From Candidatus Aminicenantes bacterium (GTDB lineage Bacteria > Acidobacteriota > Aminicenantia > UBA2199), in NCBI GenBank assembly GCA_026393835.1, contig JAPKZK010000020.1:13034-77033 (forward strand): a stretch of DNA of 64,000 bases, given 5' to 3'. The notes under the pieces are model-generated. The model worked only from the letters and a program-made list of their open reading frames with translations. It was not told the origin of the DNA and did no database searches. Positions within the stretch are counted from its first letter, which is position 1; the number at the start of each line of letters is the position of its first letter. Positions 1 to 64,000 of this stretch are shown here, piece after piece. Both the position numbers and the translations under genes were made by a program.

Positions 1-1372
1 CGCGAATTTCCGCGTAAAGCTCATCGATATTTCTACTATCCAGTACCGTCATAGAGAGCAGCACCTGGGCCAGCACATCCAGCGGGGCTTCGATGGGGGC
101 GATGGCTTCGATGGCTTCGTTGTCGATATTAGCGGCGATCACTGCCGCTTCCACCAGGTTGCGGGTATGCAGGGGAAAGAATACCCCGCGCGACGCCTGG
201 CCCACGCCGTGACCGGAACGGCCGATGCGTTGAACCGTGGTTGCAATGGAAAAGGGGGCCTGGATCAACACCACTTCATCCACGGAACCGATATCGATGC
301 CCAGTTCCAGGGAACTGGTGGCAATAATGGCTGCCAACTCGCCATCTTTGAAGCGTTTTTCCACCACCGAGCGGATTTCTTTGGAAAGGGAGCCGTGGTG
401 GGAGTAGACCCTGGGGCCTTCGGTTTCATTGAGAAAGCGGGCCACTTTTTCCACCATGCGCCGGCTGTTGGCGAAGAATAAGGACGAGCGATTTTTCATA
501 ATTTCCCGGCGTAGGGCGTCGGTCAGCGTCGACCACCAGAACTGGGAGTCCGTCGCGTCCGGATGACGGATGCTGCCTGGAGTGTCCGCTGTTTCGCCTG
601 TTTCCGGGAAATCCACGCGGATATCATATCTCTTTTTAATATCGGAGCGGATGATGGAGACGCGACGTTTTTGGTATTCATAGATCCCGTTGATTACTTT
701 TATTTCATAGCCGCCGATAAAATCAGCGGCCAGTTCCAGCGGTTTTACCGTAGCCGACAGGGCAATTCGTTGAAACTCGCCGCACAGGGGAACCAGGCGT
801 TCTACGGCTGTTGCCAGGTACGCGCCCCGTTTAGTGGGGGCGACCGCGTGGATTTCGTCCAGTATGACGACAGCGATGCCCGATAGCAATCTCTGGCCGC
901 TTTTGGAGGACAGCAGGACGTTCAGGCTTTCGGGGGTAGTAATCAGGATTTCCGGGGGATGGCGCAGCATCTGGCGGCGTTCCGACGGTTCCGTATCGCC
1001 GGAGCGGACTGCGGTTCGTATTTCCGGGAAGGTTTCTCCCGCGTCGGCAAAATATTTTCGTAGTTCTGCCAGGGGTGTTTCCAGGTTGCGTTGGATATCG
1101 TTGTTTAGGGCTTTAAGTGGGGAGATGTACAGCACCCTCATCGTTTCCGGCGGTTGGCGGTTGACCAGGAAGTTATTAATGGCCCATAGGAAAGCGGTCA
1201 GGGTTTTGCCGCTGCCGGTGGGGGCGGAGACCAGGGCATGGCGTTGTTTAGCGATTTCCGGCCAGGCGCGGGTTTGGATATCGGTGGGGGTTCCCACCCG
1301 TTCCGTGAACCATTTTCGGATCAAGGGATGGAAAAGGTTTAACGCATCGGTTGTTTCTATTTCTTTATTCAT
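1..1372 (-). CDS. lhr: Lhr-like DEAD/DEAH-box ATP-dependent helicase, N-terminal part (3' end runs off the window)
   Basis: Absent from the ORF track because it is open to the window edge. Reverse-strand translation from ATG (1372..1370) reads MNKEIETTDALNLFHPLIRKWF..., then SAPTGSGKT (Walker A), VILDEIH (DExH) and SATV. The + strand ORFs 167..481, 563..886 and 834..1448 are shadow frames of this gene. Confidence 0.85.
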   Translation of the reverse strand, partial: MNKEIETTDALNLFHPLIRKWFTERVGTPTDIQTRAWPEIAKQRHALVSAPTGSGKTLTAFLWAINNFLVNRQPPETMRVLYISPLKALNNDIQRNLETPLAELRKYFADAGETFPEIRTAVRSGDTEPSERRQMLRHPPEILITTPESLNVLLSSKSGQRLLSGIAVVILDEIHAVAPTKRGAYLATAVERLVPLCGEFQRIALSATVKPLELAADFIGGYEIKVINGIYEYQKRRVSIIRSDIKKRYDIRVDFPETGETADTPGSIRHPDATDSQFWWSTLTDALRREIMKNRSSLFFANSRRMVEKVARFLNETEGPRVYSHHGSLSKEIRSVVEKRFKDGELAAIIATSSLELGIDIGSVDEVVLIQAPFSIATTVQRIGRSGHGVGQASRGVFFPLHTRNLVEAAVIAANIDNEAIEAIAPIEAPLDVLAQVLLSMTVLDSRNIDELYAEIR

Positions 1373-1466
1373 CATTATCTCGGTATTTCAAAGCGCTTCA
1401 AAAAAATTATATCACACATTTGAAAAGAGAGATAGTATTGTGGTATGATTATGTCGGAGGTATTTT

Positions 1467-2066
1467 ATGGGATTAGCATTGAGAAAAGAAGTAGAAAGAT
1501 TTACCTATGGCGATTATCTATCATGGGATGATAGCGAGCGTTGGGAAATTATCGGAGGGGAAGTTTACAACATGACTCCGGCCCCCAATACCGCTCATCA
1601 ATCGATTCTCGTGGAATTGATTTTTCAGTTCAAAAGTCAACTTCAAGGAAAACCTTGTCAGGTTTTCGCTGCTCCTTTCGATGTTCGTTTGCCGGTGGGG
1701 AAGGAGAAAGAGGAAGATATCGAAAACATTGTGCAGCCGGATATTATGATTGTTTGCGACGCAAAGAAATTGGATAAAAAGGGCTGCCTGGGGGCGCCGG
1801 ATATGATAATCGAAATTCTTTCTCCATCTACTTCCAGGAAGGACCGGAAGGAGAAGTTTTTTCTTTACGAGCGGGTGGGGGTCAAAGAGTATTGGTTAGT
1901 ATCGCCGGATGAAAAATTGGTAGAGGTTTTTCGGTTGGGTCCCGGGGGAAAGTATGGCCGGCCGGAGATATATTGTGAGACCGACAAGGTTCAATTGGGT
2001 ATTCTCAAAGAAATCACCATCGATTTAAGTGCGGTTTTCAGTATTGAAGTTTCAATATCAAAATAA
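1467..2066 (+). CDS. Uma2-family (DUF820) putative restriction-endonuclease-like protein
   Basis: 199 aa. N-terminal FTYGDYLSWDDSERWEIIGGEVY..MTPAPNTAHQ and PDIMIVC...PDMIIEILSPST..D...K...Y...GVKEYWLV are typical of the Uma2 PD-(D/E)xK-like family. Confidence 0.8.
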   Translation: MGLALRKEVERFTYGDYLSWDDSERWEIIGGEVYNMTPAPNTAHQSILVELIFQFKSQLQGKPCQVFAAPFDVRLPVGKEKEEDIENIVQPDIMIVCDAKKLDKKGCLGAPDMIIEILSPSTSRKDRKEKFFLYERVGVKEYWLVSPDEKLVEVFRLGPGGKYGRPEIYCETDKVQLGILKEITIDLSAVFSIEVSISK

Positions 2067-2138
2067 TAGTACCCATTGCATTGTGTTTCTATTTTTTATA
2101 AAATTACCTATGACAAATCAAAAAAGTAGGAGAATCCA

Positions 2139-5100
2139 ATGAATAAGCTTATCATTTTCTTATTAACAATTTTTTTCCTCTTCCCCGGTGCATTACTAAC
2201 CGGCGAAAAGGGCGAAAAAGGCGAAAAAGGAAAGGATAAACCCGGTCCCTATACCGGTTTGGCATTCAGGAACATTGGCCCCGCCTTGATGTCGGGGCGT
2301 ATCAGTGATATTGCCATTCATCCTGATGATCGGCGCACGTGGTACATTGCCGTCGGTTCCGGTGGCGTATGGAAAACCGAAAATGCCGGCACCACCTGGA
2401 CCCCGATTTTCGACAATCAAACTTCTTATTCCATCGGCTGCGTTACTCTTGATCCCAATAACCCCGATACCGTGTGGGTGGGCACCGGTGAGAACGTCAG
2501 CGGTCGCCATGTGGGTTTCGGCGACGGCATATATAAAAGCCTTAATGGTGGAAAAACCTGGAAAAACATGGGCCTGAAGAATTCGGAACATATTTCCAGG
2601 ATACGAGTAGACCCCCGCGATTCCAACGTCATCTATGCGGCAGCCGAAGGCCCCTTATGGGCGCCCGGCGGCGACCGCGGCCTGTTCAAAAGCAGCGACG
2701 GCGGCGAGACCTGGATTCTCTCCCTTAAAATCGGTGAAAATACCGGGACCACGGATGTGGCCATGGATTCCGGCAACCCGGATATTCTCTACGCCGCCGC
2801 TTACCAGAGACGCCGGAGTGTGGCCGCGTTTCTCGGCGGGGGCCCGGAATCCGGGATTTATAAAACCACGGACGCCGGTAAAAACTGGCGCAAATTAACC
2901 GTCGGTCTCCCCGGCGGCCATATGGGAAAAATCGGCCTTGCCGTTTCACCCATGAAACCCGGCGTGGTCTATGCCACCATCGAAGCCCCGGAAGAAGAGA
3001 AAGGTTTTTACCGTTCCACCAACAGGGGCGAAAGCTGGGAAAAGCGCAGCAGTTATATCAGCGGCGGCACCGGTCCCCATTATTACCAGGAAATCTACGC
3101 CGATCCCCACCAATTTGACCGCGTGTACCAGATGGATGTGTGGATGAACGTTACCCACGACGGCGGGAAAACCTTCCAGGGGGTGGGCGAGAAGTATAAA
3201 CATTCGGACAATCATGCATTGGCCTTTGATCCCCATGATCCCGATTATTTGTTGGCGGGAACCGACGGCGGACTGTACGAGACCTGGGACCGCTGCCAGA
3301 CCTGGAAATTCACGGCCAATCTCCCGGTAACGCAATTTTACAAGATCGCCCTGGATAATGCGCTGCCGTTCTATAACATTCACGGCGGGACCCAGGACAA
3401 CGGTTGCCAGATGGGGCCTTCGCAAACCCTCACTGAGAATGGAATCGCCAACAGCGATTGGTTTCTCACTTCCTCCGCCGACGGTTACGCCTGCGCCATC
3501 GATCAGGAAGACCCCAATATCATCTACTGCGAGTCGCAGGTGGGCAACCTGGAGCGCTATGATAAAAAGAGCGGCGAATCGGCGGCCGTCCAACCCCAGC
3601 CGGAGAAAGGCGAAGCGCCGCCCCGTTGGAACTGGGATTCGCCGCTGCTCATCAGCCCGCATTCGCACACCCGGCTCTACTTCGGTTCGCAGCGGCTTTA
3701 TCGCAGCGATGACCGCGGCGATACCTGGACGCCCATCAGCCCGGACCTCTCTCGCGGCATTTTCCGCTACAACCAGGAAATCATGGGTAAACTCCGGAGC
3801 GTCGATTCCCTCTGGGACCACGACGCCATGTCTTTTTACGGAAACCTTACCGCCCTTTCCGAATCCCCCCTCCGGGAAGGGTTAATATACGCGGGTTCGG
3901 ATGACGGATTGGTCCAGGTAACCGAAGACGGCGGCAAGAACTGGCGCAAAATCGATAAATTCCCCGGCGTCCCGGAATTTTCTTTTGTCAATGATATCAG
4001 GGCCTCGAAACATGACGTTGACGTCGTGTTTGTTGTTTTCGATAACCACAAGCGGGGCGACTTTAAGCCTTATATTTTGAAAAGCAGCGATCGCGGGCGA
4101 ACCTGGACGTCTATTACCGGCGACCTGCCGGACCGGCATTTAACCTGGTCCATTGTCCAGGACCATGTGAAACCCGGGCTGTTATTTGTCGGAACCGAGT
4201 TCGGCATTTTCTTCACCCTGGACGGCGGTATGCGCTGGATCAAATTAACAGGCGGGCTTCCCACCATTTCTTTCCGCGACCTTGAAATCCAGGAGCGGGA
4301 AACCGACCTGGTGGGGGCGTCGTTCGGGAGGGGAATCTATATCTTAGACGATTATTCCCCGCTGCGCCAGGTAACGCCGGAGTTATTGGCAAAGGAAGCC
4401 GTGCTTTTCCCGGTTAAAAAGGCCTTGATGTATATTCCACGGAGCCCGTTGGGCGGCAGGGAAAAGGCGGACCAGGGGCATGCGTTTTTCACAGCGCCCA
4501 ATCCCCCGTTCGGCGCGGTATTTACCTATTATTTGAAAGATTCATTGCAAACCCGTAAGCAGCAGCGCCGGGAAAAAGAGAAAAAACTTGAAGCGGAAGG
4601 CAAATCCGTGCCTTTCCCCGGTTGGGATGAATTGCGGCTGGAGGATCAGGAAGGGCCGCCTGCCGTCATTTTGACCATAAAAGACCGGGACGGCCAGGTG
4701 GTGCGCCGCATTACCGGTCCGGTGGACAGCGGTTTGCACCGGGTGGCCTGGGATTTACGTTACCCCGCGGTGAATCCCACCCGGCTCAGCGATTCGGAGT
4801 CACTTCCCTGGTATAGGCATGCCGAAGGACCGTTGGCGGCGCCGGGAACATTCAGCGTCGATATTGCCCGAAGGGTAGATGGGGTATCGACGCCGTTAGC
4901 AGAACCGCAAACCTTTGTAGTGGAGTCGTTGGGTCTTGCCTCCCTGCCGGCAAAAGATAGGAATGAGCTCCTGGCTTTCCAGGCCAAAGCTGGCCAATTG
5001 CAGCGGGCCATGATGGGGACCGGCGCGGCGGCAAGAGAAGCGGCTGATCGTTTGAAATTCATAAAAAAAGCGCTCCTGGATACCCCCAAAGCAGACCCAC

Positions 5101-5435
5101 GGCTGCTTAACGAAGCCGATGCCCTTGAGAAACGTCTTAAGGAAATGACCGAAGAACTCAATGGCGATCAGACCCTCAGGAGTCGCAGTGAACCTATGTC
5201 GCCTTCGCTCATCCGTCGTGTGAGTGCGCAGTTGAACACCACGGCCCCGATTACTACGACGGGTAAACGCAATTACGAGATTGCGGCCGCGGATTTCGCC
5301 GTGTTGGAGGAAAAGTTTAGGCAATTGATCGAAGTGGAGCTAAAGAAGCTTGAGCAGGATGTGGAAGCGGCCGGCGCGCCCTGGACCCCGGGACGCGGCG
5401 TCCCCCGGTGGAAAGATATAGGAAAAAACTTGTAA
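2139..5435 (+). CDS. Secreted sortilin/VPS10-type BNR-repeat beta-propeller protein (glycosyl-hydrolase-like), paralogue 1
   Basis: 1098 aa with an N-terminal signal peptide (MNKLIIFLLTIFFLFPGALL). Repeated S-x-D-x-G-x-T-W (BNR/Asp-box) motifs are present (SLNGGKTW, SSDGGETW, TTDAGKNW, THDGGKTF, TEDGGKNW, SSDRGRTW). Clear paralogue of 18249..20945. Confidence 0.75.
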   Translation: MNKLIIFLLTIFFLFPGALLTGEKGEKGEKGKDKPGPYTGLAFRNIGPALMSGRISDIAIHPDDRRTWYIAVGSGGVWKTENAGTTWTPIFDNQTSYSIGCVTLDPNNPDTVWVGTGENVSGRHVGFGDGIYKSLNGGKTWKNMGLKNSEHISRIRVDPRDSNVIYAAAEGPLWAPGGDRGLFKSSDGGETWILSLKIGENTGTTDVAMDSGNPDILYAAAYQRRRSVAAFLGGGPESGIYKTTDAGKNWRKLTVGLPGGHMGKIGLAVSPMKPGVVYATIEAPEEEKGFYRSTNRGESWEKRSSYISGGTGPHYYQEIYADPHQFDRVYQMDVWMNVTHDGGKTFQGVGEKYKHSDNHALAFDPHDPDYLLAGTDGGLYETWDRCQTWKFTANLPVTQFYKIALDNALPFYNIHGGTQDNGCQMGPSQTLTENGIANSDWFLTSSADGYACAIDQEDPNIIYCESQVGNLERYDKKSGESAAVQPQPEKGEAPPRWNWDSPLLISPHSHTRLYFGSQRLYRSDDRGDTWTPISPDLSRGIFRYNQEIMGKLRSVDSLWDHDAMSFYGNLTALSESPLREGLIYAGSDDGLVQVTEDGGKNWRKIDKFPGVPEFSFVNDIRASKHDVDVVFVVFDNHKRGDFKPYILKSSDRGRTWTSITGDLPDRHLTWSIVQDHVKPGLLFVGTEFGIFFTLDGGMRWIKLTGGLPTISFRDLEIQERETDLVGASFGRGIYILDDYSPLRQVTPELLAKEAVLFPVKKALMYIPRSPLGGREKADQGHAFFTAPNPPFGAVFTYYLKDSLQTRKQQRREKEKKLEAEGKSVPFPGWDELRLEDQEGPPAVILTIKDRDGQVVRRITGPVDSGLHRVAWDLRYPAVNPTRLSDSESLPWYRHAEGPLAAPGTFSVDIARRVDGVSTPLAEPQTFVVESLGLASLPAKDRNELLAFQAKAGQLQRAMMGTGAAAREAADRLKFIKKALLDTPKADPRLLNEADALEKRLKEMTEELNGDQTLRSRSEPMSPSLIRRVSAQLNTTAPITTTGKRNYEIAAADFAVLEEKFRQLIEVELKKLEQDVEAAGAPWTPGRGVPRWKDIGKNL

Positions 5436-5440
5436 TAAAA

Positions 5441-5492
5441 AATTTTGGGAAGTCCAGAAACCTTTTTATAAAAAGGTTTCTGGTCGTCGAAG
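5441..5492 (+). terminator. Conserved hairpin element, copy 1 (AAAAnTTTGGGAAGTCCAGAAACC..loop..GGTTTCTGGTCGTCGAAG), probable intrinsic terminator
   Basis: A perfect 14-bp stem ccagaaaccttttt/aaaaaggtttctgg lies directly after the stop of 2139..5435. The same flanks recur at 18167..18243 (opposite strand), and a variant is at 62305..62362. Confidence 0.55.
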
Positions 5493-5870
5493 ACAATACT
5501 TTACAGTAGACTTTTCTTTTCTTTCAAACAGACCTTCGGCGCCGAATATCCAGGAAATGCATTAACTTAATCTGTTGTTTTTGGGCAAGTGCCTTCGGTT
5601 CCAAGACACCAAAACTCCGACTTGTCTCCTTATAACATTTATTATTCATAGCCACAAAGGCACGAAGGGAAAAGATAGAAGAGAAGAAGCGAAGAGCGGC
5701 TAAACCTGTTTTCCTATCTACGCGAACTGCGCATTCTTTACAGTCAAATCCTTCCGATACTCAGCAAACCAACTGTCCTTGATATACCGGCTTACTCGCG
5801 GCTCTTAATTCCTCATCGGCATATAGGTTCCGCAGCAGACGCTCCATATCCACTTTATCCAATTCTTCCC

Positions 5871-6284
5871 TTATTTTAAAAAATTGGAAATACTTTCACT
5901 TAATTCTTTTTTTTGAGATGCCTTTATTTCACATTGCCATATGATCATATATTTCCAGCAAAGGAGTTCCAGCCGCTTATAATTCGCTCTGTCTCTTTCG
6001 GCATTACCGGTAAGTTTTTTTTTCCAGAAATCGGCATTTGCAGTAGGTAAAGCGGAACGTTTACATCCCTCATGCCCATGCCAAAAACAACCGTGCACAA
6101 ATATTACTTTTTTATACTTTGTAAAAACCAAATCCGGGTTTCCCGGCAAATCTTTTTTATGTAAGCGGTATCGATATCCCATTGAGTGAACCAATTTCCG
6201 GATAAAGACTTCCTGTTTTGAACCTGTCGGTTTAATTTTTCTCATTATTTCCGAGCGTTTTTCGGGTGGGAAAATATCAGTCAC
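5871..6284 (-). CDS. vsr: Very-short-patch repair endonuclease Vsr
   Basis: 137 aa. RSEIMRKIK, PDLVF...KVIFVHGCFWHGH and ...FW..K...N..RD match Vsr. It overlaps the upstream C5-MTase by 8 nt, the classical dcm-vsr arrangement. Confidence 0.9.
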   Translation of the reverse strand: MTDIFPPEKRSEIMRKIKPTGSKQEVFIRKLVHSMGYRYRLHKKDLPGNPDLVFTKYKKVIFVHGCFWHGHEGCKRSALPTANADFWKKKLTGNAERDRANYKRLELLCWKYMIIWQCEIKASQKKELSESISNFLK

Positions 6285-7305
6285 GGTACTTCTCTAAATG
6301 GGAGATTATGTTTTTACTTTGAATATAGCTGAACTTCGGCGGTAAGGCATTTCCGATCAATAAGGCTATCGAGGTTTTGGATATATTCGTGGGGAATCGA
6401 TAATCTGGCGGAAACGTCTGCAATAAAGATGCTTCCCTGGCGGAAATAACCCGGTTCTCTTCCGGGTGTAAGAATCTGCCTTTGGAGGGATTCAAGCACC
6501 CGCTTGTTATTGTAGATGAGTAATCATCCCATCGTAAACGTCCATATACATCCTTAAATCCGACATTTTCTCGTTTATGGCATTTCAATATGAATTCAGC
6601 CGGTAAATCTGTCCTACTTCCCCCGTTTTTCGGTGTTTTTGTAATAATTTCCTTAACTTTTTGGGTATGGTTCGCCGTTATTCCATGAACGGGATCGTCG
6701 GTTCCTTGAACCGACTCAATGCCCCCGATAGTGTCTCTGACGGTCTTTCTTTCGCCGGTACCTTCGGCAACTTTCAATTCCAACTTTAGGGTCTTCAGCG
6801 CACCGACCAGTACGAGCCTTTTTCTTCTCTGCGGAACTCCGTAGGATTGGATATCCACAATCTCGACATTGACGGTATAGTATTTTTTAAGTTCGTCGCA
6901 CATTTCTTTAAAAAGGTCATAGTCTTTTAAACCCGGTACATTTTCCATCATAATTGTCGCGGGTTTTAAGCCTTTCACGAATCTTAAGAATTCCATAATC
7001 AGGTCGTTACGTTCGTCGGGGGCCGCTTTTTTTCGGTTGAGTCTTTTCATGGAGGAGAAGCCCTGGCAAGGCGGGCACCCAGCCAATAGGTGCGGTCTTT
7101 TACCGATCAATATCTTTTTCACGTCTTTTATTTTTAATTTCCGAATATCTTCTTGTAGAACCGTTGTTTCTGGGTGGTTCAGTTTATAAGTATTGACGGC
7201 ATCGGGGTCGATTTCGACGGCCAGTTCTACAGAAAACCCTGCCTGTTTCAAGCCTTCCGAAAGGCCACCGCAGCCGGAAAATAAATCAATTGCCGTGTAT
7301 CTCAT
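6277..7305 (-). CDS. dcm: DNA (cytosine-5)-methyltransferase
   Basis: 342 aa with motif I IDLFSGCGGLSEGL, motif IV GCPPCQGFS, motif VI MENVPGL, motif VIII QRRKRLVLVG and a C-terminal GNALPP. Confidence 0.9.
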   Translation of the reverse strand: MRYTAIDLFSGCGGLSEGLKQAGFSVELAVEIDPDAVNTYKLNHPETTVLQEDIRKLKIKDVKKILIGKRPHLLAGCPPCQGFSSMKRLNRKKAAPDERNDLIMEFLRFVKGLKPATIMMENVPGLKDYDLFKEMCDELKKYYTVNVEIVDIQSYGVPQRRKRLVLVGALKTLKLELKVAEGTGERKTVRDTIGGIESVQGTDDPVHGITANHTQKVKEIITKTPKNGGSRTDLPAEFILKCHKRENVGFKDVYGRLRWDDYSSTITSGCLNPSKGRFLHPEENRVISAREASLLQTFPPDYRFPTNISKTSIALLIGNALPPKFSYIQSKNIISHLEKYRD

Positions 7306-8770
7306 TTTCGAATATCTTTTTAAAATTTTTGGAAATTAAATCGGATACAACCTTCGGATAGTCTGGGGTTCCGTATCCGGATATTGTACTGAAAATATGC
7401 TGGATAAGGGGCGTTAAAAAGGGTTCGGATATTGTCGCGATTCTATTGAATTTGAAATCTCCAGCATATTTAAGGCTTCTTTCTTTTTTAGGAGTCGGAT
7501 TACCGTCTTCTTTCAATTCAATTTTTTGATTCATTAATTCTTGTGGGAAGAGTGAAAAATCTTTATAACCATTACTGCATTTTAGAAATGGTAATATCAA
7601 CATCCCTTTGATATATTCCGGGGAGGCTGAAAAGGAATTGAATTTTGCGTTGTCCATTAGTTTTTTTTTTTCTCGGGTCAGTGTGATTTGTTTTTTTAAA
7701 TGTTCATTGTCATTCTGTATTTCATGTATAGGGAGTAAATTTATATATCCGTAATTTTTGTGCCAAAATCTTGCCAAATCGCAATCGGCGGTAACGACTA
7801 TAAAGAATTTATTATCTTGTTCGAATATATCGCCCTTTCTGACGATATCGTCACTCGGGTTATAATAGAGCCTATATGCCCACAATTCTTGGGATATTTT
7901 ATCAATATTGGTCTTATTGTCGACTGGAAATTTACTCCGAGTATGTTCTAAGGCCGAAGATATTACATTATTTCTTATTTTTTCAGAAATCAAATCAAGC
8001 AATTGTTCCGATATTTCTCGATTTATCCCGCTATTTTTAAGGAATGCACATAATTCATCATCACAGACTAGATTGCCTTTTATCTTCTCTCCAATCATGT
8101 TTTTTAAATCGTCACTTATTTGTTCACCATTCCCCCCTAAAAGCTGCAACGTATCGTCAATATGCAATTCTCCCAATCGAATCAGTATCCTGTCCAATGC
8201 ATTTACCGTAGTTTTTCTTAATTGGCTACCGAATTTGAAAGAGAAATTCTCTTTATATAGAGCTCTTATTTTCGTCATTAGTTCAGTTGGGCTCGTTGAG
8301 TCTTTATTTAAATTGAGTTTATCGACATATTCCAATCTTTTTCTAAAACATTTAAATACATTATTATCTATTATTTTCTTAATTTCAATCTCTTTGTCGG
8401 CTCCTGAATAGATATATATATAAGAATAGCACTTATTTAATATTTCAAGTAATTTTTTTTCCTGGTCAATCGTAGGGGAAAAATCCCAATCGAAAATGAT
8501 GATTTCAACTCTAAGTAATTCTTTTTCATGGCTGTTTAAAAAAAACTCCGGATGGGTAAATGCATAAACATTCCAAATATAATCATTGCCTTCTTTCTCA
8601 TTCAAAAGTTTTGTAAATAATTCATATAAAGGAATCTCTTTTCCCCAATCCGCTTCTTCACTCAACAGTTTATGTAAAACAATTGAATTTAATAACGAAT
8701 TTTTTTTTATGTTGTGTGCGGCTGCAACTTGATTAATGCCGTCATCTATTATGCAGATTGAATATTGCAT
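7286..8770 (-). CDS. Hypothetical protein with an N-terminal receiver (REC)-like module and an uncharacterised C-terminal half (candidate effector)
   Basis: 494 aa, very AT-rich. ICIIDDG (aa 5-11), EIIIFDWDF (aa 89-97), YIYIYSGA (S122) and K140/K144 reproduce the DD...D...S/T...K spacing of receiver domains, with a ~40-aa insert after beta1. The C-terminal region contains GDIF..(9)..FIVVTADCDLARFWHK. I recognise no known nuclease family. It overlaps the neighbouring genes on both sides. Confidence 0.45.
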   Translation of the reverse strand: MQYSICIIDDGINQVAAAHNIKKNSLLNSIVLHKLLSEEADWGKEIPLYELFTKLLNEKEGNDYIWNVYAFTHPEFFLNSHEKELLRVEIIIFDWDFSPTIDQEKKLLEILNKCYSYIYIYSGADKEIEIKKIIDNNVFKCFRKRLEYVDKLNLNKDSTSPTELMTKIRALYKENFSFKFGSQLRKTTVNALDRILIRLGELHIDDTLQLLGGNGEQISDDLKNMIGEKIKGNLVCDDELCAFLKNSGINREISEQLLDLISEKIRNNVISSALEHTRSKFPVDNKTNIDKISQELWAYRLYYNPSDDIVRKGDIFEQDNKFFIVVTADCDLARFWHKNYGYINLLPIHEIQNDNEHLKKQITLTREKKKLMDNAKFNSFSASPEYIKGMLILPFLKCSNGYKDFSLFPQELMNQKIELKEDGNPTPKKERSLKYAGDFKFNRIATISEPFLTPLIQHIFSTISGYGTPDYPKVVSDLISKNFKKIFENEIHGN

Positions 8771-11472
8771 TAGTTGACCTCCTCCTTTTCGGCTGGTACT
8801 TTTTCAAAATCCAGAGTAAATTGAGCTCCTTTCATCTCCGGCAATCTATTCTTCGAGGACGTCCGGTATATATCGCCTTTCATAGATTGCATATAATGTT
8901 TACAAATATACAAACCAAGTCCACTCGGTGGAATTTTCAAACTGTAACCGGGTTCAAAGAGATAGGGCAATATCGCATTGTGAATACCGGAACCACTGTC
9001 GGTAAATAATAAGGTCCTATATTTTGAATCAAATTTAATTCGTATTATTTTTTCCATCGATTCGTCCTCGGTATCCAGCCAATATAAACTATTGTCGAAC
9101 AAATTTGAAAAAATTTGGACTATTTGTCCATATCGAGCGTAAATGAAAAAATCATCAGTGTCTTCAATTTCCGCCATGATATTGGCTTGCTCGAGCTTAT
9201 TTTTATAAATATCCAAGACATATTCCAATGCGTCAAATAGCTTAAACTTCACTTTTTTTTCGCTTTTTATCGCGCGTAATGGACTTAATCTTTTTAACTC
9301 TGAGTTAAGAGATGCTGATGACTCAACTATTTCCTTCATTTTTTCTTCATTAAATGGTTTTTTCTTAAGGGCTTCGGTTATTCCGTAGTAAAAATTTGAC
9401 GTAATTTTTGCAATTTCATGAATCGATACGGCTATCGCCAAACCGAAACCAGCTTGTTCCGTAAGTAGTTCTTTCTGTTGATTGATAAGTTTAAGACTGT
9501 CTCCTAAATTTTTAAGTGATAATTCGAGATTTATCAATTTTTCTTTTCTTTCTGAAGGTTCACCCATCTCTGCAAGAATGCCATGAGGATCTTCTTCAAT
9601 TGGATAATTATTTTTGATATTATTGACGAGAGTCTCATTTTGCTTCACAAAAGCCCTTAACTTCTTAGGATCTCTTATGATATCTTTCGTTAACGAATAA
9701 TAACTATCGCGTTTTCCTTGAAAATGTATCTCGACAAGAAGAATTACAGCTTTGGTAAGATTAATAAAATCATTATATGCGTCATTCTTTATTAGCCCCT
9801 CTCGATCGGTTTTATCTATTAAATTCAAATTATTGGTTTGATCCAATTCGATATTTCCAATCATATTGTAATAAGACATATGTTTTCCTTTTTTAATGTG
9901 CCTATTTGCAAGATCGAGCCAATCTATTTGCGCTCCCCATTCCGCCGGAAAGATATTAATGCCGTCTCTAAATACAGATATTCCGCCGAAATGATATAAA
10001 TAATCCAGCATTAAATCTTGATTAGGACCGTCAATCCAAGGAGGTTTTCTATACCAGACATCCAAATGCATAAAAAAAGCCCCACATTTAGGTTTTCTAA
10101 ACTTGTCGCTTAAAACGGCTTTCCATTTTGGCGATTCTATTTTTTTTAAATCAAAATTATTGTCTTTAATAACTTCCTCAGGCATAGGAACGGCCGGTTG
10201 CGGAGGTTTAAATTTAAGTGTATAATCCAATATACCTTCTTCAGTAACCAAACCGTCGAAGCTAAAAACAGGTTCAAATTCTTCCGAGATCAAACTGTCA
10301 GGCAAATCAGTATATTGAGGGCATTCTAAATAAGCCCGAAAAAATTCTTTTTTTGTCCCAGGGTGCGGATTGGGAGAGTTTAATCTTAAAATAGATAGAT
10401 TAAGTTCTTCAAGTGCGGTCTTATCCCAATGAAAGCCATCTCGTCCACCGAAAATGATCATTTGAGTGCCGGAACCCTTTATCCCATAATCACGAGTAAT
10501 TTTTTGACGCGTTAAACTTACACCGATCGAACTGAGATCGACTGTGGCATTCGATATGCAATCGAATTTATCCCAATCTATTTTTAAGACATATTCATAA
10601 TCCAATTCTTTTATTTTAGTATTAATGATCAGGTTCTTCCCCAGCCTATGCGAAGCGAATCTTCCGACTCCTTTTTCTCCCAATGGGATACGAGTTTTAG
10701 ATTCTTTTTTCAATTGCTTGGTTAAGCTGTCATAAGTCCCCAATGTTCCGGAGTCGAGAGCTTTTTGTCTTTCTCTTTTTATTTGTTCTTTGACATTGGT
10801 TTTAAGAGTCGATGCGGGGCGAAGCCAACCGACTTCAATAACTTCTTTCGTCATCCCGACTCCATCGTCTTCTACGACTATGACTGGTCCGTCATATTCA
10901 TTGAACTCATACATACTCTCGTCGATTATATGAAGCCCTTCGATTTTTTCAATTCTCACCCGGCAATAGCTTGCTTGTGCATCGTAGGCATTTTTTATCA
11001 ATTCGAGAATCCCTACTTTTTCAGAAGCGATCAATTGCTCACCCAATACTTTTATTAAATGGGCGTCGGATTTGAAATTTAATTGAATTCCCCCGTCGAG
11101 ACATATTTCGTCCAGGTCTTTTTCGGGTATTCTGCGAACCGCATCCTGGGGGTTGTAATGGGGCGCTGTTTCCCGCGGTCCTTCTTCGGTATCGAATGGA
11201 ACCGGGTTTGAGAACGGTTTAAAATCGCTTATCTCTACAAAATAAAAACCTTCCTCTCGTTGATCTTTAAAGGGCGGTTTCTTGATTTTCCCGTAACCGT
11301 AATATTCTCCCTTACCGTTTCGCTTCGGCTCATAATAAACAAACTCGATTACAAGTGCAGATAAAAGTTTGAGATACTTTCCCGGGAAATGGTAGAATTT
11401 TCCGACGAAATCGTTATATTCAGAGCCTTCTCTGCATTGGTCGAGCACTAAGAAGTTGTTTTTTGCGTCCAT
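8770..11472 (-). CDS. Three-module protein: N-terminal reader-like domain, MORC/HATPase_c_3-type GHKL ATPase, and a C-terminal HisKA-like plus HATPase_c histidine-kinase module
   Basis: 900 aa. GHKL module 1 has ELIKNAYDA (N-box, aa ~157), VEDDGVGM (G1) and GEKGVGRFA (G2). The C-terminal module has an H-box AVSIHEIAKI (His685, nt 9418..9420), an N-box IFSNLFDNSLYW, G1 DSGSGI and G2 SGLGLYICKHY. The N-terminal ~100 aa read KFYHFPGKY...FVYYEPKR...YYGYGKI...FYFVEISDFKPFSNPVPF. Confidence 0.6.
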   Translation of the reverse strand: MDAKNNFLVLDQCREGSEYNDFVGKFYHFPGKYLKLLSALVIEFVYYEPKRNGKGEYYGYGKIKKPPFKDQREEGFYFVEISDFKPFSNPVPFDTEEGPRETAPHYNPQDAVRRIPEKDLDEICLDGGIQLNFKSDAHLIKVLGEQLIASEKVGILELIKNAYDAQASYCRVRIEKIEGLHIIDESMYEFNEYDGPVIVVEDDGVGMTKEVIEVGWLRPASTLKTNVKEQIKRERQKALDSGTLGTYDSLTKQLKKESKTRIPLGEKGVGRFASHRLGKNLIINTKIKELDYEYVLKIDWDKFDCISNATVDLSSIGVSLTRQKITRDYGIKGSGTQMIIFGGRDGFHWDKTALEELNLSILRLNSPNPHPGTKKEFFRAYLECPQYTDLPDSLISEEFEPVFSFDGLVTEEGILDYTLKFKPPQPAVPMPEEVIKDNNFDLKKIESPKWKAVLSDKFRKPKCGAFFMHLDVWYRKPPWIDGPNQDLMLDYLYHFGGISVFRDGINIFPAEWGAQIDWLDLANRHIKKGKHMSYYNMIGNIELDQTNNLNLIDKTDREGLIKNDAYNDFINLTKAVILLVEIHFQGKRDSYYSLTKDIIRDPKKLRAFVKQNETLVNNIKNNYPIEEDPHGILAEMGEPSERKEKLINLELSLKNLGDSLKLINQQKELLTEQAGFGLAIAVSIHEIAKITSNFYYGITEALKKKPFNEEKMKEIVESSASLNSELKRLSPLRAIKSEKKVKFKLFDALEYVLDIYKNKLEQANIMAEIEDTDDFFIYARYGQIVQIFSNLFDNSLYWLDTEDESMEKIIRIKFDSKYRTLLFTDSGSGIHNAILPYLFEPGYSLKIPPSGLGLYICKHYMQSMKGDIYRTSSKNRLPEMKGAQFTLDFEKVPAEKEEVN

Positions 11473-11528
11473 TTTACCTGCTTACTTTTTCGTCTTCGTT
11501 TTGATTTTAAACCCAAACCGAATGTATA

Positions 11529-11557
11529 AATATAAACCATCTTGATTCAAAAATCAA
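11529..11557 (-). promoter_or_regulatory. Putative sigma70-type promoter for the 11472..5871 operon
   Basis: On the minus strand it reads TTGATT-17 nt-TATATT, about 55 nt upstream of the ATG at 11472. It overlaps a small hairpin, tcttgatt/aatcaaga. Confidence 0.3.
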
Positions 11558-11618
11558 GAGCGAATATTCCGGTAATATACCATTTTTTTCCATACCGACC
11601 CCTTTAACCAGATATACT

Positions 11619-11915
11619 CTACGTACATCGGGTATTGGAATATTTCCGTAAAGTAATGAATTTTGTCGGTCTTCCAAAATCCCAATTCCCGGCGGCTTCC
11701 TTAACCAATGGCGAAGGGTCCGGGAGATTGTCTTTGAATTTATTATAGGTATCGATAACCGCGTCTTTGGTGTTTTCAAGGACGCAGTCCATACGGCGCA
11801 AAACCACGAAAGGCAGTATCACATCGCCATATTCATGCTGTTTAAACGCGCCCCTTAAGATATCATCCGCCACCTGCCGGATAAAATTGGCCTTATCCTT
11901 GAAATTGTTCATCAA
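11619..11915 (-). pseudogene. hsdM: Truncated N-terminal fragment of a type I R-M methyltransferase (HsdM-like)
   Basis: KANFIRQVADDILRGAFKQHEYGDVILPFVVLRRMDCVLENTKDAV matches the conserved N-terminus of HsdM / N6-adenine MTases. The frame terminates after ~98 aa and no catalytic domain follows. Confidence 0.7.
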
Positions 11916-12041
11916 GACCTCTCTTGTAAAATATTATTAGAAAGCATTGCACCACCTTTTGCAATTAAAATAAAGTTAGCCGCGAAGAACGCGAAGGACC
12001 GCGAAGAGAGAAAAATTTTGCCTGTCTCCTTCTCCTTTTCC

Positions 12042-12067
12042 GTAGGGGCAGGCCCCCGTGTCTGCCC
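12042..12067. repeat. GTAGGG-hairpin REP-like element (gtaggggcaggc-ccccgt-gtctgccc)
   Basis: Imperfect 8-bp stem preceded by GTAGGG. Related copies are at 49588..49613 (inverted orientation, perfect stem) and 55809..55872 (twin copy). Confidence 0.6.
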
Positions 12068-12158
12068 GATTTTGGAAATAAAAAAGCGATAATTGTTAAT
12101 TGTTCTGACCTCTTTACCATTTTCCCCAGGAACATGGCATTTTCCAAAAGCGCCGCGA

Positions 12159-12305
12159 CCATTCCCGCATCTGCCGGCGCCATTCCCGCGGTTGCCGTGG
12201 CCATTCCCGCACCTGCCGGGACCATTCCCGCACCTGCCGGGACCATTCCCGCATCTGCCGGGGCCATGTTTACGATTGCCGGCGCCATGTGTCAGGGAGT
12301 AGGCG
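12159..12305. repeat. Tandem array of a 21-bp unit (ccattcccgcacctgccggga), 5 good and 2 degenerate copies
   Basis: Units start at 12159, 12180, 12201, 12222 and 12243, followed by two decayed units. ORFs on both strands across it (GNGPGRC / PFPHLPG heptads) have no start or RBS context and are probably artefacts of the 21-nt period. Confidence 0.85.
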
Positions 12306-12309
12306 GACA

Positions 12310-12365
12310 TTGGTCATTGGTCATTAACAATTAACCATTAACAATTGGCAATTAACAATTATCCC
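12310..12365. repeat. Heptanucleotide microsatellite (cattggt/cattaac/aattaac/aattggc, about 8 units)
   Basis: The sequence reads cattggtcattggtcattaacaattaaccattaacaattggcaattaacaatt when read directly. Confidence 0.8.
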
Positions 12366-12428
12366 TTTTCCTTGTCCATAATAGTAATAAATTTGCCTCT
12401 CCCCTTCTCCTTCTTATTATCAGCGCAA

Positions 12429-12554
12429 TAGTTTTCCCGCGCACAAATATAGTTTCCCCACGCACAGAAATAGTTCCGCCGCGCACAGATGTAGTTTTCC
12501 CGTGCAACGATAATGACCTCCCGCACAACAAAATAGTCATTAAATGCAGCGCCC
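12429..12554. repeat. Second 21-bp-phased degenerate tandem array (tagttttcccgcgcacaaata-like, about 6 units)
   Basis: The tag anchor recurs at 12429, 12450, 12471, 12492 and 12534, which is exact 21-nt phasing with one decayed unit at 12513. It shares a ttcccgc core with the 12159 array. Confidence 0.75.
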
Positions 12555-12904
12555 AGGTATCCCTACGCCCTGGAAATGGTTTCCTATTGACCGCTAATGG
12601 CCTTCTTTCTCGCTATTTACTCTTATTCCTTTATAAAACGATCTTTTCAGTGGGTTAATCCATTCTGCCCTGGAGACAAACCGTTCGCCTTAATCTGTTT
12701 CCGGGTTTCCCCTTTCGCGCCTTTTCTCCTATCCGCTTTAGCTCTGTACTCATTGTTCATTCACTCGTTGTATATTGTATAGTGACAATGTTTCTACCTC
12801 AGCGGGCATATAACGTGTAGAGAATGTTTTAAATTGGCGAATGGCGGGCGCCGGGTAACCGGCATTCCTACCGCGACAATAATGCTACTTTATTTTATGG
12901 CAAT

Positions 12905-14008
12905 CTAAAATAAGAACTCCCCGACGGCGCTAAAGATACGTTTAAAAAGTTCCTCCAGGTCCGAGAAGGAATTTAGGATAATAAATACCACTACCACTAC
13001 CGCCAACAAAATCCATAAAACCGATCTTCGCTTCGACTTTGTTTTCGTTTTCGTTCCTTTTGGAGTTCCCGGCGACCTGGGTTTTTCTAAAATTTTGGGT
13101 TTTTCCTTCGGCAGTACCGCGGTCCGGGTCTTAGAATCGACGCTCTTTGTTTTACCGCGGGTATTAATGGAACCATCGGCTTTTGAATTTACTTTTGTAG
13201 GTGTAAGATTCATAAGATTTTTAATGATTTCATTCAATTCCCTCCGGGAGTGGGGCCGTTTTTTCTTTTGCTTGGCCATCATCCTATCGATGATGGGTTG
13301 GTAGTATTTCAACGCCGACGGCAATACCGGTACGGGATCTTTCAGGTGTTTCATGGCAATGCCCAGGGTATCGTCGGCGTCATAAGGGGCTTTACCGGTG
13401 AGCATTTCGTACAGGACAACCCCCAACGAATAGATATCGCTGCGGCCGTCCAGGGATTCCGCATTGCATTGCTCGGGACTCATGTATTGGGGTGTGCCGA
13501 TGGACATGCCGGTTTTGGTTAATTTTGTTTTGGAATCCATGACTTTGGCAATGCCGAAATCCAGTACTACGGGCGCGCCGTCTTTCCTGAACAGGATATT
13601 ATCGGGCTTGATATCCCTGTGAACTACCCCCTTGTCATGGGCAAAGAACAACGCATCGCCCACCGGCATTATAATGTGAAGCGCTTCTTCCGGCGCGACT
13701 CGGCGGTCTTTTTTGATTTTATCTTTCAAGCTGTCCTGGAGGTATTCCATTACTATATAGTAATAGTGGTCCTTTTGGCCGACATCGTAAATGGTTACGA
13801 TATTGGGATGGATCAGCCGGGACAATGTCCGCGCCTCTTTGACGAACCGTTTGGCCAGGCGCGGGTTCCTGGCGGTCTGCAAGTTCAGGACTTTTATTGC
13901 CACCATGCGGCTGAGGTTTTCCTGTACCCCCAGGTAGACATCCGCCATACCGCCCTGACCGAGCTTCTTTTTGATCTTGTAACCGGGAATATCGGGAAAT
14001 TCAGCCAT
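12905..14008 (-). CDS. Ser/Thr protein kinase (Hanks type) with a C-terminal basic linker and a TM anchor
   Basis: 367 aa with LGQGGMADVY (G-loop), VAIK, HRDIKPDNILF, DFGIAK, GTPQYMSPE and a C-terminal WILLAVVVVVFIIL helix. Confidence 0.9.
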   Translation of the reverse strand: MAEFPDIPGYKIKKKLGQGGMADVYLGVQENLSRMVAIKVLNLQTARNPRLAKRFVKEARTLSRLIHPNIVTIYDVGQKDHYYYIVMEYLQDSLKDKIKKDRRVAPEEALHIIMPVGDALFFAHDKGVVHRDIKPDNILFRKDGAPVVLDFGIAKVMDSKTKLTKTGMSIGTPQYMSPEQCNAESLDGRSDIYSLGVVLYEMLTGKAPYDADDTLGIAMKHLKDPVPVLPSALKYYQPIIDRMMAKQKKKRPHSRRELNEIIKNLMNLTPTKVNSKADGSINTRGKTKSVDSKTRTAVLPKEKPKILEKPRSPGTPKGTKTKTKSKRRSVLWILLAVVVVVFIILNSFSDLEELFKRIFSAVGEFLF

Positions 14009-14173
14009 TTAAAACCTCCTCTGACTCTTATCCCAGGAAATATAAGTTTAGATTTTATAAAAATCCCAGGATAATGTAAAGGGTGTAAAGTGGGAAAATA
14101 GGGCAAAAAATTGTAATTCCTTTTGTATTGAGCTATAATTGATTCTAACAAAAAAACGAAAAGGAGTTATTCT

Positions 14174-15637
14174 ATGACACTCAATATTCTAACTATGAAA
14201 AAAAGGATTTTGTATACTCTTTGTTTGGGGGTAATGATGATGATACCTTGCACCGGCATCCGGGGTTCGGATAACAGTAATGTCCCGTTCGCCATCTATT
14301 TTGAAGACAAGACCATGAGGCTCGATTATTTCCATTCGGGGAATTCTGACCAGGAGCATTTTGCAGTGGACCGAATCGTTTCCGATGGAAAGTGGGCGGG
14401 CAGTAAAACTTTACTTAACGATGACTTAAACCTGGGTTTATACCGGTTTGAAATCTTCGCGAAAGAGAACGATGTACTTCTCTTCTCAGAGGGTTTTGCC
14501 AGCATCTTCGGCGAATGGCAAACCACGGGCGAAGCCAAAAAAGAGTGGGGCGCTTTCCACGAATCGATACGGTTTCCCTGGCCCAAAAAGCCGGTGAAGG
14601 TCGTTATAAAAAAGAGGAATAACTTGAATCGATTTGCAGCGCTGTGGAATACTGAAATCGATCCGGGCTCACGCCGCGTGAATCCCGAGGATTTGATACA
14701 GGCCAACAATATATTTACGGTCATGGAAAACGGCCCAACCGAGAAAAAAGTGGATATCGTTGTCCTGGGAGATGGGTATTCAAAAGAAGAAATGGGAAAA
14801 TTCCGCGGTGATACCCAACGCCTGATAGACGCGATGTTCAACGTAGAACCTTACAAATCCAGGAAAGCGGATTTCAACGTCCGGGCAGTGGAAACTCCTG
14901 CGCCGGTTTCCGGGGTCAGCCGGCCCCATTTCGGCGTCTTTAAACGCACCCCGTTATCGGTTCATTACAGCAGCTTCGATTCCGAGCGCTACGCCCTGAC
15001 CTATGATAACCGAACGGTGCGGGACATTGCTGCCGCGGTTCCTTATGAATCCATGATCATTCTAATCAATGAAAGGACCTACGGCGGCGGCGGTATTTAT
15101 GGTCTATATGCATCGTTGGCCGCCGACAACGCTTTTTCCGATTATCTTATCATCCATGAGTTCGGGCATCATTTTGCCGGGTTGGCGGATGAGTATTATA
15201 CCTCCCAGGTTTCATACGAATTGGACGAAAAAATCGCGGTAGAACCCTGGGAACCGAATGTTACGGCCCTGCTGGATAAGGATAACTTAAAATGGCAAGA
15301 CCTGGTAAAACCGGGAACCCCGATTCCTACGCCGTGGGAGAAAGGGGCTTTCGATGCATACAGCATATCGATCCAAAAAGAGAGGCAGCGTTTAAGAGAA
15401 ACCAGGGCCAAAGAGGAAGTAATGGAAGCGCTTTTTCAAAAGGAAAAGGAAAAAGAAATTGAAATGTTTTCTAAAATGAAATACGCCGGCGCAGCCGGGG
15501 CCTTTGAAGGGGCCGCATACTTTTCCAAAGGGATGTATCGCTCAGCCATTAATTGTATCATGTTCACCCGGGATTTAACATTCTGCCCGGTGTGCCAACG
15601 GTCCATCAGCCGCGTCATCGACCGGTACACCCGATAG
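14174..15637 (+). CDS. M64-family (IgA-peptidase-like) zinc metallopeptidase, secreted
   Basis: 487 aa with a signal peptide, a VDIVVLGDGY core and the HEFGHHFAGLADEY zinc site typical of peptidase M64. Confidence 0.8.
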   Translation: MTLNILTMKKRILYTLCLGVMMMIPCTGIRGSDNSNVPFAIYFEDKTMRLDYFHSGNSDQEHFAVDRIVSDGKWAGSKTLLNDDLNLGLYRFEIFAKENDVLLFSEGFASIFGEWQTTGEAKKEWGAFHESIRFPWPKKPVKVVIKKRNNLNRFAALWNTEIDPGSRRVNPEDLIQANNIFTVMENGPTEKKVDIVVLGDGYSKEEMGKFRGDTQRLIDAMFNVEPYKSRKADFNVRAVETPAPVSGVSRPHFGVFKRTPLSVHYSSFDSERYALTYDNRTVRDIAAAVPYESMIILINERTYGGGGIYGLYASLAADNAFSDYLIIHEFGHHFAGLADEYYTSQVSYELDEKIAVEPWEPNVTALLDKDNLKWQDLVKPGTPIPTPWEKGAFDAYSISIQKERQRLRETRAKEEVMEALFQKEKEKEIEMFSKMKYAGAAGAFEGAAYFSKGMYRSAINCIMFTRDLTFCPVCQRSISRVIDRYTR

Positions 15638-15711
15638 GGAAATTACTCTAGCCGTATAAGTCAAAAAGAGGTTCTTTTGACAGGTTAATGGATTTCCAAT
15701 AGAATTTAAAA

Positions 15712-16728
15712 ATGGAAGAATTTAAAAAACCGGCGTCGCTCAAGCAAGGCCTTATGCCCTACATGAAGAAGGTATCCATTATCATGCCCTGTTATAATGA
15801 AGAAAAATTTATCGCCCGCGCCATTGAAACCCTGGTAGACGATTATGTGCTGGAAAACGCGGAAATTCTCGTGGTGGACGGCCAAAGCACCGACCAAACG
15901 GCGGCCATTGTAACCGGGTTCATGGAAAAAGGCGACCCGGTTAAGCTGCTGGAAAATGAAAAGAAATTGCAGTGCCATGGTCTCAACCTTGGGATTTCAG
16001 TCGCTGTAGGAGAGTTCGTCGTGAGGGTAGATGCCCATAGTACTTACCCGGAAGGCTACGTAAAAAAGTTGGTCCACTTACTGGAAACCACGGATGCCGT
16101 CAACGTGGGCGGCGTGATGTCGCCGACGGGGCAACCACCGGTGCAGCAAGCCATTGCCCTTGCCATGCAGCACCCCATCGGCGTGGGGGACGCTAAATTT
16201 CACCTGGGGAATTTCAAAGGGTATGTGGATACGGTTTACCTGGGCGCTTTTCGCAAACGTATTTTTGAAACCGTGGGCTTGTTCGACACGAACTGTCGCA
16301 CCAATGAGGACGCGGAATTGAATATCCGGCTGCTAAAAGCGGGAGAGAAAATATACCTGGACAGTTCCATCCAGGTGGAATATCTTCCCAGGGATACATT
16401 TGGGAAATTGGCGCTCCAATATTTTCGCTACGGCATGGGCCGGGCGTATACCACGGTCAAACACCGGCTGTTTACTTCTTACCGGCAGGCGGCCCCCCCG
16501 CTCCTGGCGATTGGTCTGGCTGCTTCATTGGGCCTAAGTTTTTTAAATCCCTTATTCCTTTTATTTTGGGCGTGTTATATCCTGGCCATTGCGGCGGTTG
16601 CTTTATTTACCTGGCCGGGGCGAAACATTTCAATAAAACTCCGTGTTCTGATGGGCATCGCCTTCATGGTGATGCACACTACCTGGGGAACCGGGTTCCT
16701 TAGCTTTTTTATCAAGAGGACAAAATGA
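15712..16728 (+). CDS. Family 2 glycosyltransferase with C-terminal TM helices
   Basis: 338 aa with VSIIMPCYNEEKFI and VVDGQSTDQT, a DxH/ED region and a hydrophobic C-terminus. Confidence 0.8.
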   Translation: MEEFKKPASLKQGLMPYMKKVSIIMPCYNEEKFIARAIETLVDDYVLENAEILVVDGQSTDQTAAIVTGFMEKGDPVKLLENEKKLQCHGLNLGISVAVGEFVVRVDAHSTYPEGYVKKLVHLLETTDAVNVGGVMSPTGQPPVQQAIALAMQHPIGVGDAKFHLGNFKGYVDTVYLGAFRKRIFETVGLFDTNCRTNEDAELNIRLLKAGEKIYLDSSIQVEYLPRDTFGKLALQYFRYGMGRAYTTVKHRLFTSYRQAAPPLLAIGLAASLGLSFLNPLFLLFWACYILAIAAVALFTWPGRNISIKLRVLMGIAFMVMHTTWGTGFLSFFIKRTK

Positions 16729-18164
16729 ACGATAAACACAAAGTATTAATCATGCGGTGCGAAGATTACAATCTCGAAAGAATATCGAGAATCATTACCG
16801 AGGGCATGGCCGAACTGGGCGTTAAACCTTCCGGGAGAATCCTTCTTAAGCCCAATGCCGTCCTGGCGCATCCTACCCTTTTCCCTTATGCATTTACGCG
16901 CGGGGAGTTCCTGGACGGCGCGATTGCGGCCGCAAAAGCCAGGGCCGAAAATGTCAAAGAGATTGCCGTCGGCGAACGTTCCGGTATTACCATCGCCACC
17001 CGCTTCAGTTTCAAAAATGCAGGCTATTTGAAAGTTATTAAGAAACATAAGATCAAGGTTCATTATTTCGATGAAGTCAAACAGGTCCCGGTCCCACTGA
17101 AAAAAAACGGGAGTCTTAGAGAACAGATTTTTATCCCGAAACCGGTGGCGGAATGCGACTTTCTTATTAATCTACCTAAATTCAAAGCCCATCCCTGGTC
17201 CAGGCTTACCCTGAGTCTCAAAAACTTTATCGGCATCCAGGATGACCGACACCGGCTGGTGGACCACAATAGCTCCCTGGAATTCAAGATCGCCGACCTC
17301 CAGGAAGTTATTCAACCGAAATTTATCGCCGTCGATGCGATAACCGCCGGCCAGGAGACCATGCTGACCCCCACCCCTTTTCAAATGGGGGCCATCGTTA
17401 TGGGCGTGAATTCCTGCGCCGTGGATACGGTCTGCTGCCATATGGTAAACGTGAACCCCAGCGACGTACACCATCTCCGCTATTCCGCCGAAAGGGGTTT
17501 CGGACCGATAAATTTGGAAGAGATCGATGTCCTGGGAGATTTCCCCCTTGCCGAGGTACAGGAGAAGACCCGCGATTACAAATTTCTAATGCAGCGTATC
17601 GACGACTATTTCAACGGAAAAGGCAATCTTACCTGTACCGTAGGAAAATTCCCGGAAGCGCATTCCCCGGATTATTGTTGGGGCGGATGCCCCGGCGCCC
17701 TCCAGGAAGCGGTGCACATTTTTAGAAGCTTTTATCCGGGTGTAGATGAAACCATGAAAAAAGTCCGTTTCGTGGTGGGGAAAGTGGATGAACCGCTGGA
17801 CCTGGCCGAAGGCGAAAGGGTCATCTTTGCCGGCAACTGCACTGCCTGGCAAGGAAAAATCGACGGTAAAGAGGTCAGGATTGAAAGTAGCTATAAGACC
17901 CACAAGGAAGTGGATGAGAAAAAAACCAAAACCAACGATATGCTTGTGAAAATAATACAAAGCCTCTGGAATTGTTTCCGCAACCGGTCGTCCCGTTATA
18001 TCCACGCCAGGGGCTGCCCACTGTCCGTGGCTGAAATTGTGAATTATTTGTCTGCCGTGGGAAAAATCAAGAACCCGAATTTCGATTCCAGGGTTTTAAT
18101 ACCGGTCAACATCGCCTATTTGAAAATGCGCTTCAACCGTTTTATTAACCGGTTCCGGCAATAA
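16725..18164 (+). CDS. DUF362 domain-containing protein
   Basis: 479 aa. ILLKPNAV..., LPKFKAHPW...LSLKNFIG and VDAITAGQ are characteristic of DUF362. There is a 4-nt ATGA overlap with the GT2 gene. Confidence 0.7.
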   Translation: MNDKHKVLIMRCEDYNLERISRIITEGMAELGVKPSGRILLKPNAVLAHPTLFPYAFTRGEFLDGAIAAAKARAENVKEIAVGERSGITIATRFSFKNAGYLKVIKKHKIKVHYFDEVKQVPVPLKKNGSLREQIFIPKPVAECDFLINLPKFKAHPWSRLTLSLKNFIGIQDDRHRLVDHNSSLEFKIADLQEVIQPKFIAVDAITAGQETMLTPTPFQMGAIVMGVNSCAVDTVCCHMVNVNPSDVHHLRYSAERGFGPINLEEIDVLGDFPLAEVQEKTRDYKFLMQRIDDYFNGKGNLTCTVGKFPEAHSPDYCWGGCPGALQEAVHIFRSFYPGVDETMKKVRFVVGKVDEPLDLAEGERVIFAGNCTAWQGKIDGKEVRIESSYKTHKEVDEKKTKTNDMLVKIIQSLWNCFRNRSSRYIHARGCPLSVAEIVNYLSAVGKIKNPNFDSRVLIPVNIAYLKMRFNRFINRFRQ

Positions 18165-18166
18165 AT

Positions 18167-18243
18167 GCCTTCGGCCACCAGAAACCCTTTCGAGAAAGGC
18201 CCTCACAGAGGGCGAGGTTCCTGGACTTCCCAAAGCTTTTGAT
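18167..18243 (-). terminator. Conserved hairpin element, copy 2 (minus orientation), probable bidirectional terminator between convergent genes
   Basis: The reverse complement reads aaaagctttgggaagtccaggaacc...ggtttctggtggccgaagg, the same flanks as copy 1. It starts a few nt after the stop of the BNR paralogue 18249..20945. Confidence 0.55.
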
Positions 18244-18248
18244 TATTT

Positions 18249-20945
18249 TTAAGGTTCTTTTACTTCGAAGGGGCTTTCCAGGGAGATGGAACCCGCGGTC
18301 AATACCACCGTATATTTCCCGGGTTTGACATAAGCGGGAGCGGGTTCCTCATCTTCCTTTTTTACCTTTCCCGCTTCCGGCGGGGTCGGGGGCGTTATTA
18401 ATGCCAGATCTTGCGTCAAATCCCATACCGCACTATTCAATCCCACATCGCCGGTTCCTTTTATTTCCTTGATTATTTTACCGGAGGCGTCTTTTATCGC
18501 GAATTTCACTTCCTGGGGTTCTCTCAAATAATAATCGAAATAGGCGTCCTGCGCGCCGTACCACCCCCCCCAGTCTTCTACCGGGAGTTTCGCCGCCAGG
18601 ATATCGAACAGGTGCGCCTGTTTTGTCTTGATATCGCCGGTCAACTGCTGCAACTTGCTTACATCCATAACAAACATTCCCCGCCCATGGGTGGCGGCCA
18701 GCAAGATATTGTCCCGCGGATGAATCGCCAGGTCATGCACATACGTGGTAGGAAATTTGTCGGCCAGCGTCTGCCAATACTTACCGCCGTCGAGGGATAT
18801 ATAAACCCCCAGGTCCGTGCCCACGTACAGGATATTTTTATTCATCGGGTCTTCCCGGATCACATTCACCGGCCCACAAGGAATATTATTGGAGATATCC
18901 GTCCAGGTTTTCCCAAAATCAACGGATTTCCATACATACGCCGCAAAATCGTCATCCCGTTTGCCGTTTTGCGTCATGTAAACCGCGCCCAGGTCAAAGG
19001 CCGAAGCCTCCAATCGTGATACCCATTTGCCCTGCGGCAGCCCTTTTGTTATTTCAGCCCATGTTATCCCGCTGTCCCTGGTTACATGAACCCTGCCGTC
19101 ATCCGTTCCCACGTAGATCAACCCGAATTTCAGCGGCGATTCCGAAATGGTAAATATGGTTTGATACTGGATATCGCCCAGCTTATTCTTATCGTTGTAA
19201 GTTAAATCCGGGCTGATTTTTTCCCAGGAATCTCCGCGGTTCATGGAACGGAAGAGAAAATTCATGCCGTGGTAAAGGATGCGCGGGTTGTGGGGAGAAA
19301 GAATAAACGGCGCCAACCACTGGCCGCGCAGCGGGGGTTCGTCTTTCCCTGCCTTAGGTACAATGTTTACGCTTTTCTTTGTACTCAAATCCGTACGGAA
19401 TATCGTTCCGTAGAAATAAGCGGAATAGACGATATTGGGGTCGACGGGATCGATGGCGTGCCTGCTGCCTTCCCCACCCGGGGCTTCTTCCCATTCCTGG
19501 GCCGGGATTTGATTGCGTCCTTTGCCGAGATCCACTTTCGCCCGATAGCTGCCGTGGTCCTGGATGGAACCGTATACATAAAACGGCTCCGCCATATCAT
19601 AAGCCACAGTGAAAAATTGCACCAGTGGAAAGTTTTTAGTGAATGTTCTCCAGTTCTTGCCGCCGTCATAAGATACGGCCAGGCCGCCGTCATTGACATT
19701 TACCAGGTAATCGGTGTTGGCCGGGTCGATCCACAACCCGTGTTGGTCGAGGTGTATACCATCCAGCGTCCGGAAGGTTTCGCCCGCATCTTCGGATACA
19801 TTTAGGAAGAGTCCCATGACGTAAATTTTGTTTTCATTAAGGGGGTCTACGCGTACCTGGCCGAAAACCCAACCGTAAGTGGCGGAAAGTTGACGCATGT
19901 AATTATTATCGCGGCTCACCTGGCGCCAGTTTTGACCGCCGTTGTCGGAGCGAAATACGGTTGCGCCTTTAATCATACCTGTTTTAGGGCGACCGTAAGA
20001 ATCCGTCTCCCCTTCGGACCATTGGCCCACCACTTCGTAATTATCGATGAAAGCATAGATTACATTGGGTTTCGCCCGGCAGAGGTCGATCCCGATCCTA
20101 CCGCGGTATTTGGCGGGGGGCAGGCCGTTGTCCATGGGCAGCCAGGTTTTGCCGCCGTCCGTGGTTTTGAAGACACCGCTGCCGGTATAACCGGGGTCAT
20201 TCCTGGGGTCTTTCCATCTTTTCCGTATTCTCTGCCAGGTGGCGGCGTAGAGAGTGTCCGGGTTGGACGGGTCCATTACCAGGTCGATGACGCCGGTTTT
20301 CTCATTTATATAAAAAACCTGGGACCAGGTTTTCCCGCCATCCGTGGTTTTATAAAGGCCACGGTCCTTGTTATCGGTCCATTCATGGCCCGAAGCGGCC
20401 GCGTAAACAATATCCTGGTTTTCCGGGTGAATAATAATCCTGGGGATGGTGTGGGTTCCGGCCAGGCCCATATGCTGCCAGGTTTTACCCGCGTCTGTCG
20501 ATTTATAAACCCCGGCCCCGGCCATGGAACTGCGGAAAATGTTAGCCTCGCCGGTTCCTATCCATATAATATCCGGGTTGGAGGGGGCAATGGTCACATC
20601 GCCGATGGAAGTGGACGCCGCATGCTGGAAAATCGGTTCCCAGGTGACGCCCTCGTTAATGGTTTTCCAGAGACCGCCCGAAGCGCCGGCCGCATAAATG
20701 GTGTAATTTTTTCCTTTGGGGGCCACTATGGCCACATCGGTCATGCGGCCGCTGATGTTGGTGGGGCCGAGGAACTGCCAGGGGAGGTGTTTGAACATGG
20801 ATTTCTCTTTCATGGCCGCGTGGTCCTCGTACCATTTCAGTCGCTGGGCCGGTTCTGTGGCCGGGCTTAAAAAAATCGCCGTTAGAATGAGTAGTATCAT
20901 CATAAAGTTCATGCGTAAAATGTTTTTGTTTGACGATAAGGTCAT
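18249..20945 (-). CDS. Secreted sortilin/VPS10-type BNR-repeat beta-propeller protein, paralogue 2
   Basis: The ORF track gives 18249..21065. I prefer the ATG at 20945 (MTLSSNKNILRMNFMMILLILTAIFLSP signal peptide), which is preceded by GGAGGT. Repeated Asp-box motifs are present (STDAGKTW, TTDGGKTW, SDNGGQNW, SYDGGKNW, SVDFGKTW, SLDGGKYW). Confidence 0.75.
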   Translation of the reverse strand: MTLSSNKNILRMNFMMILLILTAIFLSPATEPAQRLKWYEDHAAMKEKSMFKHLPWQFLGPTNISGRMTDVAIVAPKGKNYTIYAAGASGGLWKTINEGVTWEPIFQHAASTSIGDVTIAPSNPDIIWIGTGEANIFRSSMAGAGVYKSTDAGKTWQHMGLAGTHTIPRIIIHPENQDIVYAAASGHEWTDNKDRGLYKTTDGGKTWSQVFYINEKTGVIDLVMDPSNPDTLYAATWQRIRKRWKDPRNDPGYTGSGVFKTTDGGKTWLPMDNGLPPAKYRGRIGIDLCRAKPNVIYAFIDNYEVVGQWSEGETDSYGRPKTGMIKGATVFRSDNGGQNWRQVSRDNNYMRQLSATYGWVFGQVRVDPLNENKIYVMGLFLNVSEDAGETFRTLDGIHLDQHGLWIDPANTDYLVNVNDGGLAVSYDGGKNWRTFTKNFPLVQFFTVAYDMAEPFYVYGSIQDHGSYRAKVDLGKGRNQIPAQEWEEAPGGEGSRHAIDPVDPNIVYSAYFYGTIFRTDLSTKKSVNIVPKAGKDEPPLRGQWLAPFILSPHNPRILYHGMNFLFRSMNRGDSWEKISPDLTYNDKNKLGDIQYQTIFTISESPLKFGLIYVGTDDGRVHVTRDSGITWAEITKGLPQGKWVSRLEASAFDLGAVYMTQNGKRDDDFAAYVWKSVDFGKTWTDISNNIPCGPVNVIREDPMNKNILYVGTDLGVYISLDGGKYWQTLADKFPTTYVHDLAIHPRDNILLAATHGRGMFVMDVSKLQQLTGDIKTKQAHLFDILAAKLPVEDWGGWYGAQDAYFDYYLREPQEVKFAIKDASGKIIKEIKGTGDVGLNSAVWDLTQDLALITPPTPPEAGKVKKEDEEPAPAYVKPGKYTVVLTAGSISLESPFEVKEP

Positions 20946-21064
20946 GGTGTTACCTCCGTTATATATAATTGGAATCTTCGTGCCTTTGGGGCTATTTTCT
21001 AGGTAGCCCAGGATATCTTGTAACATCAAAATTCTCAACCAAATTTGCTTTTGCTTGAATTTCA

Positions 21065-21295
21065 TTATTTCTTATCCAGGTTCATATAGTAGCTCAATTC
21101 TCCATCGGAAATAAATTTATCGGATTGGTCAACCACAGATGCTATTTCAATATCGAAATCCGTTGCGATTGCATCCGGTAAGGAAACAACCACTTTGTAT
21201 ATTGCTTTGGGCGTGGCGTATTCTTTAGGGCAGGATAAATGGCCGTCCTTTAACAACTGAGATTCAAATATTACTTCATGCATGTCAACCTCCAC
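21065..21295 (-). CDS. Small hypothetical protein (76 aa)
   Basis: ORF only, with no motif recognised. It lies between the NACHT gene and the BNR paralogue. Confidence 0.35.
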   Translation of the reverse strand: MEVDMHEVIFESQLLKDGHLSCPKEYATPKAIYKVVVSLPDAIATDFDIEIASVVDQSDKFISDGELSYYMNLDKK

Positions 21296-21459
21296 ATATT
21301 ATGATAGGTTTATTGAAAAGATTTGTCAAGTCCGCGCCGCGAGTACGCAGGCGTCAAACTATTAAGTAGTCAAATGATCAAAATACAAATGACTAATACA
21401 AAAAAACCGTCCGCGAAATAGGCGAAAAACAAAAATGAAAAGTGCAAAAGACCGGGTTA

Positions 21460-24159
21460 TCATGAATGGGTGCGAAGAACACGAAAACCGATCACATCGT
21501 ACAGGTAATCGGGGCCGCCGTTGCTGCGGGCAGCGCAACGCATATTATGTGCGCCATCATACCACGAACCGCCGCGAAGCGCATACCAATTATTCGCTGC
21601 ATCATAATAATTGTCCATCCATTCCCAGGCATTGCCGGCCATGTCCATTAAACCTTCGGGTGTGGCGCCTTCGGGGCAGTGCCCCACGGGAGTGGAGGCC
21701 CCGACATTTTTATTGTAATTGGCCAGGTTGGGGTTGGGTTCACCTTTGTATGCCGGCCAGGGATATTTACGCAGTGATCCGCCGGGTTCCCTACCGGCAG
21801 CCGCCCATTCCCATTCTTTTTCCGTGGGCAGCCTGTAAATAGATGCAAGCTGATGGATATCCGGATTTTCAATATCTCCCCTCATGGCAATATCCAGGCA
21901 GGAAAGCCAGAAACAATAAGCACGGGCCGCATACCAGCTTACCGCAACCACCGGTTGATCGTCATCATAAAATTTTTTATCATCATCCAGCCTGGAAGGG
22001 AGTTTAACCTGCCATTCCGTGAAGTTTTCGCCCAGGAATGCGGTATAACCTTTTATGGGCGTCGCAAATTTCAGGAGCCGCTGCGCAAATATTTCCAGTG
22101 GAAGAATTTCTAATAGTTCTTTTTCACGGCCTGCAAGGAAAGAGATGAAGCGCCGGTACCGTTTATTGGTAACCGGGTATTTGCATAAATAGAATCCCGG
22201 GATATTTTCTATTCTACCTGTAACTGAAAATTTATAGACGCCGCCGGGGATATTGATATATTCGACATTGTCTTCAAATGGATTACGAAAAGAGGATTGC
22301 ACAAGGCTCCCTTCGGGTTGTATTTGTTTCTTCAACTCTTGGAACCGGGGAGACGCTTCGGTGATGATATCATCGGCGTACGCCCGATTAACTTTATTCC
22401 AATTTTCATTATTCGCTGTTTCGATGGTCTGTATGGCTTCTGGGGTCCCGATGGTTTTTAAACAGTCCAATACATAACGTCTCTGGTTATTGTTTATTCG
22501 ATCGCTGTTTAAATATTCCTTCAGCGCATCAATTTTTTTCTGGGGGGCTTCCTTGATTAAAAGCTGCAATAAGTTTTGCTGATGGTCGTTCAGTTCCTTA
22601 CTAATATCGGCCTGGAAAAATAAATACATGAATCGATTGAAAATGTTATCATCAGACTCGTTGAAGAAAAAGCGTAGCGTTTCCGTCCACCAATCTTCGC
22701 CAAAATCGTGGATTAAAGCCTCCAAAAAGCCGGTTTCATAAGCTAACTTTCGCAATTCCTGTGCTGCCAGGAATTCCCGGAAGGATTTATGGCGAAAAGC
22801 ATAATAGTCTTTGCTGTGATCGACAATCAAGCCCACGCGGTCCCGTAAATACACACAAAATTCATCAGCCCACGGTGGACTGTTCAATTTATCTAGATAT
22901 TGCTGCATAAATTTATGCATCTCTTCTTTTAAAACCTCATTACTGCGTACTCCCATCTGCATCCAAAGGGCGACGGGAGTCAAAATACTACGTGATTCAT
23001 CAGCGGAAAGCAACGGACCAATCTCCTTTTGCCGGTCGCGATATTCCAGCAAATAGTTCAAGGACGCATCATATAAGTCCGACCGGGTTTCAGGTAAATA
23101 CCGGCGCTCCTTCCAGAGTATGGCCATAATATGCAGCAGCATGGGAACAGCGGCCAATTCTCGCACCGCTTTATTTTCTTCTTTTTTCAAAAAAGAAATA
23201 ATAATCTGCGATTGCCAGTCTGCCTTTTTAATTTGCTGTTCTTTCCATTTTTCCACCGACATATCCGGCGGGGGTAATTGGGTTGAAAAAGCCGCCCGGA
23301 ACCATTTTTTTAAAAATTCGTCCTGCTGTTGTGAAGAAAAATCCATAATATCTACCCGAAAATGGGGCATTTCCAATTCAATGCCGTCTTGCTTGCGGTA
23401 GCCGGCAGCGCGTGAAGTAACCACAAACTGCGTATTCCCCAATATTGAACAAAGATTTCCAAACCAGCGGCACACCTTTCGACGCCTTTCTTTACTGCCG
23501 ATTTCATCCAGCCCGTCCAGCAGCACCAGGGTGTTGTCATCGTCAAGCAACCCGGAAAAAAAATTCTTAGAGAAATTCAATAAACGTCTATCAAACCATT
23601 TTTCCAGGTTCACCGGTATAGATACCGGTTCATCATTTTCATCAAATTCCAATTCTCGCAGGGGAAAGTAAAGAGGAATTATCTTTCTTTCAAATCCCAA
23701 CCGTTTCCATTCTTCAGCGGTTTTATCAAGGCAGGCCAGTGCGTAATACTTCAATAGGGTGGTTTTCCCGGATCCCGGATCCCCGATAATCAGCAGCGGC
23801 TTGTGCTGATTAAAAGCCCTATTCAAGGCATCTTCGGGCGATAAAGGGGGTTCTTCTTCATAAATTCCCATGCCATCACGATTCTTAGAGCCATCGAATC
23901 GATCTTCACTACGCCGGGACACTGAGATACGCAACGAAACAAATGCGTCCTGAAGCCCGACAATCGAACTTTCTATATCCGGTGAACCCAATAAATGAAT
24001 CGTTCCCAGTTCCCTCTTCAGGGCTGTTGAGTACTTTTCTTGTTCTTGTTTTATTCCTTTTTTTGTTTCTTTATTGAGGCGAACAAATATGTAAATAATA
24101 TATCCCAAAATGGCAATACAAAATAAAGCTAATAATGTAAACGCAACTTCTACCGACAT
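21460..24159 (-). CDS. STAND NTPase: N-terminal TM helix, NACHT domain and C-terminal formylglycine-generating-enzyme (FGE/SUMF1)-like domain
   Basis: 899 aa with a TM helix (aa ~5-27), Walker A IIGDPGSGKTTLLKY, Walker B LVLLDGLDE, and a C-terminus YRLPTEKEWEWAAAG...GNAWEWMDNYY...LRGGSW...RCAARS...IGFRVLR, the FGE-sulfatase signature. Confidence 0.8.
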   Translation of the reverse strand: MSVEVAFTLLALFCIAILGYIIYIFVRLNKETKKGIKQEQEKYSTALKRELGTIHLLGSPDIESSIVGLQDAFVSLRISVSRRSEDRFDGSKNRDGMGIYEEEPPLSPEDALNRAFNQHKPLLIIGDPGSGKTTLLKYYALACLDKTAEEWKRLGFERKIIPLYFPLRELEFDENDEPVSIPVNLEKWFDRRLLNFSKNFFSGLLDDDNTLVLLDGLDEIGSKERRRKVCRWFGNLCSILGNTQFVVTSRAAGYRKQDGIELEMPHFRVDIMDFSSQQQDEFLKKWFRAAFSTQLPPPDMSVEKWKEQQIKKADWQSQIIISFLKKEENKAVRELAAVPMLLHIMAILWKERRYLPETRSDLYDASLNYLLEYRDRQKEIGPLLSADESRSILTPVALWMQMGVRSNEVLKEEMHKFMQQYLDKLNSPPWADEFCVYLRDRVGLIVDHSKDYYAFRHKSFREFLAAQELRKLAYETGFLEALIHDFGEDWWTETLRFFFNESDDNIFNRFMYLFFQADISKELNDHQQNLLQLLIKEAPQKKIDALKEYLNSDRINNNQRRYVLDCLKTIGTPEAIQTIETANNENWNKVNRAYADDIITEASPRFQELKKQIQPEGSLVQSSFRNPFEDNVEYINIPGGVYKFSVTGRIENIPGFYLCKYPVTNKRYRRFISFLAGREKELLEILPLEIFAQRLLKFATPIKGYTAFLGENFTEWQVKLPSRLDDDKKFYDDDQPVVAVSWYAARAYCFWLSCLDIAMRGDIENPDIHQLASIYRLPTEKEWEWAAAGREPGGSLRKYPWPAYKGEPNPNLANYNKNVGASTPVGHCPEGATPEGLMDMAGNAWEWMDNYYDAANNWYALRGGSWYDGAHNMRCAARSNGGPDYLYDVIGFRVLRTHS

Positions 24160-24227
24160 TGTAATACCTGCGGCGTTCCTTTAAAAGGTTTTGAACCATG
24201 AGAAAATCTTATTTTTTTCATCATTCT

Positions 24228-24256
24228 ATTGTATAGAAAATTGCTTCCTATTTCAA
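24228..24256 (-). promoter_or_regulatory. Putative sigma70 promoter for the NACHT gene
   Basis: The minus strand reads TTGAAA-17 nt-TACAAT, about 70 nt upstream of the start at 24159. Confidence 0.4.
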
Positions 24257-24273
24257 TAGGGAAAAAGGAATTG

Positions 24274-25050
24274 TTAATCCTTCGATACATATTCACCAAA
24301 CCCCGCAGCTCTAAAATAAGCTCTACGAAAACCGGCAAATCGCTTATTTGCCCTGGTATCTTCTTTAATTTTATTAAGGAATTCATTTTTTAACTCTTGA
24401 TTATTGGTATATTTAGCAAGAATTATTGTTCCAACAATGGTTTGAAAACGATCAATTAGTCCCGTCCGCTCTTCCTTAACCTCCTCCTTATTGATTGCCG
24501 TTAATTCAAAGGCAGTTTTATGACCGCGGCCTTCCTTATCCAATCCCACGGCTATAACCAAGTTTTCATTAACTTCCTGCCAGACAAACCCGATAAATTT
24601 TTCCGGGTCCTCATCAACCGGATTTATTAATACCGGTTTTTCCAGTTTCAAGTCATCTTCACCTGTGAAAGCCCTTTTACTTCCTCCCAGTAGGGGAAAT
24701 TGAGTCTTTTTGATTTCCTGGTTGCAGCTTTTGCAGGCCAGGAAAAGGTTTTCCCATTCATAGGCCAGCCACCAATAACCGGGATGTCCATTCTCATCCG
24801 ATATTCCTGCTTTGGGCCGGAAATGCTCCACATCGAATTCCCGTTTATCCCGTTTACGTTCACAATAGCAGCATTTACCATCATGCCATTGCCAGAGATA
24901 TTCCTTGATATCGTGCCAGTGTGGTTCAAAATCCGCGGATTTTAAGTTAATTCCGGCTTTAATCATATTTTCGATTTGCTTTTTGGTATCCTCGACTTTT
25001 TTTGATTTCAATGATTCGGGTATAGGGGGCCGTGTTCTTAGTCTAATCAT
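24274..25050 (-). CDS. HNH endonuclease of the PtuB / TIGR02646-like type (Septu-like partner)
   Basis: 258 aa. GKCCYCERKR..FDVEHFRPKA...WENLFLACKSCNQ..K gives CxxC...H...N...CxxC. There is an 8-nt overlap with the upstream ATPase gene. Confidence 0.75.
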   Translation of the reverse strand: MIRLRTRPPIPESLKSKKVEDTKKQIENMIKAGINLKSADFEPHWHDIKEYLWQWHDGKCCYCERKRDKREFDVEHFRPKAGISDENGHPGYWWLAYEWENLFLACKSCNQEIKKTQFPLLGGSKRAFTGEDDLKLEKPVLINPVDEDPEKFIGFVWQEVNENLVIAVGLDKEGRGHKTAFELTAINKEEVKEERTGLIDRFQTIVGTIILAKYTNNQELKNEFLNKIKEDTRANKRFAGFRRAYFRAAGFGEYVSKD

Positions 25051-27376
25051 GTTCGTTTTTTGGGGTTGTTAATTGCTCGAGATTTTTCAACATCTTCTCC
25101 AGCCGCTGCTGCATCAGCCGGGTTTCAGCGTCTTCGGCCGCCCCGGGCAAGGTTTTTTCCAGTAACTCGCCTAATCCTTTAAATTCCTCTTCTTCTTGCT
25201 GCGTACGGGATCCTTTTAGATAGAGGGTCCCGAGTCTTTCCAGCTTTTCTGCTGTTTCCGGGTTGCGTGTGGTGGGCAGTTCAAACGCCTCCGATGTCAG
25301 GATTTGATCGGCCCTCAACCCACGCAGAGAAAAAATTGGGACTAATTCTACCGGTTCATTGGGTATCTTATGAAATCGTAATACCTGGTACTCATCATCA
25401 TCCAGGTCTGTAATACCGGCAACGCACATGGGAGAATGCGTTGCGGCAATAAATTGGATGCCGGGAAATTGTTCTTTTAACAATTGGATAATATATCGCT
25501 GCCACCGGGGATGTAAATGCTGCTCGATTTCATCCACCAGTACTATCCCGGATATCAGATTGGGGTCAAGCTGCCGGTCGTCCAGCATATTCCAGGCAAT
25601 AAGATCCAGCGCCCAGGCCGCCGTATTCTTATAACCATCTCCTTGATCTTGCAACCTGGACCGCCCCCCGGCATTAACCAATTCGATACCTCTGCCGGTT
25701 AACTCGATATGTTCCTTCCCGGTGAAAAGGAACAGTCTTTCGATTAACTTGTAGACAAGATAAAGTATTTCTTGTTCGGCCTCTCTTTCCCGGTCTTTAG
25801 GGGCCCTGCTTCGCGCTTCCAATGCCAGCAGGCTTAAACTGAGTTCCGGGCCCTGCAGGGGTTGGTCATAACGAAAAAGAGTTTCAACTGCTTCTATTAC
25901 CCTGTACTGTTCCGGTTGTTTCCTTAGTTCACTTAAAATCCGCCCGGCACCGTACCCGCAAACAAACAAAAGATGCCGGGGAAAATTCCCCGGTAATATG
26001 AGCTCGACTTCTCCGCTGTCGGAAATATAAAAATATTCCTTTCTTACCTGTTCGGAGCCATTCATCCGGTCGAAGCGGGTAACGATACGATATTGTCCTA
26101 TCCCGGGGGCATTCAACCGGATATCGATGGTTCCCGTCCGTTGGCCGTCTCGAATAAATTTTCCATGGAAATCGGCCAACAATGCCGAGGCATTAGGCTC
26201 ATCGCATATCCCCAGGATCAGGCAGCGGAGAAATGACGTTTTACCCGTGCTGTTATCTCCCAGTAAAAGGGTAAACAACGGCGTATTATTTTTTTCCGAA
26301 ATGAAACCGGCGGATAATGATTCGAACCCCTGGATATTTTCTAAACGGACCCCGGTTAGATAAAAGCTCTTTTGCTCCGATGGCGGCAAAGCGATTTTAC
26401 GCTTTGATTTGAAGGTAAAATAGAATCTTCCATCTTCGCTGTCCGGGTTGACTTCGGTGTTTTTTCTCCATTGTTCATGCTCAGGCAGGTATTTATAGAA
26501 TTGTACCGTTGTCTTACTTTTGATCAAATCGATCTCTACCAGGTTAAAGGAGTTTGGGGTTCGATGTGATGGCTCATCCATCAAATTACCGATCACAACG
26601 GCTTTACCTTTTGTCCCGGCACTGAAGGCAGCGATGGGTGTATGGGTGTGCCCGGTCATGATCATATCTGTTTTTCGCACCAGCAATTCTTTTGATACCT
26701 CATCAACCGGATGGAAAATGGAAAAAGGATGATGAAAGAAAGCAATAGAAAAATGCGCATTTTCATCTAAGGCAGCCAATGCGTTTTCCACCTGGTATAA
26801 TCCCAACGCCGGTTCTTCTTTGCCATCGATGCTGTAACCGGTGAATAAAGCGCTGTTCAGACCGACCATATTAATTTTGATCGATTGCCCCTGCTTATCA
26901 ATATCCATGGTTTCGACGAAACGGTAGGTGGTATCTGTAAATAGACGGCGCCCCATGGCCTTTTCGGCAAAGGCATTGAAAGCGGTAAATTTGCGTAAAA
27001 GTTTCGGCAAATAAAAGGAGTCGGTCAATAGTTTAGTAATGTCATCCTGGTTTTCAAATGAATACAAACGTTCAATATCTATATCCGAGATTTTTTCCCG
27101 TCGATTAATATCATGATTCCCCGGCACGATAAAAAGACGTTGCGCAGGTAAACCGGTAACGGTTAGAAGTTTCTCGCAAAATGATTCCGCTTCCTTATAT
27201 TCTTCCTCTTTGCCACTGGATGCAATGTCGCCGGAAATAATAATGAAATCAATAAGTTTCTCCCGGGCAACCAGATCTTTGATGGCGTCCAGCATGGAAC
27301 GGGTAACGATGTCCCCGGTTTTTCCCGGGTTGGCGCGCAACTGGAGATCGGATAAGTGAAGATAGCAAAGTTTCAT
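25043..27376 (-). CDS. Fusion of a calcineurin-like metallophosphoesterase (aa ~1-290) and an ABC/SMC-like AAA ATPase (aa ~340-720; PtuA/OLD-ATPase-like)
   Basis: 777 aa. MPE motifs are HLSDLQL, SGDIASSG, VPGNHD, FFHHP and TGHTH. ATPase motifs are LLGDNSTGKTSFLR (Walker A), GDGYKN (signature-like), VLVDEIEQHLHP (Walker B / D-loop) and ATHSP (H-loop). Confidence 0.8.
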   Translation of the reverse strand: MKLCYLHLSDLQLRANPGKTGDIVTRSMLDAIKDLVAREKLIDFIIISGDIASSGKEEEYKEAESFCEKLLTVTGLPAQRLFIVPGNHDINRREKISDIDIERLYSFENQDDITKLLTDSFYLPKLLRKFTAFNAFAEKAMGRRLFTDTTYRFVETMDIDKQGQSIKINMVGLNSALFTGYSIDGKEEPALGLYQVENALAALDENAHFSIAFFHHPFSIFHPVDEVSKELLVRKTDMIMTGHTHTPIAAFSAGTKGKAVVIGNLMDEPSHRTPNSFNLVEIDLIKSKTTVQFYKYLPEHEQWRKNTEVNPDSEDGRFYFTFKSKRKIALPPSEQKSFYLTGVRLENIQGFESLSAGFISEKNNTPLFTLLLGDNSTGKTSFLRCLILGICDEPNASALLADFHGKFIRDGQRTGTIDIRLNAPGIGQYRIVTRFDRMNGSEQVRKEYFYISDSGEVELILPGNFPRHLLFVCGYGAGRILSELRKQPEQYRVIEAVETLFRYDQPLQGPELSLSLLALEARSRAPKDREREAEQEILYLVYKLIERLFLFTGKEHIELTGRGIELVNAGGRSRLQDQGDGYKNTAAWALDLIAWNMLDDRQLDPNLISGIVLVDEIEQHLHPRWQRYIIQLLKEQFPGIQFIAATHSPMCVAGITDLDDDEYQVLRFHKIPNEPVELVPIFSLRGLRADQILTSEAFELPTTRNPETAEKLERLGTLYLKGSRTQQEEEEFKGLGELLEKTLPGAAEDAETRLMQQRLEKMLKNLEQLTTPKNEHD

Positions 27377-29118
27377 TTTTTTCCTTTTCCTGTTTTTTTT
27401 CCTGTTTTTTTTTCTTCTTTTTTAGTTTCGGCGGCTTCCCATTTTTTCAATTCGACTTTTCCCTCGGTGCCGATGTAATAGGTGTCGGTATCGCGGCTGG
27501 TAATTTCAGGCATTCTCAATATCCGCGGCGTGATGCTTAATAATATATCGGTGCGTTCGCTGTTCTTGGTGTTGGAGGAAAATATCTCTTTGAGAATCGG
27601 CAGCCGGTTTAAGAAGGGAATACCGGTGACGCCGCTGCTGCTGGTTCCTTTCATCAGCCCCGCGATGATACCCGTCTCCCCGTCCCTCAAGCGTAATTTT
27701 GTCGTTACTTTACGGCTTCCCAATGTGGGCGGCACATAGTTACTTCCCATATCGATCACGTTGGTTAACTCGAATTGCAGTTCCATGGTGACTTCCCGGT
27801 TGGAATGGACGACAGGGGTAAGAGTTATGGATATACCCACATCGGTCATGGCAAAGGAAGTAATGGGCTGCTGGTTGACGCCGCCGCTGGCAATGGGGAC
27901 AAAAGTGGTCCTGGGGATGGGGCGCTGCTCGCCCAATTGAACGGTTATTTTTTCTTTGTCCAGGCCCCTTATTTTAGGTTGGGCCAATATTTTCGAATCC
28001 GTGATGGATGAGTAAAACTTCCAGACCATTTGCGGCACCGACATGATGATGTCGCTGGAACTGATATTATCGATTTCATTGACATTGATCCCGGAATCGG
28101 TTCCTTCGACCTTTGCGCCCACCTGCCAGGACGAAAGTTCTGCGCCATATTCACTCAATTTTTTGTTGTTGACTTCCAATATTTCGATTTCCACTTCGAT
28201 TTCTGCTTTTCTTTTATCGATAAATTGGGCTAACTTTTCAACCAATAGCAGGTTTTCCAGGGAATCGGTGACAACCAGGGAATTGGTCAGGTCATTTAAG
28301 GTCATTTGTTCGGGTTTGAAAGTTTTCTCGATGATCTTTTTGGCGTCTTCGGCGCCGACATTGGCAAAATAGATATTCTTTATCAATAGCTTTTTGTAAC
28401 GTTTAGCGCTGTCCCCGGTGTTCAGCGCGATGACGATGTTCTTATCATCCAGGATATAATAGCTGCATTTATAAATCCGGCAGATATGTTCCAGGGCTTC
28501 ATGAAATGTCACATCCAGGAGTTTCAGGGTTACCCGTATGTCTTTAAATTCAGAGTCGAAAAGAATGTTCACATCTCCTGTTTTTGCTAAAACCCCGAAT
28601 ATAGCCATCAGGCTTGTAGGGGATTTGAATTCCAGGTCCAGGCGTTCCTGGCTTTTCATTATTGCCGGCAGTCCGGTGTTGATTTCTACCTCTTTTTTTA
28701 ACTCCTCGATGGGTTTAACCGCTAGTTCACCCCGGCCAAGTTCCAGCAAGTTTTTTCTTACTTCGCTGTTGCCGGGGTCGAATTGGAGGGATTTTTTATA
28801 GAGAAAGAGCGCTTTGGTTTTATTGCCGGCCTCTTCTTCAGCTTTGCCCGCTTGAAAATAATAAATAGAAGCCTCTTTCAATACCCGGTCGATCTCGACT
28901 TTTAGGGCGATGCGTTTTGGGTGGGATTTTAGGGCTTTGAAATAGTATGTCAGGGCTTCTTCGTATTGTTTATTTTTTTTAAGAAACTCCGCCCGTTTGA
29001 GATGGTGGCCGGTACACCCGGGGAAAAGAAGGGGGATGATGACCAGGCCGGCAAGAAAAAGTAAAAGCGCCCGCTTCCCATGAAAAAACTTTGTATAGTT
29101 CCTATTGTTCATTCTCAT
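27373..29118 (-). CDS. Orphan secretin-family outer-membrane protein with lipoprotein signal and N-terminal TPR repeats
   Basis: 581 aa with LLFPGC (lipobox), TPR-like helices, a Secretin_N-like module (...VVTDSLENLLLVEKLAQFIDK) and a C-terminal secretin core (GETGIIAGL...GIPFLNRLPILKEIF....TDILLSITPRIL). The ATGA stop/start overlaps the downstream MPE-ATPase gene. Confidence 0.8.
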   Translation of the reverse strand: MRMNNRNYTKFFHGKRALLLFLAGLVIIPLLFPGCTGHHLKRAEFLKKNKQYEEALTYYFKALKSHPKRIALKVEIDRVLKEASIYYFQAGKAEEEAGNKTKALFLYKKSLQFDPGNSEVRKNLLELGRGELAVKPIEELKKEVEINTGLPAIMKSQERLDLEFKSPTSLMAIFGVLAKTGDVNILFDSEFKDIRVTLKLLDVTFHEALEHICRIYKCSYYILDDKNIVIALNTGDSAKRYKKLLIKNIYFANVGAEDAKKIIEKTFKPEQMTLNDLTNSLVVTDSLENLLLVEKLAQFIDKRKAEIEVEIEILEVNNKKLSEYGAELSSWQVGAKVEGTDSGINVNEIDNISSSDIIMSVPQMVWKFYSSITDSKILAQPKIRGLDKEKITVQLGEQRPIPRTTFVPIASGGVNQQPITSFAMTDVGISITLTPVVHSNREVTMELQFELTNVIDMGSNYVPPTLGSRKVTTKLRLRDGETGIIAGLMKGTSSSGVTGIPFLNRLPILKEIFSSNTKNSERTDILLSITPRILRMPEITSRDTDTYYIGTEGKVELKKWEAAETKKEEKKTGKKTGKGKK

Positions 29119-29171
29119 GTGTTATCTTCAAAGAGATAAGAAGTATAACACAAGTTGGAAGTTTTTAAAAG
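29066..29171. repeat. Direct repeat copy 1 (106 bp): the first 17-18 codons of the secretin gene plus 53 nt upstream
   Basis: 101/106 identical to 35741..35846 by manual alignment. Confidence 0.9.
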
Positions 29172-29221
29172 GATTTTACTGGTCCCAGGGCGAAACTCGC
29201 ATCATGATGAACTACCATGAG

Positions 29222-29432
29222 CAAAAAAGGATAAATCGACGACCTAAAAGGACAGGGCGACTTCAAAAAAGGATCAACATACGCTAAAATAAGATCAACA
29301 TTCAATAAAATAAGATCAACACACAAGAGCGATGGACAAAAATTCACTAAAAAAAGATAAAAAAACGCTGAGAATGGGCAAACGGAGATCAAGAAAAGAT
29401 AAACAAGCAGACAGAAAGGGTAATTGCCGATC
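29222..29432. repeat. 21-bp-phased degenerate array, about 10 units, A-tract-leading orientation (aaaaGGAtcaacat...)
   Basis: The anchor RG dinucleotide that follows each A-run recurs at 29230, 29251, 29272, 29293, 29314, 29335, 29356, 29377, 29398 and 29419, which is an exact 21-nt period. Confidence 0.8.
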
Positions 29433-29460
29433 ATTGACAGGCTATATGTTTGTCCCTCTG

Positions 29461-29670
29461 GCGTCGATGATGCCCCTATTGGTGTGATTGATGACCTTAT
29501 TTGCATCGATGATGACCTTATTCCAGTGAACAATGACCTTTTTTTTCGGTTGATTTATCCTCGTCGCCTATCCATTAACCTTTTTTGGTTATAGGTTAAT
29601 CTTTTTCAATGAGATGTTTGTCCTTTTTGCCGCATCGATTACCTTTTGCATTGGTTTGTTCCAGTTCGCC
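29461..29670. repeat. 21-bp-phased degenerate array, about 10 units, in inverted orientation relative to 29222..29432
   Basis: tgatgMcc anchors occur at 29468, 29489, 29510 and 29531, then units decay at a 20-22 nt period. The reverse complement of the unit tgcatcgatgatgaccttatt (aataaggtcatcatcgatgca) matches the forward units (aaaaaggatcaacatacgct). Confidence 0.7.
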
Positions 29671-29842
29671 AACCGGTTTTCGTATCTCCCGGGAGTGCCC
29701 AGGTCGTTGAGAAATTCCACGCTTCATAAAAACGAGAGAATTCATTTATAGCAAAATTCACAAGAATATCTTATCCAAAAACTTCCCCCATTCGTTTCCA
29801 TTTTTTGACGGCATATTCCGGCTGATTAACTTAAAAACAAAA

Positions 29843-30163
29843 TCATGCCCCCGAACTCTGGTAAATGATTTCGCCTGTGCTCAGGATTTCCTCGAAAAAA
29901 CCAGACAGGTCTTTATGATCTCTTTCGATTAAAACCGGCTCGATCCTGCAATCGATATCAGTTCCAAGTTTGAATAATTGTTGCCTGGATTTGAGGTAAT
30001 CTTTATCATTATGATCGACGACAACAGCCACATCGATATCGCTGTGTTCCCTACCGCAATTTTTGGCATATGAGCCGAATAGTATCACCATGCGAACCGG
30101 GAAGTTTTTTTTTACTACTTCCGCATATTTTTTTACTTTGCTTATAACTTCTGCTTTATCCAT
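29843..30163 (-). CDS. Nucleotidyltransferase (MNT-type) antitoxin-like protein
   Basis: 106 aa with the minimal NTase motif ILFGSYAKN...SDIDVAVVV. It overlaps the upstream HEPN gene. Confidence 0.8.
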   Translation of the reverse strand: MDKAEVISKVKKYAEVVKKNFPVRMVILFGSYAKNCGREHSDIDVAVVVDHNDKDYLKSRQQLFKLGTDIDCRIEPVLIERDHKDLSGFFEEILSTGEIIYQSSGA

Positions 30164-30534
30164 AGCTGGAATTCCTTTGTTTGAGTTAAAATGTCACGGC
30201 ATCTTTCCTGGTTTAAAATTTGATTGATACGCTCTTTATAGGAAGGATACCTGGCTTCGACATTTAAAGGCCGGATTAGATTGATGAAATCTTTTTGATC
30301 GTCGGATAGTTCCTCCGATATACCCACTTCCCTTGTCAATGACGTTAAATTGTGTGAATAGGGAGGAGTGGATTTTAGGGTTGAAACATATAATGCTTTA
30401 AGAATTTTTTCAATTACCTGGTGGCACATGAAGCCAACATATAAAAATCGTTTGCTTTCGAGCATGACCTGGGCGGTTTCCAGATCGTAATCGGATAATT
30501 CTACCCAATAGATAATTTTTTCCTCTATTTCCAT
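30142..30534 (-). CDS. HEPN domain protein (toxin-like partner of MNT)
   Basis: 130 aa. A..DL..A..ML, CHQVIEKILKAL, HNL and EARYP are typical of HEPN. Confidence 0.75.
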   Translation of the reverse strand: MEIEEKIIYWVELSDYDLETAQVMLESKRFLYVGFMCHQVIEKILKALYVSTLKSTPPYSHNLTSLTREVGISEELSDDQKDFINLIRPLNVEARYPSYKERINQILNQERCRDILTQTKEFQLWIKQKL

Positions 30535-30616
30535 AGAGGTATTATATTATGAAATTCTTTATTTTTCAATAAGGAGACTCGATTCGGCAGACACTGTCTA
30601 ACTTGCTATTTTAAAA

Positions 30617-31888
30617 TCATTTCTTGCCCAGGATAATATCCGGTACTTGCGGCAGGGCCAACCATTGGGCAAATTTGTTATAGGTCCGGCCAACTTTTTG
30701 CGCCAACTCCACCCCTTTTTTTGTTCCTTCCAATATCTTGCTAAACTTTGAATCTTTATCGCCCATCTTCTCCAATAAACGGCCTAATTTATTTAACGGT
30801 TTGGCCAGTTCCTTTTCCTTCGCTTTCATGGTTAACCCATCCAGGCCGTCTTCGACTTTTGCCAATTCCGCCAATTCCTTTTCCAGGGCCGGGACAAGGG
30901 TGTCGAAACCTTCGTTGTTTTTGCAGGAGACGCGGTAAAAGCTTTTAAGGTTGGGGTATTTATCTTGCAGGAATTTACGATTCAGCTCGAAACCCGGGTT
31001 TGCATCGGTTTTGTTGATGACCACCAGCACCGGGGAGTGGCCGCCGAAGCTTTCGATGTGTTTAAGCCAGTATTCGGTTTTTTCATCCTTGCGGCCGTCC
31101 AGTACCAGGAGGTAAAGGCTGCGTTTGGACAGGAAGAATTGGTGGGTGGCGTGCATGATTTCCTGGCCGCCGAAATCCCAGAGATGGGCTTTGATGGTTT
31201 TGCCGTCTTGTTTAACGGTCCAGGGTTTGATATTAATGCCGTGGGTTTGGGGTTCGCCGATATTAAAGTCCAGGCCCAGGAGGCGATTGACCAGGGAGGT
31301 TTTACCGGCGGCGCCGTCGCCCACCAGCAGGACTTTGACTTCATTTAACGGCAGGGTATCTTCCTTTAAGGAATCGAAATAAGCCTTTATGGCAGTTTTG
31401 CCCTGTTTAATAATCTCCAGCGGCGGTTTTTCCAGGGGGTTGCCGTAGAGATTCAAGCTGTAAAAAGATAAATCATCTTTCCACTCCATTGCCATGCCGG
31501 GCCACAAGGAGGTGAAATCGGGAGAAAGTTCTCGGATGAGATTTTTGTGGACATCCAATGTTGTTAAATGCTTCAATTCCCTCAGCGGCGTGAGGTCGGC
31601 GATTTGATTGTTACTTAAATAAAGCTCTGTCAGGTTCGACAGGGCCATCAGCGGCATGAGGTCCGTGATTTGATTACTACTTAAATACAGATGGGTTAAG
31701 CCGCTTAAACTCCTTAGAAACGAAATATCTTTAATTTCTCTGTTATCCAGGTTCACCCCCTGCACCTGCCCCGTTTTATCCAGGGCATAGCCATTTTCAA
31801 TCCCCCATATTCCCTCAAGCGGACGTGGTTTTAATTTTCCCCCGGTTAGCTTCTCGATCTTTCTTATAATCTCCATATCATGGGCCAT
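30617..31888 (-). CDS. Leucine-rich-repeat plus Roc/Ras-like small GTPase protein (Roco-like, no recognisable COR domain)
   Basis: 423 aa. There are LRRs (LTHLYLSSNQITDL, LTELYLSNNQIADL, LTTLDVHKNLI) and a GTPase module with G1 LVGDGAAGKTSL, G3 WDFGGQE and G4 INKTD. The ~80-aa helical, lysine-rich tail is shorter than any COR domain. Confidence 0.75.
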   Translation of the reverse strand: MAHDMEIIRKIEKLTGGKLKPRPLEGIWGIENGYALDKTGQVQGVNLDNREIKDISFLRSLSGLTHLYLSSNQITDLMPLMALSNLTELYLSNNQIADLTPLRELKHLTTLDVHKNLIRELSPDFTSLWPGMAMEWKDDLSFYSLNLYGNPLEKPPLEIIKQGKTAIKAYFDSLKEDTLPLNEVKVLLVGDGAAGKTSLVNRLLGLDFNIGEPQTHGINIKPWTVKQDGKTIKAHLWDFGGQEIMHATHQFFLSKRSLYLLVLDGRKDEKTEYWLKHIESFGGHSPVLVVINKTDANPGFELNRKFLQDKYPNLKSFYRVSCKNNEGFDTLVPALEKELAELAKVEDGLDGLTMKAKEKELAKPLNKLGRLLEKMGDKDSKFSKILEGTKKGVELAQKVGRTYNKFAQWLALPQVPDIILGKK

Positions 31889-32055
31889 ATGATCTCCTTA
31901 GGAGTTGTAATGAAATAAATTGATCGTTTTAGCATTCGGAATTTTTCCCTCAAATCAAGGGCAAATTTCAAGAACAATTCAGACCATTCGGTACAATAAA
32001 GGTATTCTTGCGATGTTTTTTGCCTTTCATACGGCCTTTTTAAGTATCCTTAACC

Positions 32056-32202
32056 GGTGGGAATGTCATTTTCAGTGGTGGGCAGATCGTTTTCATTGGC
32101 GGGAATGTCATTTTCAGCGGTGGGCAGATTGTTTTCATTGGTGGGAATGTCATTTTCAGTGGTGGGCAGATCGTTTTCATTGGTGGGAATGTCATTTTCA
32201 TG
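32056..32202. repeat. Tandem array of seven 21-bp sub-units alternating between two types (ggtgggaatgtcattttcagt / ggtgggcagatcgttttcatt), i.e. 3.5 copies of a 42-bp unit
   Basis: Near-perfect copies when read directly. Degenerate T-tract units continue upstream to about 32008. The ORF 31920..32303 (WECHFQW/WADRFHW heptads) is probably an artefact of the period. Confidence 0.9.
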
Positions 32203-32437
32203 AGTTAGAATGTTATTTCCCGGGTGAAAAATGGCGTAAACTGAAGATTTTTCCCGTCAAAAGGTTGAAAGGAATGATTCTCATGGAAAACAAGACTATA
32301 TGATTTGTTCCAAAAGGCAGCGAAAATGATCCAGTTATTTCATTACAATGCCTTATCGCTTTAAATGGGCGTTGAAACCGCGTTACAAGTTACAAGTTTC
32401 AATAATCAATCATACCACAGCAGGGAAATAAAAGAAA

Positions 32438-32637
32438 GAATGATGAATGATGAATGATGATAGGTGAGTGGTAGAGTGGTGGAGTAGTAGAATGGTAAAA
32501 AAAAATCTGTGTTAATCTGTGTAATCTGTGGACACATCTTTCTCTCCTTACTCGTGGGCTGTTTTTGTTTTGAATTTTGAGCTTTTGAATTTTGAATTTG
32601 TTTCGAATTTCGAGTTTCGGATTTCGGATTTTTTTCA
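32438..32637. repeat. Composite simple-repeat block
   Basis: Read directly: (gaatgat)x3 plus decayed 7-mers at 32438..32500, aatctgtg x3 at 32504..32531, and ttttgaa/tttcgag/tttcgga 7-mers at 32562..32637. The overlapping ORFs 32399..32648 look spurious. Confidence 0.8.
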
Positions 32638-32769
32638 AATCCTGCCAAAAAATGTCAGGATTTCACGGGTTATTAATTAGTGACATTCTGGATATGCATA
32701 AAAAATGTTCTTGTTTACGGTCGCCATAGTGTTGGATTAACGGTAACACATCGGTGGGGAATTTAATCT

Positions 32770-33753
32770 TTAAGCCTTCTTCTTTAACTCTTTTACGGCT
32801 AGATCAAAATCAGAAATCATATTCTTACTTCGTTCAGCCCTATATTTTTCAAATTCATCTTCAGTTTTTTGGGCAGCGGTTTCGGCGCTCACATTCCCGG
32901 CGTGGGTCAACAGTTCTTTTTCACTCAGCTTCAAAAAAGCATCCAATTTGGCAATCCAATCGTTCATTTTCATCAAGCGGCCGTTGGTTGCCTGCAATTC
33001 GGCAAAATCAAGATACAGCGAAACAATCAGGTTGAGTTGATGCAACTCTTTTTCCGTTAGGTAGTTCTTGGCAATTTTTGCATCCTGCGCGGTAATATAG
33101 TTACCTTTAAAGTTTACCAGCCCCATCAGGGGCTTTGTGCTATCGGCGCGGCTTACAATCATCTGGGCGGCGGTTTGGCCGTGCACGGCATAATGCATTT
33201 TGTTCTGGACCGTCGCAAAGAAGGTTTTTGTCAACGCATCGTCGCTTCGATAATCAATGCTGGTGGCATAAATATCGGTTACTTTCTGGTAAAAATTACG
33301 CTCGCTGCTTCGTATATCACGGATGCGCTGTAATAATTCTTGAAAATAACGCGCCTTTTGTCCACCCTGTTTTAAGCGCTCATCATCTAAGGTAAAACCT
33401 TTTATGATGTATTCCTTAATTCTTTGGGTTGCCCAGCTACGGAACTGGGTGCCCTGGACTGATTTAACGCGGTAGCCAACAGAAATTATGACATCCAGAT
33501 TATAGAAATTGGTTGGCTTGGTAGAAAATTCGGAAATTCCGAATTTTCTCATGGTTGATTCTTCTGTAAGTTCTTGCTCTTCATATACATTTTTTATATG
33601 TTCGTTAATCGTTGACTTTGACTTTCCATATAAATCCGCCATTTGATCTTGTGTCAGCCAGACCGTCTCATCTTCCAAACGAACTTCCAATTTTGTCTGC
33701 CCGTTTTTTCCCTGGTAAATAATAATTTGTGACTCGTTTCCCGGGGTCTTCAT
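32770..33753 (-). CDS. RhuM-family virulence/Fic-associated protein
   Basis: 327 aa. IIIYQGKNGQTKLEVRLEDETVWLTQDQMADLYGKSKSTINEHIKN...NLDVIISVGYRVKS..GTQFR.WAT is highly characteristic of RhuM. Confidence 0.8.
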   Translation of the reverse strand: MKTPGNESQIIIYQGKNGQTKLEVRLEDETVWLTQDQMADLYGKSKSTINEHIKNVYEEQELTEESTMRKFGISEFSTKPTNFYNLDVIISVGYRVKSVQGTQFRSWATQRIKEYIIKGFTLDDERLKQGGQKARYFQELLQRIRDIRSSERNFYQKVTDIYATSIDYRSDDALTKTFFATVQNKMHYAVHGQTAAQMIVSRADSTKPLMGLVNFKGNYITAQDAKIAKNYLTEKELHQLNLIVSLYLDFAELQATNGRLMKMNDWIAKLDAFLKLSEKELLTHAGNVSAETAAQKTEDEFEKYRAERSKNMISDFDLAVKELKKKA

Positions 33754-33951
33754 TCTACTTCCTCCGCTTCAATCAAGCTATTCCTGACTTTTTTCTTCAT
33801 GGGCATAGTATTATATTGCAAATCCTGTTTTTTTGCAACTCTCGAAAAACCTCCCGGAACTTTTGCTAATCAAAAGGGCTTTCCGAACGCCCCGACGCGG
33901 GGGAGGTTTTTAAGAATTGAATTTATTCCTATTTTGCGGTATTATTATCCC

Positions 33952-35670
33952 ATGAAAAAACACAGCCCGAAACGTGAAAAACAATATTTACCGCTAAGTA
34001 AATCCACCTTTTCAAAATATGTCGAAGACAATTGCATATATGTGGATAAAACCCGTTATATTCATCCCCTGGTCCAGGCGGGCGGCGCTTATTTCTTATC
34101 ACGCCCCAGGCGCTTCGGCAAATCATTAACGGTTTCCGTCCTGAAAGAAATCTTCCAGGGCAACCGGGAGCTTTTTAAAGGCTATTGGATTTATAACCGC
34201 ATCAACTGGGGAAAATACCCGGTTATTCACCTGGACTTCCTTAAAATCGATTTCAGGGCCCTGGGCATTGAAAAAGCCATCGACAACGAATTGCAACGAA
34301 TCGCGCAAGATTATGGCATCCCATGCCGCGGGGACAGCATCTCGGAAAAATTCAGCTTTTTAATCGATCAATTATCGCAGGACCGGCGTATCGCTGTCCT
34401 CATCGACGAATACGATAAACCGGTTACCGATTACCTCGAAGATATTAACACCGCTGTCTATAATAGGGATATCCTCAGAAACTTCTATTCGGTTCTTAAA
34501 AGTCGGGAAGGAAATATCAAATTTCTCTTCATGACCGGCATCTCTCGCTTTACCCGCCTGTCGATTTTCAGCGACCTGAACCACCTCATCGATATCTCTT
34601 TCCATAAGGATTACACAAAACTACTGGGCTATACCGGGGAAGAGATCGAAATGTACTTCGACGCTTATATCAATGACTGGCTGCAACTGCATAAGGGAAG
34701 CGGCAGCGGAAACGGAAGCGGAAGCACGAAAGCCGAATTAATGGAAAAATTAAAAAATTATTACAACGGCTATTCCTGGAATGGGAAAGATTTTGTCTAT
34801 AACCCGTATTCCATCAACAACTTTTTCTACAGCATGGAATTCAAAAATTATTGGTTTGCCAGCGGAACCACGACTTCCCTGGTAAAATTGGTCAAGGAAA
34901 AAAATATCGCCGTCGAAAACTGGGAGTACCTGGAGGTTCGCGAGCAATTCTTCGATAAATTCGATATCACCGACATTAATATTAATTTAATGCTTTTCCA
35001 GACCGGGTATTTAACGGTAAAAAAACGCCTCGAGGATACCTATGTCTTATCGTACCCCAACCGGGAAGTAGAGTCTGCTTTATTAAATAATTTAATGGAG
35101 GCATATTCAGGACACAGCCTGGAAGATACGGAAAAATTAATCAAAGATATAAAGGAGGCATTGGAAAAAAAACAATTGGACTCCTTTATCAATCAAATGA
35201 AAGCCTTTATTGCTTCTATACCCTATAATCTTGTGGAGGCCGGGGCGGAGAGATTTTATCACCTGGTTTTTTACATGGCCCTGAAATTATTGATCGGCAA
35301 AGTCTACCCTGAGAAATATACCAACCTCGGCCGGATCGATACCGTCGTAGAGACCGGCGGTTTCATTTATCTTATCGAATTCAAGATGGGCAGTGCCGCT
35401 GAAGCGTTAACGCAAATCCTGGAAAAGAAGTATTATGAACAATATCTTGCCCAACCAAAAAAAATAATCTTATTGGGAATCGGTTTTAGCGTAAAGGATA
35501 GGAATATCTCCGGTTATGAAGCCATTGAAAAAACAGGCTATCCCGGGGCCGAAGAGAAGCCCGGAAAGACCGTCGATTTACTCGAAAAAGCCGTCGCCGC
35601 CATCGAGGCCTTGGAGTGCAGCGCTGAAGTGAAAGAGCGCTTAAAAGCGGTCCTGGAAGAAAAGAAATAA
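33952..35670 (+). CDS. AAA-ATPase-like (PF09820-type) plus PD-(D/E)xK nuclease (PDDEXK_9-type) protein, copy 1
   Basis: The ORF track starts at 33799. I prefer the ATG at 33952 (MKKHSPKREKQYLPLSKSTFSKYVEDNCIYVDKTRYI...FLSRPRRFGKS). The C-terminus has GRIDTVVE...IYLIEFK. Paralogue of 56046..57791. Confidence 0.7.
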   Translation: MKKHSPKREKQYLPLSKSTFSKYVEDNCIYVDKTRYIHPLVQAGGAYFLSRPRRFGKSLTVSVLKEIFQGNRELFKGYWIYNRINWGKYPVIHLDFLKIDFRALGIEKAIDNELQRIAQDYGIPCRGDSISEKFSFLIDQLSQDRRIAVLIDEYDKPVTDYLEDINTAVYNRDILRNFYSVLKSREGNIKFLFMTGISRFTRLSIFSDLNHLIDISFHKDYTKLLGYTGEEIEMYFDAYINDWLQLHKGSGSGNGSGSTKAELMEKLKNYYNGYSWNGKDFVYNPYSINNFFYSMEFKNYWFASGTTTSLVKLVKEKNIAVENWEYLEVREQFFDKFDITDININLMLFQTGYLTVKKRLEDTYVLSYPNREVESALLNNLMEAYSGHSLEDTEKLIKDIKEALEKKQLDSFINQMKAFIASIPYNLVEAGAERFYHLVFYMALKLLIGKVYPEKYTNLGRIDTVVETGGFIYLIEFKMGSAAEALTQILEKKYYEQYLAQPKKIILLGIGFSVKDRNISGYEAIEKTGYPGAEEKPGKTVDLLEKAVAAIEALECSAEVKERLKAVLEEKK

Positions 35671-35740
35671 AATTCACCATCATTTTGTTTCCGGGAGGCC
35701 AGGGCCTTTTTACTAATACCTCAAAAAGGGAATTTTCCTT

Positions 35741-35846
35741 AGCGCCCGCTTCCCATGAAAAAACTTTGTGCAGTTCCTATTGTTCATTCTCATGTGTTAT
35801 CTTCAAAGAGAAAGGAAGTATAACACAAGTTGGAAATTTTTAAAAG
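35741..35846. repeat. Direct repeat copy 2 (106 bp): orphan copy of the secretin promoter and 5' end (remnant reads MRMNNRNCTKFFHGKRA then stops after 26 codons)
   Basis: 101/106 identical to 29066..29171, in the same orientation. Confidence 0.9.
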
Positions 35847-35864
35847 TATGGTTAAGTTTTAGTT

Positions 35865-36383
35865 TCAGGGCGTCTTACTCAGGAGGGTAAAGGTAACCAA
35901 CAATTTGGCTTTATTCTTTTTGGAACCCTGGATTATTAAATAACCCTTTTCCGGCATTTGTGGGGTGGCGCCGACATTGTCCAGGGGCATATCCGAACGT
36001 CTATCCGCTTGATCAGCCAGGAGATAAATATCTTTGAAATCCGGGATCGAATCGAAGAAAACGCCATCTTTGCCATCCTTTTGTAGAACCGGTTTATATT
36101 TGCCAAGATTGGCCAACATTTTTTGAGCTTCGGTGCGCAATTCGATCTTTACTTCTTCTTTAATAGCAAACTTTTCCAGCTCTTGTTTGATGGGGGTCAT
36201 GTCCAACCGGAACGGTTTCACCGGTTCATTGGAAGGGGGGGCATTATTAACCTTCAGGTTCGTCAGCATATTGCTGTTTTGCAGGAGTTCCCAGGGGTTC
36301 TGGTTCTCGTCCGCGGGTTGCGCCAATCCACAAATACCGGCAGTTAAAATGGTGATAAATAATAATAAATTGAATCGTTTCAT
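35865..36383 (-). CDS. Secreted hypothetical protein
   Basis: ORF 35865..36410. The ATG at 36383 (MKRFNLLLFITILTAGICGLA signal peptide) is preceded by GGAGGA. No family recognised. Confidence 0.55.
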   Translation of the reverse strand: MKRFNLLLFITILTAGICGLAQPADENQNPWELLQNSNMLTNLKVNNAPPSNEPVKPFRLDMTPIKQELEKFAIKEEVKIELRTEAQKMLANLGKYKPVLQKDGKDGVFFDSIPDFKDIYLLADQADRRSDMPLDNVGATPQMPEKGYLIIQGSKKNKAKLLVTFTLLSKTP

Positions 36384-36547
36384 ATTTCCTCCAGGGATAG
36401 TCCGAAGCAAGCTAAATGCCGGGGTAAAAATAAAAATAAGATCAAAAATGTACTATAAAAAGGACAATCATTGGGTCAATGTCCTTTATCCGGGGCATTC
36501 TCTTTTATAGGGTTTTCATTTACCGCGAAATCGATTATAATTAATAA

Positions 36548-37747
36548 ATGAATGATGCAAATGACCAATACAAAAAAATCTTTCTCAAGAAAGACCAGGA
36601 AAAGCGTATTATAAGAGGCGAACCCTGGATCTACAAAGACGAAATCCAGGGCGGCGTCGGCGGTTTTATGCCCGGCGAACTGGTGAAAATCTATTCCTGG
36701 AAAAATGAATATATCGCCACCGGCTATGTGAATACTGCTACCACTATCGCTGTCAGAGTTTTGACCCGCGATGAAAACCAGGCCATCGATGAAACCTTTT
36801 TCAAACAACGAATCCAGGTGGCCGACAATTTAAGAAAGCAACTATACCCGGATAACCGGTATTACCGTGTAGTTTACAGTGAAGCCGACCAACTTCCCGG
36901 GCTGGTCATCGACCGCTACGATGATTATTTCGTCGTCCAGGTCACCACCGCCGGCATGGAAAACTTCAAACAAAACATTTTTGCCATCATTGCCCAATTG
37001 TACCCCGGCAGTGTTATTATCGAGAAATCCATCGGCGCTTCGCGAGAAAAGGAAAAACTGGAAACCGTCAACCGCTTGATTAGCCCAGACCGATCGCCGG
37101 AAAAGATCATCGAAATCAATGGCCTACGGTTTAAACTTCATTTCCTGGAAAGCCAGAAAACCGGTTTTTTCCTGGATCAACGCGAAAACTACCTGTTATT
37201 GAAAAACATTTCACAGGGAAAAGAAGTCCTGGATGTTTTTTCTTATGCCGGGGCCTGGGGGCTTCATGCACACCTGTTCGGGGCAAAGAGCGTTCAATTC
37301 CTGGAAGTTTCCCGTCGGTACCTGGACCAGACGCAAGAAAATATATCGCTCAATGGATTCGACAGTGGGGCTTTTATATTGACCCATGGAGATGCCGTCC
37401 CCGTATTAAAAGAAATGAGCCGCGATAATACCTGGAAAGATATCATTATCCTGGACCCCCCCGCCTTTATCAAATCCAGGAGCAAAATCAAAGAGGGACT
37501 GCGGGGCTATAAGGAAATCAATCTCAGGGCCATCAAAATGATCAAACCCGGGGGTTTTTTGATCACTTGTTCCTGCTCCCATTTTTTCAGCCGGGAAGAT
37601 TTCCTCGATGTCATTGACAAGGCCGCTTTCGACGCCCGGAGGCGGATTAAATTGTTGGTCTACAAAACCCAACCATACGATCACCCCATTCTACTTCCTC
37701 TCTATCAATCGGAATATTTAAAATGCGGCCTGTTCGCCGTGGCTTAA
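36548..37747 (+). CDS. rlmI: PUA-domain class I SAM-dependent rRNA (cytosine-C5) methyltransferase, RlmI-like
   Basis: 399 aa with GEPWIYKDEI (PUA N-terminus), VLDVFSYAGAWG (SAM motif I), IILDPPAF and ITCSCS. Confidence 0.7.
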   Translation: MNDANDQYKKIFLKKDQEKRIIRGEPWIYKDEIQGGVGGFMPGELVKIYSWKNEYIATGYVNTATTIAVRVLTRDENQAIDETFFKQRIQVADNLRKQLYPDNRYYRVVYSEADQLPGLVIDRYDDYFVVQVTTAGMENFKQNIFAIIAQLYPGSVIIEKSIGASREKEKLETVNRLISPDRSPEKIIEINGLRFKLHFLESQKTGFFLDQRENYLLLKNISQGKEVLDVFSYAGAWGLHAHLFGAKSVQFLEVSRRYLDQTQENISLNGFDSGAFILTHGDAVPVLKEMSRDNTWKDIIILDPPAFIKSRSKIKEGLRGYKEINLRAIKMIKPGGFLITCSCSHFFSREDFLDVIDKAAFDARRRIKLLVYKTQPYDHPILLPLYQSEYLKCGLFAVA

Positions 37748-38169
37748 GACTTCTAACCAGTGGGAACCGGTAAATTTTACAAAGTGTCAGGAAAATGACG
37801 CCGGTTATTTTGGGGGCAAATAATGAAAAACACTCATATAAAAAGGTTTCCCGGGATTCGTTACATTGGCATTGAATTTGCTAAGGTATACCTGGAGGTT
37901 AAATGTATATGGATGCGATGACATATTTGGATGTTTCAGATGCCGGCGTGAAAGGCCGAAAATCCAGTTATAAAGGATTTTTTGAAGGTATGCACATATC
38001 GCATCCAATTGTACCCGGTTTTTTGACACCTTGTAGGGTTAAAACCCCCGATATTACTACAAAAAAAAATAAAAAAAGTTTATTTGACGGAAATCAATTC
38101 GTATTGCGCATTTCGGGGAATAAGAATACTGAGATTGGCTATATTGCTGTAAAAAAAATAAAAAAATGC

Positions 38170-38198
38170 TTGACATTTGATTATTGCTGTGCTAGAAA
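38170..38198 (+). promoter_or_regulatory. Putative sigma70 promoter upstream of pilM with an A-tract UP-like element
   Basis: TTGACA-17 nt-TAGAAA, preceded by aaaaaaaataaaaaaa. A similar A-tract/ttgac module occurs about 90 nt upstream. Confidence 0.3.
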
Positions 38199-38240
38199 CA
38201 GGTGGGTTGTGAAAATGAAGAAAAATAAACGGAGATATTC

Positions 38241-39320
38241 ATGGCATTTCTGAGTTTTGCAAAGAAGAAAATAGTGGGCCTTGATATGGGTTCTTTTGCT
38301 TTAAAATTGGTCGAATTGAGCCCCAGGAAAAAAGGAAAAGAAACCACCTACGAGTTGGTGGCCCTGGGATATGAACCTGTGCCATATCAATCCATCGTCG
38401 AAGGTAGTATCATGGATTCCACGGCAGTGGCCGACGCTATCCAGCACGTTTTTTATGAAAGTAAGACCAAAACCACCGATATGTCGTTCGGCGTATCGGG
38501 TAGTTCGGTGATTGTGAAACGGATCGAAGTGCAGCGACTCAGCCCCGGCGAGATGCATGAACATATATTATGGGAAGCAAGACCCCATATCCCTTTTACG
38601 CCCGAAGAAGTTAATATCGATTACCAGATCATCGAATCCACGGACATCCACCCGGACCGGGTGGGGGTAGTCTTAGCCGCCACCAAAAAAGAAAAACTGA
38701 ACGATTATTTAAATGTGATCGCCATTGCCAATAAAAATCCCAGGATCGTCGATCTTGAATCGTTTGCCGTATTAAACAGCGTCCTTATCAATTACGAAAT
38801 GTATCATAATCGCTGCGTTGCCATCATAAATATAGGCGCTTCCATCACCAATGTGATTATCGCGCGCAACGGGGCCCCGGTTTTTGTAAGGGATATTGCC
38901 TTCGGAGGTAACCAGTTTACGGATTTGATTCAAAAAGAGTTGAACCTTAAATATGAAAAGGCCGAATCCGTCAAAAAAGGAAGGCAGGTGGAGGGCGTGT
39001 CCCCCGCGGCCGTTAAACCGGTGATTAATTTAATATTCAGCGAACTTAAAAGTGAAATTAAGAAAACCTTCGAATTTTATCGCTCCAACACCACCGAAGG
39101 CAGGATCGATAACATTTTACTCAGCGGAGGAACCGCAAACCTGGAATCCATCATCGATTTCTTTTCCCAGGAGTTCGATATGCCGGTGGAGATAGTGAAT
39201 CCATTTAACAGTATCGAAATCAACCCCAAAAAATTCGACCTGGATTTCATCCGGGAAATGGCGCCGGTTTTTAATGTGGCAATGGGATTGGCGTTGCGAG
39301 CCGTTGGAGATGAAAAATGA
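38241..39320 (+). CDS. pilM: Type IV pilus assembly ATPase-like protein PilM
   Basis: 359 aa with an actin-like fold signature (VGLDMGSFALKLVEL, INIGASITN, LSGGTANL). First gene of the pilMNOPQ order. Confidence 0.85.
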   Translation: MAFLSFAKKKIVGLDMGSFALKLVELSPRKKGKETTYELVALGYEPVPYQSIVEGSIMDSTAVADAIQHVFYESKTKTTDMSFGVSGSSVIVKRIEVQRLSPGEMHEHILWEARPHIPFTPEEVNIDYQIIESTDIHPDRVGVVLAATKKEKLNDYLNVIAIANKNPRIVDLESFAVLNSVLINYEMYHNRCVAIINIGASITNVIIARNGAPVFVRDIAFGGNQFTDLIQKELNLKYEKAESVKKGRQVEGVSPAAVKPVINLIFSELKSEIKKTFEFYRSNTTEGRIDNILLSGGTANLESIIDFFSQEFDMPVEIVNPFNSIEINPKKFDLDFIREMAPVFNVAMGLALRAVGDEK

Positions 39321-39955
39321 TTAGAGTTAACTTATTAAGCCCTGAGAAGAAAGATGTTCCCGGCGGTGCACCGGAGCCCGGCGCTCTTACCGAAGAAAAA
39401 AAAGGGGGCAAGATCAGTACCCCTTCCGCCGTTGCAGCCGGCTTGCTTACGGTCGGGATCATCGGTTTACTGTATATAACGCAAGCAAAAACCCTGGAAG
39501 ATAAAACAAACCTCCTGAATGATATGAACGCCAAAAAAACAACCTTGAAAAATGTGGAAAACACATTAGCGGAATTGGAGGCGGCGAAAAACGACCTGAC
39601 CCGCAAGGTGGGCCTGATCAATAAACTAAGGAGCCAGCAGCAGAGCACCGTTAAAATGATGGATGCCGTATCCAATGCACTCCCCGAATGGGTATGGCTG
39701 ACGAGCCTCGGTTTTTCAGGTAACCGCTTAAGCCTCGCCGGGAAAGCGATCCACAATAATTTGATCGCTGATTTTATTAATAATTTAAAGGCCTCCAACT
39801 CTTTCAGCGATGTCCAGTTCCAGGGCTCTACCAAGCAGAACCAGGCCGGCGTGGATGTTTTTAATTTTACCTTAAACTGCACTTACGTTGAGGTCGAGGA
39901 AAAACCGGCGGAAAAAGAAACAACTAAAAGTACAAGTACAAATAAGGCAGGTTAA
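39317..39955 (+). CDS. pilN: Type IV pilus assembly protein PilN
   Basis: 212 aa with an IRVNLLSPEKK N-terminus and a single TM. Its position and 4-nt overlap with pilM fit pilN. Confidence 0.8.
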   Translation: MIRVNLLSPEKKDVPGGAPEPGALTEEKKGGKISTPSAVAAGLLTVGIIGLLYITQAKTLEDKTNLLNDMNAKKTTLKNVENTLAELEAAKNDLTRKVGLINKLRSQQQSTVKMMDAVSNALPEWVWLTSLGFSGNRLSLAGKAIHNNLIADFINNLKASNSFSDVQFQGSTKQNQAGVDVFNFTLNCTYVEVEEKPAEKETTKSTSTNKAG

Positions 39956-39957
39956 AA

Positions 39958-40599
39958 ATGGAATTACAAAATTTGCCCTGGTATGGTCAGTTGTTGGTTT
40001 TTTTGTTAATAGGCGGGATTCTTTTCGGTATTTTTTACTTTGCTTATTATTCGGATAACCAGTCCAGGATAGTATCTATTTCCACTCAAATAGAGAACCT
40101 AGAGAAAGAGATCCGGACGCTTGAAAAAAAGAAGACCCAGGTAAAAGAACTGGAAGCGGAAGTGGCGACAAATAAAGCGACCCTGGAAAAGCTAAAGGAA
40201 ATCTTACCGGAACAAAAGGAAGTCAGCCAAATACTGAAAAAGGTCCAGTCCATTATCACCAGCGCCAGGTTGGATATCCAAAAATGGTCCACATTGTCGG
40301 AACAGCAAAAGGAAATTTATGTCGAGGTTCCCTTCGGTATTACCGTTGACGGCAATTATCATAACCTGGGGATGTTTTTTGACCAGTTGGCCAAATTAAA
40401 GAAAATATTCACTGTCAACAACCTGACGCTGAAACCGCTTTCCAAGATGACCCGTGATTTTACGGTAAAGGCGACCTTTAATGCCGTAACTTATACCTTC
40501 AAAGAAAAAAAATCAGCCCCGGCCAAACAGGCTGCGCCCCCCAGAAGAAAAAGCCCACCGCCCTCGGATGAGGGGGGAAAAGAAATGGAAGGAGTTTAG
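39958..40599 (+). CDS. pilO: Type IV pilus assembly protein PilO
   Basis: 213 aa with a TM, a coiled coil, and the ...VPFGITVDGNYHNLGMFFDQLAKL motif. Confidence 0.8.
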   Translation: MELQNLPWYGQLLVFLLIGGILFGIFYFAYYSDNQSRIVSISTQIENLEKEIRTLEKKKTQVKELEAEVATNKATLEKLKEILPEQKEVSQILKKVQSIITSARLDIQKWSTLSEQQKEIYVEVPFGITVDGNYHNLGMFFDQLAKLKKIFTVNNLTLKPLSKMTRDFTVKATFNAVTYTFKEKKSAPAKQAAPPRRKSPPPSDEGGKEMEGV

Positions 40600-41169
40600 A
40601 TGAAAATGAAAGTATTTTTATTCGGTATATTATTGGCAGCGGCGCTGGTTGCACTCAGCGGGTTGAGCGGACTGGCCCAGGAAAAACAGCCGCCCCAGGA
40701 GAAAAATAAAAAAACCACTACCCAGGAAGTCGATGTTGAGGAACAAAAAGTTGAAACCGATGCAAACCTGGAATCGACCGAGAGTATGGATGAGGATTCG
40801 GAAATGGGGACGGATACAGGAGAATTTGTTTACAGGCCAAAGGGCAGACGGGACCCATTCTGGGACTTGCTGATGGGCAAAAGCACCAAGGTGAAAAAAG
40901 AAGCCAAAGAAGGGATCGCGGGCCTGGAAATCGAACAATTGGAACTGGAAGGGATCGTTAACCGGAATGGCAAGTATATCGCATTATTCAAAGGGCCCGA
41001 CAGTAAACCCTATGATGTCCAGATCGGGCAAAGCGTCTATGACGGTGAAATTATCGAAATAAATGCCAATAGTGTGGTTTTTAAAAAAATATTAACCATT
41101 GCCCTGGGGGGCACCAAAGAAAAAACAGTTATCAAATGGTTAAATCCTGAAAAGGAGAAAGAACAATGA
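40600..41169 (+). CDS. pilP: PilP-like pilus assembly protein
   Basis: 189 aa with a signal peptide, an RDPFWDLL motif and a C-terminal beta domain (LEGIVNRNGKYIALFKG...VYDGEIIEINANSVVF). Confidence 0.7.
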   Translation: MKMKVFLFGILLAAALVALSGLSGLAQEKQPPQEKNKKTTTQEVDVEEQKVETDANLESTESMDEDSEMGTDTGEFVYRPKGRRDPFWDLLMGKSTKVKKEAKEGIAGLEIEQLELEGIVNRNGKYIALFKGPDSKPYDVQIGQSVYDGEIIEINANSVVFKKILTIALGGTKEKTVIKWLNPEKEKEQ

Positions 41170-43640
41170 GGATTAAAACGATTGCAATATTAGCCTTCTT
41201 CACGGCGGTAAACCTTTTGTGTTTACCCCTGGATGCCAGGGCGAAATTTGCTGTTACAGATGTCGAATATCTAAAAGGAGACGATTTCGTTCAATTGCAT
41301 TTTATCACCGATGCAATTATTCCCATCCCCGATCTTTTTTACCCTGAGGAAGATAACACCAGGCTCATTGTAATGAGAATCCCGGATGTCGATTTTGTCG
41401 TACCCAAAGATATGTTCAAATTCGAATCCCCTGTGATCGATACTGTCAAGGTCGAAAAAAAAGAAAAATTTGTCGATGTCAGTATTAAGTTAAAAGAAAA
41501 GGCCAATTACAGGGTATTTACAAACCAGGAGGGATTATTCATCGAATTCCCTAACATCAAGCGACTCGCCGCCAATAAGGCTAATGAGACCGAAAGTAAA
41601 ACCATACCCACACCCGCCGCCGCGGCGCCGCCTTTGCCTTCACCTGCACCCACAGCGACGCCCACGCCGACTCCTACAGCGACGCCTTCGGCGACACTTA
41701 AGCCCGCGGCTGTTAAAACCTATGGCATCAGCGAAATAAAAGATTTTAAATTGGCGGGAAAAGATGATAACCGGGTTCGATTCGAGTTCGTGCTCTCCGG
41801 GCCGGTGGATTATGAAGTGATCCCTGTGATGCAGGCGCCGGTGCGCTTGGCCGTCGATCTAAAAAATACCCGGGCAAAACAGTTTAAACAGGAAATCAAT
41901 TGTTTAAATGTAAAAACCCTCAGGGGCGCCCTAAATACACCTACGGTGTTCCGTGTGGTATTTGATTTAGCGTATTTAAAGAATTACAACGTATCTTTCA
42001 ACAATGAAAATAATGTATTGGTGGTGGAATTTTTCAATGTAATCGATAAGGCGGCCGATGAATCGAATAAGTCGCGTAAAACCTCTCCAAAAGAGATGAT
42101 AGTAGAAACCAAACCGCCCGATATTATGGCCCAGGCCCCAAACCGGGAAGGTGAAACCGCCGCGGCGGTCAGCACGTCCGGCGCTCCCTCCCCCCATACC
42201 ATTGAGACTGCCCCACAGGTCAAAAACGACCTGGGCGAAACCATCCCCGCACGACAGGAGAATGACTTCTTCGCCGAGGAAAAATCGCAAGTCGCCGGGA
42301 GTACCCTGAATACATTGGCTGCATCGAAGCCGGAGCGTAAAAATTCGAACGACCCGGAAATGGAGGATATCAGCTCAGGCAACCAAAAATCGTTTTTGCT
42401 GCAAGAGGTTGGCGGCAGCGATAAAAAATATTTGGGCGACCCAATGGATTTTGATTTTAAAAATGCGGACCTGGAAAACGTTATCTTATTTTTCTCCAAA
42501 TTATCCGGGTTAAGTATCGTTATCGACCCCGGGGTCACCGGCACCATTACCGCCCGTATGTACCAGGTGCCATGGGATCAGGCGCTTCAATATTTTTTGA
42601 AAGTAAACGGCCTGGACATGGTGCGGGAAGGCAATCTCTTGCGTATCGGGAAAGTTGCCGTGTTGGCCAGTGAGGCCCAGGCCAGGAGAAAGTTAAGAGA
42701 GTCCAGGGAAATGGAGGGTGAACTGAGGACTTTTACCCGTACACTGAGTTATGCGCAGGTGGGGCAACTGGCCCCGATTTTAAAAAAGCAGTTGTCCCAG
42801 AGGGGTGAAATAATCACGGATACCAGGAGTAACACGTTAATCATTTCAGAGGTCCTCGATAAGATCGAGATATTGGATCGCTTGATCCAGACCCTGGATG
42901 CCGCGAACCCACAGGTGTCCATTGAAGCCCGGATCGTAGAAACCAATTCCAATTACACCAAGAGTCTCGGTATCCAATGGGGTTTCGGTTTTGCGGCGGA
43001 CGCCGCTTATGGCAACCAGACCTCGTTGAAATTTCCCAATTCTATCACGGCCAATGGTTTACTGGGGGGATATGCGGTGAATCTCCCGGCCTCCGGCGCC
43101 AACAGTGGGGTTAGTTTTTCATTGGCCAATGCGTCCGATAGTTTTCGATTGGATATGGCGCTTTCCGCCATGGAGGCCTCGGGTAAAGGACGAATTATAT
43201 CGGCGCCCAGGACCACCACCCAGAACAATATGGAAGCCGCCATTATGCAGGGTAAATCCATCCCTGTCCAGACCGTCCAGAACAACACCATCCAGGTTAG
43301 ATATATACCGGCGGCCCTGGAATTGACGGTAAAACCTCAAATTACCGCCAAAGGGACCATTATTATCGAAGTGGATATCAAGAACAACGCCCCTGATTTT
43401 GCCAATAGGGTGAATGATATCCCACCCATTACCACCCAGACCATTAAAACCACGGTACAGGTAGATGATGGCGGTACGATCGTTATTGGCGGGCTGTACA
43501 GGGTGGAGGATGCCGATTCCGGCGAAAGTACACCTTTCTTTAGTAAGATACCGATATTGGGCAACCTCTTCAAAAAGTCCAGCCGCACAAGTTCACAAAA
43601 AGAGTTATTGATTTTTATAACTCCAAGAATTGTAAAGTAG
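41166..43640 (+). CDS. pilQ: Type IV pilus secretin PilQ (AMIN domains, Pro/Thr linker, secretin core)
   Basis: 824 aa with two AMIN-like modules, a PTATPTPTPTATP linker, Secretin_N and a secretin core ending GESTPFFSKIPILGNLFK....ELLIFITPRIV. Confidence 0.85.
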   Translation: MRIKTIAILAFFTAVNLLCLPLDARAKFAVTDVEYLKGDDFVQLHFITDAIIPIPDLFYPEEDNTRLIVMRIPDVDFVVPKDMFKFESPVIDTVKVEKKEKFVDVSIKLKEKANYRVFTNQEGLFIEFPNIKRLAANKANETESKTIPTPAAAAPPLPSPAPTATPTPTPTATPSATLKPAAVKTYGISEIKDFKLAGKDDNRVRFEFVLSGPVDYEVIPVMQAPVRLAVDLKNTRAKQFKQEINCLNVKTLRGALNTPTVFRVVFDLAYLKNYNVSFNNENNVLVVEFFNVIDKAADESNKSRKTSPKEMIVETKPPDIMAQAPNREGETAAAVSTSGAPSPHTIETAPQVKNDLGETIPARQENDFFAEEKSQVAGSTLNTLAASKPERKNSNDPEMEDISSGNQKSFLLQEVGGSDKKYLGDPMDFDFKNADLENVILFFSKLSGLSIVIDPGVTGTITARMYQVPWDQALQYFLKVNGLDMVREGNLLRIGKVAVLASEAQARRKLRESREMEGELRTFTRTLSYAQVGQLAPILKKQLSQRGEIITDTRSNTLIISEVLDKIEILDRLIQTLDAANPQVSIEARIVETNSNYTKSLGIQWGFGFAADAAYGNQTSLKFPNSITANGLLGGYAVNLPASGANSGVSFSLANASDSFRLDMALSAMEASGKGRIISAPRTTTQNNMEAAIMQGKSIPVQTVQNNTIQVRYIPAALELTVKPQITAKGTIIIEVDIKNNAPDFANRVNDIPPITTQTIKTTVQVDDGGTIVIGGLYRVEDADSGESTPFFSKIPILGNLFKKSSRTSSQKELLIFITPRIVK

Positions 43641-43665
43641 ATGTATGACAATTAGGAGGAATTCC

Positions 43666-44274
43666 ATGAAGCATAAATTATTATTACTGTTGATAATAAG
43701 CTTAATAACTTCACTCACGGTCATAATGAGCGGCGGGTGCAATAAAATAGAGAATCTATCCAACTCCGGGTCGAGACTGATCGTCGACCTCGTTACCGGC
43801 AGGGCGCTGGACGGGACGGATAAATCAACCACGGTGTTTTCCGATGTGATAACTATGGTAGATGGAGAGCCGACTATTGAAAATGACAATGCCTCGGCCA
43901 CCTTGCGGGCTGAGTTGCTAAACCCTGCGCCGAACAATGTATCAAATTACCAGGATGTTATCGTGGATCAAATCGATATTTCTTATACCCGCTCGGATAG
44001 GCCAAACGCGGTAGAAGGAAAGGATGTGCCTTACGGCTTTTCACAGAGAGTGAATTTCCTGGTTGCATTAGGGAGTTCCGCGGAATACGGTTTCATGTTG
44101 ATCCAACATACTGCCAAAAGAGAGTCCCCTTTGGTGGAACTGATCTACAACGGCTTAGTAATAAAGTTAGAAGCCAATATGACGTTTTATGGCAAAGACC
44201 TGGCAGGCAAGCGGGTGGCCCCGGTGACCACAAGTATATCGGTCTGGTGCGCCGATTTTGCCGATCCAAAATGA
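43666..44274 (+). CDS. Lipoprotein, function unknown (downstream of pilQ)
   Basis: The ATG at 43666 is preceded by AGGAGG. It has a signal peptide and lipobox (LTVIMSGGC). Confidence 0.55.
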   Translation: MKHKLLLLLIISLITSLTVIMSGGCNKIENLSNSGSRLIVDLVTGRALDGTDKSTTVFSDVITMVDGEPTIENDNASATLRAELLNPAPNNVSNYQDVIVDQIDISYTRSDRPNAVEGKDVPYGFSQRVNFLVALGSSAEYGFMLIQHTAKRESPLVELIYNGLVIKLEANMTFYGKDLAGKRVAPVTTSISVWCADFADPK

Positions 44275-44295
44275 CATTAAAAAGGAGGTAGCATT

Positions 44296-45705
44296 ATGAA
44301 ACGATCGACAGCGATGTATTTACTTATCTTTTTGTTATTTATAGGGCTTTTAAGCAGCATCTCCTGTAAGAGGAATTCGCAAAACGACCCGGGCATGAAA
44401 CCTGGCGTCAATTATCGCATACTATCGGGCGCCGCCAGCCCTTCTACACTTTACGTACCGAGAACTAACAATACGGCTTCTTCCCACATCACTGTAACTG
44501 CGACATATAATGACGGAACACCCATAGCCTTTAAGAATGTGGTCTTCCAGGCGGGCAAATATGGATATCTCGACGGTAACCAGATCAGCGATGTTCGTAC
44601 CACGAATGCCGGCGGCGTGGCGGAAATTAATTTTCATATTCCAGCCAGCGCAGATGTTTCGACGACGGAAACGGTCTATGTATCCGCCACACTGGTAGAT
44701 GACAATGCGCCCGACAGCGTATACTCACAAGTTTCCGAGTATATCGCCATCGTGGTTATCCCTTATATAGACCGGGGATTTCACATCACGGGACATGTCT
44801 ATACACCGGCTTTGGTCGGTATTGGGGAGGTAGTGGTCCAGTTTAAGGGCGATGCCGGCCATGCCAGCGGAAATGCCGTCAGCGTCCTGCCCTCCGGCGA
44901 GTACGGGTTCTATGTGAGCCCCGGTTGGTATGGGACCATTGAGGCAGGCTCCGGTTCAGGCGGTGGAACTCCTATCCCAGACGCCGGATGGGCAGGCATT
45001 ACCGCCGGCGAAGATTATACTTTTACCCCGACTTCGTATATCATCGATGTGTCGAACCCGGTGAGTACGAACGTCTATAACCAGGATTTTATTGCCACAT
45101 CAACCACGGCTGTCGATAAACTGTCTACGGACATTCTAACCTGGGACGCCCCTAACGACGGCGGCTCCCAATTGGTGAATGTTTATAACATCAGCAATGA
45201 GGCCCAGATCGCTTATGTTGTGATACCGAATGTAAACTGGCTAACGGTTTCGCCTTCCTCCGGCGCCACACCGGGAAATTTCATTATGACCGCCAACGAG
45301 AACACAACTACTGCCACTCGAAGCGGCAAGTTTACGATCTCGGCGACAAATACCCTGAGCAGCGAAGTGGTCATCACGGTTAACCAGTTGATTAGCGATG
45401 TGACCCCGTCGCTTGCCGCTGCACCCAGCGACATTTACGTCCCGGCCAGCGGTAATGTCAAATATACCGTCACTGTTTCCAATCCTACCACCGACGACGT
45501 ATTGAATTGGACCCTGGACAGCGACGCCACCTGGCTCGGTATTAAACCCACCAGCGGCGATACTTTGCATAATGATACGTTCGAGGTAAAGGTACAGGGT
45601 GCAAATCCCGATCCCACTGACAGGGTAGGCAAAATTTATATTACGGCAACATATACAGGCGGTACAACCGTAGCAATAGTAAAGGTCCGTCAACAAGGGG
45701 CTTAG
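44296..45705 (+). CDS. Secreted lipoprotein with Ig-like and two BACON-like C-terminal domains
   Basis: 469 aa with the lipobox LSSISC. There are two repeats of the pattern ...NWLTVSPSSGATPGNF...N.....R.G..TI.A......V.V.Q, which is BACON-like. Confidence 0.5.
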   Translation: MKRSTAMYLLIFLLFIGLLSSISCKRNSQNDPGMKPGVNYRILSGAASPSTLYVPRTNNTASSHITVTATYNDGTPIAFKNVVFQAGKYGYLDGNQISDVRTTNAGGVAEINFHIPASADVSTTETVYVSATLVDDNAPDSVYSQVSEYIAIVVIPYIDRGFHITGHVYTPALVGIGEVVVQFKGDAGHASGNAVSVLPSGEYGFYVSPGWYGTIEAGSGSGGGTPIPDAGWAGITAGEDYTFTPTSYIIDVSNPVSTNVYNQDFIATSTTAVDKLSTDILTWDAPNDGGSQLVNVYNISNEAQIAYVVIPNVNWLTVSPSSGATPGNFIMTANENTTTATRSGKFTISATNTLSSEVVITVNQLISDVTPSLAAAPSDIYVPASGNVKYTVTVSNPTTDDVLNWTLDSDATWLGIKPTSGDTLHNDTFEVKVQGANPDPTDRVGKIYITATYTGGTTVAIVKVRQQGA

Positions 45706-45735
45706 TATCTGCCGGGAAATCGTTAAGAGTTAAGA

Positions 45736-46848
45736 ATGGTTGATTTGAAAAATGAACGAATACAGTTGCATGCTTTGGAGAATCTCTTTAGACAAAAGAG
45801 ATTTTCCGAAGCCCTTACCTTTGCTGAAAAATTAATCGGCGATTTCCCTAATTCGTATTATATCGGTATTTTACACGTAAAGATTTTAAAGGAATTGAAC
45901 CGCTTGAGAGATGCCGAGGCCGCGGCGTTAAAAATGATTCAATCATCCCCGGATAATATTAATTTGCTCTCGGAACTGGGAACCATTAGCTTGAAATTAA
46001 ATAAATTCGATGAATCCCATGATTATTTTAATAAGGTCCTGTTCCAAGACCCCTTTAACGAAGAGGCCCGGGATTCCATGGAAAAGATCAAGGGCCTGAA
46101 AAAAGTGAACGGCGCGGGTGAACCGAAAGGAAAAAATTTGATGGATTTTATCTCTCAGCCCCAGGTGAACGCCGATGATGAGGATACTGTCCCGGAACTT
46201 GACGGGGAAACATTGTCGCCGCTGAATCTAGGCATAGGCGTGGACTTTGAAACGATGGAACCGGGAGAAAGGCCGGTGGAATTCGTCGAACCCGGCGAAC
46301 CCGGCGAACCTCCGCCTATACCGCCAATGACGGCTATAGAGGGAGTTGAAACGGAGTTTGTCGATATTTCCCAATTGGAAGAGGCGCCGCCGGAAGTGGT
46401 TGATGTGGTTGATTTCGCTAAAATGACTGAAGCGGCTGACGCGGTTGACGCGGCGGAAATAGCGGAAATAGCGGAAATAGCGGAAATGGCTGAAATCCCG
46501 GAAGTAGGCGATGTAGCCGCGGAAATCGATTCCGTGGCCGCCCAAACCGCCGAACCCTACTCCGAGTTCTATAACGAAGAGACGGTTGAATCCGTGGAAG
46601 AACCGGCGCCAGTAGAAGAGAATGCGCCCGCGGCAGCGGCGGAATTTGTGACGGAAAGTGCGGCGGAACTTTATTTGTCCCAGGGTCTTTATGATGACGC
46701 CCTGGGTATTTATGAAAAGTTGTATGCCGCCCGAAAGGAAGGCCGGTTTTTATTGAGGGTAAAGCAATTGAGGGCCCACCGGGTGGGCCGGGAAAAGATT
46801 CGACGGTTGGGCGAATTCTTAAAATCGATTCAAATGAAAGGAGATTAA
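45736..46848 (+). CDS. TPR protein with a long acidic low-complexity linker and a FimV-C-terminal-like helix pair
   Basis: 370 aa with N-terminal TPRs and an acidic PE/AE-rich linker that includes a 9-bp tandem repeat (gcggaaata x3, ~46455..46485, AEIAEIAEIAEM). The C-terminus AAELYLSQGLYDDALGIYEKL resembles the FimV C-terminal motif. Confidence 0.5.
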   Translation: MVDLKNERIQLHALENLFRQKRFSEALTFAEKLIGDFPNSYYIGILHVKILKELNRLRDAEAAALKMIQSSPDNINLLSELGTISLKLNKFDESHDYFNKVLFQDPFNEEARDSMEKIKGLKKVNGAGEPKGKNLMDFISQPQVNADDEDTVPELDGETLSPLNLGIGVDFETMEPGERPVEFVEPGEPGEPPPIPPMTAIEGVETEFVDISQLEEAPPEVVDVVDFAKMTEAADAVDAAEIAEIAEIAEMAEIPEVGDVAAEIDSVAAQTAEPYSEFYNEETVESVEEPAPVEENAPAAAAEFVTESAAELYLSQGLYDDALGIYEKLYAARKEGRFLLRVKQLRAHRVGREKIRRLGEFLKSIQMKGD

Positions 46849-46849
46849 C

Positions 46850-47200
46850 TTGTTCGACGATACTTTTTGCAAGCTTCATGAAAAAAATAAAGAAATAAAA
46901 ATGATGGGTATATGGGGAAAGGATGGACTGGAACTGGAAAGGAAATACTTTTCCGGGGCCGTGGAAATAGACCTGGAGCTTGCCGGGGCTGAAATGGCGG
47001 ATATTATCTCAAAGCTTGACAGCCTGAAGTTTTCACTGGAGAAATATTTTATAAAGCTTCATTTTCACGGGTATTTTTTGATCATTTTCTCGGTAACGCC
47101 GGAATATTTTTTAATGTTGATCACCAACCCCTCTATTATCCCGGGGAAACTGAATTTCTATTTCGACCTGTATAAACATGAATTAATCGCCGCCCTGTAA
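46850..47200 (+). CDS. Roadblock/LC7 (MglB-like) domain protein
   Basis: 116 aa. The TTG start is preceded by AAAGGAG. The pattern ...MMGIWGKDGLELE....AGAEMADIISK....HFHGYFLIIFSVTPEYFLMLIT... fits the Roadblock/LC7 fold. Confidence 0.45.
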   Translation: MFDDTFCKLHEKNKEIKMMGIWGKDGLELERKYFSGAVEIDLELAGAEMADIISKLDSLKFSLEKYFIKLHFHGYFLIIFSVTPEYFLMLITNPSIIPGKLNFYFDLYKHELIAAL

Positions 47201-47223
47201 TTTGTTTCGACTTAGGGTGATAA

Positions 47224-48267
47224 TCAGATATTTTTAGAGCTGATATATCCCGCGGCAACAATCACCTCATTATCATAAAACGCCCCTACCTGACCCGGCG
47301 TAATCGACCGCACCGGCTTCTCAAACGACGCCCTTATCAAAAAATCCGATACTTCCGTAATACACACATTGCTAAAAGAACTCATGTACCTGAACTTGGC
47401 CTTGAATACTTCTCCTTTCTTTATTTCCCGCCAAAAAACAGGTTTCACAATGGTTACCCCCTGCGAATAAAGACACTTCTCCTCTCCCAACGTAATCGTA
47501 TTATTCTTAACGTCTTTATTAACCACATACAACTTGCGGTCCGACGAAAATCGCGTTCCCCTGCGTTGACCTATGGTAAAATATACCGCCCCCCTGTGCC
47601 GGCCGATCTTGTTCCCTTCCGCGTCCAGGAAATCACCCTCCCGGAAATACGGCGGCGGCAAATACTCCCGGAGAAATTCGATCAATTTTTGATCATGCAA
47701 GAAACACACATCCTGACTCTCGGCTTTATTGGCCAGCGGCAAATCTTTCACCTTTTCCCGCACCTGCCCGATAGAAATATCCGCTATTGGGAAAAGCACC
47801 TGCTTCAACGCTTCATTGCCGATCATGGAGAGAAAATAGATCTGCGATTTTTTCCGGTCTTCCGGTTCGGTTAAGAAGAACCGGCCGTGGATTTCGATTT
47901 TTTTTGCATAATGACCGGTGGCATAAAAATCCGCCCCCTGGTTTTCCAGCGCCTCTTTCATCAGCAGGTTGAATTTAATCTCATTGTTGCACACTACGCA
48001 AGGATTCGGCGTCAAACTATCGGCATAGGCATTTATAAAATAATCGATAACTTTTTGCTTAAACGTTTGCCTGATATCCACCGTTGAAAAAGGGACCCCC
48101 AGCACGTCGGCCAGGTGTTTTATTTTTATAATCCGTTCCTCTTCATCTTGTAGACCTAATTTCATGGTCAGCGCATGGACGTCATACCCTTGCTCTTTCA
48201 GCAGCAGCACAGCGGTGGTAGAATCTTTACCTCCGCTCAGACCGACAACTACTTTTTGCTTTTTCAT
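47224..48267 (-). CDS. mnmA: tRNA 2-thiouridine(34) synthase MnmA
   Basis: 347 aa with the VVVGLSGGKDSTTA PP-loop, NPCVVCN and ATGHYA. Confidence 0.9.
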   Translation of the reverse strand: MKKQKVVVGLSGGKDSTTAVLLLKEQGYDVHALTMKLGLQDEEERIIKIKHLADVLGVPFSTVDIRQTFKQKVIDYFINAYADSLTPNPCVVCNNEIKFNLLMKEALENQGADFYATGHYAKKIEIHGRFFLTEPEDRKKSQIYFLSMIGNEALKQVLFPIADISIGQVREKVKDLPLANKAESQDVCFLHDQKLIEFLREYLPPPYFREGDFLDAEGNKIGRHRGAVYFTIGQRRGTRFSSDRKLYVVNKDVKNNTITLGEEKCLYSQGVTIVKPVFWREIKKGEVFKAKFRYMSSFSNVCITEVSDFLIRASFEKPVRSITPGQVGAFYDNEVIVAAGYISSKNI

Positions 48268-48314
48268 ACCTTAATTATACTCCATTCCGAGCCAAAAGGC
48301 ACACGTCACCTGTC

Positions 48315-48374
48315 CACAGATTTCGCAGATTTTCACAGATTGTTTTTTCCGCTCTTCCGCTCTTCTGCTCTTCC
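48315..48374. repeat. Simple repeats (cacagattt-type x3, then ccgctcttc x3)
   Basis: The sequence reads cacagatttcgcagattttcacagattg....ccgctcttccgctcttctgctcttcc when read directly. The cagatt motif is the same as at 32504..32531 and 55300..55340. Confidence 0.7.
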
Positions 48375-48394
48375 TAACTTCCTTTTTTTTGCCC

Positions 48395-49516
48395 CTATTG
48401 ACGCCTGAGTGTGTCGCTGGGGTTGGCAGAGGCTGCCTTAAATGTCTGAAAACCGACAGTCAATAAGGCTATAACAGACGTCAAAATTCCTGACAATACA
48501 AAAGGCCAGGGCCCGATACGGATACGATAGGCAGAATTCCGGATTAATAAAGCGTCCAGCAGAATATAAGCGATGGGCCAGGCTAAAAGGTTTGCCGTTA
48601 TAATCCATTTCATGAATTGGCATGAAAACAACCGCCATACATCGGTCCCTGAAGCGCCGAATACTTTACGGATACCGATCTCCCGGGTCCGCTGTTCCGC
48701 CAGGAAAACGGACAGGCCATACAAACCATGACAGGCAATAAATATCGCCAGGAGCGATAAATAGATGAATATCATCATTACCCGTTTCTCCGCTGTAAGC
48801 ATTCCGTCGGGGAACTTATCCACAATATTTTTTATGTAATCCAGTTGCCGGTAAATAGCCATGCTGCCTACCAGGAAAATAACGGCAAGAGAAAATTGAA
48901 AAATCACCAGCGCCTTCCGGAACAGTCCGCCGCTTGTTCCTGGTTTTAATGTACTTTTCAGCACTTTTACCGGTTGAAAGGAGGAGAGGAAAAAAGCCGG
49001 GTAACTGCCGGCCATAATGCCTGTAACAAGTGTTACAACAATCATGCCTGGAAGAATAAAGGGGTTGCCCAACCAGGTGGACATTAATTGTTTTCCGGTG
49101 AGTCGGCTGAAGGCCGGGAGCAGCAGTTCCACAAAGATAGCGGCCAGGATCAGCGCAAAGAAAGCCAGTAAGAAGGATTCGCTTAAAAATTGGTTTATAA
49201 TCCCGCTGCGTCTCGCCCCCACTACTTTCCGGATGCCCACTTCTTTCAACCGATCGGCGCCCCTGGCGGTGGTCAAATTCATAAAATTGATGCAGGCCAT
49301 CAGTAGAATAATAAAAGCGATGGCTGAGAATAGATAAATATTCGTAATATCGCCCGCCCCCGGGACATTTGTCCGAAGCTGCGACTCATCGTAAACCCAC
49401 AACATGATGAGAATGCATATTGCCATTCCCAGGGCCAGTCCGGAGACATTGATGAATGAGTAACCTTTGCGTCTGCCGATGTTTCGGACGGCAATTTTCA
49501 AGTAATTTCTAAACAT
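48395..49516 (-). CDS. FtsX/MacB-family ABC permease lacking both periplasmic domains
   Basis: 373 aa. It has the canonical N-terminus MFRNYLKIAVRNIGRRKGYSFINVSGLALGMA and two FtsX cores (...CINFMNLTTAR...EVGIRKVVGA... and ...LAEQRTREIGIRKVFGAS...). Only short linkers occupy the positions where ~200-aa extracytoplasmic domains normally sit. Confidence 0.7.
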   Translation of the reverse strand: MFRNYLKIAVRNIGRRKGYSFINVSGLALGMAICILIMLWVYDESQLRTNVPGAGDITNIYLFSAIAFIILLMACINFMNLTTARGADRLKEVGIRKVVGARRSGIINQFLSESFLLAFFALILAAIFVELLLPAFSRLTGKQLMSTWLGNPFILPGMIVVTLVTGIMAGSYPAFFLSSFQPVKVLKSTLKPGTSGGLFRKALVIFQFSLAVIFLVGSMAIYRQLDYIKNIVDKFPDGMLTAEKRVMMIFIYLSLLAIFIACHGLYGLSVFLAEQRTREIGIRKVFGASGTDVWRLFSCQFMKWIITANLLAWPIAYILLDALLIRNSAYRIRIGPWPFVLSGILTSVIALLTVGFQTFKAASANPSDTLRRQ

Positions 49517-49587
49517 CCCGTTCTCCGTAAACTCCCGGTCTATTTCAAATCAGTGTTCGCCCCAAATAGTTGTTATTCTTCAATATT

Positions 49588-49613
49588 GGGCAGACACATA
49601 GGTCTGCCCCTAC
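49588..49613. repeat. GTAGGG-hairpin REP-like element (gggcagac-acatag-gtctgccc-ctac), inverted orientation
   Basis: Perfect 8-bp stem between the permease and ATPase genes. Confidence 0.6.
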
Positions 49614-49618
49614 ATAAT

Positions 49619-50317
49619 TTAGACGTGGAATTCCTTGCTGTTGATATTTTCCGTGACGATATGGCCGTCGAAGAGATGGACCACCCGCTGGGCAAATTCC
49701 GAATATGCCGGGGAATGGGTTACCATAATAATCGTGGTTCCTGCTTCATGTAATTGGGTGACAAGTCGCATGACCTCTTCGCCGTTGGCGGAATCCAGGT
49801 TTCCGGTGGGTTCGTCGGCCAGGATTAATTTGGGTTCGCTGACAATGGCCCTGGCCACTGCCACGCGCTGCTGCTGACCGCCGGACAATTGCTGGGGAAA
49901 GTGGTTTCTCCTGGGAATCAATTGCATCCGTTCAAGTACATTGGAGACTTTTTGTTTCCGTTCAGAGGCAGGCATTTTGAGGTATAGGAGTGGGAGTTCG
50001 ACATTTTCATAAACGGTTAATTCATCGATAAGATTAAAACTCTGGAATACAAAGCCGATATTTTTTTTCCGTAAATGGGCCCGCTGCTTTTCAGTATACC
50101 TTGCTACTTCGGAATCCAGGAAGAAATATTCCCCATCGGTGGGGTTGTCCAGCAATCCCAGGATGTTTAAGAGGGTGGATTTGCCGCAGCCCGAAGGTCC
50201 CATAACGGCTACGAATTCTCCTTCCTTCACTTTTAAATTAACTTTGTTAAGGGCAGTGGTTTCCACTTCTTCAGTCATGTAAATTTTTCTTAAATTTTTA
50301 GTTTCGATCATAATCAT
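49619..50317 (-). CDS. ABC transporter ATP-binding protein (MacB/LolD type)
   Basis: 232 aa with GPSGCGKST, LSGGQQQRVAVARA and LILADEPTGNLD. Confidence 0.9.
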   Translation of the reverse strand: MIMIETKNLRKIYMTEEVETTALNKVNLKVKEGEFVAVMGPSGCGKSTLLNILGLLDNPTDGEYFFLDSEVARYTEKQRAHLRKKNIGFVFQSFNLIDELTVYENVELPLLYLKMPASERKQKVSNVLERMQLIPRRNHFPQQLSGGQQQRVAVARAIVSEPKLILADEPTGNLDSANGEEVMRLVTQLHEAGTTIIMVTHSPAYSEFAQRVVHLFDGHIVTENINSKEFHV

Positions 50318-50407
50318 TCTCCTATGTTAAAAGCCGCAGGCTGCACTTTCTTCGTCCGTGTTTGTCGCGACGTCGTGTAGGTCCGCGGCCAAATTTTTTC
50401 ATTTTAA

Positions 50408-51664
50408 TTATTTTAATACCAGGCGCTCCATGTCGCCGTAATTTTCGTAAGATGAAGTGATGACCTGTTCGCCGGGTTTCAAGCCTTCCAGTACTTCGAA
50501 GAATTCCGGGTTTTGTCTGCCCAGCCGGATTTGTCTTTTTATGGCGTATTTTCCGGACGGGTCCATTATATAGATCCAATTGCCGCCGGTAGTTTGATAA
50601 AAACCACCCCTGGGAATAAGGATGGCTACGGATATGTCGCTCAATTGTAAGCGGATATGAAGGGTTTGGCCTCGCCTGATACCTTCGGCGTTTTTACCCA
50701 CAAATTCCATATCTACTTCAAACTGTCCGTTCCTGACCTCCGGGTAGACTTTACTTACTTTCAGATCAAAGGTATTGTCGGAAAAATCGAACTGCCCGGT
50801 TTTTCCTACTTCGACCCGGGCAATGTAATGTTCGTCGATGGGGGCCCTTACTTTGAAACCGGTTACGTCGTCGATTTGTCCCAGCCTTTCGCCCGGGGCT
50901 TTGGACTGGCCGACTTCCGCCAATAGCGAAGTAAGGTGACCCGAGATGGGGGCCTTGACGGTCAAATTTTCCAGTTGCGCTTTGAGCAGGGTCAGGCTTG
51001 CTTCCATCTGTTTTACCGAGACTTCCAATTGCTTTACCTGTTCCTCGCTGAATTTTAGATCCTTTTCCTGGCTTTCGATAGTTAATTCTCTATTCTTTTT
51101 CTGGAATTCATATTCATCTTTCAAATCATCAAAATCTTGTTTTGAGAGATAGCCGTCCTTGAATATTATCTCGTTGCGTTCAAACCTGCGTTTGATCCTT
51201 TTTAAGAAATAATCCCCTTCCGTCCGTTGTCTTTTCAGTTCCAGGCGGTTTCGTTCCAGTTGCAGGCGGGTAGTACGAAGGTCATTGCTGGCCCGGTTGA
51301 TTTGTGCTTCGTTATTTAAGAGGGTCATCAGTAAGTTCGTATTTGACAGCATCAGGATTATATCGCCTTGTTTTACCTGGGCGCCGGCTTCAAGGTAGAT
51401 TTTTTCCACGCTTCCGCCGATGACGGAATCCAGGTAAATGGTCCTATGTGGGAGTACATTTCCAATAATAGGAATAAATTCCTGGAACGGTCCTTTTGTC
51501 ACGGTGGAGATGGTCACACGTTCTTTTTCCACATTCAGGGTAGATCTTCCTGCTTGAAAGATCAGCAGGTATCCGACCACCAGGATAAATAGGCCGATAC
51601 TACTGTATGTTATTATCCGTTTCGGCGGCCACTTCTTTTTTTCTATTGCTTTATCCATACCCAT
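50408..51664 (-). CDS. HlyD/MacA-family periplasmic adaptor subunit
   Basis: 418 aa with an N-terminal TM, a lipoyl/coiled-coil hairpin and a beta-barrel pattern (APISGHLTSL...). Confidence 0.8.
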   Translation of the reverse strand: MGMDKAIEKKKWPPKRIITYSSIGLFILVVGYLLIFQAGRSTLNVEKERVTISTVTKGPFQEFIPIIGNVLPHRTIYLDSVIGGSVEKIYLEAGAQVKQGDIILMLSNTNLLMTLLNNEAQINRASNDLRTTRLQLERNRLELKRQRTEGDYFLKRIKRRFERNEIIFKDGYLSKQDFDDLKDEYEFQKKNRELTIESQEKDLKFSEEQVKQLEVSVKQMEASLTLLKAQLENLTVKAPISGHLTSLLAEVGQSKAPGERLGQIDDVTGFKVRAPIDEHYIARVEVGKTGQFDFSDNTFDLKVSKVYPEVRNGQFEVDMEFVGKNAEGIRRGQTLHIRLQLSDISVAILIPRGGFYQTTGGNWIYIMDPSGKYAIKRQIRLGRQNPEFFEVLEGLKPGEQVITSSYENYGDMERLVLK

Positions 51665-51916
51665 GTTATTTTTCTCCTAGGGATAGTATTAGCAAGAAGC
51701 GTGCCGGAATTGAAGCAAGTATATTTTCAGCCTGGAGATAAACGCTTTATTGCCGATTCCCGGTTTTCGTTCCAAATAAAGTTTATTGTTTACCGGGGTT
51801 TGGGTGGCCGCAGTCGTACACTGGGTGTCCGCTGGCGTACAGTTTTCTCCCGCTTGTAATAAAGCGGAATTTTTGTTATCATATAGCTGGAAGAATAGAT
51901 AAACAGGAATACCGAA

Positions 51917-52798
51917 ATGGACACTGGAACCAAGATCGATCTTTTTGAACTGGCGGATGCCAATAAAAAACAGTTAGAATCGGAATATCAACGCATTAAA
52001 TTGAAATCCGATCGGAAGAAATCCGATCTGTTGGAAAGCTTCGGCGCCAGGGTTAAAAATGAATGGCATCTCTCGATAAATATGCACGACTGGCCTCTGT
52101 TCGAAGTTTTGGATTCCGGGAAATACGTGAATGTCTATGAACTGAAAGACAATCAAGCTGAACAACTGATGAAAGTGGGAAAACTGGACGATTCCAGTGC
52201 GAAAAGCGCGAAAGAAGAAGCAGTAAGAAAACATTTAAAGACCTTTTACGAAGGGCGGAAAATCTTTGACTCTTCAATTAGCAAAGGGGAAAAAGCCAGG
52301 TATGCCGCTCTGAACATAGGGGGAGTGGGAACAACCGGGTATGGCCGGTACTGTATTGTTATTAAAAGGGAAAAAGCTGAAAAATATAAAAGATTGGCAT
52401 TTATCAAAGAAGACAGCGCAGTAAGTTACGTGGATAATGGATGCCTTTTGCTGGATAAATTGATGCGGGATGTGACAAATAAAGAATGCGTCGATATCCT
52501 GGCTGTGGTTAAGCATGAGAACGAGATAGAAACCATATCGTCCGAAAACTGGAATAGAATGGTTTGTAATGATTCAAGCAATATTGAAGCCGTGACCCTG
52601 GATGATATTTTAAGGTCTCACATCAAGTGTGTAAGGATTGATAAAACATATTATAAGGAAATATATTGGGATTCTCTGGCTAAGATATTCAACTCGGAAT
52701 TAACGGAGATTGAGCGGTACCGCTTAACCCTGGTAAAAAAGGTATTTAAAGAACTGGAGAAACGTGGGATCGAATTGGAGATCATCGATGAAAATTAA
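51917..52798 (+). CDS. Hypothetical protein A of a three-gene operon (no recognised domain)
   Basis: 293 aa, with no signal peptide or TM. Its stop overlaps the start of the next gene. Confidence 0.5.
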   Translation: MDTGTKIDLFELADANKKQLESEYQRIKLKSDRKKSDLLESFGARVKNEWHLSINMHDWPLFEVLDSGKYVNVYELKDNQAEQLMKVGKLDDSSAKSAKEEAVRKHLKTFYEGRKIFDSSISKGEKARYAALNIGGVGTTGYGRYCIVIKREKAEKYKRLAFIKEDSAVSYVDNGCLLLDKLMRDVTNKECVDILAVVKHENEIETISSENWNRMVCNDSSNIEAVTLDDILRSHIKCVRIDKTYYKEIYWDSLAKIFNSELTEIERYRLTLVKKVFKELEKRGIELEIIDEN

Positions 52799-53408
52799 AA
52801 TGATTGCGATTGCGCCGTATGACGGGTGGGCGTTTATTATAAAAGAGGAACGATTGTATTTGCTTCGTCCCCCTTACCGGTCGAAGGATTTACTGGAAGT
52901 CGAGGAAAAAGACCTGGAAAATGCCATTCATAAATGCGGATTCCAGGAATGCGCTCAGGCCTTTAATAACCTTGCCGAAGTCATCGGTTTTCTGGACGAG
53001 AAATACATTGAGGCTATGAAGAAAAGGGGGATTGCACTCCCGGATAAAGAACAATTGAAAGAGCTCCTGGAGTATGCTACGGAGGAGATATTGACAGGAT
53101 ACCTTGAGAAAGCGGAGCGGGAATTCATTCCACAGCGAAACCTGGATGCGGCGGAATCTATTGCACTCGCATTACTGCCGTTGGAAAAAGTTATACAAAA
53201 TGAAGTGATTTTTCAAAAAACAATCGCTATCTTAAATCGCTGTAAGGAAGAAAGGGAAAAGCTGGATAATATTATTAAGACGCCCAATAAAACACTCGGT
53301 ATATTTCCGATAGCAGGATCAATATATACTGTAGAAGCAATTTTTGAATATATGGAATTCGTTTATATGAAGAAACAATTACTCCCGGTTGGGGAGTTAA
53401 GGGGGTGA
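52788..53408 (+). CDS. Hypothetical protein B of the three-gene operon
   Basis: The ORF track starts at the GTG at 52764. The ATG at 52788 (MKIKMIAIAPYDG) has GGAG 7 nt upstream and overlaps gene A by 11 nt. Confidence 0.5.
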   Translation: MKIKMIAIAPYDGWAFIIKEERLYLLRPPYRSKDLLEVEEKDLENAIHKCGFQECAQAFNNLAEVIGFLDEKYIEAMKKRGIALPDKEQLKELLEYATEEILTGYLEKAEREFIPQRNLDAAESIALALLPLEKVIQNEVIFQKTIAILNRCKEEREKLDNIIKTPNKTLGIFPIAGSIYTVEAIFEYMEFVYMKKQLLPVGELRG

Positions 53409-53411
53409 TTG

Positions 53412-55187
53412 ATGGAAACCATCACTTTTTATTCTTATAAAGGCGGCGTTGGGCGGACTTTGTCCCTTGCCAATATTGCCGTTTACCTTTCACGATTTGG
53501 ATTAAATGTATGTATCGTCGATTTCGACCTTGAAGCGCCGGGCATCCATTATAAGCTGCAATCGATTTTTCCTGGTCCCGTTGAAAGAGGATTGGTGGAT
53601 TATATCTATGAGTTTACATCAGGTGGAAGTATTCCCGGCTCCCTTAACGACTATGTCTTGACCGCTGAAAATATACCCGAGGGAGAAGGAAATATCCAGT
53701 TGATTCCCGCCGGGAATGTTTTATCGTCGGAATATTGGAAAAAACTGGCTTCCATCGATTGGCACAGTTTGTTTTATGAAATCGGAGGGGAAGGAGTACC
53801 GTTTTTTCTTGAATTCAAGGAAAAAATTCGCAGCGAACTCCAACCCGATATTTTATTGATCGACTCCCGGACCGGGATTACCGAGATGAGTGGGATATGC
53901 ACGGCGCTTTTACCAGATAAGGTGGTTTTTTTGATCACCAACAACCGGGAAAATATCGAAGGTTCACGCCAGATAATGAGAGGCATTCAAAAGGCAAAGC
54001 GTTTTAAAGGACAGAAACCGATAGAAGTATTTTTTGCCTTAACTCGAATCCCGAACCCGCAAAATGCCGAAGAAAATGAAAATGAACAAAAAATAATCGC
54101 TAGTATTCTGAGTTTCTTAAATGAGAGTACGGCGAACCTGGAAGACCAGTTGAATATTCCTGAAATCTTCGTACTGCATTCCGACAGGGACCTGGAACTT
54201 TCGGAATCGTTACGGTTAAATCAATATGAATTCAGAGATAAACCATTGACCCAGGATTATTTGAAGCTTTTTTTAAAAATAATCCCCAGGGAAATCACGG
54301 AGTCAAAAATTAATAGTGTTGTTGAACGAGTAATCACAGAAGATCGATTGCTTGAAGAACCGGATAAGGTGCAGGAAGAATTGGAGGCTTTGGCGGCGTC
54401 CTATCCATCCCCACAGACCTATGAAAAGCTGATTGATTTTTATATTCTTCGTAACATGGATAAATCTAAAATATTAGCTGTGTACAGCAGCTTATTTAAA
54501 GTCACCCGAACGCTCAGTGAAAAAATGTATGCAAAATTCATTCAGGCATTTAAGAAAGCGAGTATTTATTGGATAGAGAAAGATATTCTGGAAAAGGTTG
54601 AAGAATATCTTCAATCGAATCCAGGCGAAAAAAAGGACATAGCACTGAAATTAGCGGATGCATATTATGATAAACGTTTGTATGAACGTGCCTTAGAATG
54701 GTATTTAAACCTTTTGGATAAAGTGAAAGATCCATCTGAAATTTTGGAGAAAATATTTGCTATCTATCGTCAGGACAAAATAGGAAATGGGAGGGATGTA
54801 TTAAAGGTGTATGTAACATATAATTCTCTCATTTTAGAAAAAACTTCGTTGAAGATAAAGGCTTTAGAGGCGCTTTATGAAAAAGGTGAAATCGAACAAG
54901 TTAAAAAATTGATCGATCGAATCGATATTACTGAAGATTCTTTTATTGAGCATTCATCCGGATTATTTTATGAAATAATAAAATCCTACGGAAGTGAAAA
55001 CACCGTGAATGAGAAACTCTCCGCCTGGCTAAAAATTGCATTGAAGAGGCGAGATTCGGAAAGGGTGTACAAACTTGGGAGAATTTTTTTTGAACTTGGA
55101 AAAGCGGAGGAATTCAGGAAAGCAATACCTGAAGGTTTCCCAATTAGAGAAAAAATTTTAAATGATTTAGAGCGGAAATTTCGGTAA
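53412..55187 (+). CDS. KGGVGR-motif ParA/MinD-like (SIMIBI) ATPase fused to a C-terminal TPR-like helical repeat array
   Basis: The ATG at 53412 follows GGGGGTGA and lies 3 nt after the gene B stop. It has the deviant Walker A FYSYKGGVGRTLSLAN, then VDFDLEAPG and LLIDSRTGITE. The C-terminal ~270 aa are helical repeats (YAKFIQAF..., ALKLADAYYDKRLYERALEWYL...). Confidence 0.7.
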   Translation: METITFYSYKGGVGRTLSLANIAVYLSRFGLNVCIVDFDLEAPGIHYKLQSIFPGPVERGLVDYIYEFTSGGSIPGSLNDYVLTAENIPEGEGNIQLIPAGNVLSSEYWKKLASIDWHSLFYEIGGEGVPFFLEFKEKIRSELQPDILLIDSRTGITEMSGICTALLPDKVVFLITNNRENIEGSRQIMRGIQKAKRFKGQKPIEVFFALTRIPNPQNAEENENEQKIIASILSFLNESTANLEDQLNIPEIFVLHSDRDLELSESLRLNQYEFRDKPLTQDYLKLFLKIIPREITESKINSVVERVITEDRLLEEPDKVQEELEALAASYPSPQTYEKLIDFYILRNMDKSKILAVYSSLFKVTRTLSEKMYAKFIQAFKKASIYWIEKDILEKVEEYLQSNPGEKKDIALKLADAYYDKRLYERALEWYLNLLDKVKDPSEILEKIFAIYRQDKIGNGRDVLKVYVTYNSLILEKTSLKIKALEALYEKGEIEQVKKLIDRIDITEDSFIEHSSGLFYEIIKSYGSENTVNEKLSAWLKIALKRRDSERVYKLGRIFFELGKAEEFRKAIPEGFPIREKILNDLERKFR

Positions 55188-55250
55188 GTTTTTGACTTCA
55201 TTTGGAGTGTGAAATGATGGAGGTGGGGAACAGGCAAAAAGTACTCACAA

Positions 55251-55361
55251 AATGTCTGAACCGCGGATTACGCTGAGATAACACTGATGACGCTGATTAG
55301 ACACTCTTATAATGTAATCTGAGTAATCTGCGCCATCTGCGTCATCCGTGGTTCAGACATT
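55251..55361. repeat. 111-bp imperfect palindromic element with 18-bp terminal inverted repeats
   Basis: aatgtctgaaccgcggat (55251..55268) pairs with atccgtggttcagacatt (55344..55361), 17/18 complementary. The interior holds nested pairs (tgatgacgc/gcgtcatc) and aatctg motifs. Confidence 0.65.
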
Positions 55362-55505
55362 CTATCAGAGAGTGCAATAATTGAGGTATCTTTAGTAGGG
55401 GTATCTTTAGGTGTCAGGCCAATTTTTCCCCTATCTCAGGAAGCCCCATGGAACAAAAGAAAAGTAAACCGGCTGTTCTGATTTGGAAAAATTTTGAAAA
55501 TATGT

Positions 55506-55534
55506 TTGACAATATATGAAATTTCAATTATGTT
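55506..55534 (+). promoter_or_regulatory. Putative sigma70 promoter for the 73-aa ORF
   Basis: TTGACA-17 nt-TATGTT, followed by a GAGGTG RBS 6 nt before the ATG at 55553. Confidence 0.45.
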
Positions 55535-55552
55535 AAAGGCTGAGGTGATAAA

Positions 55553-55774
55553 ATGGATACCATACAATTAGGCGTTGATGAACGGATACTTAAGAAATTC
55601 GGAGAAGAAATGATCAAGGAATATGTGAACAAAATGATCTCCTTGAAAAAATTGGAATTTTTCACGGATTTGATCTCAAAATCCATTGAGATGCCTCAAG
55701 AAGAATATGATAAGGAACTGGAAGAGATCCGAAAGGAAAGCTGGCAAGAATATAAAAAAGACCTCCCTTGCTAG
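55553..55774 (+). CDS. Small acidic helical protein (73 aa), possibly antitoxin-like
   Basis: Good promoter and RBS context, but no motif recognised. The stop codon lies in the target-site duplication of the adjacent MITE-like element. Confidence 0.5.
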   Translation: MDTIQLGVDERILKKFGEEMIKEYVNKMISLKKLEFFTDLISKSIEMPQEEYDKELEEIRKESWQEYKKDLPC

Positions 55775-55907
55775 AGCCTATCCGAAAACTCATGGATGCT
55801 TTAAAATTGTAGGGAACAGGCATTGCCTGTTCCCACTGGCATTTGAGGAACAGGCAATGCCTGTTCCCTACCAATTTACGCCCCGTGCATACCTTTTCGG
55901 ATAGGGT
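55774..55907. mobile_element. 134-bp MITE-like element with 14-bp terminal inverted repeats, twin GTAGGG hairpins inside, and a flanking 7-bp direct repeat CTTGCTA
   Basis: The left end (55775..55788) reads agcctatccgaaaa and the right end (55894..55907) reads ttttcggatagggt, 13/14 complementary. CTTGCTA occurs at 55767..55773 and 55908..55914. The interior holds gtagggaacaggcattgcctgttccc and its inverted copy. Confidence 0.65.
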
Positions 55908-56045
55908 CTTGCTAACGAGAGATAATAAGCTCTATAAGGGCTTGAAAAAAAAGCAATTTGAAAATGTTATTTTATTCGATAGCTTTTTGAAATATTTGGA
56001 TGAAAAGTAGGCCCTGGGGGCAGGTCAATTGTCAATTGGGATTCG

Positions 56046-57791
56046 CTAACCCTCTCTGATGGTTACTTCTTTGCCATTAAATACAATGGCCAATTTCTTA
56101 TAATTTTTTACTCCCCTTTCCACCAGTTCTGTTTCGTACTTTTTGTCTTCGATCTGTTTTAACGCAGCATTCACGGCTGATTCCACGGTTTCGTTATCGT
56201 CCGCATCGACGGTCTTGAATTCGATCACATAACCGGTTAAACGGAGATCATGGGGGATAATCGAAATATCATATCTGCCATACCCGGATTCACGGTTGGA
56301 TTTTATTTCATGGGTATTGGAAATCCATACCAACAATCCCGCCACCAATGCATGATATACTTTCTCCGGCTCAGACCCGAAATCATGATAACTGAAAACA
56401 GCGGCAATCACTTTTCGCAGCATTTTTTCAAAAAGCTTTACATCCCCGTCGATTAATGCTTTAAGCATGATTTCCAATTTGTTATTTTCGATTTTATCGG
56501 TAAAATACCGCTGGATAATCCGTTTATAAATGGTCCTCACTTCCATATTGGGTATGGACAGCTTATAGTAGATACTCCCGGAGGCGTCCATCCGCTTTTC
56601 GGTCTGCTTTAAGTATCCACCCATCAAGAGAAAACTCCATAAGGAATCTTCATCGGATTCGATGTCTTTCAAGATAATATTCTTTTCGATTGTCTTTTCT
56701 ATAAACTCTCCCCGGAAGAGTTGTTCCATTTCCGCCTTGAGTTCTTTGCCCCCCCTGGACAGTAAGGATTCCACAACTTTGTTGTCGGAAGTATTAATCC
56801 AGTAAGGTTCCAATTCTTTTCCTTTGCTGGCGAGAAAATTAATGACGGACCAGGGATTGTAAATAATGGTGTTACCGAACTTATATCCGTTATACCACTG
56901 CTGGACCTGTTCATACATGTGGAGGACATTGAAATCCGCCAGCATTGTTTCCACTTCCTTTTCCGTGAAGCCGAATTTATCGTCGAATTCCTCCGCCAGG
57001 AGGGTATACACGCCCGGGTTGTTGAGGCCGGAGAAAATCGATTCCCTGGCGATCCTCATAATCCCGGTAATAACACTTTTTTCCAGGTACTGGCCGGTAT
57101 CTTTCAGGCCGGCGCACAGGAAATTGCGCATAAAATCGATGATTTCATCATAATAGTTGTTGGTAAAGCCCGCATGAATAGGGGCGTCATATTCATCGAT
57201 CAAAATAACCGCCCGCCTGCCGTAATACCGGTTTAAGAAAATAAGCAGATATTCCAGGCTGTTTTCATAGTCTTCCTTTTCGCCCTCCAGGTCGATAATT
57301 TTTTGAAAATAATCCAGTTCAAAGGGCATTAGTACTTTACTGTTTAAGAGACAGCAATGCCTGGCATACTCTTGCCGAATAAGTTTTTTTATTTTCCTGT
57401 AGGTTGTTTCCCAGTCGGATTCCTTGATGTTTTTAAAGGTTAAAAAAATAACCGGGTGTTGGCCCATTTTCTCCAGGTATTGAGGTCCTGCTTTAGAGAT
57501 GGCCAGGGAATCGAATAGACTTTTATAGGTGTTGCCGGGTGTAACCGGTTTACTTTCCAGGAAAGGGGCTCCGGTCTGCCGGGGCAAGTCTTCGGGGCAG
57601 CAGTCGTAAAAGTACTTTAGCATTGAAATATTAATGGTTTTCCCGAAACGCCGGGGACGGGGAAGAAGTAAAATCGTATCCCCCCTGTCGATGATTTCCT
57701 TGATAAAAAGGGATTTATCTACATAGTAGTAATTCTCAGTAATAATTTTTTTAAAATCGGACTCACCGACAGCCAGTTTTTTCATATCCAT
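56046..57791 (-). CDS. AAA-ATPase-like plus PDDEXK_9 nuclease-family protein, copy 2
   Basis: 581 aa with LAVGESDFKKIITENYYYVDKSLFIKEII....LLPRPRRFGKT, VILIDEYD and a C-terminal GRYDISIIP....GYVIEFK. Confidence 0.7.
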   Translation of the reverse strand: MDMKKLAVGESDFKKIITENYYYVDKSLFIKEIIDRGDTILLLPRPRRFGKTINISMLKYFYDCCPEDLPRQTGAPFLESKPVTPGNTYKSLFDSLAISKAGPQYLEKMGQHPVIFLTFKNIKESDWETTYRKIKKLIRQEYARHCCLLNSKVLMPFELDYFQKIIDLEGEKEDYENSLEYLLIFLNRYYGRRAVILIDEYDAPIHAGFTNNYYDEIIDFMRNFLCAGLKDTGQYLEKSVITGIMRIARESIFSGLNNPGVYTLLAEEFDDKFGFTEKEVETMLADFNVLHMYEQVQQWYNGYKFGNTIIYNPWSVINFLASKGKELEPYWINTSDNKVVESLLSRGGKELKAEMEQLFRGEFIEKTIEKNIILKDIESDEDSLWSFLLMGGYLKQTEKRMDASGSIYYKLSIPNMEVRTIYKRIIQRYFTDKIENNKLEIMLKALIDGDVKLFEKMLRKVIAAVFSYHDFGSEPEKVYHALVAGLLVWISNTHEIKSNRESGYGRYDISIIPHDLRLTGYVIEFKTVDADDNETVESAVNAALKQIEDKKYETELVERGVKNYKKLAIVFNGKEVTIREG

Positions 57792-57933
57792 GATTATTCA
57801 CCGGTGTAAGTATAGCATACCGCATTATGATTTGCAAATAGAAGTCGCCCCGTACGCGAATCCTTTCCCTATGATTGACTTTATGGAGTCTAACTGCATT
57901 TACACCGCTCAGGTTCTTGGTGTAGGTTTCCAC

Positions 57934-58278
57934 TTAATGAACATGAAAAGCATGCGATGCAAACAATAAAATCAAAGCTGTCGTTATTATAAATGCAATA
58001 ATGGCCTCCCGCTTCAACTGGGAAAACATATGTGCTTTGGCGACAACATATTGCTTTATCGGCTTGATATTGTAGAAGATGTGAATTAATGCGGCAACAA
58101 GAAAGATAATGCCGGCGAAGTTGTGTACCGCCATTGCTGCGTGACGTAACTGAGACACTTCAGCCCTATCCGTGAGATGGAGAATGATACCTGATGGCGG
58201 TAACCAGACAAAAGAAAAGAGCATTGTCAACGACACCAGCGCACGGGAATTTAATTTTTGCTGCTGGGGATTAGACAT
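57934..58278 (-). CDS. DUF4405-like small membrane protein
   Basis: 114 aa with 3-4 TM helices and conserved His residues (ILHLTD..., AVHNFAGIIF..., LIHIFYN). Confidence 0.5.
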   Translation of the reverse strand: MSNPQQQKLNSRALVSLTMLFSFVWLPPSGIILHLTDRAEVSQLRHAAMAVHNFAGIIFLVAALIHIFYNIKPIKQYVVAKAHMFSQLKREAIIAFIITTALILLFASHAFHVH

Positions 58279-58367
58279 AACGACCTCCCGATACTATGGC
58301 GCTTTGATAATATATATTGCTCCACATAAAAGTCTGCGCTTCGCTCATATTGACCTCCATTCTCCAC

Positions 58368-59270
58368 TCACTTTATCGTAACGAACACGCCGGCCAGGAC
58401 CACGACGCCGCCGATTAAAAACGGCCACCCCAACGGCTCGGCAAGAAATAGAAACGCCGCCACCGAAGCGATTATGGGCTGAACGTTCTGAAAAACCGCG
58501 ATCCGGGTGGCTTCAATGTGTTTAATCAACCAGTACCAGAGCACATAAGCCGCCACGGATAAACCTAACGCCAGGTAAAGCACCGCCAACCACGCGCCTA
58601 CAGTGGGCCTGGAATAATCGAATCTCAAGGCATGATACAACCCGAAAGGAAAATACAATAGGGTCCCGGAAGACAGGGCGTATGCGGTAATCCTGAAGGC
58701 GCCGTATTTGATCACCAGGGGCCGTCCTATAATGGTATAGCCTACCCAGGCGAATACGGAAATGAGTATAATCAAATCGCCCAGCAGGTACTTTGTTCCT
58801 AATTGGAGAGCGCCGTATGCCATGATAAGCGCTACCCCCATCAGCCCCAATGCAACCCCCACGGCGCGCCTCCAAACGAATTTCTCTCTAAAAAAAACCA
58901 GGGCCGCCAGGAAAAGCCAGATGGGCGTCGTGGCAAATAACAACGCCCCGTGCCCGGCCCCGGTTAAACTCTGTCCGTAAAGATACATGAGCTGGTTGAA
59001 CGGGATAATCAAACAACCCAGGCCGATGATTTTCAAGTAATCCCCCTTCTCGATGGCCGGCTTGCGGGACCTGAGCCGCGTGATGACCAGCAGCACAAGC
59101 GCGGATATGACAAACCGGTAAAAAGCCACTGTGAAAGGATCGATCATGGAAAGGCCGAATTTGGCTATGGGATAGGCCACGCCCCCCAGGGACTGCTGGA
59201 ATAATAGGATGGGAATGAGATATAGCTTGTTATCCAGGTAAGACGGATCAAAGGAACGGCGGCTTTTCAT
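58368..59270 (-). CDS. EamA/DMT-family transporter
   Basis: 300 aa with ten predicted TM helices and a duplicated EamA pattern. Confidence 0.8.
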   Translation of the reverse strand: MKSRRSFDPSYLDNKLYLIPILLFQQSLGGVAYPIAKFGLSMIDPFTVAFYRFVISALVLLVITRLRSRKPAIEKGDYLKIIGLGCLIIPFNQLMYLYGQSLTGAGHGALLFATTPIWLFLAALVFFREKFVWRRAVGVALGLMGVALIMAYGALQLGTKYLLGDLIILISVFAWVGYTIIGRPLVIKYGAFRITAYALSSGTLLYFPFGLYHALRFDYSRPTVGAWLAVLYLALGLSVAAYVLWYWLIKHIEATRIAVFQNVQPIIASVAAFLFLAEPLGWPFLIGGVVVLAGVFVTIK

Positions 59271-59755
59271 TAAAATTTATAACCGATTTTACGCAGGAAA
59301 TCCTTACGCCAGGTAATGTCTTCCTCGGTCTCGATGCCCAGGCTGGTCATGCCGTCGATAACTCCCAGGACCCCCCTACCCAACTCTGTGTTGGCCACAA
59401 TGGCCTCCACCGGGTTGGCCGTGGCGCAAAAAATACGGCAGATTTCCGGCACATCCTTGATAATGCGCAGCACATTGATGGGGAAGAAACCATTGCCCAG
59501 GAAAATGATAAACGTATGCCCGGCGGCAAGTTTATGGGCATTTTTCGTTGCCAGTTTGATGAGCTCATCGTCCGTTCCACTCCACCGGACCAACCGTTTC
59601 CCCGAAGCCTCGCAAAAAGCCAACCCGAACTTGATGCCGGGTACGGTGTTCACCAAAGCTTCATGCACATCCTCAACGGTCTTGATAAAATGGGAATGCC
59701 CTAAAATAAAATTCAATTCCCCAGGGTTTTCGATCTTTACGACTTCTAACTCCAT
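59270..59755 (-). CDS. Adenosine-specific kinase family protein (PF04008-like)
   Basis: 161 aa. ILGHSHFIKTVEDVHEALV..VPGIKFGLAFCEASG, FPINVL..IK.VPE.C.I.CATANPVE and GRGVLGVIDG match that family. Confidence 0.7.
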   Translation of the reverse strand: MELEVVKIENPGELNFILGHSHFIKTVEDVHEALVNTVPGIKFGLAFCEASGKRLVRWSGTDDELIKLATKNAHKLAAGHTFIIFLGNGFFPINVLRIIKDVPEICRIFCATANPVEAIVANTELGRGVLGVIDGMTSLGIETEEDITWRKDFLRKIGYKF

Positions 59756-59875
59756 GTCATTACCTCCATATTAATCATTATTAATCATTTTTGGTATATT
59801 TGTTTTTATCACAAATAGAGAAGTATTTCAATAGCCTATTGACTTTATCTGTAACCTGGATTATAAATTACTTCC

Positions 59876-61288
59876 ATGGATGAAAAAAAAATTATTTTCG
59901 AATGTCCCCTGTCTTTCTCGTTACTGAACGATGACCAACAGGTCCAAACAAAAGGCAGCGCCCGCGCCCAAATCGATAAAGAACATCTCACGATCCTGTC
60001 CGAGGCCGGCGACGCCCTGGTCTTTCCCCTCCGGGAATTGGTTCAAATCGAAGAAAAAGAGTATCACCTTTTTCTTCCTTTTACCTTTAACCAACAATTG
60101 AACCTCTTTAACCTGGGCTTTAAATTCGAAGATTTCACCAGGACCCTGAGCAAATGCCACCACGAAATCATTATGCAGGATATGCTGGTTAAAGAAAACA
60201 TCCGCAAAAAAGACGTAACCGCGGAATATATCCGGTTCAATAAAAAAGGCGAAAAGGATCGTCAGGGGAAATGCGAGTTGCGGATTTTTGAAACCACCCT
60301 GGCGGTGCTCCCGGAAAAAGGCGACATTATCCGGCTGCCGCTGTGCAACATCCGCGACCTCCGGTCGGAAGACTACGGCCTGGCCGTCAACATGGAGTCC
60401 GGTGAAAAGGTGGTTCTTTCGCAAATGGGAACCCAACTGGACCCTTTTAAAAAAGTCCTTTCCGATATCCTTAGCAATCTCTCTTTAAAAACCCAGACCT
60501 TTCTCCAGGGACTGCTGCCGGAAACCGATGCGCCCACGATCTATAAAGTTTCCCATCTTTTAAAAGAAGGAAGAATCGCCGCTCGAAAAGATATCGAGGT
60601 TATTTCGGCCCCGGTATGGACCGGCATTGAAAAAAAGATCGCCCTCTCCCCCCTGGGCGATGAATATGATTTCCTTAAACCCCTGGGCCGACAGGATAAA
60701 ATAGGCGTGGGTTTTAAAAGGGGATTACTGGGAGGGGATGAAAGCGATTACTTCTGGTTTTTAATTCCCATCTACGGGGGTAAACCCGGGGAACCGGGGA
60801 ACGCCGCGGTCCTGGAAGCAGGATTGATTCGCCTGCCCAAAGAGGGCGAAGTGGATGAATCGGTCGAAGATGCGGCGGAAATGGGTGAAGGCGAAGAAAA
60901 CGCGGCCGCCGAGGACCTTTTAAAACAGGAAGGCAAGGCCACTTATTTTTTCCGCATCGTTAGCAGGGAAACCTACGCCGCCCTCAAAGATAAGACGGAA
61001 CTTGACATGAAGTACGACGAATTCATCAGTTCATTTAACCGCTGCATGCAGGAAGTCAATTTCCGCCGCGAACCCATTTATTTACCGGAAAAGCGGTTGG
61101 ACGAACCGCGCTATGTGAAATACCGGTACGCCCTCAAACGGCTGCCGGAGCTGCGCAAATTAAGGGAGCTCTTTATCGGCCGGGTGTTCCACCAATCCCA
61201 GGAACAGTGGAGAAAAGATACCCTGGCGTTACTGGCTTTCAATACCCAATCGCGCAGTGATAGTGAAAAGTGGGGAAAAGGTGAATAA
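59876..61288 (+). CDS. Hypothetical protein (470 aa)
   Basis: ORF with coding-like composition and an acidic insert (EGEVDESVEDAAEMGEGEENAAAED). No family recognised. Confidence 0.5.
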   Translation: MDEKKIIFECPLSFSLLNDDQQVQTKGSARAQIDKEHLTILSEAGDALVFPLRELVQIEEKEYHLFLPFTFNQQLNLFNLGFKFEDFTRTLSKCHHEIIMQDMLVKENIRKKDVTAEYIRFNKKGEKDRQGKCELRIFETTLAVLPEKGDIIRLPLCNIRDLRSEDYGLAVNMESGEKVVLSQMGTQLDPFKKVLSDILSNLSLKTQTFLQGLLPETDAPTIYKVSHLLKEGRIAARKDIEVISAPVWTGIEKKIALSPLGDEYDFLKPLGRQDKIGVGFKRGLLGGDESDYFWFLIPIYGGKPGEPGNAAVLEAGLIRLPKEGEVDESVEDAAEMGEGEENAAAEDLLKQEGKATYFFRIVSRETYAALKDKTELDMKYDEFISSFNRCMQEVNFRREPIYLPEKRLDEPRYVKYRYALKRLPELRKLRELFIGRVFHQSQEQWRKDTLALLAFNTQSRSDSEKWGKGE

Positions 61289-61300
61289 GGAGAATAAAAT

Positions 61301-61579
61301 ATGCCCGGATATAAACATCCCTGTCGATACTGCGGCAAATTAGTCGCGTCCGACGCCAACGTATGTCCTTTTTGTGGGAAAGGAACCCCCACGGGTTTTT
61401 TACGTTGTCCAAAATGTAAAAGCCCCATCGAGGAAGGCTGGAAAAATTGCAGCCACTGCGGCTTATCATTGGAAACCACCTGTTCTCAATGTAAAAAATT
61501 AACCTTCTTCGGTCCCAATTGCCAACATTGCGGCGCGGTTTTAACATACAGCGATCCCGCTCAAGGGAAAAAGAAATGA
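61301..61579 (+). CDS. Double zinc-ribbon protein (92 aa)
   Basis: Four CxxC pairs: CRYCG, CPFCG, CPKC, CSHCG, CSQC and CQHCG. Confidence 0.65.
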   Translation: MPGYKHPCRYCGKLVASDANVCPFCGKGTPTGFLRCPKCKSPIEEGWKNCSHCGLSLETTCSQCKKLTFFGPNCQHCGAVLTYSDPAQGKKK

Positions 61580-61631
61580 ATCATATAAACAGGTATAAAT
61601 ATAGACACACAAAACAATAGGAGGAACAACT

Positions 61632-62297
61632 ATGACAATGCAGGCTTTTACAGATAATTACCAGGATAATAGTACTGAAGCAGGATTTCAATTTACTTTT
61701 TTTTGCGATCTTTGCCATGAAGGGTATAAGACCAAATTCGATGAATCGACGACATACAAGAAGGGGAAATTTTTCGGCGGCCTGGGTAAGGCGATTTCCT
61801 TTGGGGCTTCCCTGATCGGTAAAGACGATTTGGGGTATCATGCGCAGCGTGGTTCCGATATGTTATCGGAACGGTTCCACGGCATGTCGCCGGAATGGCA
61901 AAAAGAGCATGATTCTGCTTTCGAGCAAGCGCAGAATGAAGCCAAAGGGCATTTTATTCGCTGTCCCCGGTGCAAACGCTGGGTATGTGAAAACGACTGG
62001 AATGAGCAGGAAGGTCTTTGCGTGGAAGACGCCCCGCGTATGGCCGTAGAAGTGGCCGCCGCCAAGGCCGAAAAAATGGTGGTGGATATCAAGGAAAAAG
62101 CGGCCGCTACCACGGTGTTTACCGGCGAGATCGAGAGTAAACAAACGATCTGTCCCCAGTGTGGGAAACCAGCCGGGGAAGGCAAATTCTGCAGCAATTG
62201 CGGCGCGTCGATGGGCATGGCCCAGTGTCCCCGCTGCGGCGCTAAGAATTCAGCGGCTTCGCGGTTCTGCGGCGAATGCGGCAACGTTTTAAAGTAA
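61632..62297 (+). CDS. Zinc-ribbon domain protein (221 aa)
   Basis: CxxC pairs CPRCKRW, CPQCG...CSNCG and CPRCG...CGECG at the C-terminus. Confidence 0.6.
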   Translation: MTMQAFTDNYQDNSTEAGFQFTFFCDLCHEGYKTKFDESTTYKKGKFFGGLGKAISFGASLIGKDDLGYHAQRGSDMLSERFHGMSPEWQKEHDSAFEQAQNEAKGHFIRCPRCKRWVCENDWNEQEGLCVEDAPRMAVEVAAAKAEKMVVDIKEKAAATTVFTGEIESKQTICPQCGKPAGEGKFCSNCGASMGMAQCPRCGAKNSAASRFCGECGNVLK

Positions 62298-62304
62298 CTA
62301 ATTA

Positions 62305-62362
62305 TCAAAAGTTTTGTGGGGTCCAGGGGCGATTTTTCAAAAGAGCCCCTGGCCGCCGGAGG
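62305..62362 (+). terminator. Conserved hairpin element, copy 3 (variant): caaaagttttgtggggtccaggggc...gcccctggccgccggagg
   Basis: The 8-bp GC stem ccaggggc/gcccctgg lies between convergent genes. The flank architecture matches copies 1 and 2. Confidence 0.5.
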
Positions 62363-62377
62363 CCCGGATGCGCGGGC

Positions 62378-64000
62378 TCAATCCCAGTGATTATCAATTA
62401 ACCACTGCATGGTTTGAAACATCGACTCCGCATACGCCTTCATGATTTCCACCTTTTGCGGGTACTGTGAAAGGTAATCCCGCGGATCCCCGGTTTTGTA
62501 TTTATACAGGCCGGGGTTCCTTTCTTCCCTCACAATCAAATAATATTCATCATCCAGGACGCCGTACTTATCATCCGCGCTAAAGTATATATAGGGACGT
62601 TTTTCTTTTTCGTTCAGCAGGTCGATACCCAGGGTGTTGTTGACATAAGGATATTTCAGCAGGCCCATAATGGTAGGAAAGACATCGATCTGCCCGCCCA
62701 GGCAGGTGAAACGCCGGCCTTCTTTGATTAAGCGCGGGGAAAATATGATGAAAGGGGTATGATTCAAATTCAGCGGCATGTCATAGACGGCATTAATGGC
62801 CAACCCATGGTCGGAAATAAAAACAAACAGCGTGCGCTTAAACCAGCCCCGCCGCGACGCCATGCGGATGAATTTTTGCAGCGCCCAATCCGAATATTCC
62901 ACGATTTGTTTTTCTTCTTCTTTACCCCGGGGCTTGAAATACCGGGGCACAATAAATGGCCGGTGGTTACTGCCGGTCATCATTACCGCCAGGAAAGGTT
63001 TTTCCCTTTGGGCCAGATCATCGAGGATGGGCATTGAAAAATCGAACATGAAATCATCCGGCACCCCCAGGGTGCTCCGACTCTTATCCCCGGGGTAATC
63101 AGCCAGGGACACGATTCTTTCAAAATCATTGGCCCTTAAGAAACCGCCGATATTGTCGAACTGGGCATCGTGGGTGGTAAAATAGACGGTGGAATAACCG
63201 TGTTTCCGCAATTCCGCCGCCATACCGGAATTTTTTTTCATGGAAACGGTTTTTAAAGGGTGTTGTTTGCGGATGGCCGGGTAGGAAAACAGCGCGGCGT
63301 AGATCCCGTTAAAGGTATGAATCCCGGACGTATAGACGTTGTCGAAACAATAACCCCGGTCGGCAATCCTATCCAGGAAGGGGGTCAGGTTGTCCGGGTT
63401 CCCGTACCGTTTCATATGGGCCGCGCTTAAGCCTTCCATGATGATCAAAACCACGTTGGCGTTAAGGGCCGGTTGGTCCGGGGTAATATTCCTGGCAATG
63501 GGCGATTGCTGCTGTATATCACCGGGTATGTTCAAATACTTGCGCACATTATCGATGGCTTTTTGGCTGTCCATTAAATGAATCGATTTGTTTTCCGCCT
63601 GGAGGGAATTAATATAACTGTGAAAAAACGTATAAACAGGGTTTAATCCCAGTTGGTTGGCAAAAGCATAATCGCAAAAATAAGCAGTGCCGATCTTGAT
63701 GGGGGATTTCTCCCCTACCCTACCCCGCACGCCGATAAATAGTACGACGACGGCCGCCAGGGAAAGGCCGATATTAACGGCAAGATACGCGGCCTTGCTT
63801 TTCGAGGTAGGCAGGGGCCTTTCGATTAAAGTTTTGCGGGCGATCTTTTTTGCCGCTAAGTAATAGGCGACGGCAAAGATAATAAAAGGAATGAAGCCCC
63901 ACCAGAGTTTAAAATCCTGGAATATCATTTTAAGGAGAAAACCGGCGTCGTCTATCCAGGTAAATACCACCGAGGAAAGATGCGAAAAAAAGTGGTTAAA
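62378..64000 (-). CDS. LtaS-like sulfatase-family phosphoglycerol/phosphoethanolamine transferase (5' end probably beyond the window)
   Basis: The ORF track begins at the GTG at 63970, but the frame stays open to nt 64000. It has N-terminal TM helices and a sulfatase core (VVLIIMEGLSA..., MMTGSNHRPF, FVFISDHG). Confidence 0.75.
   Translation of the reverse strand, partial: FNHFFSHLSSVVFTWIDDAGFLLKMIFQDFKLWWGFIPFIIFAVAYYLAAKKIARKTLIERPLPTSKSKAAYLAVNIGLSLAAVVVLFIGVRGRVGEKSPIKIGTAYFCDYAFANQLGLNPVYTFFHSYINSLQAENKSIHLMDSQKAIDNVRKYLNIPGDIQQQSPIARNITPDQPALNANVVLIIMEGLSAAHMKRYGNPDNLTPFLDRIADRGYCFDNVYTSGIHTFNGIYAALFSYPAIRKQHPLKTVSMKKNSGMAAELRKHGYSTVYFTTHDAQFDNIGGFLRANDFERIVSLADYPGDKSRSTLGVPDDFMFDFSMPILDDLAQREKPFLAVMMTGSNHRPFIVPRYFKPRGKEEEKQIVEYSDWALQKFIRMASRRGWFKRTLFVFISDHGLAINAVYDMPLNLNHTPFIIFSPRLIKEGRRFTCLGGQIDVFPTIMGLLKYPYVNNTLGIDLLNEKEKRPYIYFSADDKYGVLDDEYYLIVREERNPGLYKYKTGDPRDYLSQYPQKVEIMKAYAESMFQTMQWLIDNHWD

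Follow-up and report, generated by a model that had tools for sequence, protein, structure and literature searches.

A conserved dyad of 21-bp units in Candidatus Aminicenantes: a candidate multi-site operator

Upstream of a secretin gene of a Candidatus Aminicenantes bacterium, within the 64-kb stretch of DNA that we analysed in full (hereafter the window), we confirm the presence of a conserved cis-element, some 0.5 kb long, that carries no annotation. It takes the form of a dyad, in which two convergent arms, each of ten 21-bp units, meet at a common centre. Judged from its sequence the element is conserved, non-coding and, by prediction, strongly curved, and it was found only in Aminicenantes-like bacteria; we found no description of such an element in the literature searched. 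Our preferred reading, which we hold with about even confidence, is that the window dyad is an orphan multi-site operator (a 'super-operator') belonging to a small family of XRE proteins, the candidate binding being suggested by the adjacency of genes of this family to arrays of the same kind.

Anatomy of the dyad

The element reaches from approximately 29181 to 29693, limits given by its degenerate units and by homology to related arrays, and comprises the following parts.

29181–29222, plus strand: left flank, a pair of degenerate units that keep the 21-nt register, such as CCCAGGGCGAAAC
29223–29432, plus strand: left arm, made up of ten 21-bp units that combine an A-tract with the core (A/G)G(A/G)(T/C)(A/C)A(A/T)C
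29433–29461, no strand: centre, with weak units at 29433–29453 (plus) and 29441–29461 (minus)
29441–29650, minus strand: right arm, ten 21-bp units, the strongest being units 3–5 (AAGGTCATCA)
29651–29693, minus strand: right flank, two further degenerate units; homology to related arrays stops here

The plus-strand units (consensus AAAAAAGGATMAAC; examples are AAAAAAGGATAAAT..., CTAAAAGGACAGGG..., AAAAAAGGATCAAC... and AAAATAAGATCAAC..., the last found twice) keep a 21-nt register that begins at 29223, and are strongest at units 3–5 (AAGATCAACA). The minus-strand units (consensus AAAWAAGGTCATCA; examples are AAATAAGGTCATCA and AAAAAAGGTCATTG) are opposed to them, such that the units of both arms face the centre, and one unbroken 21-nt phase runs across 29223–29650. 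The first-pass annotation of this DNA had described about ten forward and about ten inverted units of 21 bp, and the count proves to be exactly 10 + 10 in a single register; it had also reported a perfect 21-nt phase from 29230 to 29419, and the conserved G of the plus-strand units recurs over precisely this range. The centre of about 30 bp that it placed between the arms is correctly located (29433–29460, nominally 28 bp, with the dyad axis at approximately 29447), but it does not separate the arms as a spacer would, being occupied by two weak units that overlap. The innermost pair of units has a G-to-G distance of 14. The centre is weakly palindromic, all other units of the window array being single asymmetric cores, and a TTGACA found there is not kept in relatives.

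Evidence that this arrangement departs from chance came from autocorrelation measured against 1000 dinucleotide-preserving shuffles. Base identity at lag 21 is 0.509, compared with 0.264 in the shuffles (z = 11.3); lags 42 and 63 give z = 11.6 and z = 6.9, and every other lag gives z of at most 3.5. Inverted symmetry is likewise clear: the 21-column profile of the left arm correlates at 0.66 with that of the right arm once the latter is reverse-complemented, as against 0.33 for the best direct orientation, and none of 5000 column permutations attained 0.66 (p < 2e-4). The periodicity claimed at first reading thus holds against shuffled sequence, and the symmetry against permuted columns.

Related arrays, register and predicted curvature

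The unit consensus was sought in relatives, as the first-pass annotation had suggested, using a two-unit pattern (AAWARGRTCAWCA-N8-AAWARGRTCAWCA) that matched 42 loci in metagenomes and none in viral contigs; a five-unit pattern (WRGRYMAA x 5) proved too loose, matching at least 119 AT-rich viral contigs. The same dyad, convergent and roughly 10 + 10 (9–10 units in one arm, 8–13 in the other), was recovered in nine of the 42 loci, which represent about six independent places, and four further dyads were found upstream of XRE-family genes that were looked up separately. All nine loci derive from Ga03152xx metagenomes, the series that also gave one relative of the secretin. Three loci (L126, L137 and L166) were left out as near-perfect tandem repeats unrelated to the array family, and most of the remaining matches, of two or three units, were counted as chance.

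Loci L135 and L129 match the window unit by unit, together with 42 nt of left flank and 43 nt of right flank. The left flank (29181–29222) is shared with these two and not with L159 or L146; the right flank is shared with L135, L129, L159 and in part L142, and divergence past approximately 29693 is complete. The edges of homology, at about 29181 and 29693, are sharp, and the genes beyond them vary from locus to locus. Over 513 bp, identity to the window copy is 88% for L135 and 82% for L159, with no indel inside the array, and the substitutions that separate the three cluster at unit positions 13–21, sparing the core.

In each unit an A-tract precedes an asymmetric core about 8 bp long (consensus AWA-RG-RT-MAW), and across 180 units from eight arrays (consensus CAAAWARGRTMAWC) the G at position 8 is kept in 90%, the A at position 12 in 85% and the T at position 10 in 73%. 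Units are spaced two helical turns apart, and minus-strand cores are offset from plus-strand cores by 13 or 14 (modulo 21) in each of the ten arrays measured, drawn from five or six lineages; this offset holds even in subtypes built from other units (ATAGGGTCATCA in L139, L168 and L169; ATAGGATGAAT in L173; and L172). With the centre of the site placed between core positions 9 and 10, all cores would lie on one face of the helix and the two arms one turn apart. The suggestion that the dyad is a binding platform is upheld as a description, given a conserved core outside the A-tract and a phase and inter-arm register kept across lineages.

So too is its description as a strongly curved region. 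Under a wedge model that uses the parameters of Bolshoy et al. 1991, the left arm has a predicted end-to-end to contour ratio of 0.39, against a background mean of 0.93, and ranks as the most curved 210 bp of the 64 kb; the right arm, at 0.72, falls under the first percentile of background. Strong curvature is predicted for all eleven arrays modelled, with whole-element ratios of 0.10–0.51.

Periodic arrays of 21 nt are sparse elsewhere: there are three in the window and none in L001–L005. Some consist of unrelated units and stand before other genes, namely arrays A and C of the window, positions 1–147 of L142 and positions 12726–13220 of L160; array C is, by the same wedge model, likewise among the most curved segments of the window. 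Several arrays were recovered from one metagenome, and one array lies inside a strain-specific insertion; individual genomes probably carry several.

The secretin locus and the candidate XRE-family partner gene

The setting of the window dyad is defined by the following features.

27373–29118, minus strand: TPR-secretin gene with Pfam Secretin and TPR domains, oriented away from the left arm
29066–29174, minus strand: direct repeat copy 1, within which lie the functional promoter of the secretin and the opening 53 nt of its reading frame
29843–30163 and 30142–30534, minus strand: MNT nucleotidyltransferase and HEPN gene pair, transcribed towards the right arm
35741–35849, minus strand: direct repeat copy 2, comprising a copy of the promoter and a truncated secretin 5' end, at the far end of a 6.67-kb insertion

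The two copies of the direct repeat are 94% identical. The repeat measures 109 nt rather than the 106 first reported, and the array lies just inside it, as had been noted, beginning 48 bp inward. Copy 1 contains the secretin promoter (TTTAAA-16-TG-n-TATACT, 29169–29142). Between the HEPN–MNT pair and the array no terminator-like site was seen.

Orthologues of the secretin with 90–92% identity occur in L003 (an NCBI MAG), L004 and L005, all of which are without the array; the source names of other homologues are Acidobacteriota or Candidatus Aminicenantes. A secretin query against the genome contigs gave a single match, a 24%-identical relative that is not a usable comparator. In L003–L005 the secretin follows some 72 nt after a gene of 172–173 aa, and alignment with the window shows that the 6.67-kb insertion splits this ancestral gene pair. 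Given that the dyad lies inside a repeat-bounded insertion absent from these relatives, it is foreign to the ancestral secretin locus. Its position upstream of the secretin operon, given at first reading, is correct but secondary: in relatives the secretin comes directly after the preceding gene with no array between them. Homology to L135 stops at approximately 29178–29181, exactly at the end of the 109-bp repeat, and the copy of the secretin promoter therefore sits where L135 has an XRE gene. The cargo of the insertion includes the MNT–HEPN pair, an LRR-Roc GTPase, a RhuM-family gene and an AAA-ATPase-like/PDDEXK_9 gene. Genes of the PDDEXK_9 or AAA-ATPase-like kind are found near six arrays, in variable position and orientation, and we read them as island cargo.

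A candidate partner emerged from an all-against-all comparison of the genes that neighbour the arrays. A 137-aa HTH gene is common to the arrays of L135/L129 and L128/L139, and a remnant of it is present in L142. Members of this XRE family range from 130 to 151 aa; the N-terminal HTH matches Pfam HTH_19, the C-terminal part has a conserved segment (VPMIRHSVMGHYQDCKIRYKDL), and 18 aligned close members show little or no variation in the recognition-helix stretch TYKKNE. The nearest solved or named relatives are repressors of mobile elements – ImmR (ICEBs1), RstR and DicA – all below family thresholds. The AlphaFold2 model of the protein is poor (pLDDT 44), for which reason we treat oligomerisation as conjecture. 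A word-indexed search returned 22 clusters, and a full profile search 244 representatives at E <= 1e-10, many of which cover most of the profile, including its C-terminal part. Proteins with 8–11 tandem XRE domains (poly-HTH proteins), which the profile search also brought up and which seemed an attractive counterpart to ten units in each arm, were rejected: their scores are generic HTH scores summed, and they are without the family C-terminal domain.

The association between gene and array is consistent. A 21-nt periodic array lies directly upstream of seven of the seven close family genes examined, these being the two array neighbours and five that were looked up (L168, L169–171, L172, L173 and L174), and the same holds for both distant members (L176 and L177), which brings the total to 9/9. 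In every case the gene points away from the array. One subtype, seen in L139 and L169, has a near-consensus promoter of the sigma-70 type (TTGACA-17-TATTAT, 11/12, and TTGACA-17-TACTAT, respectively) set in the two outermost units and in register with them; the sites of L139, L169 and L173 overlap the promoter, as, judged by eye, do those of L168 and L172. In L135, the gene of which lies 174 bp from the array, we found no promoter-like site. The innermost units of L139 form a palindrome with a 12-bp stem (TGGATGGGGTCA-TCAA-TGATCCCATCTA), and palindromes of this kind are the classic type of site for an HTH dimer. The unit itself is less constant: L174, the protein of which is 83% identical, has an array in one orientation only and with a different unit (TTTGAAAGGTACAAT), and the units of L176 and L177 differ as well, from which it follows that the conserved property may be 21-bp phasing and curvature rather than a specific core.

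Downstream of the XRE gene, L139 and L168–L171 share the same MauE/DoxX and rhodanese genes. The far side of the array is variable DNA rich in defence-type genes; array copies stand at the borders of such DNA. No member of the XRE family is encoded in the 64-kb window in any frame.

Proposed mode of action, alternatives and known systems

If the dyad is an operator of the XRE family, then the protein would bind one core per unit. Binding would nucleate on the near-consensus inner units, after which the protein would spread or wrap, cooperatively, along DNA that is already bent until it reached the weak outer units; once filled, these would shut the outward-reading edge promoter, the outcome being graded autoregulation. 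An occupied array may also block transcription entering from either side. In the window, a rearrangement associated with the 6.7-kb insertion has placed the left flank of the array next to a copy of the secretin promoter. Any occupancy would then have to come in trans, from a family protein whose gene lies beyond the 64 kb, and the array might influence this promoter or insulate it from island read-through.

A bolder version, which we think rather improbable, is that the element is an undescribed device: a palindromic, pre-curved 2 x 10 'super-operator' of single-core sites held to a strict two-turn register and coated by some twenty copies of the XRE protein, forming a wrapped, two-fold symmetric particle that would act both as a bidirectional insulator and as a control on the level of its own gene. 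The sites of the two arms face each other, so such a particle could stop RNA polymerase from either side. Other 21-nt arrays, including A and C of the window, would be targets of paralogues, and phased arrays would, if this were true, amount to a general mode of promoter control in this lineage.

Bacterial repressors usually act on one to a few operators. Some twenty sites in exact two-turn register, with a fixed arm phase and with partners diverged to 60% identity, would imply a large nucleoprotein complex of defined geometry. No comparable element is annotated in this uncultured phylum. The putative pair, 0.5 kb of DNA and a 137-aa protein, is clonable and would allow study of cooperative spreading or wrapping, of occlusion of a distant promoter and of possible insulation at island borders. 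Such arrays would also account for long 'empty' intergenic regions and for assembly breaks in Aminicenantes MAGs, and the 21-nt periodicity offers a search handle for regulators of this sort and their targets.

The operator reading must be weighed against several others. The dyad could be a purely structural element, its phased and curved A-tracts acting on promoters directly or through some general silencing or nucleoid-associated protein, an XRE protein having no specific part in it. Extreme curvature is predicted for all eleven arrays, including that of L174 with its different units; the same genomes carry 21-nt arrays of unrelated units, array C among them being highly curved; and each of the three window arrays starts 60–210 bp upstream of the start of a minus-strand gene. 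With arrays of unrelated units upstream of other genes, one general factor could read them all. We nevertheless consider this explanation unlikely, because curvature alone requires none of the following: the conservation of a core outside the A-tract over 180 units, the constancy of the inter-arm register to within 1 bp, the palindromic centre in L139, and the presence of an array upstream of nine out of nine genes of one rare protein family. A second alternative is an iteron origin, an incompatibility locus or a centromere, brought in by a plasmid-like circle that integrated via the 109-bp homology. Tandem repeats of 17–22 bp at a spacing of about two turns are what an iteron origin would show, and they are present here (21 bp, z = 11, ten per arm); a conserved core, a variable spacer, two opposed sets and bending are also typical of iteron replicons, a HEPN–MNT pair resembling a toxin–antitoxin adjoins the array, and a long direct repeat bounds the insertion, as a single crossover with a circle would leave. 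But Pfam scans reveal no rep, par, relaxase or integrase gene in the inserted island or in ten related loci, and no ParA, ParM or TubZ partition gene at any locus. There is no DnaA box within 4 kb (TTATNCACA occurs solely at 34041 and 48816), the 28-bp centre does not consist of AT-rich 13-mers, and blastn of the array against 72,556 plasmids and 50,697 phages gave no match. Moreover, the chromosomal neighbourhood (XRE, MauE/DoxX, rhodanese) is conserved even though the XRE proteins are just 64–69% identical. The iteron, origin or centromere reading offered at first pass is thus very improbable, here and in the ten related loci.

It had also been proposed that the dyad is the relic of an element end. 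The array does lie at the junction of a 6.7-kb insertion, where a gene present in relatives has been lost, but it is not a transposon end. More generally, a non-autonomous mobile element (a MITE-like palindrome) or a recombination site at island ends would fit the occurrence of sharp-edged homologous arrays in differing gene contexts (the window, L135, L159, L160 and L142), the long imperfect palindrome that the element forms, and the restriction-modification genes, STAND NTPases, PDDEXK_9 genes and Roc-COR GTPases that the arrays border. Against this, copies in different contexts differ by 12–18% or more, with no near-identical dispersed copies seen; alignment of ten copies and their flanks revealed neither a target-site duplication nor a clean terminal inverted repeat; the arms match each other solely at the level of the unit consensus; and no transposase is linked. 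We judge mobility of this type highly unlikely. Least likely of all is the idea that the dyad specifies a structured RNA – a long imperfect hairpin produced by read-through from HEPN–MNT – or a coding heptad-repeat peptide. The minus strand does fold better than shuffles (z = -3.5), but the plus strand reaches just z = -1.6, the covariation term of the alignment fold is positive (+2.56) with most pairs invariant or broken, and Rfam 15, searched at permissive thresholds across 28500–30500, gives no match at E <= 1. The T-rich strand carries an ORF of 116–177 aa in several arrays, among them those of the window, L135, L159 and L160; we do not count it as coding, because an A-poor strand yields such an ORF by chance, and substitutions by codon position (17/24/10 and 21/23/21) reveal no third-position excess.

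Two other candidates were tried and rejected. CRISPR or TIGR guide arrays do not fit a 21-nt period in which the repeat part is itself degenerate, with no diverse spacers and no Cas or Tas gene; TIGR arrays have a 36-nt period and a Nop-domain Tas protein (PMC12045711). As for a sponge RNA with GGA motifs of the CsrA type, conservation of GGA breaks down in the right arm, which has GGT, and hairpin-loop motifs are absent.

How, then, does the proposed operator compare with known systems? Iteron arrays include the 7 x 22 bp of the R6K gamma origin, P1 oriR/incA, F incB/incC and the 21-bp repeats of RepFIB. Like the dyad they combine two-turn spacing, a conserved core, a variable spacer, opposed sets and bent DNA, and their sites also autoregulate an adjacent gene, as we propose here. 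However, iterons sit beside or around a rep gene and an AT-rich unwinding element, and are carried by a plasmid, whereas the partner of the dyad would be a 137-aa XRE HTH protein, with no rep gene or DnaA box; the arms of the dyad, moreover, abut with no intervening gene, and its loci are chromosomal. Repeat centromeres, such as parC–ParR of plasmid R1, parC of pSK41 and TubR–tubC, offer a second parallel. In the parC type about ten short direct repeats are set in two blocks around a promoter, and a small DNA-binding protein covers them in a cooperative manner, bending or wrapping the DNA and repressing the operon that encodes it, much as proposed for the dyad. Their period, however, is 11–12 or 20 bp and runs in one direction, they are bound by RHH or winged-helix proteins, and next to them there is always a motor gene (ParM, TubZ).

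Curved upstream DNA with phased A-tracts is known to activate promoters or to serve as a target of the H-NS type. The dyad resembles it in having helically phased A-tracts before outward-reading promoters and strong predicted curvature, but such DNA has 3–6 tracts at 10–11 bp, without a non-A core, a dyad or a dedicated regulator. In E. coli oriC two oppositely oriented DnaA oligomers assemble on arrays of low-affinity boxes (PMC12818906). Here too there are two arrays of asymmetric sites of opposite polarity, filled cooperatively from strong anchors, as we suggest the dyad would be; oriC differs in its spacing of about 11 bp, its AAA+ initiator and its status as a unique chromosomal origin.

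The nearest HTH domains are those of XRE/Cro-CI repressors (ImmR of ICEBs1, RstR of CTXphi, DicA, 186 CI), the genes of which also lie beside their sites. The 'stoperators' of cluster A mycobacteriophage repressors are asymmetric and orientation-dependent, and can stop elongating RNA polymerase (PMC9283540). These systems nonetheless have 2–6 operators per locus, or about 30 single sites scattered genome-wide. The contiguous 2 x 10 arrangement of the dyad in a strict 21-bp register is unmatched among them, and the associated XRE family falls below every curated threshold.

Phased arrays and short repeats in the window

Alongside the main dyad (ten plus-strand and ten minus-strand units of 21-nt phase at 29223-29650), two further 21-nt arrays are present in the window:

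12119-12540: array A, the second 21-nt phased array
32035-32221: array C, the third 21-nt array

Array A opens with about eight units of ATTCCCGCAYCTGCCGGNGCC, continues through 126 bp of heptamer repeats and closes with five or six units of TTCCCGCGCACAAATATAGTT, a single register being common to all blocks. Downstream of it, after about 200 bp, comes a truncated hsdM-like reading frame (start near 11912); the site is on the margin of a low-GC restriction/defence island in which Vsr, Dcm and HATPase genes occur. Array C has a super-period of 42 nt (GGTGGGAATGTCATTTTCAGT / GGTGGGCAGATCGTTTTCATT), is situated about 150 bp upstream of the start of the LRR-Roc GTPase gene (31888) and is predicted to rank with the window's most curved segments. 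Arrays A and C have the motifs GGGAATG and GGCAGAT in common.

Tandem runs of heptanucleotides (TTGGTCA, AACAATT, GTTACAA, GAATGAT, AATCTGT, TTTTGAA and TTTCGGA) occur at 12300-12365 and 32380-32640; they are similar to the STRR repeats of filamentous cyanobacteria. Since 7 x 3 = 21, heptanucleotide repeats keep the register of the arrays. There is also a REP-like element, AGCCGCGAAGAACGCGAAGGACCGCGAAG, about 30 nt long and with three CGCGAAG repeats, that occurs dispersed and adjoins array A in the window and both arrays in L160, a related contig. Its copies are:

window, 11975-12007
L160, 9766-9794 and 12652-12680
L173 (a further related contig), about 4466 and about 1908

Arrays and their neighbours in related contigs

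Three related contigs hold further 21-nt arrays, built of unrelated units:

L174, 348-850: about 25 units, all in one orientation and showing an 84-nt super-repeat, with an XRE gene downstream
L142, 1-147: seven units of TGCACGGGACTCTCGTGCACA, upstream of a PDDEXK_9 gene
L160, 12726-13220: about 24 units of TTCCGGGAGGTCGGAAAAATC

Such phased arrays seem to be general in these genomes.

The profile search with the XRE family, small HTH proteins encoded directly downstream of 21-nt arrays, also returned four proteins from outside the window (P0143, P0144, P0149 and P0151). These are 700-1000 aa long and carry 8-11 tandem XRE-type HTH domains, a count reminiscent of the ten units in each arm of the main dyad; all four were rejected, since the C-terminal domain of the family is absent from them and their score is a sum of generic domains only.

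The LRR-Roc protein of the window (423 aa; 30617-31888) resembles a shortened version of the LRR-Roc-COR protein of L135 (964 aa; 5768-8662), which has a weak Shedu-type match at its C terminus and is encoded beside the array of that contig. The two island neighbourhoods show distant kinship.

Insertions around the secretin gene

An ancestral adjacent pair, comprising a gene for a 181-aa lipoprotein-like protein and the secretin gene, has been split by a 6.67-kb insertion:

29175-35740: the insertion, between copies of a 109-bp direct repeat
35741-35849: the remnant beside it, a promoter and truncated secretin 5' end

No recombinase gene is found within 29175-35740, and the insertion may stem from one crossover with a circular molecule or from the action of an integrase since lost. 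A second insertion, evident by comparison with the related contig L003, occupies 21460-27376, between the secretin and a BNR/sortilin gene; three genes of defence-like type lie in it (Metallophos + AAA_21; HNH; NACHT + FGE-sulfatase).

Unit-like cores also occur outside the main array, in the region of divergent promoters that separates the 181-aa gene from a PUA-methyltransferase gene (36425-36490): after AAAATAAGATCAAAAATG comes an inverted pair, AAAGGACA-N12-TGTCCTTT, an occurrence that may be due to chance.

Follow-up and report, generated by a model that had tools for sequence, protein, structure and literature searches.

A three-gene cassette built on an A-B gene pair and a KGGVGR-variant ParA/MinD-like ATPase: a candidate conflict system in Candidatus Aminicenantes

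What is the function of three tightly packed genes, here called A, B and C, of which the last encodes a ParA/MinD-like ATPase domain followed by a TPR-like tail? The genes lie in a 64,000-nucleotide stretch of Candidatus Aminicenantes bacterium contig JAPKZK010000020.1, referred to here as the window (Table 1). A and B overlap by 11 nt, the start codon of C lies 3 nt past the stop codon of B, and each gene has its own Shine-Dalgarno-like purine run (AGGAA at 51905 for A, GGAG at 52777 for B and AGGGGG at 53400 for C); the coordinates and the overlapping or abutting geometry recorded in a preliminary description of the window, made from the sequence, were all reproduced. The start of B is supported by homologues beginning at the same residues, and a promoter-like sequence at 51854-51882 (TTGTAA-17-TATCAT with a TG) is a weak consensus match only. 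The preliminary description also placed the operon between an efflux module and mobile-looking repeats, and both were found: an HlyD/ABC/FtsX efflux set lies upstream, and a palindromic repeat (GGGAACAGGCAwTGCCTGTTCCC) downstream has five matches where about one is expected. Within the window the cassette is flanked by this efflux set and by a PDDEXK_9 gene; genes for integrase, replication or transfer do not adjoin it, and an Rfam search of 51000-56500 gave no above-threshold match. Two nearby genes were rejected as cassette members, a 73-aa open reading frame at 55553-55774 that sits in an insertion missing from a close relative, and the AAA-ATPase_like/PDDEXK_9 gene, whose linkage is confined to the window's own lineage.

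Table 1. Features of the A-B-C cassette, in window coordinates; L027 is a closely related locus
Feature	Position (strand)	Boundaries or evidence	Extent
Cassette block, left edge	51845-51916 (+)	Homology to L027 begins at 51845; includes Shine-Dalgarno sequence of A	
Gene A	51917-52798 (+)	ATG 51917 to TAA 52798	293 aa
Gene B	52788-53408 (+)	ATG 52788 (MKIKM...), stop 53406-53408	206 aa
Gene C	53412-55187 (+)	ATG 53412, stop 55185-55187	591 aa
KGGVGR-variant ParA/MinD-like ATPase domain	53412-54281 (+)	NF047398, CbiA	C residues 1-290
Helical linker of intermediate conservation	54282-54521 (+)	27-54% identity to distant loci	C residues 291-370
TPR-like alpha-solenoid tail, candidate sensor	54522-55187 (+)	Family profile	C residues 371-591 plus stop
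Conserved 3' non-coding element with long hairpin, cassette right edge	55188-55374 (+)	Comparison with L027	

Neither A nor B has a domain that the preliminary description could recognise, and this was borne out by Pfam, NCBIfam, PADLOC, PHROG and PDB, none of which gave a match to either gene (for A, in both sequence and profile searches). Profiles of A built from alignments of 20 and 104 sequences found nothing in the PDB at E <= 10, scanning 104 A-family members one by one against Pfam and PADLOC returned scattered single matches only, and the AlphaFold2 model built from the 20-sequence alignment is poor (pLDDT 49.5), rendering its Foldseek matches meaningless, so that no fold is assigned. 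Clustered at 50% identity, the A family has at least 558 clusters, every one made up of single-domain proteins of about 275-295 aa; the long N-terminal extensions of some homologues are spurious GC-rich ORF extensions. Its near-invariant polar residues are N55, N72, R114, Y129, G138, G143, C146, S167, K199, E224 and R240. By-eye motifs for ART (R-S-E, H-Y-E), macro or GIY-YIG proteins mismatch the order and conservation of the invariant residues and were rejected, as were PD-(D/E)xK, HEPN, protein-kinase Gly-loop and clan-CD peptidase assignments on the same kind of by-eye mismatch. A is best regarded as a predicted soluble, 34-kDa orphan-family protein and a candidate effector enzyme, its conserved polar residues being the one feature that points to an enzyme.

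The product of gene B yields a good model (pLDDT 83.6), in which a helical bundle comes after a small beta domain at the N terminus, yet the model has no fold match in the PDB or BFVD that passes E 0.01. Pfam and structure searches likewise gave no ParB or MinE similarity and no recognisable DNA-binding domain, and a proposed relationship to the DUF6575 protein preceding a Brevibacillus ATPase was discarded on a negative hhalign comparison. Residues 1-183 make up the constant part of B. The tail carries a motif, [RK]xx[QG]-h-h-P-h-G, that is present in all KGGVGR-linked variants and substituted where C is missing, and that follows the presence of the KGGVGR domain and not the type of C tail. 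B may accordingly be described as an orphan-family protein that ends in a conserved peptide and is a candidate for the role of adaptor or neutraliser.

In ParA/MinD proteins the usual deviant Walker A motif is KGGxGK[ST]. The preliminary description assigned C a deviant Walker A of the form KGGVGR(T), and of this the motif itself stands (residues 10-16, 53439-53459) while the usual form of the motif does not, the P-loop lysine being replaced by Arg15; KGGVGR[TS] is kept in 115 of 120 orthologues. A DFDLEAPG switch (residues 37-44) and a Walker B DSRTG (residues 151-155) complete a nucleotide site in which all motifs are at least 90% conserved, with K10, D37/D39 and D151 invariant or at least 90% conserved. 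The NCBIfam model NF047398 (AAA_KGGVGR) matches residues 2-193 at 165 bits and E 2.4e-48 (cutoff 90), and Pfam CbiA scores 31.3 bits (cutoff 25.4), against 18-27 bits for the MinD, ParA and BcsQ equivalog models (cutoffs 158-508). These scores set C apart from partition and BY-kinase ATPases, a grouping that the preliminary description had named as one that would count against its proposal. PDB relatives of the ATPase domain are distant ParA, MinD and ParF proteins only, and Pfam and NCBIfam gave no STAND match for the C protein of the window. The N-terminal 190 residues, with KGGVGRT present, thus score above the cutoff of NF047398, but that model defines a domain only, and has no assigned function, A or B partners, or tail.

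The TPR-like repeat tail that the preliminary description read in C is weak on the single sequence, where Pfam TPR matches fall below cutoff (best TPR_16, 18.7 bits versus 32.7), and clear at the level of the family profile, where the region of about 370-580 matches a consensus TPR at 4.7e-10, together with LapB, SRP72 and NatB. The tail is the fastest-evolving part of C (68% amino acid identity and dN/dS 0.31 versus L027) and cannot be detected in the more distant half of the family. In other A-B cassettes it is swapped for TPR_12, TIR_2, NACHT or NACHT plus FGE-sulfatase modules; TIR tails occur in L053 and L058, with no other sensor-like domain in those C proteins, and NACHT is confined, among the cassettes scanned, to the variants L015, L016, L064, L066 and L075. 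The C protein of L082, outside that set, is 1,256 aa, the same length as that of L015. C consists of a ParA/MinD-like nucleotide-binding domain of the KGGVGR-variant type followed by a C-terminal module that can be exchanged, and because TIR, NACHT and FGE are hallmark immune modules, the modularity is of an immune type.

How close this brings C to STAND or NLR-like proteins, such as Avs/AVAST and bacterial NACHT proteins, depends on the feature considered. The resemblance lies in a nucleotide switch coupled to a fast-evolving C-terminal repeat sensor, in a similar swapping of TIR and TPR modules, and in the NACHT(-FGE) that some A-B cassettes even hold. The differences are that the NTPase of C is of the ParA/MinD (SIMIBI) class, whose members dimerise rather than form STAND oligomers, and that the candidate effectors are separate genes; the variable C-terminal repeat sensor of the window's C is an analogy to STAND, not membership. 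The combination of NACHT with FGE/C-lectin is a described antigen-sensor architecture that bears N-terminal effector or adaptor domains (PMC10907252). In several cassettes the KGGVGR domain is fused N-terminal to NACHT(-FGE), and it therefore stands where an NLR-like protein carries its effector or adaptor. The earlier suggestion that the NTPase-plus-repeat-sensor layout mirrors STAND proteins thus survives as an analogy of layout, whereas the notion of a simple NTPase stand-in is contradicted by the fusion of KGGVGR to a real NACHT.

Order A-B-C is identical in 18 of 18 genome loci, spread over at least five bacterial phyla and several archaeal lineages, the bacteria including Acidobacteriota/Aminicenantes, Clostridia, Verrucomicrobiota, Armatimonadia and Ca. 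Deferrimicrobium and the archaea being Methanophagales, Altarchaeum, Methanosarcinales and Methanobacteriota. A is upstream of B in all 18, and the full order recurs in most of 57 metagenome loci; where the contig leaves room, A is present in 44 of 54 metagenome loci (plus five fragments) and C in 39 of 44. The A and B genes overlap in 54 of 62 loci, most commonly by 11 nt, and in 50 of 53 no more than 26 nt separate B from C. Co-occurrence, which the preliminary description had proposed to check, is thus tight: translational coupling joins A and B in an invariant pair, which C usually follows. The same description called the system NTPase-centred, and here it has to be revised, as A-B pairs also occur without a KGGVGR ATPase, alone or with an unrelated third gene (L087, L090, L091 and L048). 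It is A-B, and not the ATPase, that forms the invariant core.

Among 127 flanking ORFs there is no conserved neighbour, and the 18 genome neighbourhoods hold mostly housekeeping genes with a handful of PADLOC matches, so that the enrichment near defence genes for which the preliminary description had also suggested looking is unsupported in this sample. Decayed remnants of the cassette are found in L031, L032 and L047, as is a decayed A in L023. In the close relative L027 the flanking genes are 98% identical to those of the window and the cassette 88%, dS is 0.30-0.65 for the cassette versus 0.009-0.085 for the core flanks, and upstream synteny is broken at the left edge of the cassette block. 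Lack of a conserved neighbour, remnants, mismatched dS and broken synteny together amount to accessory-gene behaviour. Searches of 72,556 plasmids, 50,697 phages and IMG/VR contigs gave no match to A or B, and C was not found in sequenced phages or IMG/VR contigs; the patchy distribution is therefore the one sign of mobility.

Within the cassette, conservation falls from the ATPase through B and A to the TPR tail. Immediately downstream, the 3' element shares 95% identity with L027 across 178 nt, above the coding DNA, and contains a hairpin with 33-nt arms (55244-55276 and 55336-55368) whose RNA has a minimum free energy of -64.3 kcal/mol (z = -4.6); it is possibly a terminator, a stabiliser or a MITE-like repeat.

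The wider KGGVGR family supplies a further context. The preliminary description presented these ATPases as frequent neighbours of TIR, CHAT and similar effectors; the TIR association is real, in L053 and L058 and in a KGGVGR ATPase-TIR fusion on a Sinorhizobium plasmid, and no CHAT was seen. A related ATPase lies inside a BREX-2 locus, adjoining a KAP NTPase, other KGGVGR ATPases are paired with MqsA-like genes near an integrase or IS element, and a Brevibacillus copy resides in an island with serine recombinase, HNH, SRA-HNH and AAA_15 genes. The PADLOC model PDC-M28B matches the ATPase domain of C at 4.4e-29 and 99.8 bits. PDC-M28 is a three-gene candidate from a 'guilt-by-embedding' approach (Payne et al., bioRxiv 10.1101/2024.01.29.577857), and it resembles the present cassette in gene number and in its related ATPase, with a likely example in the BREX-2 locus of Thiodictyon plasmid pTs417. 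In PDC-M28, however, the ATPase gene is the middle one and shorter (profiles of 327-438 positions), whereas here it is last and bears a TPR tail, and PDC-M28B, matching C, is the only model of the set to match, the window's A and B matching no PADLOC model.

Kaur, Burroughs, Iyer and Aravind (eLife 2020, PMC7159879) report conflict systems in which MinD/ParA-like domains with a predicted-defective P-loop are joined to AP-ATPase/STAND and kinase modules, and the KGGVGR-NACHT-FGE proteins of the variant cassettes agree with this. Those systems differ in their vWA-MoxR-VMAP core, the cassette consisting of A, B and C only; in a census of neighbours of the 18 genome loci, neither vWA nor MoxR ranks among the top 25 of 161 Pfam families by frequency. 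The passages of the same article that matched a term search contain no A-B partners, and no description of the cassette was found in the literature on KGGVGR, PDC-M28 and ParA/MinD-like ATPases in anti-phage systems.

Because of the linkage, the swapped immune tails, the accessory-gene behaviour, the conservation gradient and the context of the ATPase family, A-B-C is probably a previously undescribed conflict or defence system of some kind. The evidence leans, by a lesser degree, towards a self-contained, horizontally mobile three-component conflict system that would most likely be anti-phage and have an abortive-infection or dormancy outcome. The polarity of such a system is assigned tentatively, with the C tail sensing and A executing. 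As a sensor, the C-terminal module would be a TPR-like solenoid here and NACHT-FGE or TIR elsewhere. An ATP-sandwich dimer is typical of the ParA/MinD superfamily, and ligand binding is proposed to let the ParA-like domain of C form such a dimer. Conservation extends to Lys10, to the DxD switch and to the Walker B Asp, whereas P-loop Lys has undergone a fixed change to Arg that probably slows hydrolysis and would give a long-lived 'on' state. MinE and ParB peptides engage MinD and ParA, and by analogy B may dock on the ATPase domain via its conserved C-terminal peptide while holding A via its constant residues. Dimerisation of C would then release or activate A, the presumed toxic effector enzyme. 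More speculatively still, A-B could be a new and widespread effector-adaptor pair, toxin-antitoxin-like, that connects to interchangeable sensor proteins via an Arg-P-loop ParA/MinD-class switch. On that reading it would be the first immune system to relay the signal from a sensor (TPR, NACHT-FGE) to an effector by means of a dimerising ATPase of SIMIBI type and not by a STAND, AAA+ or ABC ATPase, and A would be an effector enzyme whose fold has not been seen before.

The alternative that survives best, unlikely as it seems, reverses the polarity: A-B and the ParA-like domain would form a sensing or thresholding core, and the variable C module would be the output: TIR would work as an NADase effector, NACHT-FGE would carry the signal downstream, and TPR would be a scaffold recruiting an effector encoded elsewhere. 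The TIR-tailed C proteins, lacking any other sensor-like domain, fit this arrangement better than the preferred one, and A evolves fairly fast (dN/dS 0.28 versus L027), close to the value of the TPR tail. A ternary core bearing variable C-terminal effectors, STAND and TPR among them, is also described by Kaur et al. 2020 (PMC7159879). However, most cassettes, this one included, have a TPR-like tail without a recognisable effector, so A is still needed as executor; TPR and NACHT-FGE are sensors in characterised or proposed STAND systems (PMC10907252), the C tail is by far the fastest-diverging part, and A-B pairs exist without any C.

It is decidedly less probable that the cassette is a tripartite toxin-antitoxin or addiction module, with A as toxin, B as antitoxin and C as regulator, that serves island stabilisation or stress rather than phage defence. 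A toxin-sized gene overlapping an antitoxin-sized one by 11 nt, the stand-alone occurrence of the A-B pair, the pairing of other KGGVGR ATPases with MqsA-type antitoxin-like genes and the position of the cassette in a variable hotspot are all in keeping with such a module, but A and B contain no known toxin or antitoxin domain, B has no recognisable DNA-binding domain for autoregulation, and the TIR, NACHT and FGE fusions, together with the relative embedded in BREX-2, indicate immunity. The boundary between toxin-antitoxin and abortive-infection systems is blurred, and so this alternative overlaps with the conflict-system reading.

A housekeeping role, in which C would position a cellular cargo, for instance chemoreceptor arrays, and A and B would be the adaptors to that cargo, is very improbable. 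C does belong to the ParA/MinD superfamily and shares with MinD-MinE, ParA-ParB and ParF-ParG the signature Lys of the deviant Walker A, the DxD switch, the Walker B and a small co-encoded partner with a conserved terminal peptide, B. The archaeal L007 and L008 cassettes lie beside che genes, but these are two related, syntenic loci of the 18. Unlike the known systems, C has lost the canonical P-loop Lys to Arg, B has no ParB, MinE or ParG similarity in sequence or fold, and the cassette is without housekeeping or plasmid context; the swapping of C tails for TIR and NACHT, the patchy phyletic distribution, the frequent decay and a dS unlike that of core flanks also argue against positioning. 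Least credible of all is a ParA-ParB-like partition cassette of an integrated mobile element, for although a ParA-family ATPase accompanies two small partner genes and palindromic repeats flank the cassette in L027, A and B are unmatched in the plasmid, phage and IMG/VR sets, the ATPase gene is last and not first, no integrase, replication or transfer genes adjoin it, and B has no ParB-like domain.

If the preferred reading of a conflict system is correct, A-B-C would be a new family of prokaryotic immunity shared by bacteria and archaea, most of its carriers being uncultured anaerobes that are poorly covered by defence catalogues. ParA-type dimerisation switches would thereby become immune signal transducers, and a role would be provided for the uncharacterised KGGVGR ATPase family and for the 'inactive MinD/ParA-like' domains of conflict systems. 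Two orphan families would be defined, one of them probably a new effector enzyme. The natural swaps of TPR, TIR and NACHT-FGE modules on a constant A-B-ATPase chassis would make the logic that connects sensor to effector directly testable.

Raw sequence shows the three genes of the candidate conflict cassette to be tightly packed, with the start codon of B lying within the final 11 nt of A, and C beginning 3 nt past the B stop codon; in a 55-sequence alignment, B homologues share the start residues MKIKM. Each gene is preceded by a purine-rich Shine-Dalgarno-like site, and all three products are soluble (maximum 19-residue hydropathy <1.5). The three genes and geometry proposed in the preliminary description of this DNA are borne out exactly by the ORF list and raw sequence. 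The efflux module and mobile-looking repeats that it placed on either side are likewise present, namely an HlyD / ABC / FtsX set upstream on the opposite strand, and a palindromic repeat, GGGAACAGGCAwTGCCTGTTCCC, downstream (5 matches versus ~1 expected).

Genes of the cassette (positions in the window)
Feature	Position	Strand	Product	Source
Gene A	51917-52798	+	293 aa	ORF list and raw sequence
Gene B	ATG 52788, end 53408	+	206 aa	ORF list and raw sequence
Gene C	ATG 53412, end 55187	+	591 aa	ORF list and raw sequence

Within the window the palindromic repeat lies solely downstream of the cassette, at 55223-55236 and 55802-55878; in the closely related locus L027 it is found on both sides (7302-7351 and 10981-11062), and in locus L031 it precedes a decayed cassette copy. 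The repeat may be a REP-like recombination site. In the interval 55188-55374, 178 nt after the C stop codon are 95% identical to L027, versus about 88% for cassette coding DNA, and they fold into a long hairpin, its arms 33 nt each (MFE -64.3 kcal/mol, z -4.6), that could be a terminator, a stabiliser, or a MITE-like repeat at the right edge of the cassette. A 73-aa acidic ORF at 55553-55774, with its own promoter-like site and no family match found, was ruled out as a cassette part, as it sits in a ~490-nt insertion missing from L027.

A pattern scan with the B profile, taking one genome per species, yielded 18 loci in both bacteria (Aminicenantes and other Acidobacteriota, Clostridia, Verrucomicrobiota, Armatimonadia, and Ca. 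Deferrimicrobium) and archaea (Methanophagales, Altarchaeum, Methanosarcinales, and Methanobacteriota). By HMM search of ORFs, the genes are adjacent and in A-B-C order in 18/18 of these loci, as far as contig ends permit. A metagenome scan added 57 loci; where the contig leaves room, A lies upstream in 44 of 54, with fragments in a further 5, and C lies downstream in 39 of 44. Of 62 non-redundant loci, 54 have overlapping A and B genes, 11 nt being the commonest overlap, and in 50 of 53 no more than 26 nt separate B from C. Decay is evident in L031, L032 and L047, remnants in which C is missing, B is truncated and A survives as a fragment, and in L023, whose broken A is intact in its syntenic relative L022. 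In L079 (6483-7859), about 50 residues from the ATPase N-terminus run into a CN_hydrolase domain; this chimeric ORF most likely marks a deletion within a cassette undergoing decay.

Further loci carry A and B without the KGGVGR ATPase. L090 (6165-7861) and L091 (6165-7882) lack C, and the final ~20 residues of B are replaced by a ~100-aa extension; in L048 (2818-4570) B is fused to an RRM_1 domain; and in L087 (9163-12326) the next gene after the pair codes for an unrelated 543-aa protein, for which the PDB gave no match. Because these exceptions keep A and B together, the A-B pair is the invariant core and the ATPase its usual, not obligatory, third component, and the view of the system as NTPase-centred has to be given up.

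Residues 2-193 of C match the NCBIfam family NF047398, 'KGGVGR-motif variant AAA ATPase', at 165 bits (cutoff 90), and Pfam CbiA also matches above its cutoff, whereas MinD, ParA and BcsQ models score merely 18-27 bits. The closest solved structures are distant ParA, ParF and MinD proteins, with alignment confined to the P-loop surroundings. The Walker A motif, KGGVGRT, has the ParA/MinD signature Lys and an Arg in place of the canonical P-loop Lys, a substitution found in 115 of 120 C orthologues, and the DFDLEAPG switch, DSRTG Walker B and NN motifs are each at least 90% conserved. The nucleotide site is thus under strong selection, and we infer from these motifs that C binds nucleotide, with altered hydrolysis. 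In the tail, all single-sequence TPR matches are sub-threshold, but a 77-sequence family profile matches consensus TPR at 4.7e-10, and also LapB, SRP72 and NatB, at positions of about 370-580.

Sequence and profile searches of Pfam, NCBIfam, PADLOC, PHROGs and the PDB returned no match for A or B. Judged by exhaustive profile search, the A family is nonetheless real and sizeable, with 558 clusters at 50% identity (E <= 1e-3), all of about 275-295 aa. Near-invariant residues in a 104-sequence alignment of A are mostly polar (N55, N72, R114, Y129, G138, G143, C146, S167, K199, E224, R240), a pattern of the kind to be expected of an active site or ligand site; the AF2 model of A is poor (pLDDT 49.5). 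The AF2 model of B is confident (pLDDT 83.6), and consists of a small beta domain at the N-terminus and, after it, a bundle of helices, with no significant structural neighbour in the PDB or BFVD. The C-terminal end of B is a conserved peptide, [RK]xx[QG]-h-h-P-h-G, which is present whatever tail C has and is missing exactly in the C-less variants.

The tail of C is exchanged while A and B stay unchanged. Most loci, the window's included, have a TPR-like tail, whereas L024/L056 have a canonical TPR_12 array, L053 and L058 have TIR_2, L016 and L064 have NACHT, and L015, L066 and L075 have NACHT plus FGE-sulfatase; L082 is probably of this last type, its C being 1,256 aa long, as in L015. The NF047398 domain is retained in all scanned TPR_12- or NACHT+FGE-tailed variants, and a Pfam scan gives ParA/CbiA-type matches for the TIR-tailed proteins of L053 and L058. 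Since the KGGVGR domain sits N-terminal to NACHT-FGE in such variants, the earlier idea that it stands in for STAND as another NTPase class must be corrected. NACHT with FGE/C-type-lectin is a described putative antigen-sensor architecture carrying N-terminal effector or adaptor domains (PMC10907252), and Kaur et al. 2020 noted that conflict systems contain 'inactive' domains of MinD/ParA-like type in fusion with STAND modules (PMC7159879). Directly after the TPR_12-tailed C of L024 (9367-12081), and in the same orientation, come an LRR-Roc-COR (ROCO) protein and a PDDEXK_2 gene, which may represent a neighbouring conflict NTPase.

Relatives of the ATPase occur in other settings. C matches PDC-M28B at 4.4e-29, a component of a three-gene PADLOC candidate singled out because it lies embedded within loci for BREX, DISARM or type I RM. 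On Thiodictyon plasmid pTs417 (L093, 3132-6401), a KGGVGR-like ATPase with an overlapping 149-aa upstream gene and a KAP NTPase downstream lies within BREX-2, between pglX and a 'phage resistance protein', and is probably a PDC-M28 instance. A Sinorhizobium plasmid encodes a KGGVGR domain-TIR fusion among further TIR genes, and on Rhizobium and Massilia plasmids a KGGVGR ATPase follows an MqsA-like gene, the Massilia copy adjoining an integrase and IS element. The Brevibacillus brevis ATPase comes after a membrane protein and then a DUF6575 protein; the island that holds them also carries serine recombinase, HNH, SRA-HNH and AAA_15 genes.

No conserved neighbour was found among 127 flanking ORFs of the 18 genome loci. 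These ORFs span 161 Pfam families, each with at most 3 occurrences, and because they are mostly housekeeping with few PADLOC matches, the 18 loci make no case for defence-island enrichment. Core genes downstream of the cassette are 98% identical to L027 in nucleotide sequence (dS 0.009-0.085), whereas block 51845-55365 is 87.8% identical (dS 0.30-0.65) and synteny breaks down upstream of 51845. This difference between cassette and flank, together with the lost synteny, indicates that the cassette occupies a variable hotspot, and that recombination has replaced it, instead of its being inherited along with the flanking genes. The hotspot may include the gene at 56046-57791 (-), encoding AAA-ATPase_like (PF09820) and PDDEXK_9 (PF08011) domains, because its dS of 0.29 resembles that of the cassette and not of the core flanks. 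Purifying selection acts throughout (dN/dS versus L027 rises from 0.12 in the ATPase through 0.16 in B and 0.28 in A to 0.31 in the TPR tail), and the tail is only 68% identical. Distant loci follow the same gradient, with the ATPase 46-83% and A and B 25-61% identical, and the tail undetectable in the distant half. A and B had no match among 72,556 plasmids, nor did A and the C ATPase domain among 50,697 phage records, or B in IMG/VR contigs.

Elsewhere in the window, a block at 6277-11472 (-) is low in GC (0.33-0.40, where the rest is about 0.47). Its products are a C5 cytosine DNA methylase, a 494-aa protein without Pfam match, and a 900-aa protein with HATPase_c_3 and HATPase_c, and it may be another defence island, gained by horizontal transfer. 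A 777-aa protein at 25043-27376 (-), with calcineurin-like phosphoesterase (Metallophos) and AAA_15/AAA_21 ATPase regions, is either SbcCD-like or a relative of a defence-type ATPase-nuclease.

ParA/MinD ATPases form ATP-sandwich dimers in which the signature Lys acts in trans, and in MinD-MinE and ParA-ParB a small partner regulates the ATPase through a terminal peptide that docks on the dimer. C retains the signature Lys, switch and Walker B of these dimer-forming enzymes. In the proposed mechanism, the C tail would sense an invader-derived ligand, the KGGVGR domain would dimerise, its Arg P-loop giving a slow, long-lived 'on' state, and B would act as a bridge, its tail contacting the ATPase and its residues 1-183 contacting A, such that A would be released or activated as effector. 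That the KGGVGR domain precedes NACHT-FGE in the variant proteins favours an output-side place for it relative to the sensor. The main rival reverses this polarity, with A-B as sensor and the C tail as output, and the TIR-tailed variants fit it better. A housekeeping positioning system, or a system for partition of an element, is unlikely.

The cassette would share with STAND/Avs systems, and with those of Kaur et al., the general logic of a nucleotide switch, a variable repeat sensor and an effector, but C is not a STAND protein, and the vWA-MoxR core described there is absent. The ATPase domain family is already catalogued as NF047398, to which C belongs by match, and a relative of this ATPase is a candidate component in PADLOC; since no PADLOC model picks up A or B, the cassette itself is not PDC-M28. 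The searchable literature yielded no account of A and B as a pair, or of an A-B-KGGVGR triad. The original interpretation is supported in part; its proposal of a candidate conflict system stands, supported by the tail swaps, the wider ATPase contexts and the accessory behaviour of the cassette, which is a well-supported candidate for a hitherto undescribed immune family that combines an unusual switch with two components of orphan type.
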